Shown: positions 1-64,000 of the stretch, piece after piece
Numbering within the stretch: position 1 is the first letter of the stretch
Layout of the letters: every line of letters starts with the position of its first letter
Origin: an uncultured bacterium
GTDB taxonomy: Bacteria; Patescibacteriota; Minisyncoccia; UBA6257; 2-01-FULL-56-20
Length of the DNA: 64,000 nt
Direction: 5' to 3'
Assembly (NCBI GenBank): GCA_963696395.1
Contig: CAVOJZ010000002.1
Span: 363,989-427,988 of the forward strand
Notes under the pieces: model-generated
Database searches by the model: none
The model's input: the letters and a program-made list of their open reading frames with translations, nothing else
Told to the model about the DNA's origin: nothing
Made by a program: the position numbers and the translations under genes

Positions 1-539
1 TACGCCCACAACTTATTCTGGTCTGTTGCGCATTCGGCGGCCTCTGCGGCGGCGGTTGATTCAGCTCCGAGGAACGGGAAATTTCTGAACACAAGCTTCA
101 CCTTGCCGGTGTTCACATAGTTCTGGACGATTTGCGGTTCTGTCTGCGAGAAATAAAGACCGCAGTACGGACACTGATAATCGCCGTATTCAACCATGGT
201 CACCGGTGCATTCGGACTCCCCAAGATTGCATCGCGGGATCCGAGCGTCATGACTTGCGCCGGGGTGAGCGACGCGCCCGTCTGCGCCGTAGGACTATTG
301 CCGGTGCCAGCGGCATTTCCACCGGTGGCGCCAGCCCCGACTGGAGCGGCTGCCGGATGGTAGATGGTCGCAAAAAGAATCGAGCCGCCAATCACAAATG
401 CGGCGATGAGGATACTGATGGGGAGGAAGCGATCCTTTGAGGCATCATTCCCGCCGCCGCGCGCGGCGTTTTTATTTTCCGTTTCTGCTACGTATTCTTC
501 CTTGGTAAGGTTAACCTCCTCTATGTCGTTATTTTCCAT
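1..539 (-). CDS. DsbA-like thiol:disulfide oxidoreductase (thioredoxin fold, CPYC active site, N-terminal TM anchor); 3' end runs off window start
   Basis: Manual reverse-strand translation from the ATG at 539 is open to position 1: MENNDIEEVNLTKEEY...TM helix...EYGDYQCPYCGLYF...VKLVFRNFPFLG. The CxxC within a thioredoxin-like context is typical of the DsbA/BdbD family. It is absent from the supplied ORF track only because there is no stop inside the window. Confidence 0.7.
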   Translation of the reverse strand, partial: MENNDIEEVNLTKEEYVAETENKNAARGGGNDASKDRFLPISILIAAFVIGGSILFATIYHPAAAPVGAGATGGNAAGTGNSPTAQTGASLTPAQVMTLGSRDAILGSPNAPVTMVEYGDYQCPYCGLYFSQTEPQIVQNYVNTGKVKLVFRNFPFLGAESTAAAEAAECATDQNKLWA

Positions 540-563
540 AGTAGTAATAATATAGCAAAGGCA

Positions 564-1235
564 CTACGCAGGCAATGAAGGCCGCGATCCCGGCATGAGC
601 GCGTAATCTTCGGGAAAAATACGCGCGGTAATTACAAACATGCCATAGACGATAAAGGGCGCAGCGAAGACATCAATAGAGTAATGCACGTGCGCGAGGA
701 GCACGGCGGCACCGAAAAAAACGGTGAGAAACAGGAAAAAGCGGCGCCAGAGCCTGTCATCCCAAAAGATGAGAGCGATAAGAAACGGGAATGCGGTGTG
801 TCCGGAGAAGAAATAATTTCCCTGGAATGTGAACAATGAATAAAAGCCGAAACCGATATTCCCCGGCCCCGGCGACATGGCTGTGGGATAGGGCCCGATA
901 TGCGTGAGGGTTATGAAAAATGCGCGGCAGATAATATAGAGCGCGACTGCCTTCGTGCCGAATATAAGCCGTCTCGGCTCAACCAGCATCAGACACCACG
1001 CGAGCACCCAGGTTGCAATCGCCCAAAGAACGATCACAAAATCGAGATTTACAACCGGCAGGTTGTCGAGAAAAACATCGTGCACCGAACTCGCCGAAAT
1101 CGCGTGTCGCGCCGAAAACTGCCCAAGCGTAACCTGCACCGCAAGGGCAAGCACGATAAGCATAATCCCCACATACATCGACCGCTTACGCGCCGGCGGC
1201 CAAAAACCTTTGTAGCGATGGAAGGGTTTCCACAT
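564..1235 (-). CDS. PAP2_C / sphingomyelin-synthase-like integral membrane protein
   Basis: Polytopic membrane protein carrying the two hallmark PAP2_C motifs, FSGHTAFPF (SGHT) and HVHYSIDVFAAP (HY[ST]xDV). Confidence 0.5.
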   Translation of the reverse strand: MWKPFHRYKGFWPPARKRSMYVGIMLIVLALAVQVTLGQFSARHAISASSVHDVFLDNLPVVNLDFVIVLWAIATWVLAWCLMLVEPRRLIFGTKAVALYIICRAFFITLTHIGPYPTAMSPGPGNIGFGFYSLFTFQGNYFFSGHTAFPFLIALIFWDDRLWRRFFLFLTVFFGAAVLLAHVHYSIDVFAAPFIVYGMFVITARIFPEDYALMPGSRPSLPA

Positions 1236-1256
1236 GAACTGTAGTATAGCAAATCC

Positions 1257-2591
1257 TCACTCGCCCTCGCCCGCAGCAATTGGCCGATTTACATATTTGA
1301 TAATTCTACTGAGCTGAGAGACATCTTCTTGATCGTTGTGGTCGAGCGAGCGCTCTCTCTTAAAAAGAGCCGGGAGGGGCAGATGCTTTCGCTTGTCTTG
1401 CAGAATGCTTTTTGGTCTTCCCGATTTCTTTCGGAGACCCCAGTCGTTCTCTGGGGTTGGAGAAAGCCGCGCCAATTTCTGCGCCCCTGGAATTTTCAGA
1501 ATCGTGTCGAGTACTCCTCCGTAGCCGGGATTTACCGTGTCTTGAGTTGAAAAAATGCCAACCCGCTCTGGCAGCGCCACGCCCTTTTTCTTGAAATCCA
1601 CAAAAATCTGGCGCAACGCCCGAAAGTAAGTGTCGTAGGCAAATCGTTGCCGATCTTCCGTGCTGTATGGAACATTTGTCGGAAATCCACTCTCGCCGAT
1701 TTCGTACGGGATTCCGAGTGCCGACAATTTTTCAGCAACCGCCTTGAATAAAGCAAAGTTGTTCATGGTTGCATTCAGGCTCCGCGGCGTGAATGGGTCG
1801 CTTGGGCTTTCCGCGCTGTCTTTGCGACCCAATAAATTCCCCGCCGTGCTTGCTTTATCACCAACGGGTAAATGCCAAACGCCGGGATAGTAATCAATCT
1901 GCACAAGATCAAAATTCTTTTTTAACATCGGGCCGTTGCGATCGAGATATTCTTCAACCGGAGGACGATCCTCCTTTCTGCTTAAGAATGATGCTTTTTC
2001 CGGCCATCTATCGCTGATATTGCCGGCGATGATACTCGTTGCGATCTTAATATCTGGCTGGACGGCTCCAAGCGCCTTCCGGGCTATCTCCGCACAGCGA
2101 GGGATATCCTTGACGTCGATAAATTTATACAACGTTGCGTTATTGATCTCATTAAAAAGTTGGGCTGAATAAACCGTGGACGTTGATCGCTCGATTATTT
2201 TTGCCACGGAAGCCAGATACGCTTCATAGGCCTCAAAATATTTTTCCTTGTCGGTTGCGTATACCTTTTCCGCCCAGGGCGGTGGATTAGAGATAACAAT
2301 AGTCGGCGGCTTCATGCCAACTTCTTTGATAGTTTTCAAAATATTGCCGTATCGTTCTCCAGAAGCTTCATCATGCATCCCGGGTGTTGGCGCAAGCTTG
2401 TCCCATGCAACGTCGAAACGAACCGACGAAAGGCCGTACTCCTTCATGGCTGCGTATAATTCGCGGAGCTCCTCTACGGTAAATTCTTTATGGCTGGCAT
2501 TGTGATCCGACACAAAAAAATCGATGCCAAGTTCCTTCTCATTCTCGGGCGAAGGATCGGATTCAACCGCTCCAAAACTTTCAGCCTTCAT
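1257..2591 (-). CDS. glycoside hydrolase, clan GH-A TIM-barrel type (family not assignable by eye)
   Basis: 444 aa. Has an NEI motif (QLFNEINNA) consistent with the clan-A acid/base and an EIGESGFP motif consistent with the nucleophile. No obvious signal peptide. Confidence 0.4.
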   Translation of the reverse strand: MKAESFGAVESDPSPENEKELGIDFFVSDHNASHKEFTVEELRELYAAMKEYGLSSVRFDVAWDKLAPTPGMHDEASGERYGNILKTIKEVGMKPPTIVISNPPPWAEKVYATDKEKYFEAYEAYLASVAKIIERSTSTVYSAQLFNEINNATLYKFIDVKDIPRCAEIARKALGAVQPDIKIATSIIAGNISDRWPEKASFLSRKEDRPPVEEYLDRNGPMLKKNFDLVQIDYYPGVWHLPVGDKASTAGNLLGRKDSAESPSDPFTPRSLNATMNNFALFKAVAEKLSALGIPYEIGESGFPTNVPYSTEDRQRFAYDTYFRALRQIFVDFKKKGVALPERVGIFSTQDTVNPGYGGVLDTILKIPGAQKLARLSPTPENDWGLRKKSGRPKSILQDKRKHLPLPALFKRERSLDHNDQEDVSQLSRIIKYVNRPIAAGEGE

Positions 2592-2628
2592 ACCAGCATT
2601 TTAGGTAAAAGAGGTATAATAGTCCAAT

Positions 2629-3240
2629 ATGCTGCCGCAGACATCGTTTATCATCACGTGGCTGCTCACCTATCGCTACGCCATAGTTTATCCGCTTGCT
2701 ATTGCGGAAGGGCCGGTACTTATGATGGTCTCCGGGTTCCTGATTCATTTGGGATTCTTTTCGTTTTGGCCGATCTACCTCATCACAAGTGCCGGCGATC
2801 TCACCGGTGACGTCGTCTGGTATAAAATCGGCGAACATGGCGCACGGACAATCATCGAAAAATATGGCCGCTTCGTAAATCTCACCCAGGAGAACGTGGA
2901 ACGCGCGGAGGAATTTTTTAAGAGCCACCAGACAAAAATTCTTTTCATCTCGAAAATAACCATGGGGTTCGGCTTTGCGCTTGCAACACTCGTGGCCGCC
3001 GGCGCACTTAAGATCAATTTTAAAAAATATATGGCGATCAATATCCTCGGCCAGTTTATCTGGACGGGATTCTTGATGGCTATCGGCTATTTCCTTGGAA
3101 ACCTGTACACCTCTGTCGACAAAGGTTTTCGCTGGGCGTTCCTCGGCGCGGCCATAGCAATCGTCGGCTTTGCAGGCTACGGATTCAGCCGATACATGAA
3201 AAAACGTTTCGCTCGCGACGCGGGCGGCGCCGGCAGGTAA
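2629..3240 (+). CDS. DedA/SNARE-associated (TVP38/TMEM64) family membrane protein
   Basis: 203 aa, multi-TM, with the EGP...GDLTGDVVWYKIGEHG pattern typical of DedA proteins. Confidence 0.6.
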   Translation: MLPQTSFIITWLLTYRYAIVYPLAIAEGPVLMMVSGFLIHLGFFSFWPIYLITSAGDLTGDVVWYKIGEHGARTIIEKYGRFVNLTQENVERAEEFFKSHQTKILFISKITMGFGFALATLVAAGALKINFKKYMAINILGQFIWTGFLMAIGYFLGNLYTSVDKGFRWAFLGAAIAIVGFAGYGFSRYMKKRFARDAGGAGR

Positions 3241-3268
3241 TTTAATCATTTTCGGCTATAATAAGGGC

Positions 3269-3994
3269 ATGACCCTCTCCATCGTCGTTCCCGCGCGGAA
3301 CGAGGAAAAGAACATCGAATGGATGCTCAAGCAGCTGCATGATAAACTAACCGACGTTGACCACGAAATCATCCTGAGCGACGATGCAAGCACCGATAAA
3401 ACCAGGGAAATCGCGGCTCGCTACGCAACCGTGGTTCCCCACATAACCGACAAGAAAAGAACTATTGCGGCAAACCGCAACAGCGGCGCAAAGGCGGCGC
3501 ACGGTGACTACATCGCATTCGTTGACGCGGATATCTTTGTTCCCGACCCGAACCGCTTCTTTAAAAAATTACTTTCCGATTTCGCCTCGCGACCCAACGT
3601 CGTCGGCGCAACGGTAAAGATCGAAATTCTGCCGGATCAGGCGTCATTTTGGGATCGCCTCATTTTATGGATCATTAACGCGGTCCGTCGGATCGATAAC
3701 AACGTATTCCACAACGGCATGGCGTCGGGCGAATTCCAAATGATCCGGCGCGATGTTTTTGAAAAACTGCACGGCTATAACGAATTTCTGCCGATCGCGG
3801 AAGATCTGGAACTTTTCGAACGCCTTTCAAAAGTCGGGCGCACGTACTTTGACTGGGACCTGAAAGTTTATACAATCAATCGGCGTGCCAAACAACTCGG
3901 ATGGGAAAAACTCCTCTGGCTCTGGGGCGTGAACTACGTTTATATGAAATTCCTCAAGCGATCCTACAGCACGGAATGGCCGCCGCGTTCATAA
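3269..3994 (+). CDS. glycosyltransferase family 2
   Basis: The N-terminus LSIVVPARNEEKNI...ILSDDASTDKT is the GT-A DxD-containing GT2 signature. Confidence 0.7.
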   Translation: MTLSIVVPARNEEKNIEWMLKQLHDKLTDVDHEIILSDDASTDKTREIAARYATVVPHITDKKRTIAANRNSGAKAAHGDYIAFVDADIFVPDPNRFFKKLLSDFASRPNVVGATVKIEILPDQASFWDRLILWIINAVRRIDNNVFHNGMASGEFQMIRRDVFEKLHGYNEFLPIAEDLELFERLSKVGRTYFDWDLKVYTINRRAKQLGWEKLLWLWGVNYVYMKFLKRSYSTEWPPRS

Positions 3995-4001
3995 TACGAA
4001 A

Positions 4002-4877
4002 ATGAAATTAAGTTTTGTCGTTCCTGCGCACAACGAAGAGGCCATCATCGGCAAATGTCTCGAAGCCATCGTTCGCGAATCACGCGACAGGAACGATGTT
4101 GAGATTATCGTTGTCGACAACGCCTCAACCGACAATACGGCGAAGGTTGCAGCAAACTATCCCGGCGTGACCGTGGTGCATGAACCCCACAAAGGGCTCG
4201 TATGGGCGCGGCGCGCGGGGTTTATGGCGTCGCACGGCGACCTCATCGCGAACGTTGATTCCGACAACATACTCACACCGGGCTGGATCACCAAGGTGAT
4301 GGCAGAGTTCGAAAAAGATCCGGACCTCGTGACGCTTTCCGGCCCGTTCATTTATTATGACCTTCCGTTGGCCGCCCGGTTCTTCACGCGCTTCTTCTAT
4401 TACATTTCCTACATTATCTATCTGCTGAACCGGTTTGTGTTCCGGATAGGATCGGTGGTGCAAGGCGGCAATTTTGTGGTCCGCCGCACCGCGCTCGATA
4501 AAATCGGCGGATTCGATACAAGCATCTCATTCTACGGTGAAGACACCGATATCGCGCGGCGCATGAGCAAAGTGGGCGAAGTGAAATTTACATTCAAGCT
4601 GCCGATTTTTTCCTCCGGCCGCAGGCTCGCGAAGGAAGGCGCGGTAACGACAGGGATCCGATACGGTCTCAATTATTTCTGGATCACTTTTTTTAAAAAA
4701 CCGCTCACAAAAACGTATACCGACTTCCGCCCACAGGAGGAAGGGACAACCCTCGCCTATAAGCCGCAGAATCGCTTCAAAGAATGGCTCCTTGGAATCG
4801 CGGCCGTTCTCGTCGCGGTCGTCATCGTAGCCCTCATTGCATACGGCATCTATATTCTCGTACAATCAATACTATGA
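4002..4877 (+). CDS. glycosyltransferase family 2 (C-terminal TM helix)
   Basis: LSFVVPAHNEEAIIGKCLEAI...IIVVDNASTDNT, with a C-terminal hydrophobic segment. Its TGA stop overlaps the next gene's ATG (ATGA). Confidence 0.7.
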   Translation: MKLSFVVPAHNEEAIIGKCLEAIVRESRDRNDVEIIVVDNASTDNTAKVAANYPGVTVVHEPHKGLVWARRAGFMASHGDLIANVDSDNILTPGWITKVMAEFEKDPDLVTLSGPFIYYDLPLAARFFTRFFYYISYIIYLLNRFVFRIGSVVQGGNFVVRRTALDKIGGFDTSISFYGEDTDIARRMSKVGEVKFTFKLPIFSSGRRLAKEGAVTTGIRYGLNYFWITFFKKPLTKTYTDFRPQEEGTTLAYKPQNRFKEWLLGIAAVLVAVVIVALIAYGIYILVQSIL

Positions 4878-5785
4878 AAATCATTGTAACCGGAGGCGCG
4901 GGGTTCATCGGAAGCCACGTCGCAGAGGCCTATAAAAAGGCCGGGCATCGCGTTGTCGTGATAGACAACCTTTCATCCGGCAAACGAAGTAACATTCCCA
5001 AGGGCGTGAAATTCCATAAAGCCGATATCCGCGACGAAGCGGCGATGAATCGGATCTTCAAGCTCGAGAAGCCGAACATCCTGAACCACCACGCGGCCTT
5101 CATCAGCGTTACGGAGTCCGTAAAAGAGCCGCAGAAAACATTTGCAATCAACGTCACAGGGACGCTCAACGTCATCATGGCATTTGCGCAATCCGGGCCG
5201 CAGAAAAAGAAGATGCTCTTCTCCTCAACCGGCGGAGCAATCTACGGCAATCCCAAAAAACTCCCGGCGGATGAATCAACGCCTCCGAATCCGTTTTCGC
5301 CCTATGCACTTGCAAAGTTGATAGACGAACAAATGATTGATTATTACTGCAAGACGAACGATATCACCTATCTCATCTTTCGCTACGCAAACGTCTATGG
5401 GCCCCGACAACGCGAGCAAGGCGGCGCCGGAATATTCCCCATCTTCACCCGCCAGGTACGCGAAGGGAAAACGCCAACTATTTTCGGCAACGGAAAAAAG
5501 ACCCGCGACTACGTTTACGTCGAAGACATTGCCCGCGCAAGTGTCCTCGGCTTATCGCGGGGGAAAAACGTCATCGTGAACATCGCATCCGCGCGCGAGA
5601 CGTCCGATTATTCCATTTTCAAAGCGATCGCAAAGAGGTTTGGATTTACCAAAGAGCCGCATTACACGCCCAAACGGAAAGGCGAAGTTGAACGCATATC
5701 CATGACTTACGCCAAAGCCAAAAAAATCCTCGGCTGGGAACCGCGATTCAGCCTCGAGGAAGGCATACGGAAAACGCTCGCATGA
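4874..5785 (+). CDS. NAD-dependent epimerase/dehydratase (UDP-hexose 4-epimerase-like SDR)
   Basis: MKIIVTGGAGFIGSH Rossmann motif and a YxxxK motif (YALAK). The start is chosen at the ATG at 4874 rather than the longer ORF-track start. ATGA overlap at both ends implies translational coupling. Confidence 0.7.
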   Translation: MKIIVTGGAGFIGSHVAEAYKKAGHRVVVIDNLSSGKRSNIPKGVKFHKADIRDEAAMNRIFKLEKPNILNHHAAFISVTESVKEPQKTFAINVTGTLNVIMAFAQSGPQKKKMLFSSTGGAIYGNPKKLPADESTPPNPFSPYALAKLIDEQMIDYYCKTNDITYLIFRYANVYGPRQREQGGAGIFPIFTRQVREGKTPTIFGNGKKTRDYVYVEDIARASVLGLSRGKNVIVNIASARETSDYSIFKAIAKRFGFTKEPHYTPKRKGEVERISMTYAKAKKILGWEPRFSLEEGIRKTLA

Positions 5786-7119
5786 ACTCAATGAACAGGC
5801 TCAAAGTATTTTTGTTTTTTGTCGGCGACGTGATCGCACTTTACGCCTCACTTTTTATTACCCTTTACATCCGTTACGGCAACTCGTTCTACGAACAATT
5901 CCTGGACAGCCACTTCGGCCCATTCAGTATTATTTTTGCTTTTTGGATTGCGCTCTTTTATATCGCCGGATTATACGACCTCCGTCGGCTTCGGAACAAC
6001 CTGAATTTTCTGAAAACGCTATCCTTGTCCCTTGTGATCAATGCCATCATTGCAGCGCTGCTTTTTTATTCCATCCCCGCGTTCGGCATCGCGCCAAAGA
6101 CCAATTTATTGATTTTTATCGCTATCTTCGCCGTCGTAGAAATTTTTTGGCGGCGGACCGCAAACCGCTTTATGACCTTCGGCGATGCACCTAATAAAGT
6201 GCTCATGGTCGGCAGTGGCGCCGTGGCACAGGAACTCAAGGCAACCATCCGCGAAAACTCCCAGCTTGGATATGAAATCAAAACCGAGCTGACCGACGAG
6301 CAGGCTTATGCCGCACCGGATTCCATCCGGACGATTGCCGAAAAGAACGGCATCAATCTTATCGTCGTACCCCATCAACTGAAGCGCGACGCACGGCTCG
6401 TGACGATTCTCTACGAACTCTTCGGTAGCGGAATTCTCATAACCGACCTCGTCGCATTCTACGAACTGGTGATGCGGAAAATTCCGCTCGCCCAGCTTGA
6501 AGAGGCATGGTTTCTCGAAAACATTGCTGCCGAAGTGCGCTTTTACGACCAGCTGAAGCGCGCGTCGGAATTTCTTGCAGCGCTCGCAATCGGCATCATC
6601 CTGCTTCCGTTTGAACTCCTGATTGCGATCATCATAAAACTCACATCCCGCGGACCGGTCATCTATAAACAAGTGCGCGTCGGCGAGAAAGAACGCGAAT
6701 TCACGCTCTATAAATTCAGGACGATGCGCGTGAACGCGGAGAAGGACGGAGCGGTCTGGGCCGGCGAGCGCGATCCGCGCGCAACGGCTTTCGGCCAGAT
6801 TCTGCGCATCTCGCACCTCGATGAATTGCCTCAACTTTGGAATATCGTGAAAGGCGACATCTCGTTTGTCGGCCCCCGGCCCGAACGGCCGGAGTTTGTG
6901 AAAAAACTCGAATCCGAAATCCCCTATTATGAAGTCCGCCTGCTCATTAAACCGGGTGTCACCGGATGGGCGCAGATCAATTACCATAAAGACACCGCAA
7001 CGGAAGACGTCATGCAAAAATTGCAATACGATATTTATTATCTAAAAAACCGCTCGATCATTTTGGATCTGGCGATTGTGCTGAAGACGCTGAGGTCGCT
7101 TTTTATCAACCCGGACTAG
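5782..7119 (+). CDS. polyprenyl-phosphate sugar phosphotransferase (bacterial sugar transferase, WbaP/CpsE-like initiating enzyme)
   Basis: N-terminal TM helices. The C-terminal domain reads KLTSRGPVIYKQVRVGEKEREFTLYKFRTM...DELPQLWNIVKGDISFVGPRPERPEF, the Bac_transf signature. Confidence 0.8.
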   Translation: MNSMNRLKVFLFFVGDVIALYASLFITLYIRYGNSFYEQFLDSHFGPFSIIFAFWIALFYIAGLYDLRRLRNNLNFLKTLSLSLVINAIIAALLFYSIPAFGIAPKTNLLIFIAIFAVVEIFWRRTANRFMTFGDAPNKVLMVGSGAVAQELKATIRENSQLGYEIKTELTDEQAYAAPDSIRTIAEKNGINLIVVPHQLKRDARLVTILYELFGSGILITDLVAFYELVMRKIPLAQLEEAWFLENIAAEVRFYDQLKRASEFLAALAIGIILLPFELLIAIIIKLTSRGPVIYKQVRVGEKEREFTLYKFRTMRVNAEKDGAVWAGERDPRATAFGQILRISHLDELPQLWNIVKGDISFVGPRPERPEFVKKLESEIPYYEVRLLIKPGVTGWAQINYHKDTATEDVMQKLQYDIYYLKNRSIILDLAIVLKTLRSLFINPD

Positions 7120-7124
7120 CGACG

Positions 7125-7601
7125 CTATTGCTTCGGTTTATTTTTGTGGAGTTTCTCAACAAGCCACGAGCTTGATTGCACTTTCCCGCCATGCCCAAGG
7201 TTATAAACAACCTTGCAGCCGATAGCTCCGCACGTTTCGACTTCAGAGCCCGGAATCGGCACGTCTGAAGGACTCCGGTCGCCGCCTTTTCCGAAAATAT
7301 GAGGCTTCAGCTTTTTGATTTCCGCAGAGACACCCATATCCTCGGGATTCGATCCGTGTCCGGTTATCACTACGCGGTCAACTGGCCACAAAGCCTCGAT
7401 GACCTCCTTCCGTTCCTGTTCCGGCATGAAGGCGTATCCCTTCTTTTTCTTCAGCCAGTTATCGTTGTTCAGAATGACGACAAGTTCGTCGCCCAACGCC
7501 CGTGCGTGCTCGAACATTCGCACGTGGCCGATGTGAATCGGATCAAAACCACCGCTTACAGCTACAACAACCTTATGCTTGGCGGCTTTTTTCTTCTTCA
7601 T
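7125..7601 (-). CDS. cytidylyltransferase-like nucleotidyltransferase (HldE domain II / RfaE_II-like, stand-alone)
   Basis: 158 aa. VVVAVSGGFDPIHIGH is the HxGH nucleotidyltransferase motif, and KGGD resembles heptose-1-phosphate adenylyltransferase domains. Confidence 0.5.
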   Translation of the reverse strand: MKKKKAAKHKVVVAVSGGFDPIHIGHVRMFEHARALGDELVVILNNDNWLKKKKGYAFMPEQERKEVIEALWPVDRVVITGHGSNPEDMGVSAEIKKLKPHIFGKGGDRSPSDVPIPGSEVETCGAIGCKVVYNLGHGGKVQSSSWLVEKLHKNKPKQ

Positions 7602-7768
7602 AAATCGTTTGCACTATTATAGCAGGCTTCGCATTACGAGCCCAGGCTCCCCAAGTGGAACATGGATGGCACGAAGACCCGGAGAACAAATACCAGTGCG
7701 ACCAGGACAATCGCGGCGGCCACGAGCCAGGCCACAAACGGTTTTTTCATACCTATAGCATAGCAAAT

Positions 7769-10000
7769 TTAATTTTGGATAATGGCGCACGAGCGAGGAA
7801 CATGCAGCGCCGGAGTTCCATCGGGAGCATCCGGTTCGATGACGGTGCTCGTGGCGCCGCTGCCGTCCTCGTCGACCGCAAGGACGGGGGTTGATGTTGT
7901 ATTGCTCACGGTGAGCGTCGCCGTCGATGACGCCGTTGCGAGCGGGACGTTGGAGTAGGTTGTGGATGCCGTGAGATGGGCGCTTGAATCATATTTCTTC
8001 ACTTTCACCTTTGCTTTCGCTGACGATACCGACGATGACGCCTGTTTGATAACTGTCCGGTAGGTGCTTGTTGCGGGCAGAGTGATAAAAGTGTTACCGC
8101 CAATCGTGTCGTAGGAACTGCCCGGGATACCGAGATCGGCGTCGCCGGCGCTGTTTAACCCAACATGATTCCCCGCCTGATCGTACACGTCAACCGTGCC
8201 CGAAGCGGAAACACTGATCTCAACCGTTGCAGGGCGTGCTGCGCCGCGTCCAAGCAGGCAATCTTCGGTATTCATGGAAACGCCGATTGATTCGAGCGAA
8301 AGCGATGAGGTTGCCCCTTGCGTGATCGCCTGGAGCAAAGCGAGTGATTCAGGCGCACGAACAAGACCCTGATGGTCAACTCCGTTTTCGGAATACAGAA
8401 CAAAATAATTCTCATAGCTGTTTGCAAGATTCATCGCCGAATCAACCGGCACGCTGCCGTCGCCATTTGCCCTTGTGATATCGATTGATCCATCGGCATG
8501 CAAAATATATTGCGCGGGCGTGGGATCTTCACAACCAACAATGTTATAGACGCGTGTGCTGCTTGAGCCGGAAGAAGCGCCGAGAACAACTCCGTCGAGC
8601 GGTCCATGAAAAGCGTCGGCTGAGGCGAGCAGGCCGCTATTGCGCGAGTCGGCCGGATCGGCCGTCAACAATGCATTCGTATCGTCGAAGCTTAGTACCT
8701 GCGTTGTGATATTTCCGGCATCGTCGAGGACGTCCCTCGATACATAGCCTCCTTCAACATCCACATATCGCCGGGATGGCAGAAGATCATACACTCCCGG
8801 CATGTTTACCGAAATGGATTTCACCTCGGCAGGATTCAAAAGAGAAAATGGTCCGAAGGTAAAACCAAGATCGTCACCGTATTGAAGCGCTTTAAAAATA
8901 TATGGTGCGCCGAGCTGGGGTGTCCCCACAAAAATGAGTTTGTCCACGAAAGATGTGTCGGACAGGGCGGCGAGATAATCCTTCACGGCCAGACCGCCCA
9001 TGCTATGTGCAATTATGGTTATCTTGCCGCTTGTCGAATGGCCGACGGCATTCTGGATTACCGCGCCGATTGAAGCTGCAGAGCTTGCAATAGAAAGCCG
9101 CCAGTCATATGGCGCCACAAAGAGATCCCGCCCCTCGGTGTAGCCATCATCGGTGAATGTCTTGATGAGATTTCCATAAATCGACTGGCTGAACGGGATC
9201 GGAATTAAAAGCCGATTGTACGTGCCGCTTGCTTCGCGGATGATATCACCCGCGACCATTTCAGTGCCTGGCGATTGCGTGCCGTCAGGCAACAACTTTA
9301 ACGCATCGAGATAATCGTCGCTTCCCGAATTTGCCATGTCGGTCACGTCGGGCCAGAGCTCTTTTCCGGTGACCGCGCTGCCGGGTGCGCCGACCAATTG
9401 CGAACCCATCACGCCGGGCACAATCACAATCGGTTCGTTGTCAAAGCCACTTGCAGTGATGAATGGATAAAAGGCATAGTAGTTTTGGACAAGCCCCGTA
9501 CCATATTCAAAATTGTCGTACATCGCCGTACCGATTCCGGGGGTGCCCATAAGAATAACGCTGCAGTTCTGGCGACTTTCGACGGTATCGAGGCGATAGT
9601 AGTGGTTCGGATCCAGCGGAATCGTGAGATCGGAGAAGGTGCTCTTGCTCACCACACCAATCGTAAAATTGGCATTGCCCGTGATGCTGAACGTATTTAA
9701 AAGCTGAGTGTAGTTTGAATCACCAAACTCCGTGAGCGAAATAATGGACGCGCCGGCATCCGGGCAATCCACCGTGCCTTCGAGCGTGAGCGATGTGATG
9801 GTCCCTGCGAAGCCGCGGCCGAGCTGATACCAATTATCGTCATACCAACTGCCCCGCGATGCCGAAGAGTCGTCGGTCTGCTGAAAAAGCACCTGATCTG
9901 CGCCGGCTGCACGGGCAATTGGAATCGCAACCCTTGCGAGCGTCAGCACCACAATCACGACGACCATCGTCCAGCGATCGAAATAAGAATATGTTGGCAT
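7769..10000 (-). CDS. large secreted/membrane-anchored alpha/beta-hydrolase (lipase/LCAT/PGAP1-like) with Ser/Thr-rich C-terminal region
   Basis: 743 aa. N-terminal hydrophobic anchor, VIVPGVMGSQL, and a GxSxG nucleophile elbow IIAHSMGGLAV. The C-terminal ~90 aa are a low-complexity S/T/A-rich stretch. Confidence 0.5.
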   Translation of the reverse strand: MPTYSYFDRWTMVVVIVVLTLARVAIPIARAAGADQVLFQQTDDSSASRGSWYDDNWYQLGRGFAGTITSLTLEGTVDCPDAGASIISLTEFGDSNYTQLLNTFSITGNANFTIGVVSKSTFSDLTIPLDPNHYYRLDTVESRQNCSVILMGTPGIGTAMYDNFEYGTGLVQNYYAFYPFITASGFDNEPIVIVPGVMGSQLVGAPGSAVTGKELWPDVTDMANSGSDDYLDALKLLPDGTQSPGTEMVAGDIIREASGTYNRLLIPIPFSQSIYGNLIKTFTDDGYTEGRDLFVAPYDWRLSIASSAASIGAVIQNAVGHSTSGKITIIAHSMGGLAVKDYLAALSDTSFVDKLIFVGTPQLGAPYIFKALQYGDDLGFTFGPFSLLNPAEVKSISVNMPGVYDLLPSRRYVDVEGGYVSRDVLDDAGNITTQVLSFDDTNALLTADPADSRNSGLLASADAFHGPLDGVVLGASSGSSSTRVYNIVGCEDPTPAQYILHADGSIDITRANGDGSVPVDSAMNLANSYENYFVLYSENGVDHQGLVRAPESLALLQAITQGATSSLSLESIGVSMNTEDCLLGRGAARPATVEISVSASGTVDVYDQAGNHVGLNSAGDADLGIPGSSYDTIGGNTFITLPATSTYRTVIKQASSSVSSAKAKVKVKKYDSSAHLTASTTYSNVPLATASSTATLTVSNTTSTPVLAVDEDGSGATSTVIEPDAPDGTPALHVPRSCAIIQN

Positions 10001-10043
10001 CCGAAAACCATAGCAAGCTGCACATTAAGAGAATATTAAAAAC

Positions 10044-10052
10044 TGATATAAT
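10044..10052 (+). promoter_or_regulatory. extended -10 element (TGATATAAT) 9 nt upstream of the wzx-1 ATG; leaderless-type promoter candidate
   Basis: Exact TGnTATAAT. There is no room for a Shine-Dalgarno sequence before the ATG at 10062. Confidence 0.35.
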
Positions 10053-10061
10053 GCTATCGTA

Positions 10062-11543
10062 ATGCTTAATCGCCTGAAGTCTTTTCTTTTCAAGAACGAT
10101 ACGTCAAAGCAGACCGTTGCAAAAAATACAATCTGGTTGACCATCTCAAATTTTGGTGGACGCCTCATCAAAGCGGGCGTCATTGTCTATGGCGCGCGGG
10201 TTCTCGGTACCTCCAATTGGGGTGTTTTTTCGTATGCCATAACGCTCGCCGGCTTCCTCACGCTTTTTATGGATCCGGGGCTCAACAATATCATCATGCG
10301 TGAAATCGGAAAGGCCGACGACGAAAAGCGACGCACTATTTTCTCCACCACTTTCGCCATGAAAATGGTCTTGCTGGTCGCGGGCGTCTGCGTTGTCATT
10401 TTCATCGCCCCGTTTTTCTCAACGCTTCCCGGCGCAAAAGCGCTTTTGCCGATCGTTGCCATAATCCTTGGCCTCGATACAGTGCGCGAATTTCTCACGT
10501 CGTATGCACGCGGCATGGAGCGCATGGAATTTGACGCGGCAATATTCCTCCTTACCAATTTCGGCATCCTTGTCTTCGGGTTTATCTTCCTCGCCATGGC
10601 GCGGACTCCGTCCGCTCTTGCCTGGGCTTATGTCGGCGGTGATATTCTCGGCATCGCCCTCGCCGTTTTCATCGTCAGCACGTTCTTTAAGAGAATGCGG
10701 GAATATTTTTCGGCATCACTCATCGTGCCGATCCTTCAATCCGCATGGCCTTTTGCCGTGACGAGCGCGCTCGCTCTTCTTCTCACCAACACCGATATCC
10801 TGATCATCAGCTGGATAAAAACCGCCTCGGATGTCGGCATCTATGCATCCGCAATCCGTGTCTTGCAGGTGCTCTATCTCATCCCAACCGTTTTCCAATT
10901 CAGCACCCTGCCGCTCTTTGCGCGGTTCGCAAATAAAGACAATGTAAAGTTCCGCGCGGCGCTGGAGCAGACCGTCGGCCTCATATTCCTCGCTTCAATC
11001 CCCCTCGCCGTCGGCGGCGTGATCGTGGGCACAAGCCTCATGAGCTTCATTTTCGGCGCCGCCTATGCGGCAGGCGGAACATCGTTCAAGATACTCGCCA
11101 TCGGCCTCATGTTCGATTTCCCGGCGGTCGTGATAAGTTCCGCAATATTTGCCTACGACAAACAGCGCAGCCTCATTATCGCTTCCGCGATCGCCGGAGC
11201 GATGAACGTGGTGTTCGACATTATCCTTATTCCCCACTGGGGCATCAATGGATCGTCCGCGGCGACGCTCCTCGCTCAAATTGCCAGCAACTGGTATCTC
11301 TGGCACATGATGAAAAAAATAAATTACTTTGAAGTGTTGCCTTCGCTCAAAAAAATCATCGCCGCGAGCGTTGTCATGGGCGTGGCAACCTTCGCACTCG
11401 CCTATCTCCACGTTAATGTTGCTCTCACCATCATAGCCGGTGCGATCGTATACTTTGCCATGCTGCGATTGCTCCGCGAACCCTTGCTCATTGAAATCAA
11501 GCGCGTGATTACGCGAGCTGAAAGAGCCGAGGTGGTGGCATAG
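10062..11543 (+). CDS. wzx: Wzx-type polysaccharide/O-antigen flippase (MOP superfamily), copy 1
   Basis: 493 aa, about 12-14 TM segments, with the typical Wzx architecture and size. It is a paralog of 24144-25607. Confidence 0.65.
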   Translation: MLNRLKSFLFKNDTSKQTVAKNTIWLTISNFGGRLIKAGVIVYGARVLGTSNWGVFSYAITLAGFLTLFMDPGLNNIIMREIGKADDEKRRTIFSTTFAMKMVLLVAGVCVVIFIAPFFSTLPGAKALLPIVAIILGLDTVREFLTSYARGMERMEFDAAIFLLTNFGILVFGFIFLAMARTPSALAWAYVGGDILGIALAVFIVSTFFKRMREYFSASLIVPILQSAWPFAVTSALALLLTNTDILIISWIKTASDVGIYASAIRVLQVLYLIPTVFQFSTLPLFARFANKDNVKFRAALEQTVGLIFLASIPLAVGGVIVGTSLMSFIFGAAYAAGGTSFKILAIGLMFDFPAVVISSAIFAYDKQRSLIIASAIAGAMNVVFDIILIPHWGINGSSAATLLAQIASNWYLWHMMKKINYFEVLPSLKKIIAASVVMGVATFALAYLHVNVALTIIAGAIVYFAMLRLLREPLLIEIKRVITRAERAEVVA

Positions 11544-11570
11544 AAAATTGGAGCCAGACACAGGTCGCTT

Positions 11571-12413
11571 CTAGGCTCCGGAAAACAATCCACGCTTCAC
11601 TCGGGAGAGCGTCGCATGCAAAACTTTCTGTGTCCCTTGCGGCAGAAAGCTGTACACATATTGTGCGTAGTTCAACATATAGGCCGCCGTAAAATGCGGA
11701 TACTCGCGGCGATGCGTTTTAATCACCTGCAAGATATCCCGGGACTGTGATTTTTTAAAAATAAAAGTTTTGCTTTTTTCGGTCAGAAGATACCGCACGA
11801 AATATTTTTGGAAATTATAAAACTTTCCGCGGAGGCCCATCCGAAGCCACAAATCCCAATCTTCCACGTTGCCAAAATTGCCGTAGCCGCCGGCGGCAAG
11901 CGCAAAGTCGCGGCGGAACATCACCGTCGAGTGCGTAAATGGATTCGCAAAAAGCGCCTTGTCGCGGATCGCCTCGTCCGTTTCCAGTTTGAAGTAGCGG
12001 AATCGCTCGCTGTCATTTTCATCAATCACGATCGTTCCCCCGCCAACGAGAACATGCTCGGGATGCGATTCCAAGAAATTCACCTGCAGGGAAAGCTTTT
12101 CGTTGTCGCACCAATAGTCGTCATCATCAAGCCGGGCGATATAAGCGCCTCGCGCGGCGGACATGCCGTTGTTGAGATTCTTCGAGATGTCGGGATAGTT
12201 ATTTTTTTCGTTATGGATAGGGCGGATGCGGCTATCCTTGGCGGCGGCGTCATCGAGAAACGTCTTCGTGCCGTCGGTTGAAGCGTCGTTGATCACGACG
12301 AGTTCCCAATCGGTGAACGTTTGCTTCTGTACGCTCTGAATTGCCCGCGCAAGCAGATGCACACGATTCCACGTGGGCATGAGAACGGTTAGTTTAGGGG
12401 CGTTGGAAGACAT
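11571..12413 (-). CDS. glycosyltransferase family 2
   Basis: LTVLMPTWNRVHLL...LVVINDASTDGT...ARLDDDDYW. The start is set to the internal ATG at 12413, 1 nt after the upstream gene's stop. Confidence 0.7.
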   Translation of the reverse strand: MSSNAPKLTVLMPTWNRVHLLARAIQSVQKQTFTDWELVVINDASTDGTKTFLDDAAAKDSRIRPIHNEKNNYPDISKNLNNGMSAARGAYIARLDDDDYWCDNEKLSLQVNFLESHPEHVLVGGGTIVIDENDSERFRYFKLETDEAIRDKALFANPFTHSTVMFRRDFALAAGGYGNFGNVEDWDLWLRMGLRGKFYNFQKYFVRYLLTEKSKTFIFKKSQSRDILQVIKTHRREYPHFTAAYMLNYAQYVYSFLPQGTQKVLHATLSRVKRGLFSGA

Positions 12414-12414
12414 G

Positions 12415-13272
12415 TTATTTTTGAAAGCGTTTGCTTTGCAGCCACAGCCTGAATCTGTCGAATATGGGAAATTTTGAAGAGAATATGGAATACCAGAGCT
12501 TGAGCCGATGATACCAGACAATGCGATTTAAATGATACTTCCGACTGTCGGCCGCCGGCATCCGCTCGCTAAGGTCGGTAAAAATCTTGAGCATGGCGCG
12601 GCGTTCGGGCAGCAGTGCGCCTGCCGCGCGCGAAAGGCTGCTTGGCGTCATACGGTACTTGGCGAGCTGCTCCGGCAGATAACAAAACTTCGCGCCACCG
12701 TAGGAAATGCGCAGCCAAAATTCCCAGTCTTCAGCCCGCTGTCGCGAGGGGTCAAACGTTCCGAACCGGTTCACCACGGATCGCCGCAACATCACGGCGA
12801 GCGGATTGATGAAGTTGCGTTTGAGGAGATGCGGGAACACTTCGGCGCCGGAGAAATGCCACGTCTGGAGGGTAAGAAGATTATCCGGAGCGGAATCGTA
12901 AAAATGATAGAGGGAGGAATAACAGATATCGCATTCCGGATGTGCTTCGAGATACGCAACCTGTCGCTCCACTTTATTGGGAAGCAAAAGATCGTCCGCA
13001 TCGAGAAACGTTATATATTCCCCGCGGGAATGTTCGATACACATTTTCCGCGCTCCTCCTATACCAATGTTATTCTGCACCGACAAAGCGACGATACGAT
13101 TTCCATAGCTCGCTATGATTTCCGCCGTCTTGTCGTGAGAGCCGTTATTCAAAACGACGATCTCGATGTTTGGATAGGTTTGCGAAAGTGCAGAGTCGAG
13201 TGCCGCCGCCAAATACGGCTCCGCGTTGTAAGCCGATATAACGATCGAAGCGAGCGGCTTATTTTGATCCAT
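12415..13272 (-). CDS. glycosyltransferase family 2
   Basis: ASIVISAYNAEPYL...IVVLNNGSHDKT...FLDADDLL. The start is set to the internal ATG at 13272. Confidence 0.7.
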   Translation of the reverse strand: MDQNKPLASIVISAYNAEPYLAAALDSALSQTYPNIEIVVLNNGSHDKTAEIIASYGNRIVALSVQNNIGIGGARKMCIEHSRGEYITFLDADDLLLPNKVERQVAYLEAHPECDICYSSLYHFYDSAPDNLLTLQTWHFSGAEVFPHLLKRNFINPLAVMLRRSVVNRFGTFDPSRQRAEDWEFWLRISYGGAKFCYLPEQLAKYRMTPSSLSRAAGALLPERRAMLKIFTDLSERMPAADSRKYHLNRIVWYHRLKLWYSIFSSKFPIFDRFRLWLQSKRFQK

Positions 13273-14332
13273 GTTTCCAATACTCAGCCGTGAGCCAATG
13301 GACATATTCGCGAACCGAATCCTCCGGCGTATAACGCGGCTGCCAGTGGAGCAGTTTTTTGATTTTCGAAATGTCCGAAACGGCGTGGCGCGTATCGGTG
13401 CGGCGATAGCCCTTCCTCACGATCGGGGACGGCGACTTCGTAATCCGTTTTATCATTTCGGCGAGATCGCGCACGAGATATGCCTTGCCGCCGCCGACAT
13501 TGAAGGTCTCGTAGTTTGCCTTCCTGCTCGTGAGCGCCAAAACATTCGCCCGCACAACATCGTGCACGTTCACGAAGTCCCTCATTTGATTGCCGTCCTC
13601 ATAGCCGGCAATCGGTTCCCCTTTCAGAGCCTCGATCGCGAACATCCGCAGTGCGCCGGAATACATGTTGCGGGGCGAGTGCCGTGAACCTTGCACGATG
13701 GAGTACCGGAGGACGACATACGGAATGTCGTATGTTTTTCCAAAGCGATGCGCCAGGCGCTCGATGGCTTCTTTTGAAAGGCCGTAGGCGTTCGTCGGCG
13801 TGAGCTGTTGCGATTCCTTGAATGGATGGAATATCGCCGGTTTCCCGTGCGGGCACAGGATATCGAATTGCCCGGCTTTCAATTGTTTTTCGCTCCGCAG
13901 TTCCGGGAAGAACCGCTTGCCCGTGTGCGGACATTCGTATTCACCGTCGCCATAGGTGAATTGCGTGCTCGCAAAAATGATTTTCTTTATGGGAAGTTTT
14001 TTATCAACGATGAGTTCAAAAATCATCGCGGAGCTCACCGTGTTCGTCGAGAAAAATTTTCCGAAGTCGGGGCGCTGGTCCTGATACGTTGCAAAATGAT
14101 ATATGTATGACACGCCTTTTAAGGCTTTCGCGAGGTCCTCCTTCTTGCGCACATCGCCGCGCATGAGCTCAAAGCCTTTATTTTTCAGATAGCCTGGCCA
14201 TGTGCCGTCGTGCACCGGCGGCTCGAGGTTGTCCATGATGCGCACCTTATATCCTTTTTTGGCAAGCGCGTCGGCGGTGTGACTGCCAATGAAGCCGGCG
14301 CCTCCCGTGATTAATACGATTTCTTTAGGCAT
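13259..14332 (-). CDS. NAD-dependent epimerase/dehydratase with Cys-rich insertion
   Basis: IVLITGGAGFIGSH, a YxxxK motif (YGLSK), and an inserted CPHTGKRF...CPHGK segment. Confidence 0.6.
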   Translation of the reverse strand: MPKEIVLITGGAGFIGSHTADALAKKGYKVRIMDNLEPPVHDGTWPGYLKNKGFELMRGDVRKKEDLAKALKGVSYIYHFATYQDQRPDFGKFFSTNTVSSAMIFELIVDKKLPIKKIIFASTQFTYGDGEYECPHTGKRFFPELRSEKQLKAGQFDILCPHGKPAIFHPFKESQQLTPTNAYGLSKEAIERLAHRFGKTYDIPYVVLRYSIVQGSRHSPRNMYSGALRMFAIEALKGEPIAGYEDGNQMRDFVNVHDVVRANVLALTSRKANYETFNVGGGKAYLVRDLAEMIKRITKSPSPIVRKGYRRTDTRHAVSDISKIKKLLHWQPRYTPEDSVREYVHWLTAEYWKHGSK

Positions 14333-14345
14333 GGTTTGATTGGGT

Positions 14346-15251
14346 TTATTGACCCTTATCTACATAGCATACAAAATCTTCCTCCGCTTCGGTATGGAGC
14401 TCGCAAATGTACTCCGGGCAGATGGACTTGAGGATTGCCGGCAATTCGGTTTTGTCTCCCGGCGCGTGATAGGCCGACATCGCAATCACGGGCTTCCACC
14501 GCGCAATCGTTTCGCGCGCACCGTTCAGGATTTTCGCTTCATATCCTTCGGTATCCATTTTGATGAAATCAACCCGCGAAATATTATTTCGTTTCACGAG
14601 CGCATCGATGGTCGTAAGCGTCACGATCTCTTTGATAATCTCTCCAAGCTTTGGGTCGTGGGGCGTCAGACTCGAACCGTCTATGCGGGCGGTACCAAGC
14701 TGATCACGATACTTCTCCATCGCTTTCATTTCCTCCGCATCACCCAGGCCGTCATTCACACAGACCACCTGAGGATAATGTTCGACATTTTTTTTGAGAA
14801 TTGTGAATGTTTCCGCAGACGGTTCGACTGCATAAATTTTTGCCGCAGGAAAATCGTGGGCAACTTTTATGCTGAACGTTCCGATGTTTGCGCCGGCATC
14901 AATCACGACGTCGCCGTCTTTTATGAACCGCTTCGCGTCGTATTGATCGCGCACGATGACCTGTTCTATAAGAATGAGCGATTCGCCATATAGCGGGCCG
15001 TAAAATGGATGGCCGTATATCGTCATAGACCCATCGGCATTTGCAAATTTGCGCTTCACGCTTTCAGCCTGGTACTCGTTAAAAAATATCTGGAATCTCG
15101 CGCCGACCTCAGCGCTCTTCATGCCGCCCGGGAGCATGATGCCCACGAATTCGGAAAAGCTGAATTTCCCGCGCAACAGTCCGATGAATGCGACATATCG
15201 ATAAAAAAGTTTCGGGGATATTTTGAGATAGGGATGCTGCAGGATGTCCAT
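14346..15251 (-). CDS. FkbM-family SAM-dependent methyltransferase
   Basis: VIDAGANIGTFSI and FIKMDTEGYE are characteristic FkbM methyltransferase motifs. Confidence 0.7.
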   Translation of the reverse strand: MDILQHPYLKISPKLFYRYVAFIGLLRGKFSFSEFVGIMLPGGMKSAEVGARFQIFFNEYQAESVKRKFANADGSMTIYGHPFYGPLYGESLILIEQVIVRDQYDAKRFIKDGDVVIDAGANIGTFSIKVAHDFPAAKIYAVEPSAETFTILKKNVEHYPQVVCVNDGLGDAEEMKAMEKYRDQLGTARIDGSSLTPHDPKLGEIIKEIVTLTTIDALVKRNNISRVDFIKMDTEGYEAKILNGARETIARWKPVIAMSAYHAPGDKTELPAILKSICPEYICELHTEAEEDFVCYVDKGQ

Positions 15252-15275
15252 CGGTATAGTCAGGTGATAATTATG

Positions 15276-16193
15276 TTATTGAAGATATATCTTCGGATCA
15301 ATATCCGCGGCGGCTGCATTCGCTTCCAGCTGGACGATATTTTTGGAACCAACGATGACACTCGTAATGGTTGGGTTCGCAAGGCACCAGCCAAGCGCCC
15401 ACTGCGCCATATCCATTCCCGGCGGAACTTCCGTGCGCTTTATTTCCTCAACCCGCCGCAGACGCTCGTCGTTGAATCCCGGAGCCGCACCGGCACGGAT
15501 GTCCCCCGCCGCAAATGTCGTCCCCGGAGCATAGCGACCGCTCAGAAACCCCCTCGATAGCGGAATACGTGCCAACACGCCGAAGCCGTGTGCTTCGCAG
15601 AAAGGAAGAACAACGCTTTCTGCCTCACGGCTAAGACGATTATACACCACCTGCATCACATCCGCTTTTATTGCGGCTGCGGCTTCAAGCTGATGAATGT
15701 CGCCTTTCACGGTAAGGTCTCCCGAAAGCGAAATGCCGAGATGGCGGATTTTTCCGAGTGTGACCTGCCGGGCAAGCATCTCCCACAATGCATCGTTATC
15801 GAAAACCGCATTCGGTCCTGAATGGAATTGATAGATGTCGACATACTCGGTGCCGAGCGCGCGAAGCGATGCCTCGAGCTGCTGCTCAACGTCGCGGGCA
15901 CTCCATGCGTCGTCTTTTTTGAACGACTCGTGCGAAACGTGGCCGAACTTGGTGGCAATGATCCATTTGTCGCGCCTGCCTCGCGTTGCCTGGCCGATCA
16001 TCGATTCCACGCCATGGTCGCCATAGCATTCGGCCGTATCGATCACGTTTATGCCAAGTTCGCCTGCACGATGGACAATGCGTTCGACGTCGCGCGGCGA
16101 ATATGCAACGCCCCACTCACCGGAAAATTGGTGTGTGCCGAGCGCGATGACCGATGCCTCTATGCCGGTCGTGCCGAGCCGTCGGTATTTCAT
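15276..16193 (-). CDS. aldo/keto reductase
   Basis: MKYRRLGTTGIEASVIALGT...INVIDTAECYGDH is the AKR N-terminal signature. Its start overlaps the upstream stop at 16193. Confidence 0.75.
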   Translation of the reverse strand: MKYRRLGTTGIEASVIALGTHQFSGEWGVAYSPRDVERIVHRAGELGINVIDTAECYGDHGVESMIGQATRGRRDKWIIATKFGHVSHESFKKDDAWSARDVEQQLEASLRALGTEYVDIYQFHSGPNAVFDNDALWEMLARQVTLGKIRHLGISLSGDLTVKGDIHQLEAAAAIKADVMQVVYNRLSREAESVVLPFCEAHGFGVLARIPLSRGFLSGRYAPGTTFAAGDIRAGAAPGFNDERLRRVEEIKRTEVPPGMDMAQWALGWCLANPTITSVIVGSKNIVQLEANAAAADIDPKIYLQ

Positions 16194-17263
16194 TATGGGT
16201 AAGGCTTGAGCCAGCGGAGATCGTCCGAGAGATAATGCCTTGAGTAAAGATCGGCGATGGTCTTGAGGCGATAGAATTTCGGGTCTTTGAATTGCTCTTC
16301 GGAAAGATGCATCTCGCTGAACTTTTCGGTCATTTGCTCAATACCCTTCTCAATCGGCCATTGTGCGCTGTATCCCGGGAAAATCTTTTTTATCTTTTCG
16401 AACGAAACCTGATAGGTGCGGGTGTCCTTGGCATTTGCGATGGTGGGGTTCTTCAGCAACGCTTCCGCGCTCGCGTCTTCGGTGAGAAGCTTAACTTCCG
16501 ATCCCGGAATCCGCCCTGTAACCATGCGCGCGATATCGATGATCTTCATGTTGTTCTTTTCGTCCCCGGCATTCACAATGAGCAAGCCGCCCTTCCAATC
16601 CGACTCAACGGCACATCGCGCCGCCTGAGCCATATCCAGAACGTGAATGTTCGGCCTCCACGCGCTGCCGTCGGAGTTGAGCACTATTTTTTTCGTCGTG
16701 ATCGCCATCCCGACAAACATGTTAATGACGATGTCGAAACGCATCCGCGGTGACAGGCCGAATGCCGTTGCAAACCGCAACGCGACCGGCGAAAAATCCT
16801 TGTCGGCGAGCTCCCGCAGGTCCTGTTCGATCTGGAACTTGTTCATCGCGTATGCCGTCTGCGGCGCCGTAGGAGATTCTTCGCTCAATGCTTCATCGCC
16901 GCCCTTGCCGTACACGGAACAACTGGAAGCAAAGACGAATTTCACGCCAAGCTTTTTACACATCGTTGCGATGGTGCGGGCATAGGCTCGGGTTGGGTCG
17001 TATATTTTTGCGGCATCGAGATTGCTGAAGGGATCATTCGAAATGCCGGCGAGATGCACGACGGCGTAGACACCCTCCAGATCCTTTTCGGTCATGTCGC
17101 GGGCATCCCGCATGATGGTTTCAACCGCTTTCGGCGGAAAAAGAATGCTGTCGCGGAAAAATCCCGTGTCGAACCCCACGACATCGTAACCATGTTCGGC
17201 AAAATATTCCGTGAACACGGAACCGAGATATCCAAGAGAGCCGGTGATTAATATTTTTTTCAT
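16193..17263 (-). CDS. NAD-dependent epimerase/dehydratase family (possible NDP-4-keto-6-deoxy-sugar reductase), paralog A
   Basis: MKKILITGSLGYLGS and a YxxxK motif (YAMNK). It shares the C-terminal ...TEEQF...RLK motif with the 23016-24053 product. Confidence 0.6.
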   Translation of the reverse strand: MKKILITGSLGYLGSVFTEYFAEHGYDVVGFDTGFFRDSILFPPKAVETIMRDARDMTEKDLEGVYAVVHLAGISNDPFSNLDAAKIYDPTRAYARTIATMCKKLGVKFVFASSCSVYGKGGDEALSEESPTAPQTAYAMNKFQIEQDLRELADKDFSPVALRFATAFGLSPRMRFDIVINMFVGMAITTKKIVLNSDGSAWRPNIHVLDMAQAARCAVESDWKGGLLIVNAGDEKNNMKIIDIARMVTGRIPGSEVKLLTEDASAEALLKNPTIANAKDTRTYQVSFEKIKKIFPGYSAQWPIEKGIEQMTEKFSEMHLSEEQFKDPKFYRLKTIADLYSRHYLSDDLRWLKPYP

Positions 17264-18375
17264 GAATTGTTAATGAGATCCCTCATCCACGCCGTCTGGC
17301 CTTTAAGCCCCGTCGGTTGCCACGATGCGGCCGTGAAATGGGTGAACGTGCCATACATACGAGTATAAACCCCGGGCATAACTTCAGTCCACGGAGCGCT
17401 ATCATAGTCGCAGGTCCCTGGGAGCAATAATAGCTTCGGCCCATCAACGGGTTGTTTCCCGCCGTTATCGAGACCCCACGTCGGAAGAAAATTTGGCGCC
17501 TTTTTTTTGAAGCGCTCGGTACGGAAAAATGAAAATCCCGGCCAGACATAATAAATCGGCGACCAGAAATGCCAAAACGGCAAACGAGCGACAATTGCGC
17601 CCCACGCGTCGCTCGTCCCCATCATCTCGAGGATAGAGACCGGCTCGGTCGGGAACATATCGCCGTCGATGAGTCCGAAAACTTCGGGCTTAAATCGCTC
17701 TATGATGTTGTGATATCCCCAATCAAGACCGAAAGCGTGTGAGGTGCCGTCTTTCCAGCGCGCCCAGGCATCGTGCCTTTGGAGGCGTACGTAATTGATT
17801 TTTTGGCTTTCGCAATATTTCCTTACGCGCTCCGACCGACCCGTTTCGTCTGTGTTATCAAGCACGAAATATTCGAAGGGGTCTTTAATAAATTTTTTGC
17901 AGGCCTCATAGTGTAGCTCCACCGTGTCCGCGTCATAAAAAACCACGTTAATAAGAAATAGTCTTTTGGAATCCGGGTTGTAAAGAACCTCAGAAGCCGC
18001 CGGCGTGGAATAAAATTTTTTATCCATCTGAGGTCGGACAAAAATCTTTTCCCAATATTTCTTAAGTCGTTTTAAAGTGGTCGGCGGCGTGGGGAATGTA
18101 AATTTAATGCTTTCGTCATAACGAATACTCACGCCGCACTCGGAGCACTTGCCCACCGGCTGGAGGCTCCCGATGAATTCCGCATGTTTTTTACACATCG
18201 GCCGGTCAGGATGAAATTTATGGTCATCCCAAAAAAGGACCATATTGGAATATTGCCTGCTCAAAAGTTGATCGATGACAGCACGGCGTCCCGTAACGCG
18301 GCCGAAGTAAAAGAGGAACGCGATCGCTGCAACTATAAGGATGAGAATAATGTTGATGATCATATTTTGATCCAA
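17260..18375 (-). CDS. hypothetical membrane-anchored protein, possibly a divergent GT-A-like glycosyltransferase
   Basis: 371 aa with an N-terminal TM helix. VLDNTDETGRS and GLIDGDMFP resemble GT-A D-rich motifs. It is embedded in the glycan operon. Confidence 0.3.
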   Translation of the reverse strand: MDQNMIINIILILIVAAIAFLFYFGRVTGRRAVIDQLLSRQYSNMVLFWDDHKFHPDRPMCKKHAEFIGSLQPVGKCSECGVSIRYDESIKFTFPTPPTTLKRLKKYWEKIFVRPQMDKKFYSTPAASEVLYNPDSKRLFLINVVFYDADTVELHYEACKKFIKDPFEYFVLDNTDETGRSERVRKYCESQKINYVRLQRHDAWARWKDGTSHAFGLDWGYHNIIERFKPEVFGLIDGDMFPTEPVSILEMMGTSDAWGAIVARLPFWHFWSPIYYVWPGFSFFRTERFKKKAPNFLPTWGLDNGGKQPVDGPKLLLLPGTCDYDSAPWTEVMPGVYTRMYGTFTHFTAASWQPTGLKGQTAWMRDLINNS

Positions 18376-19265
18376 CTTTCAGGAGCGACGTCGCGCGTAT
18401 CGGTGAGTGGATTGACCAACCACTGCTTCGGCGCAACAACGACCTTGCCCGGATTCCGAGAGAGCCACGCGGCCCACCAAGCAAACGAACTGTTTGGGAT
18501 AATGAAATGCTTACAGAGCGTCATGAGATGAAGGGCATTCGCGCATTCCGGCCCATTATGCTCGTCTCCAACGAACACATGCTCGACATCAATTTTAAAG
18601 TTTTCACGACACCAGTCAATCTCGTCGGATGAGATATAAAATACGGGATTCGAACCCGCTTTCTCTTTCATTATCGCAATCGCACGTTCATAGTACTCCG
18701 GCGTCGCCACGTAATAAAGCTTGCGTAAGCGCTCGAGACGAACCGTTTCTTTTCGTCTGATAAAAAGCGAAACAGCATTTACCTGCGAAATTTGTTTAGC
18801 CAGATCTGCGGTCTTACCCCCAAGCGAAGGACGAAATTTAAAATCTCCCCTAATCTCGGGCTCATATTGATGGAAGTATTTTTCCGACTGGAAATATCCG
18901 TCCAGATAAATATCGCCCTTGAATTTAAAAAAGTCTGGGTTGAAGACATATGGGTTTGAATCTCCGATGTATTGCCACACACCAAGCCCCGCCATCGTAC
19001 GCGCATAAAACTTATTTATTGCTTTGGCCACGTATGGTATGCGCACCCGTGATTGAATCTTAGCGACTGCGGCATAACGCGGGTCGATGGAAAAAACCGT
19101 TGGAAGCCCGTAAGTGCGGATGGGGTTGTCTTTCCAGGGCGTCGGATCGAAAAGCGGCGACGGATCAATTCGCAAACCGTCATTATTGTGGAGCGAAAGT
19201 GCGCGGCCGGCTGCATACTGGAACATCTGATTGCCGAGGCCTCCGTGAATCCGCGCAGTAATCAT
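18360..19265 (-). CDS. glycosyltransferase family 11 (alpha-1,2-fucosyltransferase-like), copy A
   Basis: N-terminal IHGGLGNQMFQYAAG is the GT11 hallmark. Confidence 0.75.
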   Translation of the reverse strand: MITARIHGGLGNQMFQYAAGRALSLHNNDGLRIDPSPLFDPTPWKDNPIRTYGLPTVFSIDPRYAAVAKIQSRVRIPYVAKAINKFYARTMAGLGVWQYIGDSNPYVFNPDFFKFKGDIYLDGYFQSEKYFHQYEPEIRGDFKFRPSLGGKTADLAKQISQVNAVSLFIRRKETVRLERLRKLYYVATPEYYERAIAIMKEKAGSNPVFYISSDEIDWCRENFKIDVEHVFVGDEHNGPECANALHLMTLCKHFIIPNSSFAWWAAWLSRNPGKVVVAPKQWLVNPLTDTRDVAPESWIKI

Positions 19266-19495
19266 GATAGTTAGGGTAGCTTATTTGCAAGAATCTTTCA
19301 AACAATTACGGAACTCGGCGGTCTTCGCTTGAGGCAAAGAGATAATGAGCGGTCGACATGATTCTCAAAATCACCACAGCCACAACATAACGGCTGCGGT
19401 CCGGGACACAGTCTCCCGATTGTGTCCGTTTTTTATTTACAAAAAACCGCCGGGGCAAGATGCCTCGGCGATGCTGTTAAACTGTAAGTTATATT

Positions 19496-20320
19496 TCAGC
19501 TTTTGAGCGCTTCCAGAATGGTGTCTAGCTTCTCCTGGTTGATCGCGGCCACCATGTCGCCGCATCGTTCCGGTGTGCATGGTTTGCCGTTGAAGTCGGT
19601 GATAATGCCACCGGCTTCTTCAATGAGCAGCCACGCCGGCCAATTATCCCACGGCTTATTGCCGACACTCACAAACGCGTCAGCTCTTCCCATCGCAACG
19701 GTCGTGGCGGCAACGCACGTTGACATACCCGGACGCACGGTGATGCGCGACCCAAGCAACGATATCGGCGGCTTGAAGAATTTCTTGGATGACCCTTCAA
19801 GCATCACCACGAGCCGATCCTGCTTCCGTGCCTTTGCGGCATCCAGTCGATGGTACTCACCGTGCTCGCCACACCACTGCCACGCCCCCTCCCCGCGAAC
19901 CGCGTAGAAGAAGCCATTCTTTCGCAGGAAGTGGTCAACCGGTCGGAAAAGCGCCGCATAGACGATATGTTAAGCTTTACGCCGAGCGACCATGCCTCCG
20001 AAAGAGTTCGTGCCCAAGGCGTGATTGCCGGTGCCATCAAGTCCGTCGACCGACCACTGAGGAAAAATACTTTTCAGTATTTCTGTCAGTTCTTCGGCGC
20101 TACGGTTGTCTTCTTCCCCGATGATATCGTCGCCCGGGAAACAGTCACTGATAGTTTTCCTTAACTGGGCAAGCGTGAAATGGTCAAGACTGCCAACGGG
20201 AGTATCGTCCGCCTTAATCTTGGTTGCCATCTCGGCGTGAGCCGTTGCGATATAGTGCGGAGCAAGCGAGTCGAAGCATAGACCCAAAGCTGCCGTCGTT
20301 CTTGTGTATTCACTAAACAC
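19496..20320 (-). pseudogene. inositol monophosphatase/CysQ-family gene disrupted by two frame changes
   Basis: Three consecutive minus-strand ORFs in three frames (20320-19970, 20040-19804, 19810-19496). Together they carry the WSVDGLDGTGN (DPxDGT-like) and WDNWPAWLLIEEAGG (WDxAAG-like) IMPase motifs. A paralog at 31102-31923 is intact. Confidence 0.45.
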
Positions 20321-20367
20321 AAAAAACCTCCTTCTGATTGCTGGCGATATTATATCGCTTTTTACGC

Positions 20368-20928
20368 TTACGTCAATTCGATTACCGGAGGATTGTTCTT
20401 ATCAATCAGCGGCCAATTTGCGTCTTTGTCGGAAATGATTGTCGGCGTCTTGAATGGCCATTCGATAGCGAAGAACGGATCATTCCAGCGCAGGCCGCGC
20501 TCGTGCTCGGGCGAATAAGCTTCGGTTACGAAATATTGCAACTCGGAATCATTTTCAAGAACCTGAATGCCGTTCACGCACCCTTTCGGGCAGATCACCA
20601 TATTGAACTTATCCGGAGAAAGTTCAACGGTGAGCCATTGACCGTACGTCGGCGATCCTTTGCGAATATCGGCAACGGCCCAGAAAATCCTGCCGCGGAG
20701 GCATTGCAACATTTTATCCTCTGCTTTCGGAGGCACCTGGTAATGGAGACCTCGCGTCGTGCCTTTCACTTTGCTGAGTGAGCGGTTGATGTGAACAATA
20801 TTGTAGTCGATTCCCTGTTTGGCAAATTCTTCCTTCGCAAAATTCCGCGTGAAATAGCCACGCTCATCCATCCGGGGTTCGAGCTCGATAATCCAGACGC
20901 CGTTAATTTTTGTTTGCGTAAATTTCAT
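20368..20928 (-). CDS. dTDP-4-dehydrorhamnose 3,5-epimerase-like cupin (RmlC family; probably an NDP-6-deoxy-sugar/heptose 3,5-epimerase)
   Basis: MKFTQTKINGVWIIELEPRMDERGYFTRNF is the RmlC N-terminal pattern. The start is taken at the internal ATG at 20928. Confidence 0.65.
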   Translation of the reverse strand: MKFTQTKINGVWIIELEPRMDERGYFTRNFAKEEFAKQGIDYNIVHINRSLSKVKGTTRGLHYQVPPKAEDKMLQCLRGRIFWAVADIRKGSPTYGQWLTVELSPDKFNMVICPKGCVNGIQVLENDSELQYFVTEAYSPEHERGLRWNDPFFAIEWPFKTPTIISDKDANWPLIDKNNPPVIELT

Positions 20929-20992
20929 AGCTTGATCTTCTCGATGATTATACAAATATTACAAAATCGGCGCAATTATTATGCAATCCCCT

Positions 20993-21844
20993 TTATCGAT
21001 ATGACGCAAGCATGGCGCGTATCCCCTTGCGGATATCCACCGCAGGCTTCCATCCGATCTCTTTTTTCACGCGCGAAACTTCGGCATAGAATCCCGTCGC
21101 TTTCCCGCGTCCCGCGATCACTTTCCTGCCGTAGATAATCTCCGCGATCTCCCGCACGCCCGTCACCCTGCCTGATCCAAGATTGAATACCGAACTCTTG
21201 GCGTCCTTTTCGACGAGCATCCGGAGCCCGCGGGCAATGTCGCCCACGTACACAAAATCATTACCGCCGTTCGGATTTTTCACCTGCGGCATTTCACCGC
21301 GAAGCTTGCTCTCGATGAGATGCGGAATAAGCGATGCTGATTTCTGCCCGGGGCCATACACATAAAAAATTCTCCCCCAAACGAAACGCATGCCATAGGC
21401 CTGCGCTGCCGCTGCGCCGATGCGATGCAGAGCGATCTTCGAAGCCGGAAACGGTTTTTCAATTTTGACGGCGTCGTCTTCGCTCACCTTGCCAAGATCC
21501 ACGCCATACTCCCAGCAACTGCCCGTCGCGACAATCTTTTTGCATTTTGCATTGCCAAGTGCGCGGACAAGATTCATGCCGTACACAAGGTTCCGCATGC
21601 TGGCTTCGGGGCCGTAATCGGGGATGCCCTCCCATGCCATATGGAGCGCGGCGTCCGGTTTGAATTTCCTGAGTTGTTTTTCCCATGTGGCGAGTGTCGA
21701 AAGATCGCCGCGAATATAGCTTGTCTTGCGCGAAGGCGTATGCTTGCCACGCGAAAGAACAAGGAGCGTGTGTCCACGCTTCTTCAACTCTTCAACCGCG
21801 TGGCGTCCTACAAATCCAGTTCCGCCGGTTACGAAAATTTTCAT
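20993..21844 (-). CDS. NAD(P)-dependent sugar nucleotide reductase/epimerase (SDR extended family)
   Basis: MKIFVTGGTGFVGRH. Its stop overlaps the start of the upstream gene. Confidence 0.6.
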   Translation of the reverse strand: MKIFVTGGTGFVGRHAVEELKKRGHTLLVLSRGKHTPSRKTSYIRGDLSTLATWEKQLRKFKPDAALHMAWEGIPDYGPEASMRNLVYGMNLVRALGNAKCKKIVATGSCWEYGVDLGKVSEDDAVKIEKPFPASKIALHRIGAAAAQAYGMRFVWGRIFYVYGPGQKSASLIPHLIESKLRGEMPQVKNPNGGNDFVYVGDIARGLRMLVEKDAKSSVFNLGSGRVTGVREIAEIIYGRKVIAGRGKATGFYAEVSRVKKEIGWKPAVDIRKGIRAMLASYR

Positions 21845-23031
21845 GGACGTATGATTGATTTTACCACGCCGAGCAGGTCGCCATTCGATTCCATGAGGAC
21901 GGCTTCGGCGCCCGCGGCCCAGGCGGCTTCCGCATCACGGGGGTCATCGCCAATCATCATTGTTTTCGTGGCGTCAAAATAGTGTTCGTTCGCAGCGCGA
22001 AATATGAGGCCCGGCTTTGGTTTGCGGCAATCGCAATCCTCGTTGAAGCCGTGAGTACAATAATAGGTTCCGGAAAAAACAACACCGGATTTTTTGAGTT
22101 CTTCTTTCATCCGCTCGTCAATGTCATCCAAATCTTTCTGGGCCATGGTTCCCTTCGCGACGCCGGGCTGATTAGAAATGAGATAAAGCTCATATCCGTT
22201 ATCGCGCAAAAGCTTGAGGCCTTCGATTGCATGCGGCAAAAAATGAAATCCGTTCCGTTGCCTCACCTGCTCGCCTTCGGGCGGCCGCTCGTTGATCACG
22301 CCGTCGCGATCGAGAAACATAATTTTCCTCGGTTCGAAAAATTTTTCCGTGATCGGCAACCGCTCAATAGATCCGAGACTGTAATACTGGTGGCTCGTCA
22401 TATATCCGGCGAGTTTGCGCATGGCGATAAGTTTCGGGAACACTTCTTTTTCAAAATGGAAATCTCCCTCTGGAGCAAGATCAAGCACCGCTTTGTCGAG
22501 AATGAGAAAACCGATATCAACGCCGTTCAAGCCCGGCTCCGTCCTGCTCCTGTCGTACTTTGCCACATAGCCGTCTTTATCCACCAACATATTGTTCTTC
22601 GTCGTTTTGGTGTTGTTGTCGAACACAACGACCGACGCCGGCACTTTTTGCTTTTCATAAAATGCCGTCAGATTCTTAAGATCGAGCGGCCAATAGTTGT
22701 CGCAATACATCAGGAGGAAACGGTCGTCGATAAACGGCGCCGCATGCATAAGGCGCGCGCCGGTGTCGTACTCAACCGGAGTAACGTCGTAGGTGATATG
22801 GACGCCAAACTTTGACCCGTCGCCAAAATGGTCCTCGATTTTATCGGGCAGATAGCCGAGCAACATAAGGATCTCCGTAATGCCATTCGCGCGGAGAAGC
22901 TCAACCAAATATTCAAGAAACGGCCGCCCCTGGATGGGAATCATGGGCTTCGGCATGGTGTCCGTGAGCGGACGCATGCGCGTGCCGAGGCCGCCGGCGA
23001 AGATAACCGCCTGTTTTATTTTTTTGCCCAT
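21841..23031 (-). CDS. bifunctional D-glycero-alpha-D-manno-heptose 1-phosphate guanylyltransferase (HddC-like) / D,D-heptose 1,7-bisphosphate phosphatase (GmhB-like HAD) fusion
   Basis: The N-terminal half, QAVIFAGGLGTRMRPLT, is a sugar-1-P nucleotidylyltransferase. The C-terminal half, KIMFLDRDGVINE...YLISNQPGVAKG...GDDPRD, carries the HAD motifs typical of GmhB. Confidence 0.65.
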   Translation of the reverse strand: MGKKIKQAVIFAGGLGTRMRPLTDTMPKPMIPIQGRPFLEYLVELLRANGITEILMLLGYLPDKIEDHFGDGSKFGVHITYDVTPVEYDTGARLMHAAPFIDDRFLLMYCDNYWPLDLKNLTAFYEKQKVPASVVVFDNNTKTTKNNMLVDKDGYVAKYDRSRTEPGLNGVDIGFLILDKAVLDLAPEGDFHFEKEVFPKLIAMRKLAGYMTSHQYYSLGSIERLPITEKFFEPRKIMFLDRDGVINERPPEGEQVRQRNGFHFLPHAIEGLKLLRDNGYELYLISNQPGVAKGTMAQKDLDDIDERMKEELKKSGVVFSGTYYCTHGFNEDCDCRKPKPGLIFRAANEHYFDATKTMMIGDDPRDAEAAWAAGAEAVLMESNGDLLGVVKSIIRP

Positions 23032-24053
23032 TGCAATCCGTCGTCGAGTCGTTGGCCTTCCAAAAGAAAATTAATCTGTTTCAGACGATTGCATGAGCGG
23101 CCCCGGAATTGTTCTTCGGTGAGATTCACTTTCTTGAAAAATTCAACGAGTTCTTTTCCTCCGTTATCCAAATTCCATTGCGGCTTAAAGTAATCCTTGA
23201 GGACGGTAAGAATTTTATCGAAGCTCACGCGATACGTGCGCGAATCGGCTCCGTGCTCGCCGGTAAACTTGAGCTCGCTTCCGGGGACAGCGCGCTGGGC
23301 CGCCTCCGCGAGATTGCGCACGGTGAAATTACCGTTCGGAATACCGACATTGAACGATTGTCCTCCAACGAGGTTTACCGGTGCTTCGAGGCCGGCGATG
23401 TAGGCAGCCGAGACGTCGCGCACGTGCACCACTGGCCGCCACGGCGTGCCGTCGCTCTTGATTTCGATTTTGCCCGTGACGAATGCCGAGCCTACCAGGC
23501 TGTTATAAACGATGTCGGCGCGGAAATTCGGGCTTGCGCCGAAAACGGTTGAAGGGCGCATGCAGACAACCACGAAATCGTTTGAATGTAATTTCTTGAG
23601 CGCGACTTCCGCGTCCCACTTGGTGCGCGCGTAGGCGGTGACGCCATAAGGACCGGCTTCGTCTTCCGAAAGCTCATGGCTCGTATCGGCCATGCCATAC
23701 ATGCTCTGTGAAGAGGAATAGATAAACCGTTTCACGCCGGCCTTCTTGGCGAGCTCCGCAATTTTGAGCGTGCCGCCCAGGTTGATTTCTTCCGTAAGCC
23801 CCGGCTTCAATTCGCCCAGCGGATCGTTCGAAAGCGCGGCGAGGTGGATAATGGCATCGATCCCCTGCACGTCGTCAATGTTTGCGGCGCGGACATCTTT
23901 TGTGATCTGGCGGGTTGGCTTTGCGCCGGCCATTAAATAGCAATCCTCGTAATAACCCGTGTCGAAGCCAACCACTTCGTGCCCTTTGGCCAAAAGCATT
24001 TCTGTGAGTACGGATCCGATATAACCGCGATTGCCGGTAACAAGAATTTTCAT
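23016..24053 (-). CDS. NAD-dependent epimerase/dehydratase family, paralog B
   Basis: MKILVTGNRGYIGS and a YxxxK motif (YARTK). Start at the ATG at 24053. Confidence 0.6.
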   Translation of the reverse strand: MKILVTGNRGYIGSVLTEMLLAKGHEVVGFDTGYYEDCYLMAGAKPTRQITKDVRAANIDDVQGIDAIIHLAALSNDPLGELKPGLTEEINLGGTLKIAELAKKAGVKRFIYSSSQSMYGMADTSHELSEDEAGPYGVTAYARTKWDAEVALKKLHSNDFVVVCMRPSTVFGASPNFRADIVYNSLVGSAFVTGKIEIKSDGTPWRPVVHVRDVSAAYIAGLEAPVNLVGGQSFNVGIPNGNFTVRNLAEAAQRAVPGSELKFTGEHGADSRTYRVSFDKILTVLKDYFKPQWNLDNGGKELVEFFKKVNLTEEQFRGRSCNRLKQINFLLEGQRLDDGLQWAKK

Positions 24054-24143
24054 AATATGGGTACTATAGGATAAAGCGAACGGAAAATAAAGAGGCAGGC
24101 CCGGCAAACAAGCTCAATTTCGTAAATATAGTATACTCCCTTT

Positions 24144-25607
24144 ATGCTTTCGAGGATAAAAAGCTTCCTGTTCCGGAACAGCTCCACCAAGCAAACGGTC
24201 GCCAAAAACACCGTCTGGCTCACCATTTCCAACTTTGGCGGCCGCCTCATAAAAGCCGTCGTCATCATCTATGCCGCCCGCGTGATGGGCGCGGCCGACT
24301 ATGGAGTTTTCTCGTACGCGCTAACGCTTGCCGGGTTTTTCACGCTCCTAATTGATCCGGGGCTGAATGCGGTCATCATGCGCGATGCATCAAAAAGCGA
24401 CGACGAGCGCCGCATTGAAATATTTTCGACGACGGCATTCATCAAATTAGTACTCCTCGTCGTCGGCGTTTTCTTTGTTGTCTTTGTCGCGCCATTCTTC
24501 AGCACGTTGCCGGGAGCCCAAATCCTTCTTCCAATCGTCGCCTTCATTATCGTCTTCGACAATCTGCGCGATTACCTTTTCTGTTTTATCCGCATCCGCG
24601 AAAAGATGGAACTCGAAGCCGGTATCTACCTCGCGATGAATATCGCGATCGTCATCCTGGGATTCATAGCACTCCACGTCCACCCGACACCCCTCAACTT
24701 CGGCCTATCGTACGTTGCCGGCTTATCGCTCGGTTTCCTCGCGGCGCTGTGGACCGCACGCGGATATTTGCCGACCATCTTTTCAAAATTTAAAAAGAGC
24801 ATCATCCGCCCGCTTCTTGAGTCGGCGTGGCCGTTTGCCGTAACGGGCGCGCTGGGTATCCTCCTTACGAATACCGACATCCTCATCATCAGCTGGATGC
24901 GCACGGCGATTGACGTCGGCATCTATTCCGCCGGCATCCGCATCGTCCAGGTGTTCTACCTCATCCCGACCGTGGTGCAATACGCAACACTCCCCTTACT
25001 CGCACGACTTGCGAATAAAGATAATGGAAAATTCAGGACGGTATTTGAGCGGACCATCGGCACCATGTTCCTTCTTTCGATACCGCTCGCGATAGGCGGT
25101 GTCGTGGTGGGCACGCAGGTGATGAGCGCCGTCTTCGGGAGTTCGTATGCAAGCGGCGGTTTGGCTTTCAAGATACTCATGCTTACCATGCTCGTTGATT
25201 TTCCCGCGACCGTCATCGCAAATGCTGTTTTCATCTACAATCGCCAAAAAAGCCTGATCGTCACTTCGGCAATTGCAGGTGTCATGAATATCGTTTTTGA
25301 CCTTATATTGATCCCCCCGTTCGGCATGGCCGGCTCAGCAATTGCAACGCTTATCGCGCAGGGCGCGAGCAACTGGTATCTGTGGAGCACGCTGAAAAAG
25401 ATAAACTACTTTGAGGTTTTGCCGCGCCTCGGCAAGGCTGCGGCCGCCGGCGTTATCATGGGTCTTGCGACGGCGCTGCTCGTAGCTACCGGGCTCAATA
25501 TATTTGTAACCATCCTTATCGGCGCCCTTGTGTATGCGCTCCTCTTATATTTCTTACGCGAACCGTTGTTTTTGGAAATTGGCAAAATAGCGCTCGTCAC
25601 AGAATAA
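24144..25607 (+). CDS. wzx: Wzx-type polysaccharide flippase, copy 2
   Basis: 487 aa. Colinear and clearly homologous with copy 1, with a large fraction of identical positions by eye (for example MLSRIKSFLFRNSSTKQTVAKNTVWLTISNFGGRLIK). Confidence 0.65.
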   Translation: MLSRIKSFLFRNSSTKQTVAKNTVWLTISNFGGRLIKAVVIIYAARVMGAADYGVFSYALTLAGFFTLLIDPGLNAVIMRDASKSDDERRIEIFSTTAFIKLVLLVVGVFFVVFVAPFFSTLPGAQILLPIVAFIIVFDNLRDYLFCFIRIREKMELEAGIYLAMNIAIVILGFIALHVHPTPLNFGLSYVAGLSLGFLAALWTARGYLPTIFSKFKKSIIRPLLESAWPFAVTGALGILLTNTDILIISWMRTAIDVGIYSAGIRIVQVFYLIPTVVQYATLPLLARLANKDNGKFRTVFERTIGTMFLLSIPLAIGGVVVGTQVMSAVFGSSYASGGLAFKILMLTMLVDFPATVIANAVFIYNRQKSLIVTSAIAGVMNIVFDLILIPPFGMAGSAIATLIAQGASNWYLWSTLKKINYFEVLPRLGKAAAAGVIMGLATALLVATGLNIFVTILIGALVYALLLYFLREPLFLEIGKIALVTE

Positions 25608-25709
25608 ACGCGGGCTTTGACCGGGGTTAGAGTTGCCAATTTCCAACAATGGCTTATTCTTAAGAGCGTTATCAGCAGGCGCGATTAATCAATAAAAACA
25701 TTCATTATT

Positions 25710-27464
25710 ATGGAAAAAATCAGTGTCGCAAAATATTTGATTTCGCTCATTCCCGGCACTGGCGTCGATACCGTTGGAGTGCTCCAGGGTGGCGCCATCG
25801 CAAAACTTATCGATGAAGTGGGCGAACATCCCGACCTCTCCTATGTTTCGCCCAACCATGAACAGGCGCTTTCCATGATGGTCGAGGCCTATGCCCGCGT
25901 TAAAGGTTTCGGCGTCGGCATGGTTACGAGCGGACCCGGCGCACAGAATCTTGTGACCGGCATCGCCTCCGCCTATTACGATTCCATCCCCTGCCTTTTT
26001 ATAACCGGCCAGGTCGGTATGTTCCACAACAAAGCGAATCGCCGCGTCCGACAGCGTGGCTTCCAGGAAACGGACGTCGTGAGCCTCATGAAGTCGATAA
26101 CGAAATACTCCGTGCTCCTCGACAAACCGGAGGATGCCCGTTACATTTTTGAAAAAGCGGTTCACCTCGCAAAGTCCGGCAGGCCGGGGCCGGTGCTCAT
26201 CGACGTTCCTTTTAACGTTCAACGGGCGCTTGTTGACCCGTCGGAACTCCGCGCCTACAACCCGGAACCAGTCGAGACGTCATCGCCTGCAGAAATCGAC
26301 CATGGCATCACGGAAATCCTCCACGATCTTCAGACAAAAGAAAAGCCGATCATTCTCCTTGGCGGTGGTGTCGAGCTTTCGAAGACCGCAGGAGCGGTGC
26401 GAAAGCTCGTAAAGCACGCGCACGTGCCGGCCGTCGTCACCTGGTGCGCGCTCGATGTTTTTGAAGCGAACGACCCGCTCTATGGCGGCAACGTCGGCCG
26501 TGCCGGCAATAAATCGGCCAATCGGGCAATCCGCGAAGCCGATTTTGTTCTCGCGCTCGGCACCCGGTTTGCAACGAAAGCTATTATCAGCGAAAAAAAC
26601 TTTGCGACGAAAGCAAAAATCACCACCATTGATGCCGACCGTGGCGAACTGGAAGACGGCCTCATCACTTCACACGTCAAAATTCAATCGACGCTCGAAA
26701 AATTTATGCCGCCGCTTCTTGCCGCTGCAGAAAAGGTGAAATTTACGCCGAAGCAGGCATGGCTCGAGGAATTCGCGGCGCTCAAAGCTGACTATTTCCG
26801 CGAAGATAATACGCCGGCCGGAAGTGCCTATGTGAGCCCTTATGAATTCACGGCACGGCTCTCAAAGGCAATGGATCCGAACACGATTATCGTCGGCGAC
26901 ACCGGCACAAACCTTTGCTGGGTCGCACAGGCGTACGAGGCAAAAATCGGCCAACGGTTCTTTTCGTCTTGGGGCAATTCGCCCATGGGATATGCTCTGC
27001 CGGCGTCCATCGGCGCACAGATCGCAGCGAAAGACAAAACGGTTGTCTGCATCACGGGCGACGGCGGCATGCAAATGAATATCCAGGAACTGCAAACGAT
27101 CGCCCTGCATAAATTCCCGGTAAAAGTTTTCGTCTTTAATAATGATTGTTATATGAACGTGAAAGCTCCATCAATCGACGAATTTGAGGGACGGTACCAC
27201 GCGCTCGGCCGGGGCATGGGTTATGCCGCGCCAGATTTCGTAAAAATCGCGAATGCCTACGGCATCGAAGCGTTCTCCATCAAAAAGGGCGACGATTTGG
27301 ACAAGAAAATTCAGCAGGCACTTTCCACGAAGGGGCCGGTTGTGGTTGACCTGAAGCTCGATCCCGATCAGCGTGCCGTCGAGGATAATGCGCTGGTCTC
27401 GCTCCCCGCGTTTGCTGCCCAGCCAAAATCGGGCGCTCCAGCCACTCCGGAAACAAAAAAATAA
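25710..27464 (+). CDS. thiamine-diphosphate-dependent acetolactate-synthase-like enzyme (YerE-like branched-sugar carboligase candidate)
   Basis: Three-domain ALS-like layout: an N-terminal pyrimidine-binding domain, a central LLGGGV domain, and a C-terminal ITGDGGMQMNIQEL...NN ThDP-binding motif (GDG-x24-NN). Confidence 0.65.
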   Translation: MEKISVAKYLISLIPGTGVDTVGVLQGGAIAKLIDEVGEHPDLSYVSPNHEQALSMMVEAYARVKGFGVGMVTSGPGAQNLVTGIASAYYDSIPCLFITGQVGMFHNKANRRVRQRGFQETDVVSLMKSITKYSVLLDKPEDARYIFEKAVHLAKSGRPGPVLIDVPFNVQRALVDPSELRAYNPEPVETSSPAEIDHGITEILHDLQTKEKPIILLGGGVELSKTAGAVRKLVKHAHVPAVVTWCALDVFEANDPLYGGNVGRAGNKSANRAIREADFVLALGTRFATKAIISEKNFATKAKITTIDADRGELEDGLITSHVKIQSTLEKFMPPLLAAAEKVKFTPKQAWLEEFAALKADYFREDNTPAGSAYVSPYEFTARLSKAMDPNTIIVGDTGTNLCWVAQAYEAKIGQRFFSSWGNSPMGYALPASIGAQIAAKDKTVVCITGDGGMQMNIQELQTIALHKFPVKVFVFNNDCYMNVKAPSIDEFEGRYHALGRGMGYAAPDFVKIANAYGIEAFSIKKGDDLDKKIQQALSTKGPVVVDLKLDPDQRAVEDNALVSLPAFAAQPKSGAPATPETKK

Positions 27465-27470
27465 ATAACT

Positions 27471-28319
27471 ATGAAAAAAATATTCATCATCGGCAACCAG
27501 GGCTTCATTGCACGGGAACTCGCGCGGCAGTGCGAAAAGAAAGGTATTGAGTGCGCCGGCGTTGACCTCCCGGTCGACATGCGTGATAAAGATTTCGGAA
27601 AGTATTTATCCGAAGATATTGATGCCATAGTCCATCTCGCCGCCCTTTCAAGGACCCCGGATTGTTCAGGGAAAATGTATGAAACGTTTGACGTAAACGT
27701 CCAGGGCGCATTAAACGTTTTGCGCGCGTCCCGCGAAAAGAAAATCCCTCAATTTATTTTTGCCTCTTCGGAATGGGTTTATCCCGACAGCATGGAAGAA
27801 GTAAGCGAAGATGTTCCTTTGGATATTTTAAAGGCTCCGGCGGAATATGCGCTTTCAAAAATGGTGGCCGAAGCAGCGCTCAAGCAAGACTGGCAGAAAC
27901 ACGGAGGAAACGTAACTATCACGCGCTTTGCGATCGTCTACGGTCCTCGTCCGAAGGAAAAGGTGTGGGTTGCCGTTGAAAGCATCGCAAGTGCCGTGAA
28001 AAACCAGGACACGGTCACCGTTGGATCACTAAAGACAGGACGGAGATTCATCCACGTGGAAGATCTTGCCTTGGGCATCCTTGCAACGCTTGGAACGCCG
28101 AGCTACGAAGTCTTCAACCTTTCCGGACAGAAATTTGTGAGCATGGGAGATATCATCGCCGCCAGCGAGAAGATGTTCGGAAAGAAAGTGAAAATTGAAG
28201 AAAAAGGAGACGCCCCCAGCACGAGAAACCCTTCGAATAAAAAGGCTCACGACGTCCTCGGCTGGAGCCCCCGCATAAGCCTGGAAGAAGGTCTTGAAAG
28301 CGTGAAGCAGTATCTCTAG
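27471..28319 (+). CDS. NAD(P)-dependent SDR-family sugar nucleotide reductase (YerF-like candidate)
   Basis: MKKIFIIGNQGFIAREL and a YxxxK motif (YALSK). It starts 7 nt after the ThDP enzyme. Confidence 0.55.
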   Translation: MKKIFIIGNQGFIARELARQCEKKGIECAGVDLPVDMRDKDFGKYLSEDIDAIVHLAALSRTPDCSGKMYETFDVNVQGALNVLRASREKKIPQFIFASSEWVYPDSMEEVSEDVPLDILKAPAEYALSKMVAEAALKQDWQKHGGNVTITRFAIVYGPRPKEKVWVAVESIASAVKNQDTVTVGSLKTGRRFIHVEDLALGILATLGTPSYEVFNLSGQKFVSMGDIIAASEKMFGKKVKIEEKGDAPSTRNPSNKKAHDVLGWSPRISLEEGLESVKQYL

Positions 28320-28334
28320 AAATTCTTTCCGGAG

Positions 28335-29261
28335 TTGTCCCCTCTCATGCATACAAAAATATTTGCCGCGATCGTCACATTCAATCCCGACGTGGAAAAC
28401 GTACGGAAGGCCGTTGGATTTCTTAAGTCGCAAGTGGACGGCGTATTTCTGTTCGACAATTATTCAAATCCCCAAATCAGAAGCGGCCTCCAGGATGTGG
28501 AACGGGAATTTCCCGGCTTCATGTTCCTCAATTTGAGCCCAAGGCACGAGAACGTCGGCGTGGCGATCAATCAGTGCATTAAGCCGGCGCGCGAGAAGGG
28601 CGCCGAATGGGTCATCTATTTTGATCCCGATAGTTTGGCCTCAACCGATCTTGTTGCCAAGATGCACGAAGCGCACGATGCGATGCCACAGGAAGTGCAG
28701 AAACACATCGGCGCTGTCGCACCGAATCACACCACGCTCAAAGGCCTGGCCTTTCCCCCCGGGAAGCCCTTCTTGACTAATGGAGCGATCATGTCCGGAA
28801 TGCTCATCAAAGCTTCCACCTTCGACAAAATAGGATACGTGAGCGAAATCGTATCTCTCGACGGCGTTGATGGAGAATTCTGCATCCGGATGCAGCGTGC
28901 AGGACTCAAAACACTCACGGTTCCTTCCGTAATTCTCCAAACGACTATCGGCAACCCAACGCTCCGAAAGTTGTTTTGGATAAAAGCCGAGATCCTCAAC
29001 CAGAAACCATATCGTTATTACACGATGGCGCGAAACTTCACCTGGATGTTTGTGCGTAATTACAAAACATACATCATAGGCAATGAAGATTGGCCTTCCG
29101 CAATCTGGGCAGTCATCATTCCCCGCTACATGATAAAGATGCTCTTTTTTGAAGATCGGCGCTGGGAAAAGCTCAAGCTCTATTTTCTTGGCACGTTTGA
29201 CGGCTTGTTCAACCGGATGGAACACGAACGATTGGAGCGCATTCTTAATACCTACGCGTAA
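28335..29261 (+). CDS. glycosyltransferase family 2 (WbbL/rhamnosyltransferase-like)
   Basis: IFAAIVTFNPDVENVRKAVGFLKSQVDGVFLFDNYS...IYFDPDS. Confidence 0.5.
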   Translation: MSPLMHTKIFAAIVTFNPDVENVRKAVGFLKSQVDGVFLFDNYSNPQIRSGLQDVEREFPGFMFLNLSPRHENVGVAINQCIKPAREKGAEWVIYFDPDSLASTDLVAKMHEAHDAMPQEVQKHIGAVAPNHTTLKGLAFPPGKPFLTNGAIMSGMLIKASTFDKIGYVSEIVSLDGVDGEFCIRMQRAGLKTLTVPSVILQTTIGNPTLRKLFWIKAEILNQKPYRYYTMARNFTWMFVRNYKTYIIGNEDWPSAIWAVIIPRYMIKMLFFEDRRWEKLKLYFLGTFDGLFNRMEHERLERILNTYA

Positions 29262-29319
29262 TTTTCTGTCCCGCTACACCGCATCACCCGACGCTTTTTA
29301 GCCTATGCGAGTACGGAAG

Positions 29320-29940
29320 CTACTTGGACTTGTCTCTCCTGTCTTCCGCCCGTTTCGCCATGTGGTCGAAATAATCCACGAAATAGAACGTGATGAGATG
29401 GAGGATTGTGCCGTGCACGGACTCCACGACACCGTAATCCCCTTTTTCGGTCTTCACAACGATTTTTGCGTCCGCAAGCTCATTCAATTTCCCGCCGTCA
29501 AAGCCGGACAGACCGATCACCGGGACCTGATGTCGCTTTGCAAGTTCAACCGCTTTGATAACATTTGGCGAATTGCCGCCGCTCGAGATGGCAACGATGG
29601 CATCTGATTCACGGATGTAATTTTCGAGCGGACCCGCGAAAATCATATCGTAGCCGACATCGTTTGCCCATGCTGTAATCTCGGATTCCGTTGAAGGAAG
29701 GCGAATAGCCTGGAAGCGCCGCACGCCCGAGCCAAGGTTGTGGCTGAACACGGTTTTGTTGAAGTCGCTCACCCAGTGCGTGGCCATCGCAAGCGAACCT
29801 CCATTGCCGAAGATATAAATGCGGCCATCGCGCTCATATGTGGCCTGCAAAATATTGACCGCCTTCGCGATCTCCTTCTTGGGGACATCGCGCAAAGCGT
29901 CGATGACCCGGTTTAAAAATATATCGAGATAGGATTCCAT
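29320..29940 (-). CDS. gmhA: phosphoheptose isomerase (SIS domain, GmhA)
   Basis: 206 aa. IYIFGNGGSLAMATHWVSDF and VIGLSGFDGG are the GmhA SIS motifs. Confidence 0.8.
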   Translation of the reverse strand: MESYLDIFLNRVIDALRDVPKKEIAKAVNILQATYERDGRIYIFGNGGSLAMATHWVSDFNKTVFSHNLGSGVRRFQAIRLPSTESEITAWANDVGYDMIFAGPLENYIRESDAIVAISSGGNSPNVIKAVELAKRHQVPVIGLSGFDGGKLNELADAKIVVKTEKGDYGVVESVHGTILHLITFYFVDYFDHMAKRAEDRRDKSK

Positions 29941-29949
29941 ACTTCTATA

Positions 29950-30975
29950 TTACGACATTCGTATCGGCTCGCTCTGATCGTTGTTCAGGAGCACCTCAAC
30001 GCCCGCATGCATGAACCGCACCGGAACCTGCGTGAATTCGGAAAGGTTGTTTTTTGCCGCAGCCGCAGTTACCGCTGCCTTTACCGCCGCTTGTTTCTCA
30101 TACGGCGTCATGAAAAGCACGCATCCGCCGCCGCCCGCACCGAGAATCTTTCCGCCCCATGCACCGGCGTTTTTGCCCGCGTCATACAACGCGTCAATTA
30201 CGGGATTTGAGACATTCGAAGCGAGTGTCTTTTTGGTGACCCACCCTTCGTGCAGCATCTCACCCATGCCTTCAAAATCCCCTTTCTCGAGCCGGTCGCG
30301 GAATTCAAACACCGAGTCCGACATTGCCTTCAAGGATTCCATCTTTTTATCTATATTAGCTTTCTGTTCGGTGAGAACCGATGATGCAAATCGCCGGATG
30401 CCGGTGTAGAAAAGCTGAATGTGGTCCTGAAATGCGCTTTCGATTTTGTAATCGACGTGCACCGGCGTGACGTCAACGCTATGATCGGCATTAAACTGAA
30501 AAATGTTGATGCCGCCGTACGCCGCCGCATACTGATCCTGTTTGCCGATTGGTTCTTTCACCAGATCGATCTCAAGATGCGAGGCGAGCTCGGCGATATT
30601 GCCGACAGAGATCCGCTCCTTTCGCGCGGTAAGAAGCGCCTTCATAAGCGCAACCGAAAAACTCGATGACGACCCGAGCCCCGTTTTTTCCGGGAGGTCG
30701 TTAAACGTCGTTATCGTCATATTGTTCGTGATGCCAAAATGGAGCAATGCCTCCCTGATCCTGTCGTTCTCAATGTCTTTCGCATGATCCACTTCTTCCG
30801 TTTTAAAATACCGCGCGGTCACTTTTTTGAGAAGCGGTGCGCGATTCACCGACACATAGACATATTTGTCGATAGCCGTCGAAATCACACGGCCCGGGTA
30901 CTTGGTATAAAAATCGGCGAGGTCGGTTCCTCCGCCAACAAAGCTGATTCGCATAGGGGCTCGAACGATAATCAT
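29950..30975 (-). CDS. hddA: GHMP-family D-glycero-alpha-D-manno-heptose 7-phosphate kinase (HddA-like)
   Basis: MIIVRAPMRISFVGGGTD and GLGSSSS are the GHMP kinase motifs. It is adjacent to gmhA. Confidence 0.65.
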   Translation of the reverse strand: MIIVRAPMRISFVGGGTDLADFYTKYPGRVISTAIDKYVYVSVNRAPLLKKVTARYFKTEEVDHAKDIENDRIREALLHFGITNNMTITTFNDLPEKTGLGSSSSFSVALMKALLTARKERISVGNIAELASHLEIDLVKEPIGKQDQYAAAYGGINIFQFNADHSVDVTPVHVDYKIESAFQDHIQLFYTGIRRFASSVLTEQKANIDKKMESLKAMSDSVFEFRDRLEKGDFEGMGEMLHEGWVTKKTLASNVSNPVIDALYDAGKNAGAWGGKILGAGGGGCVLFMTPYEKQAAVKAAVTAAAAKNNLSEFTQVPVRFMHAGVEVLLNNDQSEPIRMS

Positions 30976-31101
30976 GGTACCTGCATATAATAGATTAATT
31001 CGTTCTAAAGTCAATAAAATTTGACAAAATTATGATGAATGATATAATCTTTTCCGCACCTTCCAATAAGAAAATAACGGAGCCATCGTTGAGGAGACAA
31101 C

Positions 31102-31923
31102 ATGAAAGAAAGCACATTCGCAACAATTTACGCTACGGGTCTGTATAGGCTTACCCGGGATGCGTTCTGCAATGCAGGAGAACGAATCCTCGAAATCCGC
31201 CGCGAAGGGCTTGCCCCTGAAAGCAAGAAATCATTCCAGGACATCCGGACCAAAGGAGACATTGAAGCCGAATCGCTGCTCACCGCCTTTATAAAACAAA
31301 ACTTTCCGAGCGACGGCATCCAGGGCGAGGAAGGAACCTCTGAGTCTTTAACGGCTGATTACCTTTGGTACTTGGATCCGATCGACGGGACAACAGTCTA
31401 CGCCGCCGGAATGGATTACTTTGGGGTTTCAGGAGGGCGTGCGCAAAGCGGACGAGGCCACTTCGGTATTGTTCGTTTTCCCGCGCTCGGCTACACCGTC
31501 TTCGGCGGAAAATCCGGGGGCGGCTGGATAGATGACGGCACTACGGTCCGACGACTTCGGGAAAAACCCTCTCCCAAAAGCCTGCGCGAATCGACAATCG
31601 TACTCGACCTCAGCATCGACGAAGAGAAGAAATTCCGCGAACCATTTCAACGGGCATGCATGATGATCCTCAAGTTCGGCTCGTGCGTGTTCGAATGCTC
31701 ACTCGTCGCCCGCGGTCTCGTCGGCGGATATCTCAATAAGACCGCAAAGCGGCACGACGCCGCGGCGATATCCGTCATCGGCGAAGCCGAAGGCTGTATC
31801 GTAAACGATCTCGACGGTAAACCGATCGACCTCCGAAACGAGAATGTGCCATTCGCCATGGCCGGCAACCAGGCCATCATGGACGATATGCTCCTTCTCT
31901 ATCATCAGCTCGCGAAGCAATAA
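31102..31923 (+). CDS. inositol monophosphatase / CysQ family phosphatase (intact copy)
   Basis: WYLDPIDGTT and HDAAAISVIGEAEG motifs. A canonical GGAGGAG Shine-Dalgarno sequence lies upstream. Confidence 0.65.
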   Translation: MKESTFATIYATGLYRLTRDAFCNAGERILEIRREGLAPESKKSFQDIRTKGDIEAESLLTAFIKQNFPSDGIQGEEGTSESLTADYLWYLDPIDGTTVYAAGMDYFGVSGGRAQSGRGHFGIVRFPALGYTVFGGKSGGGWIDDGTTVRRLREKPSPKSLRESTIVLDLSIDEEKKFREPFQRACMMILKFGSCVFECSLVARGLVGGYLNKTAKRHDAAAISVIGEAEGCIVNDLDGKPIDLRNENVPFAMAGNQAIMDDMLLLYHQLAKQ

Positions 31924-31977
31924 AACGCTTCCAAAAAATAAACACCCCGTAGACCATGTATCGGTCTACGGGGATTT

Positions 31978-32706
31978 TTATCCTTTCCGCAACGCAAGCG
32001 CGTAGAGTTCGCTTGGGTCGCCTTTGAAGTTGAGTTTCACGGCCAGTTCTTTTTCGAGCGGCAGCACGACGCTGTCGAACGTCTCACGATGCGTCATTCC
32101 GTATTTCTGACGAAATGCCTCGTTCGCCCACTCATACCGCCCTCCGGGCTTGAATTCCGGGAGAAGGTCGTCGAACCGCTGTTTGTAGCCGACGATCTTA
32201 TCACCGGAAACACAATCATCGGCGTAATGCATCAGCTTGCCGCGGAAGTCGGCTTTTCCCGCGAGGATTCGATCGAGACCGAGATCGCCGGTCGTTTTTG
32301 CAACTTCCACAACCTCCGGTGAAAATCCAAGCTCGGTCAAAAACGCGCCCGCAGCCAGTTCGGCTTCCCGATTCGCCGTGTGGCGATCCACTCTTTCACG
32401 CTTCGCCCTTTCACCAGCCTCCCACTCCCGGCGCTTGTAAGCGTCGTGCACGAGGCCGGCCTCAACGAGTATCGGGTCGCCATCGCTCAGGCAGTACGCC
32501 GTCCAGGCAACAACGACATTGTGCGCAACCACGTTTATCCAGGTTCGATTCAATTCCCCGTTAGCCCATCCCGGAGAAAGCAATCCTCCCTGTTCCCAGG
32601 CCGCGACCACTCTGTCGGGCACCATACTCACCGGCAATGCAGGCAGAAGCTCGTTGATACTCTTAATGCGGTTCTCCGACTCAACAAAATAATTGGATAC
32701 CTCCAC
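31978..32706 (-). CDS. hypothetical protein, possible HD-domain phosphohydrolase
   Basis: The VVAHNVV...LVHDAYK...HYADD pattern is suggestive of HD-domain metal ligands. The assignment is weak. Confidence 0.3.
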   Translation of the reverse strand: MEVSNYFVESENRIKSINELLPALPVSMVPDRVVAAWEQGGLLSPGWANGELNRTWINVVAHNVVVAWTAYCLSDGDPILVEAGLVHDAYKRREWEAGERAKRERVDRHTANREAELAAGAFLTELGFSPEVVEVAKTTGDLGLDRILAGKADFRGKLMHYADDCVSGDKIVGYKQRFDDLLPEFKPGGRYEWANEAFRQKYGMTHRETFDSVVLPLEKELAVKLNFKGDPSELYALALRKG

Positions 32707-32855
32707 GAACCCTCCTTCGTAAGCAGATTATCAAGATTACCACTGGCGCAATTATATCATATAAACCTTTTTAGTCAATGCTACGGCGAAAAACCCCGAC
32801 CTTGGAATGTCGGGGTTTTCTTTGTTGTGGTTACGTTCTCACTTAAGCTCTATGC

Positions 32856-34091
32856 TTATCCAAGTTTCACCACATGCGGCTCCTTGGGGAATGGCAAAAC
32901 GCAATCTCCCTTAAATTTGTAGTGATCGGTAAGATGCTTCGTGATTTCGTCTTTAAAGTTCCACGCCATGAGGAAAATACAATCCGGCTTTGTCGCCATC
33001 ACGTCGTCAGATTTCTTGATTGGAATATGCGTACCAGCCGTAAACCTTCCTTGCTTCAGCGGGTTAAGATCGATAACCACGGGCACGATGTCGGTTGTGA
33101 TCCCGCAGAAATTCAACAGCGTTGAGCTGCGTGCGGACGCGCCCCAGCCGGCAATCTTTCGGCCCTTGCTTTTCTCGTCTTTCAAAATTGCCATGAGCCT
33201 GTCGCGATGCGCGATCGAACGTGCGGCAAAATCTTTCCAGCTTGAAAACTCGTTCGTCTTGGCGGCGTTCTCGGCCTGCCGATACTTCACGACATTCATC
33301 GAGGGAGTCACCTCGCCTTTCCGCGCGTAATAGACAAGCGATCCCCCGCTGATGGGACTTTCTGTTATATCAAAGACATAGAGACCGAAATCATTCAACA
33401 GTTTTTCCATACTCTTCACTGTGAAATAACAGAGGTGCTCGTGATAGATGGAGTCGTAGTGAAGTTCATCCAAAATCACTTTCCCGTAGTGGGCTTCGAT
33501 TGCGATCGTACCGGTTTCGCTCACGGACTTCTTCAGGCCTTCGACGAAATCCCGCGTGCCGGCAACATGCGGCAAGACATTGCGGGCAAAAACGATCTCC
33601 GCCTCGCCGTTCGCGGCAACAATATCATCGGCGACCTTCGATCCGAAGAACAAGGGATCGGTCGGGATCCCCGCATCGCGCGCCATTTTGGCGACATTTT
33701 CCGCCGGGTCAATGCCAAGCACCGGAAAATTATTTTTTTGGAACGGGATGAGGAACGTACCGTCGTTGGAAGCGATTTCCAGAACGTATCCCTTTTCGCG
33801 CGCGTGCGGCGTGCGGGATACAGCGGACTCATAGAAAGTCTGCGCATGCTTGTGTGCGGTGAGCGAGGTGCCCGTAAGCCAAAGATAGTGCTTAAAAAGA
33901 ATTTCCGGTTCAATGGTTTCGTTAAGCTGTACCAGAGTGCAATTATGGCAATAACTCAGAGACAATGAGTAGGCGTCGTCTTTCAGGTCAGCCCGATCCG
34001 GCAGGGAATTCGCAAGCGGCTGCTTTCCGAGATCGAAAAATCCCTCGATTTTATTGCTTCCGCAGACACGACAAGAAGAAATTGTTTGCAT
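32856..34091 (-). CDS. NDP-hexose C-methyltransferase (TylCIII/TcaB9-like: N-terminal Zn-ribbon, SAM methyltransferase, C-terminal C-MT domain)
   Basis: N-terminal CRVCGS...CHNCTL zinc ribbon, a class-I methyltransferase core (LEIASNDG), and a total length and layout matching sugar 3-C-methyltransferases. Confidence 0.6.
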   Translation of the reverse strand: MQTISSCRVCGSNKIEGFFDLGKQPLANSLPDRADLKDDAYSLSLSYCHNCTLVQLNETIEPEILFKHYLWLTGTSLTAHKHAQTFYESAVSRTPHAREKGYVLEIASNDGTFLIPFQKNNFPVLGIDPAENVAKMARDAGIPTDPLFFGSKVADDIVAANGEAEIVFARNVLPHVAGTRDFVEGLKKSVSETGTIAIEAHYGKVILDELHYDSIYHEHLCYFTVKSMEKLLNDFGLYVFDITESPISGGSLVYYARKGEVTPSMNVVKYRQAENAAKTNEFSSWKDFAARSIAHRDRLMAILKDEKSKGRKIAGWGASARSSTLLNFCGITTDIVPVVIDLNPLKQGRFTAGTHIPIKKSDDVMATKPDCIFLMAWNFKDEITKHLTDHYKFKGDCVLPFPKEPHVVKLG

Positions 34092-34135
34092 AATTTTCAG
34101 ATTATACCATGAATCGGGGGGTAAAAATCAAGGGG

Positions 34136-35029
34136 CTACAGCCTCGTCCACCCGTCCGGAACCACATCCTCATTCCCCTGTGACGACGGGCTCCATCGCG
34201 CAGGCGCAACCACAATCTTTCCGGGATTTTCATTCAGCCAGGCACCCCACCAGGAAAAACTGCTGTTCGTAATCACGTTATGCTTGCACATCGACATAAG
34301 TTGGAGATGATAGCTTGCCTTTGGCCCTTCCGACGCCCGATCGATATACGTTGTCGGGAATGGAGGTTTTATATTTTCTCTGCACCACGCAATGTCGTCC
34401 GAAAAGATAAAAAACTTAGGATTTTTTACATGTTCATCGATGTAGGCGATTGCTTTGTCATAATAAGAGGAGTTGGTTTCTCCGTAAAGACTAGTGTTCT
34501 TGGGGATTAAATAGTCCGTACGCCGGACATGAAGCGAAACCGAATTTGACTCTCTGATATCTTTCGAGAGATTAAGTGCGTCGCCTTCGAGCGCGTGCTT
34601 AAATCGAAATTCTTTCCGCAATTCCTCTTCGATATCTGCGAAATAGCCAGGCGTCTGCCAGTATCCCCAAATAAGAATATTTCCCCTTGCATCGACGAGG
34701 TTTCGATCGAACACAAGTTCCTGCTTTTCTTTTAAAATTTTCTGGATGCCAAATGAATTTTTGATCTTGAGAAGTCCTAAATCGAGGCCAAGCCAGAGCC
34801 CAGGAACCGACATTGCGGTTGAGAGCTTCGAGAGCGTCGTAAACTTCGGCGTGATGTCAAAAATGTCGAGGTCGTATTCACGAAAGGTGAACTGCTTTCG
34901 TGGAAACCGGTCGTTCAGGTAGGTCGAGTCAATGAGTAAGGGGTCGTTATTTCTTTTTGCAATGCCCAATCCTGCAGCATATTGGAACATCTGATTTCCC
35001 AAACCGCCGCGCAAAAGTACAGTCACCAT
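34136..35029 (-). CDS. glycosyltransferase family 11 (alpha-1,2-fucosyltransferase-like), copy B
   Basis: LLRGGLGNQMFQYAAG is the GT11 hallmark. Confidence 0.75.
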   Translation of the reverse strand: MVTVLLRGGLGNQMFQYAAGLGIAKRNNDPLLIDSTYLNDRFPRKQFTFREYDLDIFDITPKFTTLSKLSTAMSVPGLWLGLDLGLLKIKNSFGIQKILKEKQELVFDRNLVDARGNILIWGYWQTPGYFADIEEELRKEFRFKHALEGDALNLSKDIRESNSVSLHVRRTDYLIPKNTSLYGETNSSYYDKAIAYIDEHVKNPKFFIFSDDIAWCRENIKPPFPTTYIDRASEGPKASYHLQLMSMCKHNVITNSSFSWWGAWLNENPGKIVVAPARWSPSSQGNEDVVPDGWTRL

Positions 35030-35039
35030 GTCGTTGCTG

Positions 35040-37012
<1,973 letters not shown>

Positions 37013-37090
37013 GGATTTATTTTACGACAAAAGAAAGTTCATGACAAGCTTGGCGTCATGAAAAAAAGTCGCACGCCTTTCTCAAAAATT

Positions 37091-37747
37091 TTACTTCTTC
37101 GCGCTGGACTTCGTGGTTGACGGTGTCTGCGTAGCCATAAACTGCTGCAAGCTCATTGCTATGCGCGTATCGCTCGGCCAGTTCATGAGAATTTTTTGTG
37201 CAACGGAAATGGTGTCGCTCACGTCGCCGGCGGCACGATAAACATCGAACAATCCATAGAGTGGCTGAGGGCGATTCGGGCCGAGCATTTGGCCTTCCTG
37301 GTACCAATGCTCCGAAGCGGCGAGATAGGTGGGATTACCGGTTCCCGCAAAAGCAATCTCATTCACTGCACCTTCAAGATACAAATCCTGCCCGAAACTC
37401 ATGCCCTTCCCACGATTAAGAATCGGATCGTAATAATTATTTAGGAATCCGACAAGCGCCGCGGTCGAAGTTGCATTGTTCCCTTGTTGCTGGACGAATG
37501 CCAAAACGCTGTTTGCAAGATTTCTTACAAGCTCTTCCTGGCCGATCGGCGCGTAATAGTCCAAGGGGCCTGAAACACGGGTCTCAAGATCTTGAAGTGA
37601 TGTTGCCGGATTCGTCTGGAGCGATTGAAGCGTGCTGATGAATCCCTCCGCCTTGCGCATCGGTCGGTAGGATCCGAGGTAGCTCACGCCCAAAACAAGG
37701 ATAACGATGATGATTGCGGTAAGTTGTTTGTAGGTTCGGTCTTCCAT
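37091..37747 (-). CDS. hypothetical protein with N-terminal TM anchor
   Basis: 218 aa with a single N-terminal hydrophobic helix and no recognisable motif. Confidence 0.3.
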   Translation of the reverse strand: MEDRTYKQLTAIIIVILVLGVSYLGSYRPMRKAEGFISTLQSLQTNPATSLQDLETRVSGPLDYYAPIGQEELVRNLANSVLAFVQQQGNNATSTAALVGFLNNYYDPILNRGKGMSFGQDLYLEGAVNEIAFAGTGNPTYLAASEHWYQEGQMLGPNRPQPLYGLFDVYRAAGDVSDTISVAQKILMNWPSDTRIAMSLQQFMATQTPSTTKSSAKK

Positions 37748-37757
37748 GTTTTTATTG

Positions 37758-39227
37758 TTACGCGGCTTTTTGGTGCGCGTGCGCGGAGAAGTAGTAGGTT
37801 GCGAACCCGAAGAATAGGAACAAGTTGATGTACATGGGGAAGACGTCGAAAATGGCGAGACCCTGGACGAGATATGCCACCGGCAATGCCAAAATCGCGC
37901 CCTTTAGAACCGTCGATGCATTTGCATGCTCGCCTCTCTTGTGAAGGTCGCGCCGGCGGAAGAATTCCCAGAAGATTACGAAGAAAATGCTTGCGTACGC
38001 AAGAAGTCCGATAAGTCCCGTCTCGGAAAGATAATCAAAGACGATGCTGTGTGCACGGTCGAACCAGGTTTCCGTATTCTGGTTCGGCACATAGAACCGC
38101 GGATCGAAATACCTGTCATACACCGCCGTGAAATTTTCCGGACCCCATCCGAAAACAGGCCGCGCAAGGAATCCCTGCCACGCTTCACCCCAAACCCAAA
38201 GGCGGGTTTGCGCCGTAGAGTCGGACAGGCTGATTTGCAACAACCGCCCTTCCGGCAAATTCTGCACGAATGTGCTGTTGCGCTCGGCGTAAGCTCCGAC
38301 GCCCAATATGATAAGTAAAATAGCAACCGCCGCAGACCACTTCCTGACCTTCACGCTGCCCGTGAAGGCAAAGTAGGCGAGGAGGGCAATCACGCCGGCA
38401 CCAAGACCAAGGAACGCGCCGCGCGTTTGCGTGAGGATGAAGAAGAATAAGAATACAACAAGAAGTGCGCTATAACCCCACGTGGCAAGTTTCGAGGATT
38501 TATTTTCAATCCTCCCGGCGAGCCAGAGATAAACCGCATAGAATGCCGCGAAAAGAAGATACGGAGCCACATAAGCCGGGTTACCAAGCGAACCTTCAAA
38601 ACGACCGTCGATCAAAATGTGCCACCAGCCTGCCGGAGCTCCCCCGCCGGCGTAAGGACCGATAAAGCCATTAACCATATAGTTTCCGAGAAGGCCGTAC
38701 CCGATCATAAGCCCCGACGCAACGAGCGACCAGCGGAAAATATTCTTCCAATCGTTCTCCTCCTGGAAGAGCGTCACGAGGAGCATGAAGAAGATGTAGT
38801 AGTGAATCATCTGGAAGCCTCCTTCGCCGCGTTCATAGTTTGACCAGAACGCCGCATGCGCATCGAGTGCAAACGCGCAGGCGAGAAGGAACGCCGCCAC
38901 AAATGCCGTCACCGCAATAACAAGCGGCTTCTTGTAATTCGCTTTTATGAGATTTTTTATTTCGTCCTTGCGAGCTTCGAATGCCCAATAAAGGATATAG
39001 GCGATAAGCGAGAGCTCAACCGTGAAGCGGAAAAAATAATCCTTTCCGCCGATGAACGGGAAAAAAATTGAGTCCATCACGACCACGACCGCCAGCACGG
39101 ATATATAGAGATACCACTTTGAGATTTGCTTGAACGAAAACTTGAGGAATTTGCCGATGATACCGACGAGGAGCAGACCTGCAATTACGGACGTTACGAG
39201 CGGATAATTAAATATGGTGTCGGACAT
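37758..39227 (-). CDS. O-antigen ligase / Wzy-like polymerase family membrane protein
   Basis: 489 aa with about 12 TM segments. TQTRGAFLGLGAG and a periplasmic loop followed by GWGPENF are typical of the Wzy_C/O-antigen ligase family. Confidence 0.5.
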   Translation of the reverse strand: MSDTIFNYPLVTSVIAGLLLVGIIGKFLKFSFKQISKWYLYISVLAVVVVMDSIFFPFIGGKDYFFRFTVELSLIAYILYWAFEARKDEIKNLIKANYKKPLVIAVTAFVAAFLLACAFALDAHAAFWSNYERGEGGFQMIHYYIFFMLLVTLFQEENDWKNIFRWSLVASGLMIGYGLLGNYMVNGFIGPYAGGGAPAGWWHILIDGRFEGSLGNPAYVAPYLLFAAFYAVYLWLAGRIENKSSKLATWGYSALLVVFLFFFILTQTRGAFLGLGAGVIALLAYFAFTGSVKVRKWSAAVAILLIILGVGAYAERNSTFVQNLPEGRLLQISLSDSTAQTRLWVWGEAWQGFLARPVFGWGPENFTAVYDRYFDPRFYVPNQNTETWFDRAHSIVFDYLSETGLIGLLAYASIFFVIFWEFFRRRDLHKRGEHANASTVLKGAILALPVAYLVQGLAIFDVFPMYINLFLFFGFATYYFSAHAHQKAA

Positions 39228-39268
39228 ATGGGTTTTAGTATATCACATACAGTAATATTGCAAGCGCC

Positions 39269-40795
39269 CTACCTGGCGTACTCAACCGCCCTCATTTCTC
39301 GGATAACATTTACCCGTATTTCGCCAGGATATTTGAGTTCCGATTGGATCTTATTCGCGATCTCCCGGGCAAGTTCCAAAGCCCTGAAATCATCGATTTT
39401 TTCGGGGATAACAAAGACCCGGAGTTCGCGGCCGGCCGCGATAGCGTAGGCGGATTTCACGCCAGGAAATTCAAGGGCGATCCTTTCGAGATCCGCAAGG
39501 CGCTTGATATAAGTTTCTATCGTACCGCGGCGGGCTCCCGGGCGGGCCGCGGACAAAACGTCAGCCGCAGTCACCACGTATGCCTCCGGCCGGGCGTACG
39601 GGAAATCTTCGTGATGGGATTGCATCGCTTCAACCACCCGCTCGTCGATGTTATATTTCTTGAGAAGCTTCATGCCGAGATCAACGTGCGTCCCCTCCAC
39701 TTCGTGGTCAATCGCTTTACCGATGTCGTGGAGCAACGCCCCTTTCTTTGCGACTTCAGCATTCAATCCGAGTTCGCGCGCCATCATTTCCGCGATATAC
39801 GCCATCTCAACAGAATGCGTGAGCACGTTCTGTCCGAAACTTGTTCGGAAATGGAGCCGTCCCAGAAGTTGGAGAATTTCTTTTGGAAGGTCGAAGACTC
39901 CCAAATCCTGAGCTGCAGCTTCGCCGATATCCTGTGCGCGTTTGTTGAGTTCCGCTTTCGCCTCTTCAACTTTCTCTTCAATTTTCGCGGGCTGGATGCG
40001 ACCATCTTTAATGAGCTTTTCGAGAGCCATTCTCGCGGTTTCGCGGCGATAGGGGTCGAACGAGGAGATAATAATCGTATCCGGTGCCTCGTCGATGATG
40101 AATTCAACGCCGGTCGCCCGCTCAAGAGCCCTTATATTCCGGCCCTCGCGGCCGATAATCTTGCCTTTTATTTCCTCGTCGGTGATCGGGAAAACAGTGG
40201 TTGTTATTTCTGCAACATGTGAACGCGCATAGCGCTGGAGGGCGGTCGTAATGATATCCGCGGCTTTCTTTTCTATCTCTTCGCGGTTTTCCCGGTCCAT
40301 CTTTTGGATCAGTTGGGCCGTATCCTGCGTGCGGTCCTCTTTGGCACGGCGAATGATTTCCAAGCGGGCCTGTTCAACGGAAAGGCCGCTCACCTTTTGG
40401 AGCCGAACCTCAACATCGCCCTCCTTCTTTCCAAGGTCATCTTCGCGAACCTTCAAACCGTCCTCCTTCACGCGAAGCTTGTTCTGCTCCGCCGTGAGAT
40501 CGTTCAATTTTTTATCGAGCGATTCTTCGCGCTGTAAAACACGCGCTTCAATCGCGTCGATTTCTTTCCTGCGCTCTTTCTCTTCGTTCTTAACTTCGGC
40601 GGAAACCGAGGCCGCTTTTTCTTTTGCCTCAAGCACAATTTCCTTGGCCCGCGTTTCCGCGTCTGCAAGGTTCTTTTTTATTTGTTCTTCGACTCCTCCG
40701 AGCTGTTTAGCTGCCCAGGATTTTCGAACGACGTATCCAACGGCTACCCCAACGAGGGCTGCAACGAGCCCTACCAAGGCTGTAGTGGCATTCAT
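39269..40795 (-). CDS. rny: ribonuclease Y
   Basis: N-terminal TM helix, a coiled-coil region, a KH domain (GKIIGREGRNIRALE) and an HD domain (HSVEMAYIA...LLHDIGK). Confidence 0.85.
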   Translation of the reverse strand: MNATTALVGLVAALVGVAVGYVVRKSWAAKQLGGVEEQIKKNLADAETRAKEIVLEAKEKAASVSAEVKNEEKERRKEIDAIEARVLQREESLDKKLNDLTAEQNKLRVKEDGLKVREDDLGKKEGDVEVRLQKVSGLSVEQARLEIIRRAKEDRTQDTAQLIQKMDRENREEIEKKAADIITTALQRYARSHVAEITTTVFPITDEEIKGKIIGREGRNIRALERATGVEFIIDEAPDTIIISSFDPYRRETARMALEKLIKDGRIQPAKIEEKVEEAKAELNKRAQDIGEAAAQDLGVFDLPKEILQLLGRLHFRTSFGQNVLTHSVEMAYIAEMMARELGLNAEVAKKGALLHDIGKAIDHEVEGTHVDLGMKLLKKYNIDERVVEAMQSHHEDFPYARPEAYVVTAADVLSAARPGARRGTIETYIKRLADLERIALEFPGVKSAYAIAAGRELRVFVIPEKIDDFRALELAREIANKIQSELKYPGEIRVNVIREMRAVEYAR

Positions 40796-40924
40796 GTGAA
40801 TAATTAATAACTACGGGTTTCATTTATTTTTAATGACTTTTGATTACTCATATGATAGCCGTTTGGGGCGTCTCGGTCAAATCACGGAGCCTCTCGAATG
40901 GTTGGGTGAGAACGCGCTGATTGC

Positions 40925-40930
40925 GATATA
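40925..40930 (+). promoter_or_regulatory. -10 hexamer TATAAT 8 nt upstream of the gpmI ATG (leaderless-type promoter candidate)
   Basis: cgaTATAATaggtgcATG. Confidence 0.3.
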
Positions 40931-40938
40931 ATAGGTGC

Positions 40939-42474
40939 ATGGCAAAGAAAACAGCGATCCTTATCGTGCTCGACGGCTGGGGCATCGGGGCGAACAACGA
41001 ATCGAACCCTATCTATATCGTTAAGCCGCCGATCTTTGACTGGCTCGCGCAGAACTATCCGGTAACCAGCGTCCAGGCTTCGGGTATCGCCGTAGGCCTC
41101 CCATGGGGTGAAGTCGGCAATAGTGAAGTGGGTCACTTAACGATCGGCGCCGGAAAGGTGCTCTACCAATATTATCCGAAAATCACGATGGCGATCCGCG
41201 ACGGCAGTTTCGCACAAAACAAAGTTTTGAACGACGCGTTCGACCACGTGGTCAAAAATAACAGCGCCATCAATTTCGCCGGCCTTCTCACGAAGGCGAA
41301 TGTTCATGCGTCAATCGAGCATCTTGGAACGCTCATCAAACTTGCCGAGGAGCACGGGATCAAAAACATCAACCTTCATTTGTTTGCCGACGGAAAGGAC
41401 AGCCCCCCGCGTTCGCTCGAAAGTTTTTTGAAGGAAATTCCGAAACAATATCTCGCCTCGCTCGTCGGCCGCTACTACGGGATGGACCGCAACGGCAACT
41501 GGCGCCTCACGGAAACCTCCTACCAATTAATGCTCGGCAAACTCGGTCCCGTCGTGACCGACCCGACGCCGCTCATCGAAGCAACCTACAAGCAGGGCTC
41601 GACGGAAGAATATTTAACGCCGATGCGATTTTCCGAAGATAAAAAATTGCAGGACGGCGACGCGCTTATCTTCTTTAATTACCGGGAAGACAGCATCCGG
41701 CAGATCGCGGCATCGTTCATTGTGAAACCGTTCGACAAATTCCCGACGGTCCCCTTCGCCAATTTATATCTCGCGACCATGACGCACTACGATGATTCGT
41801 TCCAGGTGCCGATCATCTGCGAAGCTGACACCGTCACCGTTCCTCTCGGAAAAGTTCTGAGCGATAAAGGGTTCGCCCAGCTTCGCATCGCCGAAACCTA
41901 TAAGTACGCCCACGTCACCTATTTCTTTAACGGTCTCCGAGAACCGCCTTTCCCGGGCGAATACCGCACGCTCATCCCCTCAAACTCCAATCTTCATCCG
42001 GAAGAGCATCCGGAAATGATGGCAAGCGCGATTACCGACCGCCTCATCGAAGCCATCAACAGCAAGGGGTTCCAGTTCATCCTCGTTAATTATGCGAATG
42101 CCGACGCCATCGCGCACACGTCGGACTACAACGCAGCGCTCGAAGCGGTCCGGGTGATCGACCGTGAAATCACGCGCGTCCTTAAAGTCGCCGAAGACCC
42201 CGATATTCTGCTCATGATCACAAGCGACCACGGCAACATCGAAGAGATGATCGACATCATGACCGGCCTGCCCGAGAGCCAGCACGACGCGAGCCCGGTG
42301 CCGCTCTATATTGTGGCGGAGGAATTTAAGGGAAAGAAGTTCGTGAATGCCGATACGCGGGCCGAAGAAAGCCTTGGCTCGCTTGCAGACATCACGCCAA
42401 CCCTACTCGCCATTATGGGAATCGAGAAGCCGCCGGAAATGACCGGCGAGAGCATGCTTGGAGGATTGATTTGA
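40939..42474 (+). CDS. gpmI: 2,3-bisphosphoglycerate-independent phosphoglycerate mutase
   Basis: MAKKTAILIVLDGWGIG...NSEVGHLTIGAG is the iPGM signature. Confidence 0.9.
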   Translation: MAKKTAILIVLDGWGIGANNESNPIYIVKPPIFDWLAQNYPVTSVQASGIAVGLPWGEVGNSEVGHLTIGAGKVLYQYYPKITMAIRDGSFAQNKVLNDAFDHVVKNNSAINFAGLLTKANVHASIEHLGTLIKLAEEHGIKNINLHLFADGKDSPPRSLESFLKEIPKQYLASLVGRYYGMDRNGNWRLTETSYQLMLGKLGPVVTDPTPLIEATYKQGSTEEYLTPMRFSEDKKLQDGDALIFFNYREDSIRQIAASFIVKPFDKFPTVPFANLYLATMTHYDDSFQVPIICEADTVTVPLGKVLSDKGFAQLRIAETYKYAHVTYFFNGLREPPFPGEYRTLIPSNSNLHPEEHPEMMASAITDRLIEAINSKGFQFILVNYANADAIAHTSDYNAALEAVRVIDREITRVLKVAEDPDILLMITSDHGNIEEMIDIMTGLPESQHDASPVPLYIVAEEFKGKKFVNADTRAEESLGSLADITPTLLAIMGIEKPPEMTGESMLGGLI

Positions 42475-42500
42475 AACGACTTAGGAAAAGATTAGTGTAT

Positions 42501-42690
42501 ACGCGGGACTTTGCTTGCGCGCGGACTTGTGCCGCAAACGGAAGCGAGAGGGAATGCATGAGCGAATAGAAAAAATGCGGGGTGCCCCCGCGCTTGTCGC
42601 GGATGGGCCGCATTTTTTCGTTACGAGCGAGCTGCATTTCCGGAGCTGGAGTTACTAGGCACAAGTCCGCGCGCAAGCAAAGTCCCGCGT
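42501..42690. repeat. 33-bp perfect inverted repeat pair (42501-42533 / 42658-42690) enclosing a 124-nt core that contains an A6-hairpin-T6 bidirectional-terminator-like stem-loop
   Basis: acgcgggactttgcttgcgcgcggacttgtgcc is exactly reverse-complemented at 42658-42690. The inner aaaaaatgcgg / ccgcatttttt arms sit at 42571-42581 and 42608-42618. The element fills the gpmI/holin-like intergenic space. Confidence 0.6.
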
Positions 42691-42692
42691 GG

Positions 42693-42698
42693 TATAAT
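42693..42698 (+). promoter_or_regulatory. -10 hexamer TATAAT 6 nt upstream of the ATG at 42705 (leaderless-type promoter candidate)
   Basis: ggTATAATcaatccATG, immediately after the right arm of the inverted repeat. Confidence 0.3.
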
Positions 42699-42704
42699 CA
42701 ATCC

Positions 42705-43073
42705 ATGCACTGGCTCATAAAAGCACTCATCGTCATCCTGGGCAACGCCCTCGCGCTGTGGCTCGCGTATCTTTGGGTGCCGGGATTTGTTTTGACCGCG
42801 AATTTTTTACAGCTCTTCGTGATTGGTATTATCCTTGCCGTCCTCAACTTTTTACTCAAACCACTCCTTGCGCTCGTTCTCGGTCCTATCATCCTTCTCA
42901 CGCTCGGACTCGGCATCATTATCGTGAACGCAATCATCCTTTATCTGCTTCCGATTCTCGCGGATCATCTTGACTTCCTACGTGGAAGCATTACCATTCA
43001 GAGCATTCCGGCGCTCTTCCTCGCAACCATAATCGTAAGCGTCGTCAATTTCTTAATTCATCTCATTGCATAG
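42705..43073 (+). CDS. small 4-TM membrane protein (DUF360 / phage-holin-family-4-like)
   Basis: 122 aa from the internal ATG: MHWLIKALIVILGNALALWLAYLWVPGF..., with four hydrophobic helices. Confidence 0.35.
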   Translation: MHWLIKALIVILGNALALWLAYLWVPGFVLTANFLQLFVIGIILAVLNFLLKPLLALVLGPIILLTLGLGIIIVNAIILYLLPILADHLDFLRGSITIQSIPALFLATIIVSVVNFLIHLIA

Positions 43074-43074
43074 C

Positions 43075-43287
43075 ATGCTCACCATCATCCAAATCGCTAT
43101 CGCTATCGTCATCATCGTCCTCATCCTCCTCCAGGAACGCTCCTCCGGCATGTCCGGCCTTTTTGGCGGGGACAGCGGCGGGCTGTACCAGACACGCCGG
43201 GGCATGGAGAAAACAATGTTCTATCTCACGATCATTATGTGTATCGCCTTTGTCGGCATTGCGGTGTTTCAGCTGTACCGCCCGTAA
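43075..43287 (+). CDS. secG: preprotein translocase subunit SecG
   Basis: 70 aa: MLTIIQIAIAIVIIVLILLQ...GMSGLFGGDSGG...RRGMEK plus a second TM helix, the typical SecG layout. Confidence 0.6.
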   Translation: MLTIIQIAIAIVIIVLILLQERSSGMSGLFGGDSGGLYQTRRGMEKTMFYLTIIMCIAFVGIAVFQLYRP

Positions 43288-43319
43288 GCATTCCGGGCAA
43301 TCCTCGGTTCTTTTTTTAT

Positions 43320-45011
43320 ATGACATGGTTTAAAAAAATCTTTGCGGCTCTCTCGCGCGGAGAACGCGCCGTTTTTCTTGTTGCGCTTGCCGGCGCTCTC
43401 GTGAGTTTTATTGTCGTGATGGGTATTTTGTATACGAACGTCACGAGAGCCGTGCCGGCTCAGGGCGGCGAATTTATTGAAGGCGCGATCGGCCAGCCGG
43501 AATACGTCAATCCGGTTATCGCCGAATCGCAGACGGATCTCGACCTTGTGCGGATGATGTACAGCAATATCAATGACATTGCGGATTCCATCAGCGTATC
43601 AACCGACACGCGCACGTGGACTGTCCACTTGAAGGACGGCCTCACATGGCAGGACGGGCAAAAGCTCACGAGCGATGACGTGGTTTTTACCGTGCAATCG
43701 ATCCAGGATCCGGACGCCCATTCCCCTTTCTATGCAAGCTGGCAGGGCGTTGCCGTGAGTCGTATGAGCGAGCTTGAAGTGCAATTCACCTTGGTTAACC
43801 CCTATGCATTTTTTGCCGACAACCTCGCAAATCTTTACGTCGTTCCGAAACATCTTTTTGCCGATACGCCGCCCGGCAACTGGCACCTTTCGGATTACAA
43901 CTTGAAACCGATCGGAAGCGGACCATACAAGTTTTCGTCCTATGAAAAAAATAGTGATGGGTTCATCACGGGATACAATCTCGAAGCGTGGAGCGGCAAC
44001 GGCGCGCATCCCCTCATCCAAAATTTTGATTTTCAATTCGTGACCGATGAAAATACGCTGGTCGGTGATTTTAACAGCGGCCAGATAGACGCATTCGGAA
44101 ACGCAACACCCGAAGATATTTCAGAGATCGAGCGCCCCTACGATTCATTTGCGTGGCGAACATCCGGTTACTATGCGGTTTTCCTCAATGAAAGCAAGAA
44201 TCTTGCTCTCCAGGATCCGGCGGTGCGGATTGCGCTCACATCCTCACTCGACCGCACGGATATTGCAAATCAGGTCTTCAACGGTAATGCCGCAAGCGAC
44301 GTCGGACCAATCCCACCCGATGCCGCGTATTTCACTCCGCTCACAACAACCTCTTCGCTCGATTTTGCCTCGACAACACTCACCAATGCCGGCTGGGTTT
44401 TTCCTGGTGCTTCCTCCTCAACCGACGCGGCCGACTCAAGCTCAACGGTGCCCGCAAATATTTTCCGTTCAAAAACCATCAATGGCACCCAGATTCCTTT
44501 GGTGATAAATCTCACCGTGCCGCAGATTGATTTTCTTGCAAAAACGGCAACGCTCCTCCAGTCCGCATGGCAATCCATCGGCATCCAGGTGAACATTATG
44601 CCCGATTCGGCTGACGACATTGCGAATCAGACAATCAAGAACCGGGACTATGAAGCGCTCCTTTTTGGAAATGTGCTGGGACCGAGCTCGGATCTTTATT
44701 CATTCTGGGATTCTTCGCAGCGGTTTTATCCCGGGCTGAATCTTGCGATCTACAGCAATAAGAATGTTGACGCCGCCATCGAGGATGCGCGCCAGCAAAC
44801 GAGCAGTACCCTCATCGCATCGGATATGGCGATTGCGCAAACCGATATCGCAAACGACAATCCTGCAATCTTCCTTTATTCGCCGGACTACGTATATGTG
44901 ACGAATAAAAATGTCCAGGGCATTGCAACGAGCACATTGCTCGCGGACCCATCAGACCGGTTCAACGAAGTGCCCGAATGGTATTTAAATACCGCCCGCG
45001 TCCTCAAATAA
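43320..45011 (+). CDS. ABC transporter substrate-binding protein, family 5 (peptide/nickel type), membrane-anchored
   Basis: N-terminal TM/signal anchor. TWTVHLKDGLTWQDGQKLTSDDVVFT is the SBP_bac_5 signature region. Confidence 0.55.
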   Translation: MTWFKKIFAALSRGERAVFLVALAGALVSFIVVMGILYTNVTRAVPAQGGEFIEGAIGQPEYVNPVIAESQTDLDLVRMMYSNINDIADSISVSTDTRTWTVHLKDGLTWQDGQKLTSDDVVFTVQSIQDPDAHSPFYASWQGVAVSRMSELEVQFTLVNPYAFFADNLANLYVVPKHLFADTPPGNWHLSDYNLKPIGSGPYKFSSYEKNSDGFITGYNLEAWSGNGAHPLIQNFDFQFVTDENTLVGDFNSGQIDAFGNATPEDISEIERPYDSFAWRTSGYYAVFLNESKNLALQDPAVRIALTSSLDRTDIANQVFNGNAASDVGPIPPDAAYFTPLTTTSSLDFASTTLTNAGWVFPGASSSTDAADSSSTVPANIFRSKTINGTQIPLVINLTVPQIDFLAKTATLLQSAWQSIGIQVNIMPDSADDIANQTIKNRDYEALLFGNVLGPSSDLYSFWDSSQRFYPGLNLAIYSNKNVDAAIEDARQQTSSTLIASDMAIAQTDIANDNPAIFLYSPDYVYVTNKNVQGIATSTLLADPSDRFNEVPEWYLNTARVLK

Positions 45012-45159
45012 TCCGGCCCCGGATATTTGACTTTTTTGCCTCCTCTCTGATATACTCAAGTTTCCAAGGTTAATCACTCTTTCTTTCCGAAATCCGCATG
45101 AAATACGCCCGTCGCAATATCCTGAGTCATCACGCGTGATTTTTGTACCCAATCCCCTT

Positions 45160-45243
45160 GCCGGGGTGGCGGAACTGGCAGACGCACTGGTTTCAGGTAC
45201 CAGCGGCCGCAAGGCCATAGGAGTTCGAATCTCCTCCTCGGCA
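45160..45243 (+). tRNA. tRNA-Leu (anticodon CAG), type II with 15-nt variable arm
   Basis: Manual fold: acceptor GCCGGGG/CCTCGGC (one G-U pair), D-stem GCG/CGC, anticodon stem CTGGT/ACCAG, loop TTCAGGT, variable arm cGGCCgcaaGGCCat, T-arm AGGAG-TTCGAAT-CTCCT. No CCA is encoded. Confidence 0.8.
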
Positions 45244-45293
45244 CACAGGCAGATCGCGACAAACAAACTAATTAAAAATAAATTAACCAACAA

Positions 45294-47246
45294 TTGCAGA
45301 TGAATAAAAAAACTGAAAGTCAAAAAATAGAGCCCCAGTCGGCCTCCATTACGGAACGGCCGCGTATACGGCCGCCCGAGATCCGGCCGCGCCCGGCAAC
45401 GCCCGCTGCTCCTGCGCATACCCAGCCAAAGGCTCCGTCCGAAGGACGACCGGCTCGCAAACCGGGCGGCGGACACCGCCCGCCCCGCGGCGCCCGCACA
45501 CCGGCGCCGGGCAAATCAAACAATCCAAAGCTTGGTCCTCGCCGCGAATCACAGCCGCAACAGGCTGTCGTACAGCAGGCAAACGGCGAAGCTGTCCGCT
45601 TTGTGCCGCTTGGCGGCCTCGAAGAGGTCGGCCGCAACTGTATGTTTCTTGAATATAAAAATGAAATCGTAATCATTGATGTCGGTTTGCAGTTCCCCGA
45701 AGAGGAAACGCCCGGCATTGATTACATCATTCCGAACATCCAGTATCTCGAAAAGAAAAAAGAAAATATCGCCGCGATCATCCTGACGCACGGCCATTAC
45801 GACCATATCGGTGCCTTGCCACATCTGCTCGCCAAGCTCGGCAATCCCCCGATCTACGCGACCTCGATCACAAAAGCGATAATCGAGAAGCGCCAGGAGG
45901 ATTTTCCAAATTCCCCAAAGATGAACGTGCTCACCGTGAAGAACGGCAGCGACGTAAAAGTCTCAAATAACTTCAGCGCACTGTTCTTCGGCGTGCCGCA
46001 TACGATCCCCGAAACCACGGGCGTCCTCATGCGCACACCGGCGGGCAACATCGTGCACTTTGCGGACTTCCGCGTTGACTACAACGACGAAGGCGAGCCG
46101 CAAGGCCTCGATGAATTTGAAAAAATCGGCAAGATGGGCGTCCACAGTTTTATGGTGGACAGCACGAACGCCGAAAAGCCGGGGCATTCCGTTTCCGAAA
46201 AAACCGTCGAGCGAAATCTTGAAGAAATTTTCAAGAAAGCCGAAGGCCGAATCATCGTGGCAACATTCGCGTCGCTTCTCACGCGCATCGCGGAAATCAT
46301 TAAGATCGCGGAAAAACTCGGCCGCAAAGTTGCGCTCAACGGCTATTCCATGAAGACGAATATCCAGATTGCGCAGACGCTCGGCTTCGTTAAAGCAAAA
46401 GAAGGCACCATCATCGCCGTCGAGGAGGTGAACAAGATGAAAGACGACAAAATTCTCATCCTTTCCACCGGCGCCCAGGGCGAATCGAACGCCGGCCTCA
46501 TGAAGATGATCAACGGCGAACATCGCCACATCAAGATCAAGCCGGGCGATACAATGGTGCTTTCATCGTCCATCATTCCGGGCAATGAAAAGAGCGTGCA
46601 GACCGTGAAAGACAATCTCGCCCGCCAAGGCGCAATCGTTTACCATTCATCCCTCGTGGACATCCACTCTTCCGGCCACGCGCCGAAAGACGATTTGAAG
46701 CTCGTGATGAAACTCATCAATCCGAAATTCCTCGTGCCGGTGCACGGCTACTACTTCATGCGCGCCGCGAACGGCCTCTCCGCACGCGAAGTCGGCATCC
46801 CGAAGGAAAATATCATGCTCATGGACAACGGCCAGGTTGCCGAGCTCACGCAAGATAAATTCATCGTCACCAAAGAAGAAGTGCCGGCGTTCTACGTGAT
46901 GGTTGACGGCCTCGGCGTTGGCGACGTGGAGGAAGTTGTTTTGCGTGACCGCCGCGCGCTCTCGCAGGAAGGCATGATTGTGATCATCCTCACCATGGAT
47001 CGCGACAAGGGGCGCGTCCTCAAAAATCCGGACATCATTTCCCGCGGTTTCATCTACCTCAAAGAAAACCAGGAGATGCTCGACGAAATCCGCAAACGCA
47101 TCCGCGGTCTCATGCAGCGCCTGCCGTCATATCGCGAAGTTGAACCCGATTATCTGAAGACGCTCATCCGCGACCAGGTCGGGCAATACCTCTACACGAA
47201 GACCAAGCGCCGCCCGATGATTCTGCCGGTCATCATTGAGATATAG
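45294..47246 (+). CDS. rnj: ribonuclease J (metallo-beta-lactamase/beta-CASP) with ~95-aa Pro/Arg/Ala-rich N-terminal extension
   Basis: FVPLGGLEEVGRNCMFLEY...ILTHGHYDHIGALP is the RNase J core. The N-terminus is low-complexity (RPRIRPPEIRPRPATPAAPAHTQPKAPSEGRPARKPGGGHRPPRGART). Confidence 0.85.
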   Translation: MQMNKKTESQKIEPQSASITERPRIRPPEIRPRPATPAAPAHTQPKAPSEGRPARKPGGGHRPPRGARTPAPGKSNNPKLGPRRESQPQQAVVQQANGEAVRFVPLGGLEEVGRNCMFLEYKNEIVIIDVGLQFPEEETPGIDYIIPNIQYLEKKKENIAAIILTHGHYDHIGALPHLLAKLGNPPIYATSITKAIIEKRQEDFPNSPKMNVLTVKNGSDVKVSNNFSALFFGVPHTIPETTGVLMRTPAGNIVHFADFRVDYNDEGEPQGLDEFEKIGKMGVHSFMVDSTNAEKPGHSVSEKTVERNLEEIFKKAEGRIIVATFASLLTRIAEIIKIAEKLGRKVALNGYSMKTNIQIAQTLGFVKAKEGTIIAVEEVNKMKDDKILILSTGAQGESNAGLMKMINGEHRHIKIKPGDTMVLSSSIIPGNEKSVQTVKDNLARQGAIVYHSSLVDIHSSGHAPKDDLKLVMKLINPKFLVPVHGYYFMRAANGLSAREVGIPKENIMLMDNGQVAELTQDKFIVTKEEVPAFYVMVDGLGVGDVEEVVLRDRRALSQEGMIVIILTMDRDKGRVLKNPDIISRGFIYLKENQEMLDEIRKRIRGLMQRLPSYREVEPDYLKTLIRDQVGQYLYTKTKRRPMILPVIIEI

Positions 47247-47255
47247 CTCGCAGTC

Positions 47256-47397
47256 AAACCTCCCGAATCGTATTCTCGGGGTCGGCGTCGCTCCGTTCTC
47301 GGAGCGCGCCTAACTCTCGGCGCGAGCCAGCTTCCTTACCAATGGTTGCTCTTGCTCGCACCTCCGAGATACCCCTCAAATGCGATTCGGGAGGTTT
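47256..47397. repeat. 15-bp perfect inverted repeat (47256-47270 / 47383-47397) enclosing nested hairpins in the rnj 3' region
   Basis: aaacctcccgaatcg is exactly reverse-complemented at 47383-47397. Inner pairs are ctcggag/ctccgag and gagcgcgcc/ggcgcgagc. Confidence 0.5.
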
Positions 47398-47408
47398 TCC
47401 TTGCTCGT

Positions 47409-47417
47409 GATATAATC
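47409..47417 (+). promoter_or_regulatory. extended -10 (TGATATAAT) 5 nt upstream of the trpS ATG (leaderless-type promoter candidate)
   Basis: gTGATATAATcaccttATG. Confidence 0.35.
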
Positions 47418-47422
47418 ACCTT

Positions 47423-48409
47423 ATGAAACAAGTTCTCGTATCAGGGATGCAGCCAACCGGCCGATTGCACATCGGCAATTATTTGGGCGCTCTCAAAAAT
47501 CTTGTGGACCTGCAAAACTCAGGAAAGTACGATTGTTACTTCCCCGTTGTGGACCTCCATTCGATCACTGAAAATTTCAGTCCGAAAGAAAAAACGCAGC
47601 AAATCCTTTCGCTCGCCGCCGATTACCTCGCTGCCGGGCTCGACCCGAAAAAATCCACCATTTTTCTCCAATCGCATGTTGCGGCGCATTCCGAACTCGC
47701 ATGGATTTTAAGTACCGTCGCGCCGATGGGCGAACTCGAGCGAATGACGCAATTTAAGGACAAGGCGAGCCGGCAAGCGCTGAACATCAATGTCGGCCTT
47801 TTTACGTATCCCGTGCTCATGGCTGCGGACATCGTCCTTTATAATGCGACCGCAGTCCCCGTTGGCGACGACCAACTCCAACACCTCGAACTCACGCGAA
47901 CGCTTGCCCGCAAATTTAACACCCGCTTCGGTGAAACCTTTATCGAGCCGAAAGGCGTTACCACCCAGACGTCACGGGTGATGAGCCTGAAAGACCCTTC
48001 AAAGAAAATGTCGAAGTCGCAGCCGGAAGGTTGTTTATTCCTCGACGATACGCCGAAAGAGATTGCCGAGAAGATTGCGCGGGCCGTCACAGACTCCGGA
48101 TCGGAGATTGATTATAATCCGGAGAAAAAACCCGGTCTTTCAAATCTGCTTGAGATATACGGCGCGCTCACCCACATGGAGCCGAAGATGGTTGCAAAAG
48201 AATTCGCCGGCGAAAAATATTCCGATCTCAAAAAACGCCTTGCGGAGGTTGTAGTGGACTATTTCGCGGAATACCGTGAACGAAAACTGGAATTGTTTTC
48301 GCACCCAAAGAAGCTTTTGGCAATCCTTCAGGATGGATCAAAAAAAGCGGCGAAAGTAGCCGACAAAAAGATGGAAGAGGTGCGGAAAAAAATCGGGATC
48401 GCGCTTTAG
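47423..48409 (+). CDS. trpS: tryptophanyl-tRNA synthetase
   Basis: [17 protein letters not shown] (HIGH) and KMSKS motifs, 328 aa. Confidence 0.9.
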
Positions 48410-48411
48410 CG

Positions 48412-51400
48412 TTATACCTTTCGAATTGCAACCCACGCCTCCTGCCCCTCAATCTGCGTCGCCTGCTCCGCGATAAACTTATCCGACCGCTTGTATTCAA
48501 TTGCCTTTGCACCGACTTCGGCCTTGAACAACGCCTCATTATTTTCTATCGCCGTTTTGGCGTCGCCTTGCAGTTGAAGTAAAACGGCAATTCTGTCTTT
48601 CGGCGAAAGCCCGGCCTTCTGCCGCAATTCCTGCACCATACGCACAAAATCACGCAACAACCCTTCCTGCCGCAGAGCGGGCGTTATCGTTGTATCGAGC
48701 TCACAGGCCTCCGCCATTAAGCGGGCCTTGGCTGGCGGCACCACCAAAACTTTTTTCACGTTCACTTCGTCGGCCAAAATTGCAAGCAGGGGTTTAAGGG
48801 ATTTTAATGTCTGATCTTTCACCCGAAACTCCGCGAGCGGCTGGCGCACTTTGATTCCCGCTTCCGAACGCTTCCCGAGCCCGTGCGCCGCAAGATCTCT
48901 GACCGCTTTCATTCCCGCAATCATTTTTTTATCAACCGCTTTTTTATCCGCGGACGGCCAGGCGTCCAGATGAACCGACTCGAACGCTCCGCCAAGCGGT
49001 GCATACAAGATTTCCGAAAAGAATGGCGTGAATGGTGCCATCAGTTTCACGAGCGTGAGCAACGCGTGTCCGAGCATCGCCGATGCGGCTTTGTAATCGG
49101 CTGCGTTATCGGGTTTTTGGAGTCTCCGACGAGAGCGACGGATATACCATCGGGAAAGATCGTCAACGAGCGTTTCGATTTCAAGGGCGGCTTCGCGAAT
49201 CTCATATTGGTTTACATGTTCAGTCACCGAAAGGGTCGCTTCATTCAGCCGAGCAAAAATCCATGCGTCGAGTGCGTTTTTTGTACTGATCGCTCTGGCT
49301 TTCTGGTCGGCGTAGGTTCTCCAGAAAATAAATGAGTTGTAGACAATGAGATGCACGCGCCGAAAAGCTTTTGCAACTTCGCGGTCATCGAAATTTTTCG
49401 GCTCGCCAAGCGGAACGCTCGTATAGAAATACCACCTGAGCGCATCCACGCCCTGAGCGTCGATCATCGAAAACGGTTCGACAATGTTGCCCTTTGACTT
49501 GGACATCTTCTGCCCGAATTTGTCATTGATAAGGCCGAGCGCCACAACGTTCTTGTAGGGTGCCTGATAGCCAAGCGCTGTTGCGATGGCAAGAAGTGTA
49601 TAGAACCAGCCCCTCGTCTGATCCATACCTTCGGCAATATATTCCGCCGGATAATCGAGTTTTGATAATGTTTTAGCTCCGACGTTTTTACCTTCTGCCG
49701 CCACGCTGAACGGATAATGAGACTGTGCATACGGCATTGCTCCCGAGTCGTACCAGACGTCGGCGACTTCGCGGACCCGCTTCATGATTCCTTTTTTGCA
49801 ATGAGCACATGGGAAATCGATCGTGTCCGCGAATGGCCGGTGGAGGTCAACTTCGCCCGTGTCGTTTCGGGGAACCACCTTCACGCGCAAACTGCGGATC
49901 TCTGCAAAACCGATAAAGTCGTCACCGCGCGCTTCCTTCTCGACAACCGCGCGCTTCTTGCTCCACCCTTCCGCCGCCTGCGTAAGCATCCACGTTGGAT
50001 ATTCATGCGTCACGAGCAGGATATTTTTGCCTTCATGCTTCGCCTCGCATTTTTTTATAAACTCCCACGTGCGGGTTCGAAGATCAACCAACGACTCCCC
50101 TCCCTCCGGCCGCTCCGCAAACCGCGATTCATAGGTCGGAAACATCTCGCCGTATTTCTTATCTTTATATCCCGTAAGTTTCGGCCCCAAATGAATTTCT
50201 TCGATCGCCGAATCAAGCATTGGCTTCACGCCCAAAATTTCGCCGACGATAGCCGCCGTTTCCATGGTTCGTGCAACGTCAGAATCAATAAGCACATCGA
50301 TTTTCGCGCGATGCTTGCCGAGTGACTTCTTAAATTCCTCCGCCGCCTTCGCAGCCTGTTTTTTGCCGCGTGGGGTAAGCTTTAAGTTTTTCCGTTGACC
50401 CGAATCGATAATATGAAATACGTTTGCCTCGGATTCGCCGTGCCGCATAATCCAATAGTTATTCTTTGAACCGCCCGCGAGTTCATCCAACGAATCCAGA
50501 CTCGAAACGACATCGGTGTGCCCGCACGATGCACATTCCCAGATGGGAAGCGGAGCGCCCCAATAACGCTCCCTCGAAAGATTCCAATCTTTTGCCTCCT
50601 TAATCCATTCGCCAAATCTGCCGTCTTTCACGTGTTCGGGCATCCAGTTGATGGTTTTATTTCGGGCCATGAGCTCCTTTCGCAAACCGCTCATGCCGAT
50701 AAACCACGACGTTCGGGCGTAATATAAAATTGCCGTTCCACAGCGCCAACAATATGGATATTCGTGAGTGTAAGTTTCGGTTCGCAAAAGATTTCCATTC
50801 GCCTTGAGATGGGCGAAAATCTTTTCCTCGGCGTCCTTCGACTTCACGTACAATCCCGCAAGTCCTTTCACGTCCGCTTTAAACTTTCCCTCTTCATCAA
50901 CCGTATGCTTTTCCGGAAGACCTATTCGTTTTCCGAGTGCATAGTCATCTTCGCCGTACATCACGGCAGTATGCACGACGCCGGTGCCGTCGGTCGTCGT
51001 CACAAAATCAGCAGGATACACCTTGTACGACGACGACGTTTTGAGGGCAGGGACAGCAAAAAGCGGTTCGTATTCCAATCCCACCAATTGCGAGCCTGTG
51101 ATTTTTCGCGGAGCGCTTCCGCCATCGAGACCCAAGTCTTTCAGCCGATCCTCCGCTGCGATCAAGTATTCCCCGTCTTTTTCCACGGCGTAATACGGTA
51201 TCTTCGGGCCAACCGCAAGCGCGACGTTTCCCGGCAACGTCCAAGGGGTTGTCGTCCACGACAATATATATATTTTGTCCGAAGGTTCAATTGTATGATC
51301 GCCAATCTTTTGCCCGGGTTTTAATCTAAATTTAACGTACACCGAATTATCCACGGTTTCCTTATATCCCTGAGCGAGCTCGTGCGAAGAAAGCGACGTT

Positions 51401-51981
51401 CCACACCGCGTGCACCACGGCACGACTTTATGCCCTTTATAGAGCAATTTTCGTTTTGAAATCTCGCTCAACGTCCACCATAGCGTCTCAATATATTCCG
51501 GTTCGTAGGTGATGTAGGCATTTTTTAGATCCAGCCAATACCCGATCCGGTTGGTAAGCTTTTCCCAATCATCTTTATAAAGCCACACCTGTTCTTTTGC
51601 CTTTTCGTTAAAAAGCTTGATGCCGAATTTTTCGATTTCTTTTTTCGATTTAAGTCCAAGCGCTTTTTCCGCGGCCATCTCCACCGGAAGGCCATGCGTG
51701 TCCCATCCCGCACGGCGCGGAACAAAATATCCCTGCATCGTTTTATAACGCAGGACCACATCCTTCACGACACGCGAAAGCACGTGATGAATGCCCGGCT
51801 TGCCGTTGGCGTACGGCGGACCTTCGTAGAAAATAAACTTCTTCCTTGCCGGCTTGGCCAGCGATTTTTCAAAAATATGTTCCGCATTCCAAAAATCCAA
51901 AACTTTTTCCTCGAGTTTTGGGAGGTTAAATTCGCCTTCTAAAAAATGATGTGCGGTTTTTTGTTTTGGCTTCCGTGGCAT
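48412..51981 (-). CDS. ileS: isoleucyl-tRNA synthetase carrying an inserted histidine-phosphatase (PGAM-like) domain
   Basis: PPYANGKPGIHH (HIGH variant), WDTHGLPVE, Zn-ligand pairs flanking CP1 (CTRC...CWRC), QKMSKSKGN, and an anticodon-binding region. It is 1189 aa, against roughly 900-1050 for typical IleRS. The extra ~230 aa (residues ~495-725) contain IMRHGESEAN, LTPRGKKQA, SDVARTMETA and LLVTHEYP. Confidence 0.9.
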   Translation of the reverse strand: MPRKPKQKTAHHFLEGEFNLPKLEEKVLDFWNAEHIFEKSLAKPARKKFIFYEGPPYANGKPGIHHVLSRVVKDVVLRYKTMQGYFVPRRAGWDTHGLPVEMAAEKALGLKSKKEIEKFGIKLFNEKAKEQVWLYKDDWEKLTNRIGYWLDLKNAYITYEPEYIETLWWTLSEISKRKLLYKGHKVVPWCTRCGTSLSSHELAQGYKETVDNSVYVKFRLKPGQKIGDHTIEPSDKIYILSWTTTPWTLPGNVALAVGPKIPYYAVEKDGEYLIAAEDRLKDLGLDGGSAPRKITGSQLVGLEYEPLFAVPALKTSSSYKVYPADFVTTTDGTGVVHTAVMYGEDDYALGKRIGLPEKHTVDEEGKFKADVKGLAGLYVKSKDAEEKIFAHLKANGNLLRTETYTHEYPYCWRCGTAILYYARTSWFIGMSGLRKELMARNKTINWMPEHVKDGRFGEWIKEAKDWNLSRERYWGAPLPIWECASCGHTDVVSSLDSLDELAGGSKNNYWIMRHGESEANVFHIIDSGQRKNLKLTPRGKKQAAKAAEEFKKSLGKHRAKIDVLIDSDVARTMETAAIVGEILGVKPMLDSAIEEIHLGPKLTGYKDKKYGEMFPTYESRFAERPEGGESLVDLRTRTWEFIKKCEAKHEGKNILLVTHEYPTWMLTQAAEGWSKKRAVVEKEARGDDFIGFAEIRSLRVKVVPRNDTGEVDLHRPFADTIDFPCAHCKKGIMKRVREVADVWYDSGAMPYAQSHYPFSVAAEGKNVGAKTLSKLDYPAEYIAEGMDQTRGWFYTLLAIATALGYQAPYKNVVALGLINDKFGQKMSKSKGNIVEPFSMIDAQGVDALRWYFYTSVPLGEPKNFDDREVAKAFRRVHLIVYNSFIFWRTYADQKARAISTKNALDAWIFARLNEATLSVTEHVNQYEIREAALEIETLVDDLSRWYIRRSRRRLQKPDNAADYKAASAMLGHALLTLVKLMAPFTPFFSEILYAPLGGAFESVHLDAWPSADKKAVDKKMIAGMKAVRDLAAHGLGKRSEAGIKVRQPLAEFRVKDQTLKSLKPLLAILADEVNVKKVLVVPPAKARLMAEACELDTTITPALRQEGLLRDFVRMVQELRQKAGLSPKDRIAVLLQLQGDAKTAIENNEALFKAEVGAKAIEYKRSDKFIAEQATQIEGQEAWVAIRKV

Positions 51982-52023
51982 ACCTCATAAAATACCAGAA
52001 AAAACGGCTCTCGGAAAGCGGGG

Positions 52024-53745
52024 CTAGATTTTTTCCGGCGCTTCGATGCCAAGCAGTCCGAGCCCCGAACGAAGCGTCCGGGCGGCTACAGCAACTAGCA
52101 TCAGGCGGGCGTCGCGCCGCTTTACGTCTTCATCTTTCAATATAGGCGTCGTTTCATAGAACTTGTTTGCGGCGACGGCGAGCTTGTAGAGATAGGTTGC
52201 AAGCGTACTCGTGGCGTACAATCCGGCGGCCTTCTCCACGACTTCAGGAAATTCAAAAATCTTCCGAATGAGGCCGAGTTCGACATCGGATTCCAGAAGC
52301 GACGCGTCGGCTTTCGTGATTTTCGATTCGACGAGTTCTGATTTGCGGATAATACTGCGCAAGCGCGCGTACGCGTATTGCAGATATGGTCCGCTGTCGC
52401 CGCTCCAATCGAGCATTTTCTCCCAGTCGAAAACAATGTCGGTCATGCGATTCTCCTTGAGGTCGTTGTAACGCAAGGCACCGATCCCGACGGCGCGCGC
52501 GACGCCATCTTTTTCTTTGGCGGAAAGATCTTTGTTTTTTTCTTCAACGGTTTTCCGCGCAAGCGTGACGGCTTTTTCAATAACCTGCTTCATGGAAACA
52601 CTTCTCCCTTCGCGGGTCGAAAGCTTTTTGCCGCTATCGCCAAGGACGAGACCGTATTTCAAATGCACGAGTTCGGCAGCGTTCCACTTGAGTCGCGCCG
52701 CGATCGCAAAAAGCTGCTCGAAATGCAAAGCCTGCTCGTTTGCGACGACATAAAGAATTTTGGCGGGTTTATATTTTTTCAGGCGGTATTCGAGGTTCGC
52801 TATATCGCGGGTAAGATAGAGGCTTGCGCCGTCTGATTTCTCGATAAGCGCCGGCGGAAGGTTTTCTTCGTCGAGCTTCACGACGAGCGCTCCTTCGCTT
52901 CTTTCCGCGATCTGCTTATCAACCAATTCCTGCGTGGCCGGCTTCAGTGCGTCTTCAAAAAAACTTTCGCCGACCCATACATCAAAATCAACACCAAGTA
53001 TCTTATACATCGCCTTGAATTCAGTGAGGGATTCTTTCTTAAACCATTCCCATAATTTTCTGTTTTCCCGGTCGCCGGTTTCGAGCTTCTTAAATTCCTC
53101 CTGGCCGCGCTTTTCGAGTTCAGGATCCGTTTTTGCCTCTTCGTGAAACCGCACGTACAATCTCTGCAGCTCTTCGACCGGCTGCTTCTCGACGTCTTCT
53201 TTTTTGCCCCACAATTTATATGCAGCAATCAACTTTCCAAACTGTGTTCCCCAATCGCCAAGATAATTCCAACGCACCACTTTATATCCGGAAAATTCGA
53301 GTAGGCGCGCAAGAGCGTCGCCGATGATCGTTGTACGAAAATGGCCGAGATTCATCGTCTTTGCGATGTTTACCGATGAATATTCCACGATAACTTTCTT
53401 CCCGGCGCCATGCTTATTTGCACCGAAATGCTTATCGCGCGCAACGCGGGCAAATTCAGCTTGCAGCGTTTTCTCGCTTAACCAAAAATTAATGAATCCC
53501 GGCGGTTCGGCTTGGACTTTTTCAAAAAATCCCGCGGGAGCCGCAGCGGTTATTTTCCCGGCGAGCCCATGCGCCAATTCAACAGGCTTCTTTCCTTGTG
53601 TCTTCGCGAGCCGCATCGCCAGATTCGTAGAATAGTGCCCGAATTGGCTGTCTTCCGGAACCGAAAGCGATGTCGCAATTATTTCGGGGCTAGGAATGTC
53701 GTGCCTGAGTGTTTTCTCTAAAATTTCGATTATGGCGGCTTTCAT
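52024..53745 (-). CDS. argS: arginyl-tRNA synthetase
   Basis: The N-terminal Arg-tRNA-binding domain, then VEYSSVNIAKTMNLGHFRTTIIGDALARL (HIGH-region variant), then the DALR anticodon-binding region. Start at the internal ATG at 53745. Confidence 0.85.
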   Translation of the reverse strand: MKAAIIEILEKTLRHDIPSPEIIATSLSVPEDSQFGHYSTNLAMRLAKTQGKKPVELAHGLAGKITAAAPAGFFEKVQAEPPGFINFWLSEKTLQAEFARVARDKHFGANKHGAGKKVIVEYSSVNIAKTMNLGHFRTTIIGDALARLLEFSGYKVVRWNYLGDWGTQFGKLIAAYKLWGKKEDVEKQPVEELQRLYVRFHEEAKTDPELEKRGQEEFKKLETGDRENRKLWEWFKKESLTEFKAMYKILGVDFDVWVGESFFEDALKPATQELVDKQIAERSEGALVVKLDEENLPPALIEKSDGASLYLTRDIANLEYRLKKYKPAKILYVVANEQALHFEQLFAIAARLKWNAAELVHLKYGLVLGDSGKKLSTREGRSVSMKQVIEKAVTLARKTVEEKNKDLSAKEKDGVARAVGIGALRYNDLKENRMTDIVFDWEKMLDWSGDSGPYLQYAYARLRSIIRKSELVESKITKADASLLESDVELGLIRKIFEFPEVVEKAAGLYATSTLATYLYKLAVAANKFYETTPILKDEDVKRRDARLMLVAVAARTLRSGLGLLGIEAPEKI

Positions 53746-53963
53746 AGGTGATATTTGACGTGCCCTCGGCAACAAGGATAATGATGGTGGGCGGCGGCTG
53801 ATGCTTTCTCTTCCCACTAGAGACAAGCATGGCAAGTGTTCCTTTCCGGGTCGCTGCCCATTATTTCTTACCGCTCTTTGTCCATTGCCCGGCTTACCTT
53901 AGTAAAAATACATCGAAACGAGTTCTATAACAAACCGTGGCGCACAAAGCCCGGTTTTTAGTT

Positions 53964-53969
53964 ACAATA
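53964..53969 (+). promoter_or_regulatory. -10-like hexamer TACAAT 5 nt upstream of the smpB ATG (leaderless-type promoter candidate)
   Basis: gtTACAATaatcatATG. Confidence 0.3.
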
Positions 53970-53974
53970 ATCAT

Positions 53975-54412
53975 ATGGAGCCAATCGCGGAAAATCGGCG
54001 GGCACGCTTCGATTATGAAATCTCGGACACCTTCGAGGCGGGCATTGAGTTGCGCGGACACGAAGTGAAAAGTGTGAAAGCGGGACATTTCCAAATCGCA
54101 GGAGCCAGAGTTTTGATCCGCGGCGGCGAAGCGTGGCTTGTGAATTCACACATTCCACCGTATCAACCAAAAAATATGCCCGCAGGATATGAAGAAGATC
54201 GCACACGCCGCCTCCTGCTGACGAAGGATGAGATAAATACTCTCACCGGATCATTGCAGGAGAAAGGAAATCTTTTGATACCGTTGCAGGCATATCTCAA
54301 GCATCATTTCATTAAACTGCAGCTCGGGCTCGGCCGGACGCGCAAGAAATCCGACAAACGCGAAGTCCTGAAAAAGCGCTCGCACGACCGCGAAATGCGG
54401 TCCGAAGCATAG
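53975..54412 (+). CDS. smpB: SsrA-binding protein SmpB
   Basis: ENRRARFDYEI...GIELRGHEVKSVK...LLL is the canonical SmpB sequence. Confidence 0.9.
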   Translation: MEPIAENRRARFDYEISDTFEAGIELRGHEVKSVKAGHFQIAGARVLIRGGEAWLVNSHIPPYQPKNMPAGYEEDRTRRLLLTKDEINTLTGSLQEKGNLLIPLQAYLKHHFIKLQLGLGRTRKKSDKREVLKKRSHDREMRSEA

Positions 54413-54463
54413 ATTTTACGGCTTTCCCCATAGCACTCGACAAAATAAGAAATTTGTTGTAAA

Positions 54464-54988
54464 ATGTACGACGTGGGACTTTGGAGGCCCACGAACGTGA
54501 ACAAATTGGCTGTATCGATTGCTGTCTACGGTGTAGTTATTCTGCTAGCAATGAGTTCGAGCTCACTGCCAGCGGTCGCGCAAAACACTTCAACGTTCCA
54601 GCCGATCAAGCGCTTCTCGGTTGAAGCCCTTGTGATGTCACCGAAGAACGTCGAACGGGTTGACCATGTTGACCCGATCGATCGTGCCTTTAAGGCATCG
54701 CAGTGGTATCTCCGCGGGGCGACTGTGGTCGATATGTCGACCACAGTTATTGGCATGGAATATGCTCATGGTGTTGAAACCGGTTGGGGAAGATGCTTCG
54801 GGCCTCACAACACTTCCGCGGTTGTAGCGTGGAATGTTGGGTTGAATCTCGGGACTGAATTCCTAAGCCGGAAAATATACCAGAGGGGAGGTAAATGGAA
54901 ATACGTCGCCACCGGATTGAACGTGCTGAAGGGCACGGGCAACCTGGCAGCCGGTTTCCATAACGCGAGCTACATCGAAAGACACTAG
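54464..54988 (+). CDS. hypothetical secreted protein
   Basis: 174 aa. A signal-peptide-like segment LAVSIAVYGVVILLAMSSSSLPAVAQ, with no recognisable domain. Confidence 0.3.
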   Translation: MYDVGLWRPTNVNKLAVSIAVYGVVILLAMSSSSLPAVAQNTSTFQPIKRFSVEALVMSPKNVERVDHVDPIDRAFKASQWYLRGATVVDMSTTVIGMEYAHGVETGWGRCFGPHNTSAVVAWNVGLNLGTEFLSRKIYQRGGKWKYVATGLNVLKGTGNLAAGFHNASYIERH

Positions 54989-55004
54989 CATTGCCGAAGG
55001 CTCG

Positions 55005-55043
55005 GGCTAGCGGCCAACCTTTGGCGGCCGCTAGCCATTTTTA
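55005..55043 (+). terminator. rho-independent terminator after the smpB/54464 unit
   Basis: An 11-bp GC-rich stem ggctagcggcc/ggccgctagcc with a 10-nt loop, followed by attttt. Confidence 0.6.
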
Positions 55044-55203
55044 CCCCATTTTCTGGGCATCCTAGAGGGTATTGACTTTATTGATAGCTCCTGTAAGATA
55101 AAGGAAGGACATTTAGTAGTACAGGGTGGCCAGGTGAGTGAATTCAAAGTCCAATCTCCAATTGGAATTGAAATTTGCCACCAAGTGCGCCCCATCGTAG
55201 TCC

Positions 55204-55240
55204 CAGCCTGACGCTCGAACGTCAGGCTGTTCTTTTTTTT
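55204..55240 (+). terminator. strong rho-independent terminator 17 nt upstream of the uppP start codon
   Basis: A 10-bp stem cagcctgacg/cgtcaggctg with a 6-nt loop, followed by ttcttttttttaa. Confidence 0.7.
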
Positions 55241-55257
55241 AATGTTAAAATTTTCAC

Positions 55258-56118
55258 ATGGTCTCTCTCTCGCAAGCAATCATCCTCGGACTCGTCCAGG
55301 GCATCACGGAACTTTTTCCGATCTCGAGTCTTGGCCATAGCGTCCTCGTGCCGGGACTCCTCGGTTGGAACATCAACCAAAATGCCGATGCGTTCCTAAC
55401 ATTCCTTGTCGCAACCCATTTCGCGACCGCTCTTGTTCTTCTTTTTATATATCGCAAAGATTGGTGGCGGATTATCAAAGGAATCTTCCGATCCTTGGCC
55501 GCGCGAGAAGTGAGCGATAAAGATCCGGATGCAAAATTGGGATGGCTCCTTGTTGTGAGCACCATCCCTGCCGGAATCATCGGCCTTCTTCTTAAAGACC
55601 AGATCACCGGCTTCTTCCTCTCGCCTCGCTCAGCGGCGCTTTTTCTCGTTCTGAATGGTGTGCTTCTGTGGGCTGCTGAAATTCTCCGCAAAAAAGCCAA
55701 AGAGTCCCCAGCACAAACAGCGGATACGGATCGACGCATTGCCGCCGAACTCACCTGGTGGCAGTCGGTGAAAGTGGGACTTCTCCAGGTGCTCGCCCTC
55801 ATTCCGGGATTCTCGCGGACCGGTTCAACGCTCGCGGGTAGCCTGCTCGCCGGCCTTTCGCACGAAGACGCTCTCCGCTATTCATTCCTTCTCGCCACGC
55901 CAATCATCGGAGCGGCGGCGGTGCTCGAACTTCCGCCCCTCATCGCAACCGCGGACGCTCAAACGCTGCTCATAACCCTCGCCGGCGCCCTTGCGGCAGC
56001 CGCGGCGGCATATGCATCCGTGAAGTTTCTGGTTCGTTATTTTAAGACGAAAACACTCGCGCCGTTTGCGGTTTATTGCGCCGCCGTCGGCATTATCGGG
56101 CTATTACTGATCAAATAA
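55258..56118 (+). CDS. uppP: undecaprenyl-diphosphate phosphatase (BacA/UppP)
   Basis: ILGLVQGITELFPISSLGHSVL...LSRTGSTL are the UppP signature motifs. Confidence 0.85.
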   Translation: MVSLSQAIILGLVQGITELFPISSLGHSVLVPGLLGWNINQNADAFLTFLVATHFATALVLLFIYRKDWWRIIKGIFRSLAAREVSDKDPDAKLGWLLVVSTIPAGIIGLLLKDQITGFFLSPRSAALFLVLNGVLLWAAEILRKKAKESPAQTADTDRRIAAELTWWQSVKVGLLQVLALIPGFSRTGSTLAGSLLAGLSHEDALRYSFLLATPIIGAAAVLELPPLIATADAQTLLITLAGALAAAAAAYASVKFLVRYFKTKTLAPFAVYCAAVGIIGLLLIK

Positions 56119-56121
56119 AAG

Positions 56122-56343
56122 CTAGGCTTTCTTCTTTCCGCTCTCAAACCAGGCAAAGATAAACAGCGCAATCGCAACCACGAAGGCTGCTATGCCGTGC
56201 TTCGTATGGACGCCGGCAAGCGTCGGGTCAAAACCGGGGAAAAATGACGGAAGGGCATTTGCGGGAGTCGTCCAATATACGAACGCGACGTAAAGACACA
56301 CGAGCCCGATCACTATCGCAACAATCATTAACGCTTTTTTCAT
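56122..56343 (-). CDS. small 2-TM membrane protein (hypothetical)
   Basis: 73 aa from the internal ATG (MKKALMIVAIVIGLVCLYVAF...), with two hydrophobic helices. Confidence 0.3.
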   Translation of the reverse strand: MKKALMIVAIVIGLVCLYVAFVYWTTPANALPSFFPGFDPTLAGVHTKHGIAAFVVAIALFIFAWFESGKKKA

Positions 56344-56359
56344 GGTTTCAGTATACCAT

Positions 56360-56908
56360 ATGGATATGGGGATCTGGGCACTCATCTCTGCGACATTTTT
56401 TATACAAGAGTTTGCGACAACGGCACTCGTGCTTGTTCTCGCCGAACACAGCAACATTCCCCTGTGGCCCATCCATATCATCTGGGCGGTGGCAACGATA
56501 GCCGACATGTACGTCGGCTATCTTCTTGGTTCGCTTCTCAAAAAACGGCTCAGTAAAAATAAATTTGTGGAAAAAATGGATGCGTGGGCGGAAGAATTCA
56601 CACAAGCGCTCGGCGGATATGGAGCCAATATCGCGCTTATGTTTCTCGGCATCATTAATTTCCCCTACCTCAATACATTCATCGCCGCATGGCTTGATGT
56701 CCCCTTAAACCTGGCGATTCTTTTCACGCTTATCGGAAATTTTATCTGGTACCTTTTGCTCTGGGGCACCGTGCTTGGTTTGACTTCATTTATTCATAAT
56801 CCAAGCATCATATTATTGATTATCATTGCCCTCGGCGCACTCGGGCATTTCGGATTGAAAGCAATCGAGCGGGCACGGGAAAGGAGTAAGACGACCAACG
56901 CCTCGTAA
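56360..56908 (+). CDS. hypothetical polytopic membrane protein
   Basis: About 180 aa with 4-5 hydrophobic helices and no recognisable motif. The start is uncertain (ATG at 56342, 56360 or 56366). Confidence 0.3.
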   Translation: MDMGIWALISATFFIQEFATTALVLVLAEHSNIPLWPIHIIWAVATIADMYVGYLLGSLLKKRLSKNKFVEKMDAWAEEFTQALGGYGANIALMFLGIINFPYLNTFIAAWLDVPLNLAILFTLIGNFIWYLLLWGTVLGLTSFIHNPSIILLIIIALGALGHFGLKAIERARERSKTTNAS

Positions 56909-57162
56909 CGGGCATCTTTCGGCAAACGTATTGTTTCTAGTCTAAAGGTCGCCCAAACCAACACAATTTTGGCATATGTGGCAACACTGGATTAACTTCA
57001 TACTTGGCCTTTTGGTTATCATTTTCGCCTATACCGGCGCTGGAACCACGACGTTTGTAATTCTTGGCGTGCTTGTCGTTCTCTTTGCGTTGTGGGGAGG
57101 ATTTTCCCGATCGCCGTCCACCATGACGCGAACCTGATTCGCTGATGTTCGCTAATGCGACG

Positions 57163-57870
57163 TTAGTGCGAGACGGGTGTACCCGATGCGGCGGCAACAG
57201 CCTGGTCCAATACCGTGGCGAAGTCCGAATAGCTTGCAGGGTTCTGGATCTGGGTCAGATTAACGAAGTAGGTCGGCGTATGGTCAATCTGCGCCGAGTT
57301 GCCGCCGGCCACATCGGCCTGAATTTTATTGAGCACGGCATTCGAGCTGATGTCCTGGTTGAATTTATTTACATCGAGCCCAAGCGATTGAGCGTAGCCG
57401 TCGAAAAATTTTGAAACGACTTGATCGGGGCTTGTTGAAGACCAGTCATTTTGTTTTTCATAGAGAAGATTATTCATCTGCCAATATTTTCCCTGAAGGC
57501 CGGCTGCTTCAGCTGCCTGGGCGGAAATGCCCGCATCTGGATGCACCTGATACAACGGATAGTTTCTGAAGACGAATAAAACGGTTGAGCTGTAATTCGA
57601 TATTATCTGCTGGACGATCGGGAAGTAGGCGCCGCAGGCCGGACATTCGAAATCTCCGTATTCCACGAGCGACACCTTGGCTTTTGGATTGCCTTCCTGC
57701 CAATCGGCGCCGGTTATTGCCGGAACGGTCGTCGCGGTGAACGTTCCGGACGACGAAGTCGAGGACGAACCCGATGAATAGATGCCCGCGATGACGAGCC
57801 CTCCGATGATGAGAACGACGAAGCCGACGATGAACCAGATTGTTGTTTTATTGGTTTCTGTATTGGCCAT
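57163..57870 (-). CDS. DsbA-like thiol:disulfide oxidoreductase with N-terminal TM anchor (second copy)
   Basis: EYGDFECPACGAYF...LVFRNYPL follows the same CxxC thioredoxin-fold pattern as the gene at the window start. Confidence 0.7.
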   Translation of the reverse strand: MANTETNKTTIWFIVGFVVLIIGGLVIAGIYSSGSSSTSSSGTFTATTVPAITGADWQEGNPKAKVSLVEYGDFECPACGAYFPIVQQIISNYSSTVLFVFRNYPLYQVHPDAGISAQAAEAAGLQGKYWQMNNLLYEKQNDWSSTSPDQVVSKFFDGYAQSLGLDVNKFNQDISSNAVLNKIQADVAGGNSAQIDHTPTYFVNLTQIQNPASYSDFATVLDQAVAAASGTPVSH

Positions 57871-57941
57871 TGCCTTATTATAAGGCACCCACGAAACAAA
57901 GCAAAATTTTTTCCGTATAGTATAAAACGCAACGAACATCC

Positions 57942-59192
57942 ATGCAGGAACAACAAAAAACTATATTCATTTTGGGGGGTGATGGCTATCTTGGCTGGAG
58001 CCTCGGCCTTGGTTTTGCAAACCGCACCGACCTTCGCGTCGTCCTCGTGGACAATCTCATCAAGCGGACATGGGAGAAAAATGTCGGCGCCAAACTGCTT
58101 GTCCCGCTCGCGAAGCCCTCAAAACGCATCGCCGAATACAAAAATATTTTCGGCAAAACGAACCTCACTTTTGAGAAACTTGATCTGCTCAACGCAGACG
58201 CCATCGTTTCGCTTATAAAAAAATATCGCCCGTTCGCAATCATAAATGCAGCTCAACAGCCATCTGCACCTTTTTCGATGATGAACGCAAAGGGAGCCGC
58301 AGCAACTTTCACCAATAATATTGTCGGGCACGTAAACACCATCTGGGCAATTACGGAAATCGATCGGGACATTCTTTACCTTAAACTCGGATCCGCGGGC
58401 TGCTATTCAAGTATCGACACCGAATACGTGCCGCTCTCTAAAAAAGACTTTGAATTCAATCACAACGGGGCGATCAAAAAAATCGCGAACAGCTGGCTGC
58501 CGATGCATGCCCATGATTTTTACCATCAATCAAAAATTGCGGACTTCCTCATTGACGATCTCGCAAGCGACGTTTGGAAGCTGAAGATTGTCACCGTACA
58601 ACAGGCAACCATCTATGGCGCAACAATCGCCGAAAACGAACCAGTGGAACACGAAAGCCTCGTAACCCGGTTCAATTATGATGAAACCTTCGGCACCGTC
58701 ATCAACCGGTTCGTATGCCAGATCGCAATCGACCATCCGCTCACCGTTTACGGGGACGGCGAACAGCGCACCGGAGTCATCAGCCTGTCCGATACCATCG
58801 ATAATTTTATGAAGTTTTCGACTATGGATGTCGCACGGGGGGAACATGCCGTCGTCCATAACGTCACGGATCGCCTCACCATAAAGGAAATTGTGGAGAT
58901 GCTACAAAAGGCAAGCGGATTTTCAAGGATCTCGTTTATAGATAACCCGCGCAAAGAAATGAATGGCGCCCTCAAACGTGAAGTTGAGCGGCATGTCCTC
59001 CTTGGCGCTCCTCACGTTGCCGAACGGGAACTTGCCTCACTCCTCGCTTTTGCAGAGCGCTACAAAGAAAATATCGACCCGTCGCTTATCATGCCAAAGG
59101 TCAAGTGGGAGCGCGCAGCGGTTTTGCCCACAAAGCCTCCGGCCAAGGCCGGAAAGCCGTCGACAATATTTGAAGAAGCCGTATCGCTCTAA
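57942..59192 (+). CDS. sqdB: UDP-sulfoquinovose synthase family (SQD1/SqdB/Agl3-like SDR)
   Basis: ILGGDGYLGWSLG...VDNLIKR...QQPSAPFSM...NNIVGHVN...YLKLGSAGCYS...FYHQSKI...QATIYG...FNYDETFGTVINRFVCQIAIDHPLTVYGDGEQRTG...IMPKVKWER aligns motif-for-motif with plant SQD1 ([73 protein letters not shown]). Confidence 0.75.
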   Translation: MQEQQKTIFILGGDGYLGWSLGLGFANRTDLRVVLVDNLIKRTWEKNVGAKLLVPLAKPSKRIAEYKNIFGKTNLTFEKLDLLNADAIVSLIKKYRPFAIINAAQQPSAPFSMMNAKGAAATFTNNIVGHVNTIWAITEIDRDILYLKLGSAGCYSSIDTEYVPLSKKDFEFNHNGAIKKIANSWLPMHAHDFYHQSKIADFLIDDLASDVWKLKIVTVQQATIYGATIAENEPVEHESLVTRFNYDETFGTVINRFVCQIAIDHPLTVYGDGEQRTGVISLSDTIDNFMKFSTMDVARGEHAVVHNVTDRLTIKEIVEMLQKASGFSRISFIDNPRKEMNGALKREVERHVLLGAPHVAERELASLLAFAERYKENIDPSLIMPKVKWERAAVLPTKPPAKAGKPSTIFEEAVSL

Positions 59193-59204
59193 TCCCCATC
59201 ATCC

Positions 59205-60353
59205 ATGCCTGCGCCAAGAAAAAAATCAATCCCTTTTTATTATGCGACGGTGGCTCCCCTTTCGGATGCCGCCTACGCAGCAGGACACGAATATCTTGAA
59301 ATGTACCGTGAAATTGGTTCACCGGAAATTCTTTTTGAGTACGAACACCGCCGGCGGACAGTGGAAAATGTCGCCGCGGAAGGCGCGAAGCTTCTGAACT
59401 GCGGCGTCGACGAAATAACGTTCATCCCAAACACCACCTACGGCATCAATGTCGCGAGCCATGCATTGCCGTTGAAGGAAGGTGATGAAATTATTGTCCA
59501 AACATCCGAATATAAGAGCAATTATTGGCCGTGGATCAAGAAGAAGGAGTGCGACGGTTGTGTCGTCCGTGAAATTGAAGCCCGCGATAACGCGGAAGGG
59601 TTCGAAAACCTTCTCGCCGCAATCAATCCTCGAACAAAAATAGTTGCCGTTTCGTGGATACAATATTATGACGGGTATATCACGGATCTCGAGCGGCTCT
59701 CGCGCGCATGCCGCGAGAACGGGGCGCTTCTTGTCGTTGACGCGGTACAGGGAATCGGCGTGCGAAAGCTTGACCTCAAAAAAATCCACATCGATATTCT
59801 TGCGGCCGGGGGTCAAAAATATTTATGCGCGGGCAGTGGCGGCGGCCTTCTTTATATCAACCGCACCATCCTGCCGATGCTCTGCGATACTTTCGTCGGC
59901 ATTCGAAGCATCTGTCCGTCATCGTCCGCCAATGAATATAAGCTCAAAGCGAGTGCGGAGCGATTCCAGACAGGAACCATCGACATGCAAGCGGCAGTCC
60001 AGCTTCATGCCGCCCTTAAAGAAACGAACAGGGTGGGCATAAAAGCGATCGAATCAAAAAATATCACACTCCTTACAGCGTTCAAAAAACTATTGCACGA
60101 CAACCACATTCCTTTCATCGATCATGGCAAAAAACAAGGCAACATCATCTCCCTCACATTGCCCGATCCAAAAAACCTTGTGGAATTTCTCGCCAAAGAC
60201 CGCATTTATATCAAATGCGTCAACGACGTCGCACGCATCTCGTTTAATTACACTACAAGCGTCAGCGACTTCGAGGAACTCGTCGCAAAAATCCGGGAAT
60301 ACAACATCACCCTACCGCACGCTCTCGTAGCCCCCGCGCACGCCACGCTTTGA
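59205..60353 (+). CDS. class-V aminotransferase / cysteine-desulfurase-like PLP-dependent enzyme
   Basis: AAGGQKYLCAGSGGG is a PLP-lysine region. The overall fold-type I layout and length are consistent. Confidence 0.55.
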   Translation: MPAPRKKSIPFYYATVAPLSDAAYAAGHEYLEMYREIGSPEILFEYEHRRRTVENVAAEGAKLLNCGVDEITFIPNTTYGINVASHALPLKEGDEIIVQTSEYKSNYWPWIKKKECDGCVVREIEARDNAEGFENLLAAINPRTKIVAVSWIQYYDGYITDLERLSRACRENGALLVVDAVQGIGVRKLDLKKIHIDILAAGGQKYLCAGSGGGLLYINRTILPMLCDTFVGIRSICPSSSANEYKLKASAERFQTGTIDMQAAVQLHAALKETNRVGIKAIESKNITLLTAFKKLLHDNHIPFIDHGKKQGNIISLTLPDPKNLVEFLAKDRIYIKCVNDVARISFNYTTSVSDFEELVAKIREYNITLPHALVAPAHATL

Positions 60354-61451
60354 AAGAACGATCTGCCATAGCTGGTTGGTCCTCGCACGAAATGATCCGG
60401 CGCTTGAAAGAAGATAAAATCGCCACATCCTATGGAACACCTCGCCGTAATGCCCGGCGATTTCCGGCCAGTGTTTTTCGAAGTTTGCGGCCCAGGCCAT
60501 GAGCGTCTTATCGTAATCCGCCCCAAAGTTATGCCAGTCCTCCATCACAAACACGTTCTCGATATTCTTCCCGATAAACGCCACCGACGGGAGCATACCG
60601 TTCGGAAAAATATATTTGTGCATCCAAGGTTCCGTGTGAATCAGCGAACTGTTCGTGCCGATCGTATGCAAAAGAAATAGCCCGCCATCGCACAAGTGGT
60701 CGCTTACCGTCTTAAAATAGGTCCGATAATTTTTGTGGCCGACATGCTCGAACATGCCGAGCGAAACAATATGGTCAAACACCCCTTCGATTTCCCGATA
60801 ATCCTGCAGGCGTAATTCAACAGACAGGCCCTCGCACATCTTCCTCCCGAGCGCGACCTGCTCTTTTGAAACGGTCACCCCGACGACATTCGCCTTGTAT
60901 CGCTCTGCGGCAAATTTTGCAAAGCTTCCCCATCCGCAACCAATATCGAGGACTTTCTGTCCGGGCTGTATGCGAAGTTTACGACAGACGAGGTTGAGTT
61001 TCGCCTCCTGCGCGGCATCAAGATTCTGCGGATTGTTATCCAGACCATGCCAATAGCCGCAGGTGTAAGTCATTCGGCGGTCGAGCATGCCTTTAAAAAG
61101 ATCATTTCCCGCATCGTAATGCCGCTCGCCGATTTCGAAGGCGCGCGACCTGGCTCCGAAATTCGTAAGGAGCGCCTCGAGCGCGATGAGCACATTGCCG
61201 GGCGTGAGCTTTATCCTGCCTTGGAGATTGGCCGAAAAAATTCTTTCGATAAGTTCGTCGAGAGCGGCACAGTCCCACCATCCGGCCATGTAAGCCTCCC
61301 CGAATGCAAGCGATCCGCCACGAATCACGGCTCGGTAAAAGCGCTCATCATAAACCAGAATATCCCATGCCCGCCCCGCATCGCCCGTCGGATTTACGCG
61401 GATGTCCACCTCTGCAAGCAATTTCTCTATCGCCGCCTTCGCACGATCCAT
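60312..61451 (-). CDS. cfa: cyclopropane-fatty-acyl-phospholipid synthase family SAM methyltransferase
   Basis: VLDIGCGWGSFAKFAAERYKANVVGVTVSKEQ and the length and layout of CFA/mycolic-acid cyclopropane synthases. Confidence 0.75.
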   Translation of the reverse strand: MDRAKAAIEKLLAEVDIRVNPTGDAGRAWDILVYDERFYRAVIRGGSLAFGEAYMAGWWDCAALDELIERIFSANLQGRIKLTPGNVLIALEALLTNFGARSRAFEIGERHYDAGNDLFKGMLDRRMTYTCGYWHGLDNNPQNLDAAQEAKLNLVCRKLRIQPGQKVLDIGCGWGSFAKFAAERYKANVVGVTVSKEQVALGRKMCEGLSVELRLQDYREIEGVFDHIVSLGMFEHVGHKNYRTYFKTVSDHLCDGGLFLLHTIGTNSSLIHTEPWMHKYIFPNGMLPSVAFIGKNIENVFVMEDWHNFGADYDKTLMAWAANFEKHWPEIAGHYGEVFHRMWRFYLLSSAGSFRARTNQLWQIVLSKRGVRGGYESVR

Positions 61452-61522
61452 AGAACTATGATAAGACGATATTTTTAAAGCAACAACCGATAAAAAAACG
61501 GAGCATATGTTCGGCGGCTTGC

Positions 61523-62140
61523 CTACGATATGCTCCTTAATTGCTTTACCTCCTCAATCAGTATCTCCACTTCGTGCGTAAACGTTTCGGCCGTGACCTT
61601 CATTTCTGTCAGCTGAGCTAGCATTGATTCCAGCCTGGCGCGGCTCACGACCACCCGGACTATCTGCTTGGTTTCCGGTGGTGGTGTGGCTGGTGCTTGT
61701 GCTGGTGGCGGTGGCGGTGTTTCCGGTGCCGGCTGAACCAACTCCACTTGCACTGGAACCGATTCAGTTGCCGGTCTCGGCTCCGGATCGATTTCCGCCG
61801 GTTCAATTTCTTCGGCTTTCCTGAAATCTCCTTTCAGCAATCGCAAAACTGTCGGCTCAAACTCCGGTGGACTATTAACGCAGAAGCTGACAACCTTCCA
61901 GCCGTCCGGTCCGCGCATCTTTGCGATGTCGGCTTCCAGTTTCAGCCTTGCATTTCTCTCGATGCCCTTGCGACACCAGACGACCGCGCGTATGCGACTG
62001 AGGCTGCTCAGAATCCCATGGGCCTGTTTAATGCTCAGCCATCGCAATCGCGGATCTTTGCCTATCGTTGGGTCAGTCATGTCGTCCCGGTCGGCTTCGA
62101 CGAGGACGATAGAAAGCTTTTCAAGTTCTACAATGCTCAT
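61523..62140 (-). CDS. hypothetical protein: N-terminal domain weakly reminiscent of DUF559/Vsr-like endonuclease fold, Pro-rich linker, C-terminal coiled segment
   Basis: ...RIRAVVWCRKGIERNARLKLEADIAKMRGPDGWKVVSF..., then PETPPPPPAQAPATPPPE. No confident family. Confidence 0.25.
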   Translation of the reverse strand: MSIVELEKLSIVLVEADRDDMTDPTIGKDPRLRWLSIKQAHGILSSLSRIRAVVWCRKGIERNARLKLEADIAKMRGPDGWKVVSFCVNSPPEFEPTVLRLLKGDFRKAEEIEPAEIDPEPRPATESVPVQVELVQPAPETPPPPPAQAPATPPPETKQIVRVVVSRARLESMLAQLTEMKVTAETFTHEVEILIEEVKQLRSIS

Positions 62141-62168
62141 ATCGTCCTCCTCTGGTTAGCTTCGGATG

Positions 62169-62402
62169 TTAATAGGAACAACGGAGATGAATTTTTACGG
62201 ACAACCCTTGAGTGCTCAGTGCGGCATCAACGACGTTGATGTTGATCCAAATATGTCCCGTTCGCTGCGCGTTGACTTCTGCGGCAAAGGCGTTCGCTTG
62301 ATCCTGGGTGACTTTTTCCTCGAGGAAAACGGTTTTCTGTTCCCCTTGTTTGGCGTTGGCGCACCACAGGCGAAGATCCTCCAGCTTCTTTAGGAACTGC
62401 AT
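62169..62402 (-). CDS. small hypothetical protein
   Basis: 77 aa from the ATG at 62402, with no motif. Confidence 0.25.
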   Translation of the reverse strand: MQFLKKLEDLRLWCANAKQGEQKTVFLEEKVTQDQANAFAAEVNAQRTGHIWININVVDAALSTQGLSVKIHLRCSY

Positions 62403-62501
62403 GTTCTCTCCACAATTCAAGATGTCCTGCTACCCAAAATGTGCCACAAGGCATACTTGTCTGTCAAATAAAAAATGAGGGGAACTATATACAAAACTAC
62501 C

Positions 62502-62750
62502 CTAGGGCTTAAAAATAAGGATCGCGACTAAAATGACCGCTATTATTATTAAAGCCGTTTTTATTTGTCCTAGAGTATGATTGACCTCGTCCCTCATTTC
62601 GCTCACCTCTCTGTTTAATTCTTTGGCGAGATGCACGGGATCATTGTAAGCATCGAAATTAAACTTATCTTCGATTGTTACGTGCTCACCGCGTGCTTCC
62701 TTAGCCGCTGATTCTTTAAACTTCTGACTTAAGCTCTTCTCGATTCTCAT
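62502..62750 (-). CDS. small hypothetical protein with C-terminal TM helix (tail-anchored)
   Basis: 82 aa with a C-terminal LIIIAVILVAILIF. Confidence 0.25.
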   Translation of the reverse strand: MRIEKSLSQKFKESAAKEARGEHVTIEDKFNFDAYNDPVHLAKELNREVSEMRDEVNHTLGQIKTALIIIAVILVAILIFKP

Positions 62751-62789
62751 GGCTTCAGTATATCACTTGCCGCGCCGAAACTTCGAAAT

Positions 62790-62880
62790 GCCGTGGGTAC
62801 AGGATTCGAACCTGCGTAGCCGCTAAAACGCCGCTATCTCGTCCCTAAGACGAGTGCGTTCAACCCCTCCGCCAACCCAC
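62790..62880 (-). tRNA. tRNA-Leu-like (anticodon UAG), unusually long (~91 nt) with ~22-nt variable region
   Basis: Manual fold of the reverse complement: acceptor CGTGGGT/ACCCACG perfect, TG, D-stem GCG/CGC, anticodon stem CTCGT/ACGAG with loop CTTAGGG, T-arm GCAGG-TTCGAAT-CCTGT, discriminator G. No CCA is encoded. Confidence 0.55.
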
Positions 62881-63053
62881 GGTTATTTCTGTTTCTTTCC
62901 TTTCTTGCGCTTCTTGCCTTCGGGAGAGGCGTTGAGCAATCGGTAAATGTTTAGAAAGAGTTAAACAATATTATTTCTAATCGTATAAAAAAGGCGCACG
63001 ACCGTCATATACTATGACGCGTACGCCTTTGCTAAAGTTTCCCTCTTGAGGGG

Positions 63054-63485
63054 TTAACGAAGTTCGTATGGCAGATCGCCGACTGGTTCGAAATCTGCCG
63101 GAATGTCAGCGGGCGGTTCAAATGTGTAGGGCTTGGCGCTACTTCCCAGCATGAGCGTTCCCGCCATCCCATAAGCGCGATGAGCGATTCCCGCCGGAAC
63201 AAGAAGGATCCACCCTGCCTTCATGACAAATCGCTCCTTTTCGTCGGCTTCGCGATCCCAAAGATCGAAGGTAACCTCGCCGCGAACAACAAAATACAGT
63301 TCTGCGTAGGCGTGGAAATGACCCTGCTTCCCGAGAAAATCATTTTGGTGCAGCTCGAGAAGTTTTATTTGCTCCGCCGTGTAGCCGTTCAGATCGGGAT
63401 CTCCATTGCAGATACCGAACAGGGTTCGCTGCGGGCGCTTGTTGGTTAAATTTGGATCAGATTCACGACAGACAACTCCGCGCAT
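63054..63485 (-). CDS. cupin-domain protein
   Basis: HAYAELYFVVRGEVTF...LLVPAGIAHRA is a two-motif cupin signature. Confidence 0.55.
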   Translation of the reverse strand: MRGVVCRESDPNLTNKRPQRTLFGICNGDPDLNGYTAEQIKLLELHQNDFLGKQGHFHAYAELYFVVRGEVTFDLWDREADEKERFVMKAGWILLVPAGIAHRAYGMAGTLMLGSSAKPYTFEPPADIPADFEPVGDLPYELR

Positions 63486-63643
63486 TGATTTAACCTCCTA
63501 TTGCCAAAGTTCTAAATGCTCACAAAGTATAGCGAAATTAATCAATTCTGTCAAATATGTGGACGCGAATTCAATCTTGAAATGCAACATCTCCGCGGGT
63601 GAGAATATCGGTACGTCGAATACCAAAAACCCACATAACGGAG

Positions 63644-64000
63644 ATGTCGCACTCGCATTTTACGCGCGACGACCGTGTCGCGCTAGCCCACCTGCTCTTG
63701 GTGGGCAAAACACAGTCATGGATCGCGGACCGGCTTGGCAAGAGTCCGGGTACAATCAGTCGGGAGATCAGGAGGAACCGTGATGATGACGGCGTATATC
63801 GCGGCGGCAGCGCCCATCACAAGACACAATACCGAAGGTTTGCTGCCAAAGAACCGTCGCAGAAATTGAAGCATGATCGAACGCTCCGCCGCCATGTCAT
63901 GCGAAAACTCAAGCACTATTGGTCGCCCGAACAGATCGCGGGACGTTTGCAGCGAATGACGAAACACACCGTCGTCTCCCATGAGACGATTTACCAGTTC
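63644..64000 (+). mobile_element. IS30-family transposase, N-terminal part (runs off window end); left end of the IS lies somewhere in 63486-63643
   Basis: Manual translation from the ATG at 63644 (GGAG Shine-Dalgarno upstream): MSHSHFTRDDRVALAHLLLVGKTQSWIADRLGKSPGTISREIRRNRDD...YWSPEQIAGRLQRM...SHETIYQF. This matches the IS30 transposase N-terminal HTH regions (cf. LTLSEREEI..., SPSTISREVQRNRG..., KWSPEQISG..., ETIYK). There is no stop in the window, so it is absent from the ORF track. Confidence 0.75.

Follow-up and report, generated by a model that had tools for sequence, protein, structure and literature searches.

Immediately downstream of gpmI, the gene for 2,3-bisphosphoglycerate-independent phosphoglycerate mutase, the 64-kb window (the whole stretch of DNA that was analysed, 64,000 nucleotides in length) carries a palindromic element of 190 nt (positions 42501–42690) that we interpret, on balance, as a single-copy, MITE-like foldback insertion: perfect 33-bp terminal inverted repeats enclose a degenerate palindromic interior, at the centre of which sits what appears to be a bidirectional Rho-independent terminator. 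Held with the same measured confidence, as a joint part of this reading, is the view that the complete block from 42475 to 42692 (~218 bp) represents a lineage-specific insertion into an ancestral gene junction that was nearly gapless. Most likely it arose when a piece of palindromic DNA, foreign or putatively mobile, was inserted on one occasion, and it would now be either immobile or present at very low copy.

Taking the element from its ends inwards, we see that the left arm (ACGCGGGACTTTGCTTGCGCGCGGACTTGTGCC; 42501–42533) and the right arm (42658–42690), both picked out by a repeat search, lie 124 nt apart and are complementary at 33/33 positions; the original prediction, which described them as exact reverse complements, was right on this point. 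Each arm contains two GGACTT sub-repeats spaced 17 nt, so that the element presents four in a symmetric layout. With up to 3 mismatches allowed, the arm occurs at just these two sites within the window, and none of 100 dinucleotide shuffles produced a match. The element had also been said to fill the entire intergenic space; the left arm is, however, separated from the end of gpmI by a leader of 26 nt (42475–42500, forward strand), for which the relatives examined below have no counterpart. A candidate promoter in this leader (TTGAAA-16-TAGTGT) was rejected, as its -10 hexamer matches at only 3/6 positions and a promoter scan was silent here.

Inside the arms, the left interior (42534–42568) and the right interior (42620–42657) are imperfect complements of each other, as seen both in an alignment of one half against the other and in the minimum free-energy structure. 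The 124-nt core is not unrelated filler, a second small correction to the original prediction: when the left half of the interior is aligned to the reverse complement of the right, 41 of the 70 aligned columns match (~59%), a value that was equalled by none of 1000 shuffles. Taken as a whole, the 190 nt constitute one degenerate quasi-palindrome, in which pairing is perfect over the terminal 33 bp and again, close to the middle, over 12 bp; neither the arms, nor the two interior segments, nor the central hairpin is assigned to a strand.

Folding of this region as RNA—a check suggested at the outset—showed extreme stability. A segment of 211 nt (42490–42700) folds with -129 kcal/mol on the forward strand and -115 kcal/mol on the reverse (z approximately -12 on both), and no shuffle out of 200 was as stable. 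Amongst the intergenic regions of the window that were folded, the one containing the element is the most over-structured (z -18), followed by 47247–47422 (z -11; see below), with all others at z -6.1 or weaker. Just two G-U pairs are present in the forward-strand fold and one in that of the reverse, indicating that the palindromy resides at the level of the DNA; nothing in the G-U count marks either strand as a functional RNA. The open reading frames internal to the element (29–87 aa) have no Pfam match, and the 87-aa antisense frame that spans it, used in a protein search as a means of catching spurious reading frames on other copies of the element, has no homologue among 5.8 billion proteins.

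Metagenome assemblies sometimes produce inverted joins, and a palindrome of this kind could in principle be a spurious fold-back of the assembler. The Logan contigs of run ERR11563597, built at k = 31, agree with the window at 100% identity. L001 stops exactly 30 nt into the left arm, and L021 opens with the last 30 nt of the right arm. Symmetric breaks k-1 = 30 nt into the arms are what a true inverted repeat of 33 nt should generate in a de Bruijn graph, from which we conclude that both junctions between flank and arm are real. As the run may be the source assembly's own data, the Logan contigs confirm the junctions rather than provide a second strain, a circumstance that leaves the artefact some small support; yet the junctions appear in separately built contigs with the breaks just where k = 31 would put them, the element lies internal to a long contig, and its core is both unique and asymmetric. 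We regard an assembly artefact as scarcely conceivable.

The upstream gene, gpmI (40939–42474, forward strand; Pfam Metalloenzyme 7.5e-63, iPGM_N 9.2e-53), has its named homologues in Candidatus Paceibacterota, which places the genome in the CPR (Patescibacteria), and its transcript would run into the element. An RNase Y gene lies upstream on the opposite strand. Downstream, a gene for a 122-aa membrane protein with four transmembrane segments (Phage_holin_4_2 family, Pfam PF04020, 9.2e-15; 42705–43073, forward strand), here called holin-like, is followed by secG and then by a gene for an SBP_bac_5 protein, in an order conserved in the relatives. The original prediction had placed a TATAAT box and a start codon directly after the element, and this is borne out: TATAAT occupies 42693–42698 and the next ATG begins at 42705. 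In alignments of the junction the box forms part of a predicted extended -10 promoter, TGGTATAAT (42690–42698, forward strand), that ends 6 nt before the ATG, such that the downstream gene is predicted to start with no leader, or with a very short one. At 9 gene starts in the window we see the same arrangement, TGnTAnnnT and then, 4–10 nt further on, the start codon, and promoter-proximal, leaderless or near-leaderless starts consequently look to be the norm here. The window is compact throughout, with most intergenic gaps shorter than 100 nt.

Comparison with orthologous loci, obtained by way of the gpmI proteins of related genomes, is what identifies the block as an insertion. In the window, 230 nt separate the end of gpmI from the start codon of the holin-like gene; the equivalent spacer is 13 nt in L002/L003 (gpmI identity 92%), 16 nt in L008–L012 (84%) and 42 nt in L014 (82%). 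Common to all of these relatives is a box, TTTG(A/G)TATCATT, positioned just before the ATG. In L002, L003 and L008–L012 the extended -10 of the next gene takes its TG from the TGA with which gpmI terminates; the gpmI of L014 has TAG as its stop codon, and this lies upstream of the box. The window retains the box as TGGTATAAT, where the relatives have TGATATCAT or TGGTATCAT, and the T of its TGn extension (T42690) is the final base of the right arm. BLAST alignments of the window to every relative end at exactly 42474 and restart at 42705. Together, the short spacers, the shared box and the position of these alignment ends indicate that the compact junction is ancestral and 42475–42692 derived. 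A site that is filled here and empty in relatives is what a mobile element would be expected to leave, and in this respect the original prediction holds. The nearest relatives are ~77% identical in coding DNA, too distant for the insertion to be dated. Were it old, the perfection of the arms beside an interior that matches at ~59% would need an extra cause: the stem might be under selection, for example, or gene conversion might have kept the two arms alike.

Could the palindrome instead have grown in place, template switching (quasipalindrome correction) having lengthened a pre-existing terminator region without the help of any mobile element? That the whole 190 nt form one degenerate palindrome centred on the terminator, in a single copy and with no target-site duplication, is in keeping with such a process. 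It would, however, have had to begin from a site that in the relatives spans 13–42 nt and contains nothing like either arm, requiring at least ~110 nt of new DNA beforehand; and it predicts that complementarity should be best at the centre, yet the perfect part is the outermost 33 bp. On these grounds we consider local growth unlikely, and prefer insertion of a palindrome from elsewhere.

Whether the inserted DNA is a miniature inverted-repeat transposable element (MITE), as first proposed, is a separate matter. A genuine MITE would be a non-autonomous transposon with several dispersed copies, its 33-bp ends recognised by a transposase acting in trans and the terminator carried as cargo. Several features point in this direction: the terminal inverted repeats, a length of 190 bp (within a range of ~50–500 bp), the lack of coding capacity, the filled site set against empty ones, and the paired GGACTT sub-repeats of each arm, which might serve as transposase-binding sites. 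The genome also carries at least one DDE transposase, a partial IS30-family gene (63643–64000, running off the window; Pfam HTH_38, NCBIfam transpos_IS30 4.5e-16) that belongs to an element whose left end was placed at 63563 by a break in the Logan contigs. Against this, the arms share with that IS30-like end just the 5-nt tip ACGCG. Derivation of our element from the IS30-family element was considered and rejected: beyond the tip, 14/33 positions agree in an ungapped comparison and the Smith-Waterman score does not rise above that of shuffles.

The search for further copies, which the original prediction had asked for, returned none in the window, the flanking Logan contigs, the relatives or four public collections. 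Within the window no second copy of the arm was found at up to 3 mismatches, and blastn-short and nhmmer searches of the window and of all the related loci obtained were likewise empty. Extension of the host genome with Logan contigs gained 2.1 kb past the left end of the window, again free of copies (rightwards, the contig reaches no further than the IS30 end, within the window), and nhmmer --max found no copy in ~230 kb of Paceibacterota loci from this and related genomes. Exact k-mers of the arm (25-, 22- and 20-mers) gave no match in IMG/VR or in 185,579 GTDB species genomes. Six matches to arm 20-mers in JGI metagenomes were all single-arm chance occurrences in high-GC coding DNA with no inverted partner. 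When the whole element was compared in distant mode with plasmids and with phages, the sole match was 32 nt long, to a Cupriavidus plasmid (E 1e-3), and is considered chance; the phage collection gave no match. As regards a REP/REPIN system, in which many copies of a short palindrome pair would accompany a RAYT (Y1 transposase) gene, no other copies of the palindrome turned up in the DNA searched, and no Y1_Tnp gene among the window ORFs scanned.

These results weigh against a MITE to the extent that the host genome was covered. Taking its size as ~0.8 Mb (presumed; one relative has a contig of 827 kb), the ~66 kb searched correspond to ~8%, from which a high-copy family (more than ~40 copies) is unlikely, a low-copy family of a handful is possible, and up to ~10 copies would be unsurprising. 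If the assembly was made from short reads, the 0.2–1 Mb source contig fits poorly with many identical repeats of 190 bp; copy numbers for bacterial MITEs have, for their part, been reported as low as 1 per genome (PMC10969869). At the borders (...GTGTAT|ACGCG...CGCGT|GGTATA...) no direct repeat abuts both ends, and the hoped-for clean target-site duplication is thus missing; GTAT is present on both sides of the element, but the two are out of register by 1 nt, and such an agreement lies within the range of chance (~5%, an estimate given the freedom of placement). The MITE proposal has accordingly fared unevenly, the inverted repeats and the insertion relative to relatives standing and the further copies and clean duplication failing to appear. 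We do not file the element as a MITE, since two defining features, a duplication at the target site and additional copies, were not found in the DNA searched, and judge a genuine MITE rather unlikely.

At the very centre of the element, where the original prediction had noted a nested hairpin resembling a bidirectional terminator, three lines of evidence agree with it. The repeat search returned a 12-nt inverted repeat, GAAAAAATGCGG/CCGCATTTTTTC, at 42569–42580 and 42608–42619; terminator-like sites are predicted there on both strands; and the hairpin (42569–42619), folded in isolation, is stable in either direction (-27.2 kcal/mol forward, -28.0 kcal/mol reverse). Its layout, A6-TGCGG at one end and CCGCA-T6 at the other, would give a U6 tract on either strand. 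Beginning ~95 nt past the gpmI stop, it consists of a GC-rich stem-loop and then a U tract, and it has the dimensions of the ordinary terminators found elsewhere in the genome (10–11-bp stems with U runs), unlike the arms. These central 51 nt (A6, GC-rich stem, T6) are in fact a textbook match to an ordinary bidirectional intrinsic terminator, with a stem comparable in size to those of the window's others. What sets the element apart is the wrapping of this centre in ~70 further bp, 33 of them perfect, that have no known role in termination, and a right half that would be transcribed only when the terminator fails. The fallback offered originally, an unusually long intrinsic terminator, comes near to our functional conclusion but misplaces the signal: the terminator proper would be the ordinary central hairpin and not the 33-bp arms.

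The symmetry of this centre also bears on the idea that the element is an invertible or recombining cassette, in which the arms act as recombination sites and flip-flop of the core keeps them identical by gene conversion whilst the core drifts. Arms matching at 33/33 around an interior at ~59% are what such concerted evolution would give, and a second hairpin in the window (47256–47397) has its core inverted with respect to its homologue at the orthologous site in L014. A scan of 42000–43200, however, placed no promoter-like site within 42534–42657 on either strand, and inversion of a core whose signal is a symmetric bidirectional terminator would change little. No tyrosine or serine recombinase or invertase was detected by Pfam among the window ORFs scanned, which make up most of the mapped genes (the scan passed over a few whose orthologues are already annotated, and some of those scanned have no Pfam match of any kind); the sole mobile-element gene is that of the IS30 transposase, 21 kb away. 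A recombining cassette is for these reasons very unlikely in our estimation.

Returning to an inserted foldback with a central terminator, we can outline how it would act, each step being deduced from the layout of the DNA. RNA polymerase leaving gpmI would transcribe the left arm and left interior, whereupon the central hairpin and U6 tract would form and most transcripts would be released near 42613–42620, before the right arm is made. In this way gpmI would gain a 3' end of its own, carrying a protective stem-loop, and the holin-like, secG and SBP genes would be transcribed independently from the extended -10 as a leaderless mRNA. Any read-through RNA containing both arms is predicted to fold into a rod of ~73 bp, including the 33 perfect pairs; RNase III would cut a duplex of this type, and would thereby detach leaked transcripts from the mRNA of the genes that follow. 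Overall, two units that in the relatives must be co-transcribed would become insulated from each other.

Two other roles were weighed for the element: that of a palindrome bound by protein, as an operator or an architectural site, and that of a structured RNA with a gene of its own. The four symmetric GGACTT motifs and the extreme stability of the predicted structure speak in their favour. The motif, however, shows no enrichment in the rest of the window (4 matches, with 3.9 expected); neither the pattern GGACTT-N11-GGACTT nor the 13-mer sub-repeat is enriched in other intergenic regions, and the variants of the 13-mer that were found all lie in coding DNA. Nothing, then, points to an operator. 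As for an RNA gene, no promoter precedes the element, the fold has no G-U strand bias, and the element is absent from all the relatives, which speaks against a conserved structured RNA. The Rfam scan that had been recommended gave no family above threshold: at E ≤ 10 the only one listed for the element is MIR1437, a plant miRNA precursor, which we reject as a generic match to a long stem (39.6 bits; gathering score 168). Across the entire window just two tRNAs pass the gathering score. We hold both roles to be highly improbable.

Amongst known bacterial elements several resemble this one in form and probable effect, though only in part. Correia repeat-enclosed elements (CREE) of Neisseria carry inverted repeats of 26 bp, and occur in many copies per genome with a duplication of TA. 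Our element is like them in having long inverted repeats and in lying beside genes (CREE being ~100–160 bp in size), and unlike them in having one copy and no TA duplication. Invertons consist of inverted repeats of 10–35 bp that bracket a segment of 100–700 bp directly upstream of a gene. The same arrangement of repeats around a segment upstream of a gene is seen here, but with a symmetric cargo, no promoter in the segment and no recombinase among the window ORFs scanned. The enterobacterial intergenic repeats known as ERIC or IRU are imperfect palindromes in transcribed intergenic regions. Like our element, repeats of this type are imperfect palindromes over the whole of the unit, at ~130–190 bp; ERIC sequences, however, number tens to hundreds of copies (PMC10969869) and follow a conserved consensus, whereas the element has no detectable relatives and perfect outer arms. 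SPRITE, too, is described as a small, non-coding intergenic insertion with a stable hairpin and a motif like a Rho-independent terminator (PMC10969869; PMC3049150); compared on such descriptions, SPRITE is a multi-copy family within one genome, and the element is a singleton in everything searched, with a host from the CPR. Two further properties of CREE are relevant to the proposed action (PMC2649163): their transcripts form duplexes that are bound or cut by RNase III, altering the expression of neighbours, and they create promoters at their ends. Unlike the latter case, the -10 box adjoining our element already existed in the relatives, with just the T of TGn coming from the element. We call the element a new singleton example of a palindromic intergenic insertion with a terminator.

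The second hairpin mentioned above belongs to a set of three, here termed family 2 (window 47256–47397; L004 6153–6297; L014 16190–16333). The L014 copy sits in the spacer between the RNase J and TrpRS genes, a position orthologous to that of the window copy, and is in the opposite orientation. Family 2 hairpins are like the element in their long closing stem, their size (~140–190 nt) and their location, with a stop codon on one side and an extended -10 promoter on the other, and differ in having no central A-run/T-run terminator. They combine a conserved core with variable, co-varying complementary arms (14/34 predicted pairs are compensatory), and have no Rfam match. A tandem G-A motif conserved in this family is present on one strand alone. 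A 21-mer from the core was found in GTDB genomes in just L027 (the same as L014), plus 9 chance matches in unrelated high-GC taxa. Homology between the element and family 2 was entertained and rejected, local alignment scores being within those of shuffles and nhmmer finding nothing.

The gpmI-holin slot itself has been occupied differently in other genomes. In L004 (gpmI identity 89%) it holds an insert of 496 nt (5802–6297) flanked by a duplication of TTTGA; the insert comprises a 99-aa remnant of a reverse transcriptase, with 66% identity over 35 aa to P0122 (RVT_1), and a hairpin of 145 nt that is the L004 member of family 2, occupying the very same slot. In a third relative, represented by three contigs (L005–L007) that all end at the same base, other sequence again follows gpmI. 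Either the gpmI-holin junction is a preferred target, or it is the sole place that tolerates insertions. One might go further and unite the element, family 2 and the reverse-transcriptase remnant of L004 in one undescribed class of Paceibacterota long-stem hairpin cassettes, a proposition that we find doubtful. Such cassettes could enter at the exact point where a stop codon gives way to the extended -10 of a leaderless gene, possibly by a retroelement-linked or hairpin-dependent route; they could act as modular terminators or insulators in ultra-compact genomes; and selection, or gene conversion from one arm to the other, could preserve the pairing of the arms, with the sequences turning over completely between species.

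As a singleton with predicted activity, the element itself would hardly surprise a specialist; the more promising threads are that unrelated insertions have entered one slot repeatedly, and that the arms of the family 2 hairpin co-vary. Full-text searches of the literature returned nothing on MITEs in the CPR, and the data set out here show that Paceibacterota, the mobile-element content of which is little described, contain insertions of the hairpin type, an IS30 element and remains of a retroelement. If our reading of the element is true, one palindromic insertion would have split a pair of genes that had to be transcribed together, leaving two units insulated from each other within a very compact CPR genome.

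In the relatives, the slot between gpmI and the holin-like gene can be filled by quite different sequences. At L004, the locus of a relative whose gpmI is 89% identical to that of the window, it holds a 496-nt insertion (within 5797–6302) unlike the 190-nt quasi-palindrome of the window and flanked by a 5-bp duplication, TTTGA. The insertion encodes a 99-aa ORF, which is a decayed reverse-transcriptase gene: over its C-terminal 35 aa it has 66% identity with an RVT_1 protein (annotated ‘RNA-directed DNA polymerase’). Three further contigs, from three ENA samples, carry after gpmI a sequence unrelated to the other occupants of the slot (L005 7537–7737, L006 4189–4389 and L007 1566–1767), and end at the identical base, 201–202 nt 3′ of gpmI; this common end suggests a repeat or polymorphic insertion after gpmI. 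A PemK-toxin gene is also inserted upstream of gpmI in L005.

Directly after the reverse-transcriptase remnant of L004 lies a hairpin of ∼140 nt (6153–6297), which belongs to a second family found also in the window (47256–47397) and at the relative locus L014 (16190–16333; likewise on L027, of the same genome). All three genomes share a conserved core, GCCGAGAG..AGGCGCGC..GAGCGACGCCGAyCCCGAGAA, the helix of which (TTCGAGGG/CCCGAGAA) contains a tandem G-A mismatch. The long closing stems are wholly unlike across the three genomes yet complementary within each, with 14 of 34 pairs in the predicted stems compensatory and fold z-scores of −8 to −10; Rfam returned no match for this hairpin. The window and L014 copies both occupy the orthologous RNase J–TrpRS spacer, immediately 5′ of an extended −10 promoter (TGnTAnnnT), the core being inverted in the window with respect to L014. 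The family could represent a mobile element of the hairpin type, or else a new small RNA gene. Upstream of its copy of this hairpin, the L014 spacer accommodates a further long, GC-rich inverted repeat, GTTCCGGGGACGCGTC ... GAGACGCCCCGGAAC (16064–16190; L027 5640–5720); with two hairpins in one spacer, it follows that stacked hairpins occur in the larger spacers of the clade.

Gene order around gpmI also varies: in L013 (1–11542), from a relative with an 827-kb contig, the gpmI–rny block is inverted with respect to the holin–secG–SBP block. RNase J is called here as two short fragments of 54 and 145 aa, its DNA aligning at 85% to the intact window gene; the split calls could reflect a frameshifted gene or assembly errors. 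Positions 1–39000 of the window are mostly taken up by a large gene cluster for the biosynthesis of surface polysaccharide, which includes numerous epimerases and glycosyltransferases, a Wzy-type polymerase and two Polysacc_synt flippase paralogues (10062–11543 and 24144–25607; DNA identity ∼70%).

At the opposite end of the window (63563–64000) an IS30-family insertion sequence continues past the edge; its left end lies inside, together with 119 N-terminal codons (HTH_38; NCBIfam transpos_IS30, 4.5e-16). Its putative 26-bp end, ACGCGAATTCAATCTTGAAATGCAAC (63563–63588), sits upstream of the divergent cupin gene, 7 nt from the −35 box. A break in a Logan contig of the same sample falls 30 nt inside the element, as expected of a repeated sequence.

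Among the relatives, the two closest groups (L002/L003 and L008–L012) use the TGA stop of gpmI itself for the TG of the next gene's extended −10 promoter (L002 11582–11600; L008 6407–6428), an unusually tight sharing of coding and transcription signals; in L014 there is no such overlap, the stop being a TAG upstream of the box. Extended −10 boxes lie 4–10 nt 5′ of the start codon at nine window genes (1235(−), 10000(−), 10062(+), 34091(−), 39227(−), 42705(+), 47423(+), 51981(−) and 55258(+)), a gap that leaves no space for a Shine-Dalgarno leader. Other window genes contrast with these, the cupin gene at 63485, for instance, having a canonical TTGACA/TATACT promoter and an AGGAGG leader. The nine starts suggest that leaderless or near-leaderless mRNAs are widespread.

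What the first reader, a model, noticed from the sequence alone, without database searches (positions are those of the whole stretch)
49807..50499. Complete histidine-phosphatase (PGAM-like) domain embedded inside isoleucyl-tRNA synthetase
IleS is ~1189 aa. An extra ~230-aa block sits between the CxxC halves of a zinc knuckle (WECASCGH ... FPCAHCKK) just before the conserved DVWYDSG segment. The block contains every catalytic motif of histidine-phosphatase branch 1. IMRHGESEAN matches the PGAM signature [LIVM]-x-R-H-G-[EQ]-x-x-x-N exactly. LTPRGKKQA matches LTxxGxxQA. SDVARTMETA matches SxxxRAxxTA. LLVTHEYP is a variant of the V[SA]HGG motif region, with the second catalytic His; HE stands in place of the canonical HG. 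Such conservation argues for an active phosphomonoesterase rather than a structural relic. I know of no description of an aaRS with an inserted PGAM-family enzyme. What it does is speculative: it could act on tRNA ends, on nucleotide by-products, or on something unrelated.
Basis: partly seen in the sequence, partly recalled or inferred. Interest (0 to 1): 0.85.

Follow-up and report, generated by a model that had tools for sequence, protein, structure and literature searches.

The report
Active phosphatase nested inside isoleucyl-tRNA synthetase
The enzyme that loads isoleucine onto tRNA in this tiny-genome (Patescibacteria/CPR) bacterium carries a complete, apparently active phosphatase folded into one of its surface loops. 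The same two enzymes are paired, as one protein or as adjacent genes, across hundreds of related uncultured bacteria, which points to an undescribed working partnership whose substrate is still unknown.

Summary
Window 48412..51981 (-) is one uninterrupted 1189-aa type-2 IleRS (TIGR00392, 826 bits). It carries a complete branch-1 histidine phosphatase (Pfam His_Phos_1, E=9e-29, aa 510-676) in the loop of the Cys4 zinc module before DVWYDSG. About 200 aa (504-703) replace a ~9-aa loop of T. thermophilus IleRS.

It is not an artefact. The identical protein comes from two independent assemblies, and the fusion recurs in frame in over 100 loci, including 24 GTDB species representatives, all Patescibacteria.

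Catalytic residues are near-invariant across 84 distinct proteins whose inserts are about 35% identical (R513, H514, R571, H659 84/84; E595 83/84). The insert is as conserved as the editing domain.

The pairing takes several forms. Nealsonbacteria and Minisyncoccales have a free-standing phosphatase gene abutting an insert-less ileS (5/5 sampled). Other proteins carry the domain in other loops, in tandem copies, or four times in a ValRS.

Fold neighbours are small-molecule phosphatases (GpgP, PspA, PhoE), not mutases, and the window encodes its own iPGM.

No publication was found. The substrate is unknown. This is a new variant of aaRS with an accessory catalytic domain.

The parts
48412..51981 (-). 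ileS: 1189-aa type-2 isoleucyl-tRNA synthetase with a nested phosphatase, in one uninterrupted frame
   Evidence: ORF list. TIGR00392 ileS 825.7 bits. Pfam tRNA-synt_1, Anticodon_1 and DUF5915. AF2 model pLDDT 86.3; Foldseek top hits are IleRS2 8C8W/8C8U and 1ILE.
51784..51795 (-). Class I signature motif in its non-canonical form GIHH (aa 63-66), in place of HxGH
   Evidence: Translation. The clade is mixed: HYGH 29, GIHH 27, and others. G/AXHH is the IleRS2 mupirocin hyper-resistance motif (PMC10485003).
50518..50541 (-). First half of the Cys4 zinc module, WECASCGH (C483, C486)
   Evidence: Translation. Cys conserved in 72/84 fusion proteins. Aligns to the CQAC of T. thermophilus IleRS.
49873..50472 (-). 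Inserted histidine-phosphatase domain, aa ~504-703 (Pfam core aa 510-676 = 49954..50454)
   Evidence: His_Phos_1 E=9.3e-29. Replaces residues 478-486 of 1ILE. Insert-only AF2 model pLDDT 86.4, pTM 0.85. Foldseek hits are GpgP, PspA, Rv3214 and PhoE.
50437..50445 (-). RHG motif: R513, nucleophile H514, G515 (N520 at 50422..50424)
   Evidence: Translation. R513 84/84, H514 84/84, G515 83/84, N520 81/84.
50269..50271 (-). R571, second phosphate-binding arginine (SDVARTMETA)
   Evidence: 84/84 conserved.
50197..50199 (-). E595, predicted general acid/base (EEIHLGP)
   Evidence: 83/84 Glu and 1 Asp. Aligns to the REIHLG Glu of PhoE 1EBB.
50005..50007 (-). H659, second catalytic histidine (VTHEYP)
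   Evidence: 84/84 conserved. The next residue is E in 62, D in 9 and G in 9.
49798..49809 (-). Second half of the Cys4 zinc module, CAHC (C725, C728)
   Evidence: Translation. Cys in 71/84 and 69/84.
49741..49761 (-). DVWYDSG strand of the second half of the Rossmann fold, immediately after the zinc module
   Evidence: D741 and W743 84/84.
49495..49509 (-). KMSKS catalytic loop
   Evidence: K825 and K828 84/84. The host synthetase keeps its own active-site motifs.
52024..53835 (-). argS (ArgRS), 42 nt upstream of ileS. In the adjacent-gene lineages the free-standing phosphatase gene sits exactly between argS and ileS
   Evidence: Pfam. Synteny in L001-L003, L026 and L112-L114.

Best explanation
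**Shown.** The gene encodes the housekeeping type-2 IleRS of a Patescibacteria (Paceibacterota/Parcubacteria-type) bacterium. An independently folding branch-1 histidine phosphatase of about 200 aa is nested in the loop of the Cys4 zinc module, which is the last connective peptide of the Rossmann fold and probably CP3.

The insert has the full catalytic set: R513 and H514 (nucleophile), N520, R571, E595 (acid/base) and H659. These residues are essentially invariant in 84 diverged fusion proteins. The host keeps its own GIHH and KMSKS motifs and its editing motifs, so the polypeptide is predicted to be bifunctional.

The insert belongs to a CPR-specific clade of phosphatases that is persistently coupled to class Ia editing synthetases in several forms:
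- a separate gene abutting or overlapping the start of ileS;
- a nested domain in at least four different loops;
- two to three copies in one IleRS;
- four copies in one ValRS.

**Inferred.** The domain works by the standard two-step phospho-histidine mechanism as a phosphomonoesterase, not a mutase. It most likely acts on a small phosphorylated metabolite or nucleotide. Physical or translational coupling to IleRS ensures stoichiometric co-production and proximity, and not precise channelling from the synthetic site. The reasons are that the attachment point varies widely and that the enzyme also works as a separate protein. The substrate is not identified.
For: **Domain identity and position:**

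**Fold:**. Structural neighbours are small-molecule phosphatases (GpgP/Rv2419c, PspA, Entamoeba PSP, Rv3214, PhoE, riboflavin-pathway HFP). No protein phosphatases appear in the top 50. Sequence neighbours in the PDB are PhoE, PspA and GpgP.

**Catalytic conservation:**. All extra copies in variant proteins keep RH[G/A/T][E/Q], and every complete copy also keeps the second His.

**Selection:** the conservation index of the insert (0.55-0.57) equals that of the editing domain (0.56) and the C-terminal part (0.57). Insert identity tracks host identity (r=0.71). For the closest pair, pN is 0.11 against pS 0.66, giving dN/dS of about 0.08.

**Recurrence:**
- 24 of 26 genome loci from GTDB species representatives are fused, plus at least 80 metagenome loci (333 confirmed candidates).
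- About 100 are in-frame long ORFs.
- All of the top 120 protein clusters carry PF00300.
- The identical protein comes from a second assembly.

**Gene-neighbour form:** L026 and L111-L114, 5/5 sampled, overlapping or abutting ileS, and retained when the upstream flank differs.

**Mutual exclusivity:** only 1 of 106 fused loci has an extra short copy nearby.

**Other sites, copies and ValRS:**

**Not the glycolytic mutase:** an iPGM is encoded at 40921..42474, and the dPGM equivalog scores are far below cutoff (63 against 225).
Against: No substrate is identified and no activity was measured.

The inference of a small-molecule substrate rests only on nearest structural and sequence relatives. 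These share 22-26% identity in the Foldseek alignments, and specificity in this superfamily is notoriously hard to predict.

Repeated insertion specifically into IleRS and ValRS, in loops of the catalytic half, is not obviously explained by a generic metabolite phosphatase. It could instead mean a macromolecular substrate bound to the synthetase, such as tRNA or the synthetase itself.

I could not obtain model coordinates, so the distance and orientation between H514 and the synthetic or editing sites, or the tRNA path, are unknown.

The NJ trees have no support values.

Only 64 kb of the genome was visible, so a second ileS or other phosphatases elsewhere cannot be excluded.
Confidence: 0.55

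Rival explanations
1. tRNA-end phosphatase. The domain removes a 2'- or 3'-phosphate (or the terminal phosphate of a pyrophosphorylated CCA end) from tRNA bound to IleRS or ValRS. It thereby restores an aminoacylatable A76, giving a synthetase-coupled tRNA repair or anti-toxin activity.
For: The association is specific to class Ia editing synthetases that hold the tRNA 3' end (IleRS; ValRS). All insertion sites lie in the catalytic half or at its junction with the anticodon-binding domain. A large bound tRNA could be reached from several attachment points and by a separate subunit. The window insert and the ileS-adjacent free-standing proteins are basic: pI 9.0 for the window insert, 9.9 for the L026 protein, and a median of 9.2 for the close free-standing representatives.
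Against: No member of the histidine phosphatase superfamily is known to me to act on RNA ends (own knowledge), and no such paper was found. Across the 84 fusion proteins the insert is not consistently basic (median pI 6.7). Up to three or four copies per polypeptide is odd for a substrate with a single 3' end. The nearest structures are small-molecule enzymes.
Confidence: 0.18
2. Hitch-hiking housekeeping enzyme. The phosphatase has a metabolic job unrelated to aminoacylation, and IleRS is merely a permissive, constitutively expressed carrier in streamlined genomes.
For: ileS operons in other bacteria contain functionally unrelated genes, for example ribF-ileS-lspA in E. coli (own knowledge). 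The domain is functional as a separate protein. The variable insertion sites argue against precise geometric coupling. Other foreign domains also land in these proteins: a GNAT and a Y1 transposase-like domain in P0291, and NCBIfam has an 'ileS_w_GNAT' model.
Against: The pairing persists over deep divergence (inserts down to ~35% identity) and in three architecturally different forms. It survives a change of the upstream flank in L111. It has arisen at several sites and in ValRS. Nesting a gene that lies upstream into an internal loop is not what simple read-through fusion produces. All of this suggests selection for the linkage itself.
Confidence: 0.17
3. Cis-acting protein phosphatase. The domain reverses inhibitory phosphorylation of IleRS itself, for example of the KMSKS-loop serine by a HipA/HipT-like toxin kinase, making the synthetase self-repairing.
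For: HipA and HipT kinases inactivate the class I synthetases GltX and TrpS by phosphorylating a serine in or near the KMSKS region, and the superfamily includes protein phosphatases such as PGAM5, Sts and SixA (own knowledge). All insertion sites cluster around the second half of the Rossmann fold, on either side of KMSKS.
Against: No IleRS-directed kinase is known. No protein phosphatases appear among the top 50 structural neighbours. The SixA equivalog does not match the window insert.
Confidence: 0.06
4. Cofactor-dependent phosphoglycerate mutase. The insert supplies the glycolytic PGM step.
For: The Pfam family is shared with dPGM. There are weak NCBIfam matches to dPGM models. dPGMs and BPGM appear in the Foldseek list.
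Against: dPGM equivalog scores are far below cutoff (dPGM_arch 63.3 against 225; GpmB 38.3 against 261). The FTGW-type mutase segment is absent on direct reading of RHGESEANVFHIIDSGQRKNLKLT (motif recalled from memory). The closest relatives are phosphatases. The window already encodes an iPGM at 40921..42474.
Confidence: 0.02
5. Assembly chimera or pseudogene. The frame is an artefact joining two genes.
For: Three related contigs (L001-L003) show the gene broken into pieces.
Against: Those breaks are frame shifts scattered over the whole gene in error-prone assemblies, and the pieces are collinear with aa 1-1189. The identical 1189-aa protein occurs in two independent assemblies. About 100 loci hold the fusion as one long ORF. 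There is no composition break.
Confidence: 0.01

Closest known systems
Type-2 (eukaryote-like, mupirocin-resistant) bacterial IleRS, e.g. T. thermophilus 1ILE and Priestia megaterium IleRS2 8C8U/8C8W
   Same: Same overall fold and domain order (Foldseek TM 0.76-0.87 normalised to target). Same Cys4 zinc module before DVWYDSG. The same non-canonical G/AXHH signature motif has been described for hyper-resistant IleRS2.
   Different: About 200 extra residues forming a whole second enzyme replace a ~9-residue loop of the zinc module. Neither the 2023 IleRS2 phylogeny paper nor the 2026 IleRS domain-architecture preprint mentions such an insert.
PhoE / PspA / GpgP-type branch-1 histidine phosphatases (1EBB/1H2E, 4IJ5, 4PZ9, 6S2Q)
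   Same: Same fold (TM ~0.7) and catalytic residues, and similar size (~200 aa).
   Different: Only 22-26% identical in the Foldseek alignments. Nested inside another enzyme or encoded next to it. Forms its own CPR-specific clade in a rough tree. The HE(Y/x)P motif usually replaces HG after the second His. Substrate unknown.
NCBIfam NF040702 'isoleucine--tRNA ligase, N-acetyltransferase domain-containing' (ileS_w_GNAT)
   Same: A precedent for an IleRS carrying a foreign catalytic domain. One relative found here (P0291) has both a phosphatase and a GNAT.
   Different: Different enzyme family. The window protein scores 300 bits against a cutoff of 1999 for that model and has no GNAT.
NCBIfam NF005567 bifunctional RNase H/acid phosphatase (Rv2228c type)
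   Same: Another fusion of a CobC/PhoE-like histidine phosphatase to a nucleic-acid enzyme. The window insert matches its phosphatase half (E=2.9e-17).
   Different: That fusion is end-to-end, not nested in a loop, and has a different partner. The score is far below cutoff (63 against 326).

Membership tests
Histidine phosphatase superfamily, branch 1 (Pfam PF00300) | Significant match to the family profile over most of its length | tested here: met
   E=9.3e-29, 100.9 bits against a cutoff of 21.7, profile positions 2-164 of 194.
Histidine phosphatase superfamily, branch 1 (Pfam PF00300) | Catalytic core: RHG with nucleophilic His, second Arg, acid/base Glu, second His | tested here: met
   R513, H514, R571, E595 and H659 are present and conserved in 83-84 of 84 proteins. 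They align to the PhoE and PspA motifs.
Histidine phosphatase superfamily, branch 1 (Pfam PF00300) | Alpha/beta fold of the family | tested here: met
   AF2 pLDDT 86.4, pTM 0.85. Foldseek probability 1.00 and TM ~0.7 to GpgP, PspA and PhoE.
Histidine phosphatase superfamily, branch 1 (Pfam PF00300) | Phosphomonoesterase activity through a phospho-histidine intermediate | not testable with these tools
   Needs an enzyme assay.
Cofactor-dependent phosphoglycerate mutase (dPGM, GpmA/GpmB) | Reaches the curated equivalog score | tested here: not met
   dPGM_arch 63.3 against 225; GpmB 38.3 against 261; PRK01295 24.7 against 316.
Cofactor-dependent phosphoglycerate mutase (dPGM, GpmA/GpmB) | Needed as the organism's glycolytic mutase | tested here: not met
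   An iPGM (Metalloenzyme + iPGM_N) is encoded at 40921..42474.
Isoleucyl-tRNA synthetase (TIGR00392), type 2 | Reaches the ileS equivalog score; class I motifs; CP1 editing domain; type-2 C-terminal domains | tested here: met
   825.7 bits against 621.4. GIHH and KMSKS are present. The WTTTPWTLPGN and GTGVVHTAV editing motifs can be read in the ORF. Anticodon_1 and DUF5915 are present. Best structural matches are IleRS2.
Isoleucyl-tRNA synthetase (TIGR00392), type 2 | Aminoacylation of tRNA-Ile | not testable with these tools
   Inferred from the motifs and from this being the only ileS seen in the window. The rest of the genome was not visible.
ileS_w_GNAT (NF040702) | Curated score and presence of a GNAT domain | tested here: not met
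   300.2 bits against 1999. No GNAT Pfam hit.
Alpha-ribazole phosphatase CobC (TIGR03162) | Curated equivalog score | tested here: not met
   50.1 bits against 162.9.
Phosphoserine phosphatase PspA (NF045917) | Curated equivalog score | tested here: not met
   51 bits against 350. PspA is nonetheless among the closest structures.

The most novel reading that the evidence does not exclude
The CPR 'synthetase-associated histidine phosphatase' is a dedicated partner of class Ia editing synthetases that acts on the macromolecular substrate they hold. One possibility is removing a blocking 2'- or 3'-(pyro)phosphate from the tRNA CCA end. Another is dephosphorylating the synthetase's own catalytic loop. 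Either would be a previously unknown synthetase-coupled repair or anti-toxin step in translation, evolved repeatedly as a nested domain, as tandem arrays and as an operon partner.
Probability: 0.2. Interest if true: 0.9.

Novelty: new variant of a known kind. Interest (0 to 1): 0.68.

Why it matters
Aminoacyl-tRNA synthetases are among the best-studied enzymes, and their accessory domains (editing, tRNA-binding, signalling) have repeatedly revealed new biology. Here a second, apparently active enzyme of a family never linked to translation is nested in the catalytic core of an essential synthetase across a large part of the Patescibacteria.

The same pairing shows up as an operon, as insertions in several loops, as multi-copy arrays and in ValRS. 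Recurrence of that kind is the classic signature of a functional link, as in Rosetta-stone fusions.

Identifying the substrate would either uncover a new step coupled to tRNA charging (repair, detoxification or regulation) or show how ultra-small genomes package housekeeping enzymes. It also flags a systematic annotation gap, because hundreds of these proteins are labelled only as tRNA ligases.

The question is directly testable with recombinant protein.

Tried and rejected
1. **Chimeric assembly or frameshift.** Rejected.

2. **Mobile-element or intein-like insertion.** There are no flanking direct repeats. The only bracketing 10-nt inverted pair is at chance level, with about 0.8 such pairs expected in 1.3 kb by my own estimate. 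Reading the borders shows no intein-type Cys/Ser...HN junctions.

3. **Glycolytic mutase.** Rejected.

4. **Charge test for RNA binding.** Inserted domains have a median pI of 6.7 with a wide spread, distant free-standing homologues 5.6, and close CPR free-standing ones 9.2. The test was not discriminating.

5. **Recent intragenic duplication as the source of multi-copy forms.** Copies within one protein are only 21-48% identical, no closer than copies between proteins.

6. **First protein search with the insert alone.** It returned only three frameshifted fragments and gave a false impression of rarity. Pattern scans and the full-length search corrected this.

7. **First exact look-up of the window protein.** It failed because I omitted the stop codon. 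The protein is in the collection as P0054.

8. **AFDB fold search.** The library was unavailable.

9. **Model coordinates.** They are not exposed, so active-site distances could not be measured.

10. **Literature.** Eight searches and three papers read found no description of the fusion. One search was rejected for syntax.

11. **Taxon names for the variant proteins.** Not obtainable.
Full report
**1. The observation**

Window 48412..51981 on the minus strand is a single open frame of 1189 codons. The finding's coordinates, 49807-50499, are residues 495-725 of that protein.

Pfam finds tRNA-synt_1 in two pieces (2.6e-108). Between them lies His_Phos_1 at residues 510-676 (E=9.3e-29, 100.9 bits against a gathering score of 21.7), followed by Anticodon_1 and DUF5915. 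NCBIfam's ileS equivalog scores 825.7 bits against a cutoff of 621.4. Base composition runs smoothly through the block, and there are no meaningful repeats at its borders.

**2. Where exactly the insert sits**

Against T. thermophilus IleRS (PDB 1ILE), residues 16-499 align to 6-477 and residues 710-1041 align to 487-819. So about 210 residues stand where Thermus has about nine. This is inside the module formed by C483/C486 (WECASCGH) and C725/C728 (CAHC), immediately before the DVWYDSG strand.

An insert-less relative (P0322...GSLIELQKKSQKELPRNDAGEVDLHRPYID...) shows that PRNDTGEVDLHRPF belongs to IleRS. The foreign block is therefore about residues 504-703, window 49873..50472.

In the current IleRS nomenclature (CP core, CP1/editing, CP2, CP3; PMC11685878), this last connective peptide is presumably CP3. 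That assignment is my inference.

**3. Not an artefact**

- The identical 1189-aa protein (P0054) is on a 913,682-bp contig, and also on an independently assembled 16.8-kb Logan contig with the same ArgRS and TrpRS neighbours.
- A pattern scan with an alignment of the insert found 26 loci in GTDB species-representative genomes. All are labelled Patescibacteria, Parcubacteria, Paceibacterota, 'Saccharibacteria', Peribacteria or unclassified 'bacterium' MAGs.
- The same scan found 333 confirmed places in JGI and ENA metagenomes, of which 80 were kept.
- In about 100 of the 109 loci the phosphatase lies in one long ORF (about 1130-1320 codons stop to stop where the contig holds the whole gene), flanked in frame by the IleRS N-terminal and C-terminal parts.
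- Three contigs in which the gene is fragmented (L001-L003) are collinear with residues 1-1189 and differ only by scattered frame shifts, as in error-prone assemblies.
- All 120 best protein clusters from a full-length search carry PF00300. Their sources call them 'isoleucyl-tRNA synthetase' or 'class I tRNA ligase family protein'.

**4. Is the phosphatase likely active?**

Conservation in 84 distinct full-length fusion proteins, whose inserts fall to about 35% identity:

| Residue | Conserved |
|---|---|
| R513 | 84/84 |
| H514 | 84/84 |
| G515 | 83/84 |
| E516 | 83/84 |
| N520 | 81/84 |
| T536 | 84/84 |
| G539 | 84/84 |
| S567 | 84/84 |
| R571 | 84/84 |
| E595 | 83/84 (plus one Asp) |
| E629 | 82/84 |
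| H659 | 84/84 |

The mean column conservation of the insert (0.55-0.57) equals that of the editing domain (0.56) and the C-terminal part (0.57). Insert identity tracks host identity (r=0.71), as expected for old, vertical co-inheritance. For the closest relative (L030), pN is 0.113 against pS 0.663 in the insert, giving dN/dS of about 0.08, the same as the flanks.

AlphaFold2 gives a confident full-length model (pLDDT 86.3, pTM 0.78), with the 500-710 block at 85-97. The insert alone gives a confident model too (pLDDT 86.4, pTM 0.85).

The host also keeps its own catalytic motifs. KMSKS has K825 and K828 in 84/84, and D741 and W743 are 84/84. The polypeptide is therefore predicted to be bifunctional.

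**5. What kind of phosphatase**

- Sequence neighbours in the PDB are PhoE (1EBB, 1H2E), the PspA phosphoserine phosphatase (4IJ5) and the glucosyl-3-phosphoglycerate phosphatase (4PZ9).
- Foldseek with the insert model ranks GpgP and related mycobacterial hydrolases, PspA, Entamoeba PSP, Rv3214, PhoE and the Aquifex riboflavin-pathway HFP (9MMH) at TM ~0.7. True mutases mostly rank behind these, and no protein phosphatases appear in the top 50.
- All curated NCBIfam equivalogs (dPGM, GpmB, CobC, PspA) are far below their cutoffs.
- The window itself encodes a cofactor-independent phosphoglycerate mutase at 40921..42474, so the insert is not needed as the glycolytic mutase.

The domain is best described as a PhoE/PspA/GpgP-like phosphomonoesterase of unknown specificity.

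**6. The association goes well beyond this gene**

(a) *Adjacent-gene form.* In L026 (Ca. Nealsonbacteria), a 198-aa histidine phosphatase gene (5992..6588) ends 6 nt before the start of a 944-aa IleRS that lacks the insert, and ArgRS lies upstream. This phosphatase defines a large family: 299 proteins at E<=1e-10, in Nealsonbacteria and Minisyncoccales, one of which JGI even names 'isoleucyl-tRNA synthetase'.

Four diverged members on long contigs were sampled. All four lie directly upstream of an insert-less ileS (949-987 aa), overlapping or abutting it. In L111 the upstream flank is entirely different, yet the pair is kept.

(b) *Mutual exclusivity.* Of 106 loci with a fused long ORF, only one has an additional, more distant short phosphatase ORF within the flanks. 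In the window ArgRS is 42 nt upstream of ileS, which is exactly where the free-standing gene sits in the adjacent-gene lineages.

(c) *Other sites and copy numbers.* An exhaustive HMMER search of 1.84 billion cluster representatives gave 327 hits at E<=1e-10. Most of the best 150 are IleRS-length proteins or fragments of them. Among them:

| Protein | What it carries |
|---|---|
| P0322 | Intact zinc module; phosphatase in the loop between ...FFVTYAN and LDHWI, just before the anticodon-binding domain |
| P0235 | Phosphatase domains at both sites |
| P0285 | Domains after the second CxxC, in the loop between HYPF and FIAEGLDQTRGW, and the start of a third at the pre-anticodon site |
| L029 (Peribacteria) | Two tandem domains at site 1 |
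| P0246 | A ValRS (valS 411 bits against ileS 199) with four phosphatase domains |
| P0291 | An IleRS with a phosphatase, a GNAT acetyltransferase and a REP-associated tyrosine-transposase-like domain |

Every copy keeps RH[G/A/T][E/Q], and every complete copy also keeps the second His. The fourth copy in P0246 is cut off by the end of the sequence before that point. Copies within one protein are only 21-48% identical.

(d) *Relationships.* In a rough NJ tree, the site-1 inserts and the CPR free-standing proteins (including the ileS-adjacent ones) group apart from generic PhoE-like proteins. In an IleRS-body tree, the adjacent-gene and fused forms are interspersed. Neither tree has support values.

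**7. Mechanism**

*Shown:* the anatomy, conservation, recurrence and linkage described above.

*Inferred:* the domain hydrolyses a phosphomonoester through a phospho-H514 intermediate. R513, R571, N520 and H659 hold the phosphate and E595 acts as acid/base, as established for the superfamily (for example PhoE and dPGM).

Three facts make precise channelling from the synthetic site unlikely: the attachment point varies, the copy number ranges from one to four, and the enzyme also exists as a separate, translationally coupled protein. What seems to be selected is co-production and proximity with a class Ia editing synthetase.

My leading reading (about 0.55 including the generic parts) is a small-molecule or nucleotide phosphomonoesterase functionally tied to IleRS. 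The rivals are:

| Rival | Probability |
|---|---|
| tRNA-end phosphatase | ~0.18 |
| Unrelated hitch-hiking enzyme | ~0.17 |
| Cis-acting protein phosphatase countering HipA-like phosphorylation of the KMSKS region | ~0.06 |
| Mutase | ~0.02 |
| Artefact | ~0.01 |

A charge test for RNA binding was inconclusive. I could not measure distances in the model because coordinates are not exposed.

**8. Comparison with what is known, and novelty**

Both parts belong to well-known families, and membership is met for His_Phos_1 and for type-2 IleRS. Foreign catalytic domains in IleRS have a database precedent in NCBIfam NF040702 'ileS_w_GNAT', although the window protein fails that model.

No paper describing an aaRS-histidine phosphatase fusion or operon was found in the searches. 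The two most relevant IleRS evolution and architecture papers do not mention it, and a third paper proved unrelated.

The architecture is plentiful in sequence databases but unnamed. I therefore rate it a new variant of a known kind: a synthetase with an accessory catalytic domain, here an enzyme family not previously connected to translation.

**9. Side observation on the host**

The class I signature motif is GIHH, not HxGH (51784..51795). The clade is split between HYGH-type and G/AXHH-type motifs. G/AXHH is the motif shown to confer mupirocin hyper-resistance on IleRS2 (PMC10485003).

Noticed in passing
window 51784..51795 (-), aa 63-66 of IleRS: The class I signature motif is the non-canonical GIHH, not HxGH. 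Among 84 fusion relatives the motif is HYGH in 29, GIHH in 27, GVHH in 5, A[ILM]HH in 9, and others. G/AXHH is the motif reported to give IleRS2 mupirocin hyper-resistance (PMC10485003). Patescibacteria were not mentioned in the passages I searched in that paper.
   Followed up: partly
window 40921..42474 (+): A cofactor-independent phosphoglycerate mutase (Metalloenzyme + iPGM_N) lies ~6 kb from ileS. The genome therefore has its own glycolytic mutase, independent of the dPGM-like insert.
   Followed up: yes
window 47423..53835: Three class I synthetase genes sit side by side: trpS (47423..48409, +; convergent with ileS, stops 2 nt apart), ileS, and argS (52024..53835, -). smpB follows at 53975..54412. 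The argS-ileS-smpB arrangement is conserved in many relatives.
   Followed up: partly
window 45294..47246 (+): The RNase J ORF has a ~100-aa Pro/Arg/Ala-rich low-complexity N-terminal extension before the metallo-beta-lactamase domain, if the TTG start is real. It may be an over-extended ORF or a CPR-specific tail.
   Followed up: no
P0246 (ENA, contig 3.9 kb; not in the window): A ValRS (valS 411 bits) has four histidine-phosphatase domains inserted around the CP2/CP3 region. The protein is cut off by the end of the contig. This shows the phenomenon is not restricted to IleRS.
   Followed up: partly
L117 5001..8201 (P0291, JGI Ga0450804_3685082): An IleRS N-terminal part carries a REP-associated tyrosine-transposase-like (Y1_Tnp) domain inside CP1. 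It also has a site-1 phosphatase, and a GNAT acetyltransferase in the loop after HFPFEN. The ORF stops after the GNAT, so the gene may be split or frameshifted.
   Followed up: partly
L116 5001..8822 (P0322, GCA_021733565.1 JAKFZD010000009.1): An IleRS with an intact zinc module has the phosphatase in a different loop, just before the anticodon-binding domain. Its neighbours are uvrB, uvrC, mgtC and a DUF3566 protein, a context unlike the CPR loci. The host taxon could not be determined.
   Followed up: partly
L029 4300..8817 (Peribacteria MAG CAYGDT010000004.1): A 1506-codon ORF (stop to stop) encodes an IleRS with two tandem phosphatase domains at site 1 and no cysteine zinc knuckle.
   Followed up: partly
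L111 1..4353: In one adjacent-gene contig, a bAvd-like gene, a reverse transcriptase (RVT_1) and a 1015-aa protein lie immediately upstream of the phosphatase-ileS pair. This looks like a diversity-generating retroelement.
   Followed up: no
window 42582..43073 (+): A small membrane protein matches Phage_holin_4_2 (E=2.4e-14) between the iPGM and an SBP_bac_5 solute-binding protein.
   Followed up: no
window 45160..45244 (+) and 62790..62881 (-): Two tRNA-Leu genes (anticodons CAG and TAG) are the only RNA genes detected in the 64 kb. There is no rRNA.
   Followed up: no
P0408: JGI names a free-standing 197-aa histidine phosphatase 'isoleucyl-tRNA synthetase'. This is presumably annotation transfer from the fused proteins, and it shows how the fusion propagates mis-annotation.
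   Followed up: no

What the first reader, a model, noticed from the sequence alone, without database searches (positions are those of the whole stretch)
57942..60353. SQD1/SqdB-like UDP-sulfoquinovose synthase with a class-V PLP enzyme, far from any SqdX-type partner
The 416-aa product aligns motif-for-motif with plant SQD1 and bacterial SqdB, including the extended C-terminal FGTxxNRFxxQAxxxHPLTVYGxGxQTRG block. It is immediately followed, 12 nt later, by a cysteine-desulfurase-like aminotransferase. That pairing suggests a sulfonated sugar, sulfoquinovose or a derivative, is made here. It may be destined for the large glycan island elsewhere in this window, as in archaeal Agl3 N-glycans, rather than for a classical SQDG lipid. 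No SqdX/SQD2 lipid glycosyltransferase is adjacent. The PLP enzyme could hint at an alternative sulfur-delivery route.
Basis: partly seen in the sequence, partly recalled or inferred. Interest (0 to 1): 0.6.

Follow-up and report, generated by a model that had tools for sequence, protein, structure and literature searches.

The report
SQD1-like sugar enzyme with obligate PLP partner
The two genes are real and belong together: they form a conserved, once even fused, enzyme pair in ultra-small CPR bacteria and Arthrobacter relatives, in which a remodelled cousin of the plant sulfolipid enzyme SQD1 works with a cysteine-desulfurase-like enzyme that has lost its desulfurase machinery, probably to put sulfur on a sugar by an undescribed route.

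Summary
Both ORFs exist exactly as described: 416 aa and 382 aa, 12 nt apart. The first has the SQD1 fold (1qrr, E 1e-57; model TM 0.80-0.85) and keeps Ser/Thr145, Tyr182, His183 and Lys186. It is not an ordinary SqdB. It belongs to a monophyletic long-branch clade (50/50 bootstraps; 62% identity within, 29% to other SQD1-like proteins) found in CPR/Patescibacteria and Micrococcaceae. In this clade the family fingerprint T-M-G-E-Y is S-[A/G]-G-C-Y and Ser180 is Asp, at positions shown to matter in Agl3. The PLP neighbour is not incidental. Its orthologue is adjacent in 11/11 informative clade loci, fused to the SDR in one Saccharibacteria genome (798 aa), and absent from 79/79 loci of other SQD1-like genes, 55 of which carry a GT2 instead. 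The partner is SufS/C-DES-like but lacks the 13-residue catalytic-Cys loop and the desulfurase His residues, so it cannot form a persulfide. Best reading (about 0.45): a two-enzyme module in which the PLP enzyme releases a small sulfur nucleophile (probably sulfite) from a cysteine-derived amino acid, and the SDR adds it to C6 of a UDP-hexose. Rivals are a 6-thio sugar made via C-S lyase and a keto-sugar aminotransferase. No link to the glycan island was found. It appears uncharacterised.

The parts
57942..59192 (+). SQD1-like extended SDR, 416 aa, member of the S-[A/G]-G-C-Y / T-D-F-Y-H-Q-S-K clade. Key residues, window numbering (SQD1 numbering in brackets): GGDGYLGW 12-19 NAD motif; N102 (H96); P107 (R101); S151 (T145); A152 (M146); C154 (E148); Y155 (Y149); D192 (S180); Y194 (Y182); H195 (H183); K198 (K186); Q220-Q221 (N208-Q209); R337 (R327). 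Residues 387-416 form a disordered Pro/Lys-rich tail.
   Evidence: ORF. PDB 1qrr E 1.2e-57, full length. NF041015 255 bits vs cut-off 575. Clade residue table. AF2 model pLDDT 81. Foldseek 1qrr E 1e-34, TM 0.80/0.85. NJ tree, clade monophyletic 50/50.
59193..59204 (+). 12-nt intergenic spacer (tccccatcatcc) between the stop of the SDR gene and the ATG of the PLP gene. The two genes are co-directional and operon-like, with no terminator-like site between them.
   Evidence: Sequence read directly. Terminator scan.
59205..60353 (+). Dedicated class-V PLP partner, 382 aa. It has the SufS/C-DES-like fold with PLP Lys205 (GGQK), Asp179, Gln182, Thr258 and the alpha-carboxylate Arg344. It lacks the catalytic-Cys loop through a 13-residue deletion after K337. 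The desulfurase residues His123/124, His225 and H55/R56 are replaced by Tyr103-Lys/Pro, Gln204 and GPPE. The motif VGIRS (R234) is specific to and invariant in the partner family.
   Evidence: Pfam PF00266 1.5e-46. NCBIfam SufS subfamily only 115 bits vs cut-off 475. Orthologue alignments A1/A3/A4. Profile vs PDB showing the loop deletion. Alignment with E. coli SufS/CsdA/SerC. AF2 pLDDT 92. Foldseek: best E-value SufS-type, best TM/rmsd C-DES 1elq at 0.84/2.9 A.

Best explanation
The two genes encode a self-contained two-enzyme module, a single fused polypeptide in one genome, that installs a sulfur substituent at C6 of a UDP-hexose. The SDR works like SQD1. Tightly bound NAD+ oxidises C4 of the UDP-sugar, and water is eliminated to give the 4-keto-5,6-ene. 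A nucleophile then adds at C6 and NADH reduces C4 again. The PLP partner descends from SufS/CsdA/C-DES-type enzymes but has lost all persulfide machinery. It acts on a cysteine-derived alpha-amino acid and releases a small sulfur nucleophile next to the SDR. The most likely nucleophile is sulfite, from L-cysteine sulfinate (CsdA-type desulfination) or from L-cysteate (beta-elimination). The product would then be UDP-sulfoquinovose or a close 6-sulfur analogue, made without assimilatory sulfate reduction. SHOWN: the homology and fold of both proteins; retention of the NAD and UDP-sugar motifs and of the Ser/Tyr/His/Lys catalytic residues; the clade-specific active-site changes; the obligate pairing and the fusion; the deletion of the Cys loop. 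INFERRED: the sugar substrate, the amino-acid substrate, which enzyme acts first, and the product.
For: Pairing. The partner orthologue is adjacent in the window and in L001/2, L003, L004/5, L006, L007, L008, L009, L094, L095 and L096, in either co-directional or convergent orientation, and in otherwise unrelated neighbourhoods of CPR and Micrococcaceae genomes. No other gene family recurs in three or more loci. Fusion. L007:5995-8391 is one 798-aa ORF carrying both domains. Specificity. 0/79 non-clade SQD1-like loci have a partner homologue. The partner family is a tight group at 250 bits or more, followed by a gap to 162 bits or less. SQD1-like chemistry. Full-length SQD1 match and fold. GGDGYxGW, Y182-H183-x-x-K186, the FGTxxNRF...PLTVYG block and NPR327 are invariant in 120 clade members. 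Partner chemistry. The PLP Lys/Asp/Thr and the alpha-carboxylate Arg are invariant, which points to an amino-acid substrate. The RxGHHCA loop is deleted, so no persulfide can form. The closest global geometry is the Cys-less C-S lyase C-DES. From my own knowledge (Mihara et al., J Biochem 2000), the cysteine-sulfinate desulfinase and selenocysteine-lyase activities of E. coli CsdA/CsdB survive mutation of the catalytic Cys. Need. No sulfate-assimilation gene was found in the window. By contrast, a non-clade SQD1-like gene (L010) sits next to cysD.
Against: If sulfite were still the nucleophile, the fixed replacement of residues important in Agl3 is unexplained. These are Met145 (the Ala mutant is inactive), Glu147 (12% activity) and Ser180 (impaired). 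An added Asp at position 180 would not favour an anion. The partner has Gln-Lys, as in the aminotransferase SerC, and a Tyr in place of the acid/base His123, so desulfinase or lyase chemistry is not assured. A source of cysteine sulfinate or cysteate is not evident: the nearby cupin at 63054-63485 did not match CDO. Arthrobacter species are expected to make sulfite anyway (my own knowledge). No glycosyltransferase consumer is consistently linked. One short contig (L011) shows a clade SDR followed by a MurA/EPSP-synthase-like gene instead of the partner. Nothing here is biochemical.
Confidence: 0.45

Rival explanations
1. Reverse order, thiol product. The SDR adds the thiol of L-cysteine (or another S-amino acid) to the 5,6-ene, giving a UDP-6-S-cysteinyl-6-deoxyhexose. 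The PLP partner is then a C-S beta-lyase, following EgtE/C-DES logic. It cleaves the cysteine moiety to leave UDP-6-thio-6-deoxyglucose plus pyruvate and ammonia. The product would be a new thiosugar or a low-molecular-weight thiol precursor.
For: The partner is closest in TM/rmsd to the C-S lyase C-DES. It also hits the EgtE PLP-lyase model weakly (2e-9). The alpha-carboxylate Arg is kept, which fits an S-substituted cysteine substrate. In the SDR, M146->A/G enlarges the pocket and the new invariant Asp180 could bind an amino-acid ammonium group, which would explain why the sulfite-type fingerprint changed. Thiol-redox genes lie immediately upstream in several CPR loci: DsbA-like in the window, L003 and L094, and AhpC/Redoxin in L006.
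Against: No 6-thio sugar of this type turned up in the literature search. The redox neighbours are lineage-specific synteny and are absent from L001, L004, L095 and L096. C-DES-specific residues were not tested. There is no direct evidence for cysteine as the nucleophile.
Confidence: 0.2
2. Amino-sugar route. The clade SDR has become a dehydratase that releases a keto-sugar of the 4-keto-6-deoxy type, and the class-V PLP enzyme is an aminotransferase that converts it to an amino-deoxy sugar. No sulfur is involved.
For: SDR plus PLP-aminotransferase is the standard logic of amino-sugar pathways. The partner has Gln-Lys like SerC and an aromatic PLP-stacking residue instead of His. It gives weak PF01041 DegT/DnrJ/EryC1 and PF00155 hits. 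It has lost every desulfurase-specific residue. The SDR has lost the SQD1/Agl3 Met and Glu.
Against: All partner homology above noise is to SufS/CsdA/C-DES, and identity to SerC is only 16%. To my knowledge the known sugar aminotransferases are DegT-family, not class V. The SDR lacks the Asp/Glu (or Asp/Lys) acid-base pair of 4,6-dehydratases (TDE/TDK in review PMC8987622). It keeps the SQD1-specific His183 and the overall SQD1 architecture. The window already encodes many conventional sugar SDRs.
Confidence: 0.15
3. An ordinary UDP-sulfoquinovose synthase (SqdB/Agl3 orthologue) uses free sulfite and supplies sulfoquinovose to the glycan island or to a lipid. The PLP gene is merely a neighbour or a general cysteine desulfurase.
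For: Clear SQD1 homology, with the catalytic Ser/Tyr/His/Lys conserved. A big glycan island is in the same window. JGI pipelines name clade members 'UDP-sulfoquinovose synthase'.
Against: Pairing in 11/11 loci plus a fusion, against 0/79 in other SQD1-like loci. The clade is separate, on a long stem, with a changed fingerprint. It scores 255 bits where real SQD1 scores 487. The partner cannot be a desulfurase. The GT2 that accompanies 55/79 other SQD1-like genes has no homologue in the window or in clade loci. The island is more than 18 kb away and is not linked to the pair in other genomes.
Confidence: 0.1

Closest known systems
UDP-sulfoquinovose synthase SQD1 (Arabidopsis, PDB 1qrr/1i24), bacterial SqdB, archaeal Agl3 (EC 3.13.1.1)
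   Same: The same extended-SDR fold over the full length, including the SQD1-specific insertions and the C-terminal domain (TM 0.80-0.85). The same GGDGYxGW NAD motif, Ser/Thr145, Tyr182-His183-x-x-Lys186, the UDP-binding FGTxxNRF...PLTVYG block and NPR327. It very probably uses the same 4-oxidation and 5,6-dehydration chemistry on a UDP-hexose.
   Different: About 30% identity. It is a separate monophyletic long-branch clade. The fingerprint T-M-G-E-Y has become S-[A/G]-G-C-Y, Ser180 has become Asp and Asn208 has become Gln. It scores about half of what genuine SQD1 scores on the equivalog HMM. There is no associated sulfoquinovosyltransferase. It has an obligate (once fused) PLP partner, which no characterised SQD1/SqdB/Agl3 has.
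Class II cysteine desulfurases / cysteine sulfinate desulfinase (SufS, CsdA; PDB 5b7s, 5j8q, 1jf9, 4lw2)
   Same: Best sequence and profile matches (E 1e-25 for the single sequence, 9e-43 for the profile). Fold-type I class-V PLP architecture. The PLP Lys, Asp, Gln, the phosphate-binding Thr and the alpha-carboxylate Arg are conserved. The desulfinase side activity of CsdA would give exactly the sulfite that an SQD1-type enzyme needs.
   Different: A 13-residue deletion removes the RxGHHCA catalytic-Cys loop. His123/His124, His225, Arg359 and the VHRG (H55/R56) motif are all replaced. No SufE/SufU/CsdE-type acceptor is nearby. It cannot form an enzyme persulfide.
C-DES, cyst(e)ine C-S lyase of Synechocystis (PDB 1elq/1n31)
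   Same: A SufS relative without the nucleophilic Cys. It is the only solved structure that the single sequence matches over its full length, and it is the best TM-score/rmsd match to the model (0.84, 2.9 A). It shows that this scaffold can release small sulfur species by beta-elimination.
   Different: Only about 22% identity. C-DES is not known to be paired with a sugar enzyme. The partner's own invariant residues (Tyr103, Gln204, Arg234 in VGIRS) were not compared with the C-DES active site.
SQD1-FdGOGAT complex of spinach chloroplasts (proposed sulfite channelling; my own knowledge of Shimojima and Benning 2003/2005, not checked here)
   Same: Precedent for the idea that a UDP-SQ synthase needs a protein partner to obtain its sulfur donor efficiently.
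   Different: A completely different partner protein with no PLP chemistry, no gene fusion and no operon.
TunA / Pen UDP-GlcNAc 5,6-dehydratases
   Same: SDRs that stop at the 5,6-ene. TunA uses a Cys in its acid/base pair (TCE motif; review PMC8987622), which recalls the Cys that replaces Glu148 here.
   Different: A different SDR subfamily and a different motif position. No sequence-level kinship beyond the superfamily was seen.

Membership tests
UDP-sulfoquinovose synthase (SQD1/SqdB/Agl3) | Extended-SDR fold with the SQD1-type architecture over the full length | tested here: met
   phmmer vs PDB: 1qrr E 1.2e-57, residues 6-394. Foldseek: 1qrr E 1e-34, TM 0.80/0.85; next-best folds have TM 0.62 or less.
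UDP-sulfoquinovose synthase (SQD1/SqdB/Agl3) | GxxGxxG NAD motif and catalytic Ser/Thr145-Tyr182-Lys186 plus His183 | tested here: met
   GGDGYLGW, S151, Y194, H195 and K198 in the window protein. Invariant or nearly so in 120 clade members.
UDP-sulfoquinovose synthase (SQD1/SqdB/Agl3) | Family fingerprint [ST]-M-G-(E)-Y after the catalytic Ser/Thr, and Ser180 (Agl3 M145A inactive; E147A 12% activity; S180A impaired) | tested here: not met
   The clade reads S-[A/G]-G-C-Y (Cys in 112/120) and Asp180 (120/120). Nearly all other SQD1-like sequences read TMGEY and Ser180, a few of them with V, I, Q or A at position 148.
UDP-sulfoquinovose synthase (SQD1/SqdB/Agl3) | Score on the NCBIfam equivalog NF041015 comparable with proven members | tested here: not met
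   255 bits (clade range 248-266), against 487 for spinach SQD1 and 463 for a gammaproteobacterial homologue. The cut-off is 575, which SQD1 itself fails, so the comparison is relative.
UDP-sulfoquinovose synthase (SQD1/SqdB/Agl3) | Phylogenetic placement among characterised members | tested here: inconclusive
   NJ tree: the clade is monophyletic in 50/50 bootstraps on a stem of about 0.6 substitutions per site. It is nested inside the SQD1-like superfamily, not among generic epimerases. No Agl3 or proven bacterial SqdB sequence was available, and only distance methods were used.
UDP-sulfoquinovose synthase (SQD1/SqdB/Agl3) | Genomic association with a sulfoquinovosyltransferase (SqdX/SQD2 GT4, SqdD, or the GT2 seen next to most other homologues) | tested here: not met
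   No GT4 was found in the window. The GT2 found in 55/79 non-clade loci has no homologue in the window or in clade loci. No GT recurs beside the pair.
UDP-sulfoquinovose synthase (SQD1/SqdB/Agl3) | Catalyses UDP-glucose + sulfite -> UDP-sulfoquinovose | not testable with these tools
   Needs an enzyme assay.
Class II cysteine desulfurase (SufS/CsdA) | Class-V fold with the PLP-binding Lys, Asp and alpha-carboxylate Arg | tested here: met
   PF00266 1.5e-46. K205, D179 and R344 are invariant. Model pLDDT 92, TM about 0.8 to SufS structures.
Class II cysteine desulfurase (SufS/CsdA) | Catalytic cysteine in the RxGHHCA loop (identifier of class II, review PMC8300815) | tested here: not met
   A 13-residue deletion lies exactly at this loop in the family profile and in the alignment with E. 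coli SufS/CsdA. The residual position reads C/Q/A/P/V/Y among orthologues.
Class II cysteine desulfurase (SufS/CsdA) | Desulfurase-specific His123 (PLP stacking, acid/base), His225-Lys226, Arg359 and the VHRG motif | tested here: not met
   These are replaced by Tyr103, Gln204-Lys205, Lys337 and GPPE.
Class II cysteine desulfurase (SufS/CsdA) | Equivalog/subfamily HMM score above cut-off | tested here: not met
   TIGR01979 SufS 115 bits vs 475; CsdA 85 vs 494.
C-DES-type cyst(e)ine C-S lyase | SufS-like fold without the nucleophilic Cys, with full-length similarity | tested here: met
   1elq is the only full-length single-sequence match (E 1e-16, 38-366). The profile scores 5.8e-29. It has the best TM/rmsd, 0.84/2.9 A.
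C-DES-type cyst(e)ine C-S lyase | C-DES active-site residues and beta-elimination activity on cystine | not tested
   No residue-level comparison with C-DES was made. The activity needs an assay.
Class-V aminotransferases (SerC/AGT type) | Gln-Lys PLP motif with an aromatic stacking residue, and global similarity | tested here: inconclusive
   GGQK resembles SerC GAQK, and Tyr103 is aromatic. Identity to SerC is only 16%, and one orthologue has GGHK.

The most novel reading that the evidence does not exclude
The pair is a previously unknown sulfur-into-sugar machine whose product is not sulfoquinovose but a 6-thio (or 6-S-cysteinyl) UDP-hexose. The remodelled SQD1-like enzyme would take an amino-acid-derived thiol or persulfide instead of sulfite, and the Cys-loop-less SufS/C-DES descendant would act as the C-S lyase or sulfur releaser. 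That would define a new thiosugar or low-molecular-weight thiol pathway shared by CPR bacteria and their actinobacterial relatives or hosts.
Probability: 0.2. Interest if true: 0.85.

Novelty: new variant of a known kind. Interest (0 to 1): 0.62.

Why it matters
UDP-sulfoquinovose synthases are the only known enzymes that make the C-S bond of the sulfo-sugar that dominates the biological sulfonate cycle, and how they obtain their sulfur donor in vivo has long been uncertain. This work identifies a distinct branch of that family that is genetically welded to a PLP enzyme derived from cysteine desulfurases: always adjacent, and once fused. If the PLP enzyme feeds sulfite or another sulfur species from an amino acid, this is a new assimilation-independent route to sulfo- or thio-sugars. 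It occurs in organisms (CPR/Patescibacteria) with minimal metabolism and unknown surface chemistry, and in cultivable Arthrobacter/Sinomonas, where it can be tested directly. It also warns that automated 'UDP-sulfoquinovose synthase' and 'cysteine desulfurase/selenocysteine lyase' labels on these genes are probably wrong in detail.

Tried and rejected

(2) The single genome-contig scan was run with one protein and returned only 4 loci. An alignment query would have been better.

(3) The search for homologous proteins with SQD1 returned only plant sequences. Diversity was obtained instead from the 50%-identity representative library.

(4) The metagenome scan recovered mostly non-clade SQD1-like genes. 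These were reused as a negative control.

(5) I first took R101->P and H96->N to be clade-specific losses of residues essential in Agl3. I rejected this because many non-clade SQD1-like proteins also have P101/N96.

(6) I considered Cys154 (E148->C) as an obligate persulfide carrier that accepts sulfur in trans from the Cys-less partner. This is unlikely, because 8/120 members have S/T/V there.

(7) The Rfam scan of 7 clade loci for sulfur-responsive riboswitches found only tRNA and tmRNA.

(8) The nearby cupin (63054-63485) matched Cupin_2/ARD only, not cysteine dioxygenase.

(9) Literature searches for the pairing, for 6-thio sugars, and for sulfoquinovose in CPR found no description of this system. 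The original SQD1 structure paper (PMC23906) is not held.

(10) The first two tree scripts failed or timed out.

(11) The fusion protein could not be submitted for structure prediction because of tool restrictions, and model coordinates are not exposed. No 3D distances to the substrate could therefore be measured.


Full report
OBSERVATION. The window contains two co-directional ORFs exactly where stated. The first is 57942-59192 (416 aa) and the second is 59205-60353 (382 aa). They are separated by the 12-nt spacer tccccatcatcc, and no terminator-like site lies between them. ORF1 aligns over its whole length with Arabidopsis SQD1 (1qrr, E 1.2e-57). ORF2 is a class-V PLP enzyme (PF00266, E 1.5e-46).

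THE SDR IS SQD1-LIKE BUT NOT AN ORDINARY SqdB. An AlphaFold2 model (pLDDT 81) matches SQD1 far better than any other solved SDR. SQD1 gives E 1e-34 and TM 0.80/0.85, and the next matches give E about 1e-18 and TM 0.62 or less. The NAD motif GGDGYLGW, Ser151 (SQD1 Thr145), Tyr194-His195-x-x-Lys198 (Tyr182/His183/Lys186), the UDP-binding block and NPR337 are all present. They are invariant or nearly so in 120 homologues.

The protein nevertheless scores only 255 bits on the NCBIfam equivalog for UDP-sulfoquinovose synthase. Two other clade members score 248 and 266. Spinach SQD1 scores 487 and a gammaproteobacterial homologue scores 463. SQD1 itself is below the 575-bit cut-off, so it is the relative score that is informative.

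Its close relatives (55-71% identity) come from CPR/Patescibacteria (Paceibacterota, Saccharimonadales, Staskawiczbacteria) and from Micrococcaceae (Arthrobacter, Pseudarthrobacter, Paenarthrobacter, Sinomonas). NCBI calls them only 'NAD-dependent epimerase/dehydratase'.

I compared them with 89 full-length representatives of SQD1-side diversity, plant SQD1s and outgroup SDRs. The group is monophyletic in 50/50 NJ bootstraps and sits on a stem of about 0.6 substitutions per site. It is nested inside the SQD1-like superfamily. Identity is 62% within the clade, 29% to other SQD1-like proteins and 19% to outgroups.

The active-site fingerprint is altered in a fixed way (SQD1 numbering):
- Thr145->Ser
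- Met146->Ala/Gly
- Glu148->Cys (112/120)
- Ser180->Asp (120/120)
- Asn208->Gln

Nearly all other SQD1-like sequences read TMGEY and Ser180, a few with V, I, Q or A at position 148. In Agl3, M145A is inactive, E147A keeps 12% activity and S180A is impaired. Glu147/Tyr148 were proposed to carry out the dehydration step (PMC4388408). A review gives [ST]MG...Yx3K as the family signature (PMC8987622). Two substitutions that I first took as diagnostic, R101->P and H96->N, are also common outside the clade and are not.

THE PLP GENE IS AN OBLIGATE PARTNER. Its orthologue lies next to the SDR gene in every clade locus long enough to judge. These are the window, L001/L002 (Sinomonas), L003, L004/L005, L006, L007, L008, L009, L094, L095 and L096 (Arthrobacter chromosome). 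The orientation is either co-directional or convergent, and the neighbourhoods are otherwise unrelated. Only the window, L003 and L094 share wider synteny (ArgRS-SmpB-BacA-DsbA-like-SDR-PLP). Clustering all neighbouring ORFs found no other family in three or more loci.

In the Saccharibacteria contig L007 the two are one uninterrupted 798-aa ORF. It has the SDR domain (SAGCY, TDFYHQSK), a Thr/Lys-rich linker, and then the PLP domain (GGQK).

The partner forms a tight orthologue group (250-865 bits), followed by a gap to 162 bits or less. At least 19 of its 41 members sit on contigs whose length is identical to that of an SDR-clade hit.

As a control, none of 79 loci encoding other SQD1-like proteins (TMGEY type) has a partner homologue within the flanks. 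Instead 55 of the 79 carry a conserved GT2 glycosyltransferase, and that GT2 has no homologue in the window or in any clade locus. One exception was seen: on the short contig L011 a clade SDR is followed by a MurA/EPSP-synthase-like ORF.

WHAT THE PARTNER IS. By sequence and profile it is closest to class II cysteine desulfurases (5b7s 4e-25; profile 9e-43). Single-sequence alignments stop before the catalytic loop. The only full-length single-sequence match is C-DES, the Cys-less cystine C-S lyase.

Profile alignment, and a MAFFT alignment with E. coli SufS, CsdA and SerC taken from MG1655, show a 13-residue deletion that removes the RxGHHCA loop. A review gives that loop as the identifier of class II desulfurases (PMC8300815). 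The residual position reads C/Q/A/P/V/Y among orthologues.

The generic PLP residues are invariant: Asp179, Gln182, Lys205, Thr258 and the alpha-carboxylate Arg344. The desulfurase-specific residues are all replaced:
- VHRG (H55/R56) -> GPPE
- EHHAN (H123/H124) -> EY[P/K]xN
- GHK -> GQK, as in SerC
- R359 -> K

The family also has its own invariant VGIRS motif. The model is confident (pLDDT 92). Foldseek ranks SufS-type structures first by E-value, but C-DES is best by TM-score and rmsd (0.84, 2.9 A). So the partner cannot make an enzyme persulfide. It most likely still handles an alpha-amino acid.

MECHANISM. The most economical reading is a two-enzyme sulfur-into-sugar module. The SDR performs SQD1-type 4-oxidation and 5,6-dehydration on a UDP-hexose. 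The PLP enzyme supplies the sulfur nucleophile locally from a cysteine-derived amino acid. The nucleophile is most plausibly sulfite, either from cysteine sulfinate or from cysteate by beta-elimination. The cysteine-sulfinate route is a CsdA-type reaction which, to my knowledge, does not need the catalytic Cys. The fusion and the obligate adjacency argue for direct hand-over.

This fits organisms without sulfate assimilation. None was seen in the window, whereas a non-clade homologue sits next to cysD. I give this reading about 0.45.

The fixed changes at Met146, Glu148 and Ser180 are not explained by a sulfite nucleophile. They leave room for two rivals:
- A reversed order, in which the SDR adds cysteine and the partner acts as a beta-lyase, giving a 6-thio sugar (about 0.2).
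- A sulfur-free dehydratase plus aminotransferase route, favoured by the Gln-Lys/Tyr features of the partner (about 0.15).

The baseline view, an ordinary SqdB with an incidental neighbour feeding the glycan island, is largely refuted (about 0.1).

CONTEXT. The window comes from a contig of about 0.91 Mb, and its nearest relatives are Paceibacterota. A glycan island spans about 3-39 kb. It contains an initiating sugar transferase, two Wzx, a Wzy, GT2s, two GT11s, GMD, many SDRs, a C-methyltransferase and a TPP enzyme. It is followed by housekeeping genes and then the pair. No GT4/SqdX-like protein was found, even among ORFs without strong Pfam hits. No riboswitch accompanies the pair.

NOVELTY. 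Searches of the held literature found no description of an SQD1-like/class-V PLP pair, of 6-thio sugar biosynthesis of this kind, or of sulfoquinovose in CPR bacteria. I class the finding as a new variant of a known kind: a known fold and probably known core chemistry, with a new obligate partner, a remodelled active site and an unknown product. It is directly testable in cultivable Micrococcaceae.

Noticed in passing
L007:5995-8391 (Saccharibacteria MAG contig CAZTNI010000001.1): Natural fusion of the SQD1-like SDR and the PLP partner into one 798-aa protein with a Thr/Lys-rich linker. It is the only fusion seen among the loci and hit lists examined.
   Followed up: yes
window 48412-51981 (-): A 1189-aa class I (Ile/Leu/Val/Met-type) tRNA synthetase carries an inserted histidine-phosphatase (His_Phos_1) domain at residues 510-676, splitting the catalytic domain. 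This is an unusual architecture.
   Followed up: no
window ~3269-39227: A large surface-glycan island. It contains Bac_transf (5782-7119), two Wzx-type flippases (10062-11543, 24144-25607), Wzy_C (37758-39227), GT2s, two GT11 fucosyltransferase-like genes (18360-19265, 34136-35029), GMD (35993-37012), a sugar C-methyltransferase (32856-34091), a TPP-dependent enzyme (25710-27464), an aldo-keto reductase, and a GHMP kinase plus NTP-transferase/HAD. The TPP enzyme plus C-methyltransferase hint at a branched or unusual sugar.
   Followed up: partly
L014-L090 (soil and other metagenome loci), e.g. L072:4293-5285: 55 of 79 non-clade SQD1-like genes (TMGEY type) have a conserved GT2-family neighbour rather than a GT4 SqdX. 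This may be an unrecognised type of sulfoquinovosyltransferase.
   Followed up: partly
L010:3827-9160 (uncultured gammaproteobacterium): A TMGEY-type SQD1-like gene sits between NeuC/NeuB-like (nonulosonic acid) genes and cysD. This suggests sulfoquinovose in a capsule or glycan context, with co-located sulfate activation.
   Followed up: no
L011:556-2503: The only clade SDR without an adjacent partner. It is followed 4 nt later by a MurA/EPSP-synthase-like (enolpyruvyl transferase) ORF. The contig is too short to see more.
   Followed up: no
window 60312-61451 (-) vs 59205-60353 (+): The cyclopropane-fatty-acyl-phospholipid synthase gene (NF008686, 554 bits) converges on the PLP gene and overlaps its 3' end by 42 nt.
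   Followed up: no
window 57163-57939 (-); L003, L094, L006: A DsbA-like/Thioredoxin_4 lipoprotein-type gene lies divergently upstream of the pair in the window, L003 and L094. An AhpC/Redoxin gene lies upstream in L006. This thiol-redox theme is lineage-specific rather than universal.
   Followed up: partly
clade distribution: The clade is shared at 55-60% identity between CPR bacteria (including Saccharibacteria, which are epibionts of Actinobacteria) and Micrococcaceae. This suggests horizontal transfer between symbiont and host lineages.
   Followed up: no
window 7769-10000 (-): A 743-aa protein with a lecithin:cholesterol acyltransferase-like (LCAT) domain lies inside the glycan island.
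   Followed up: no
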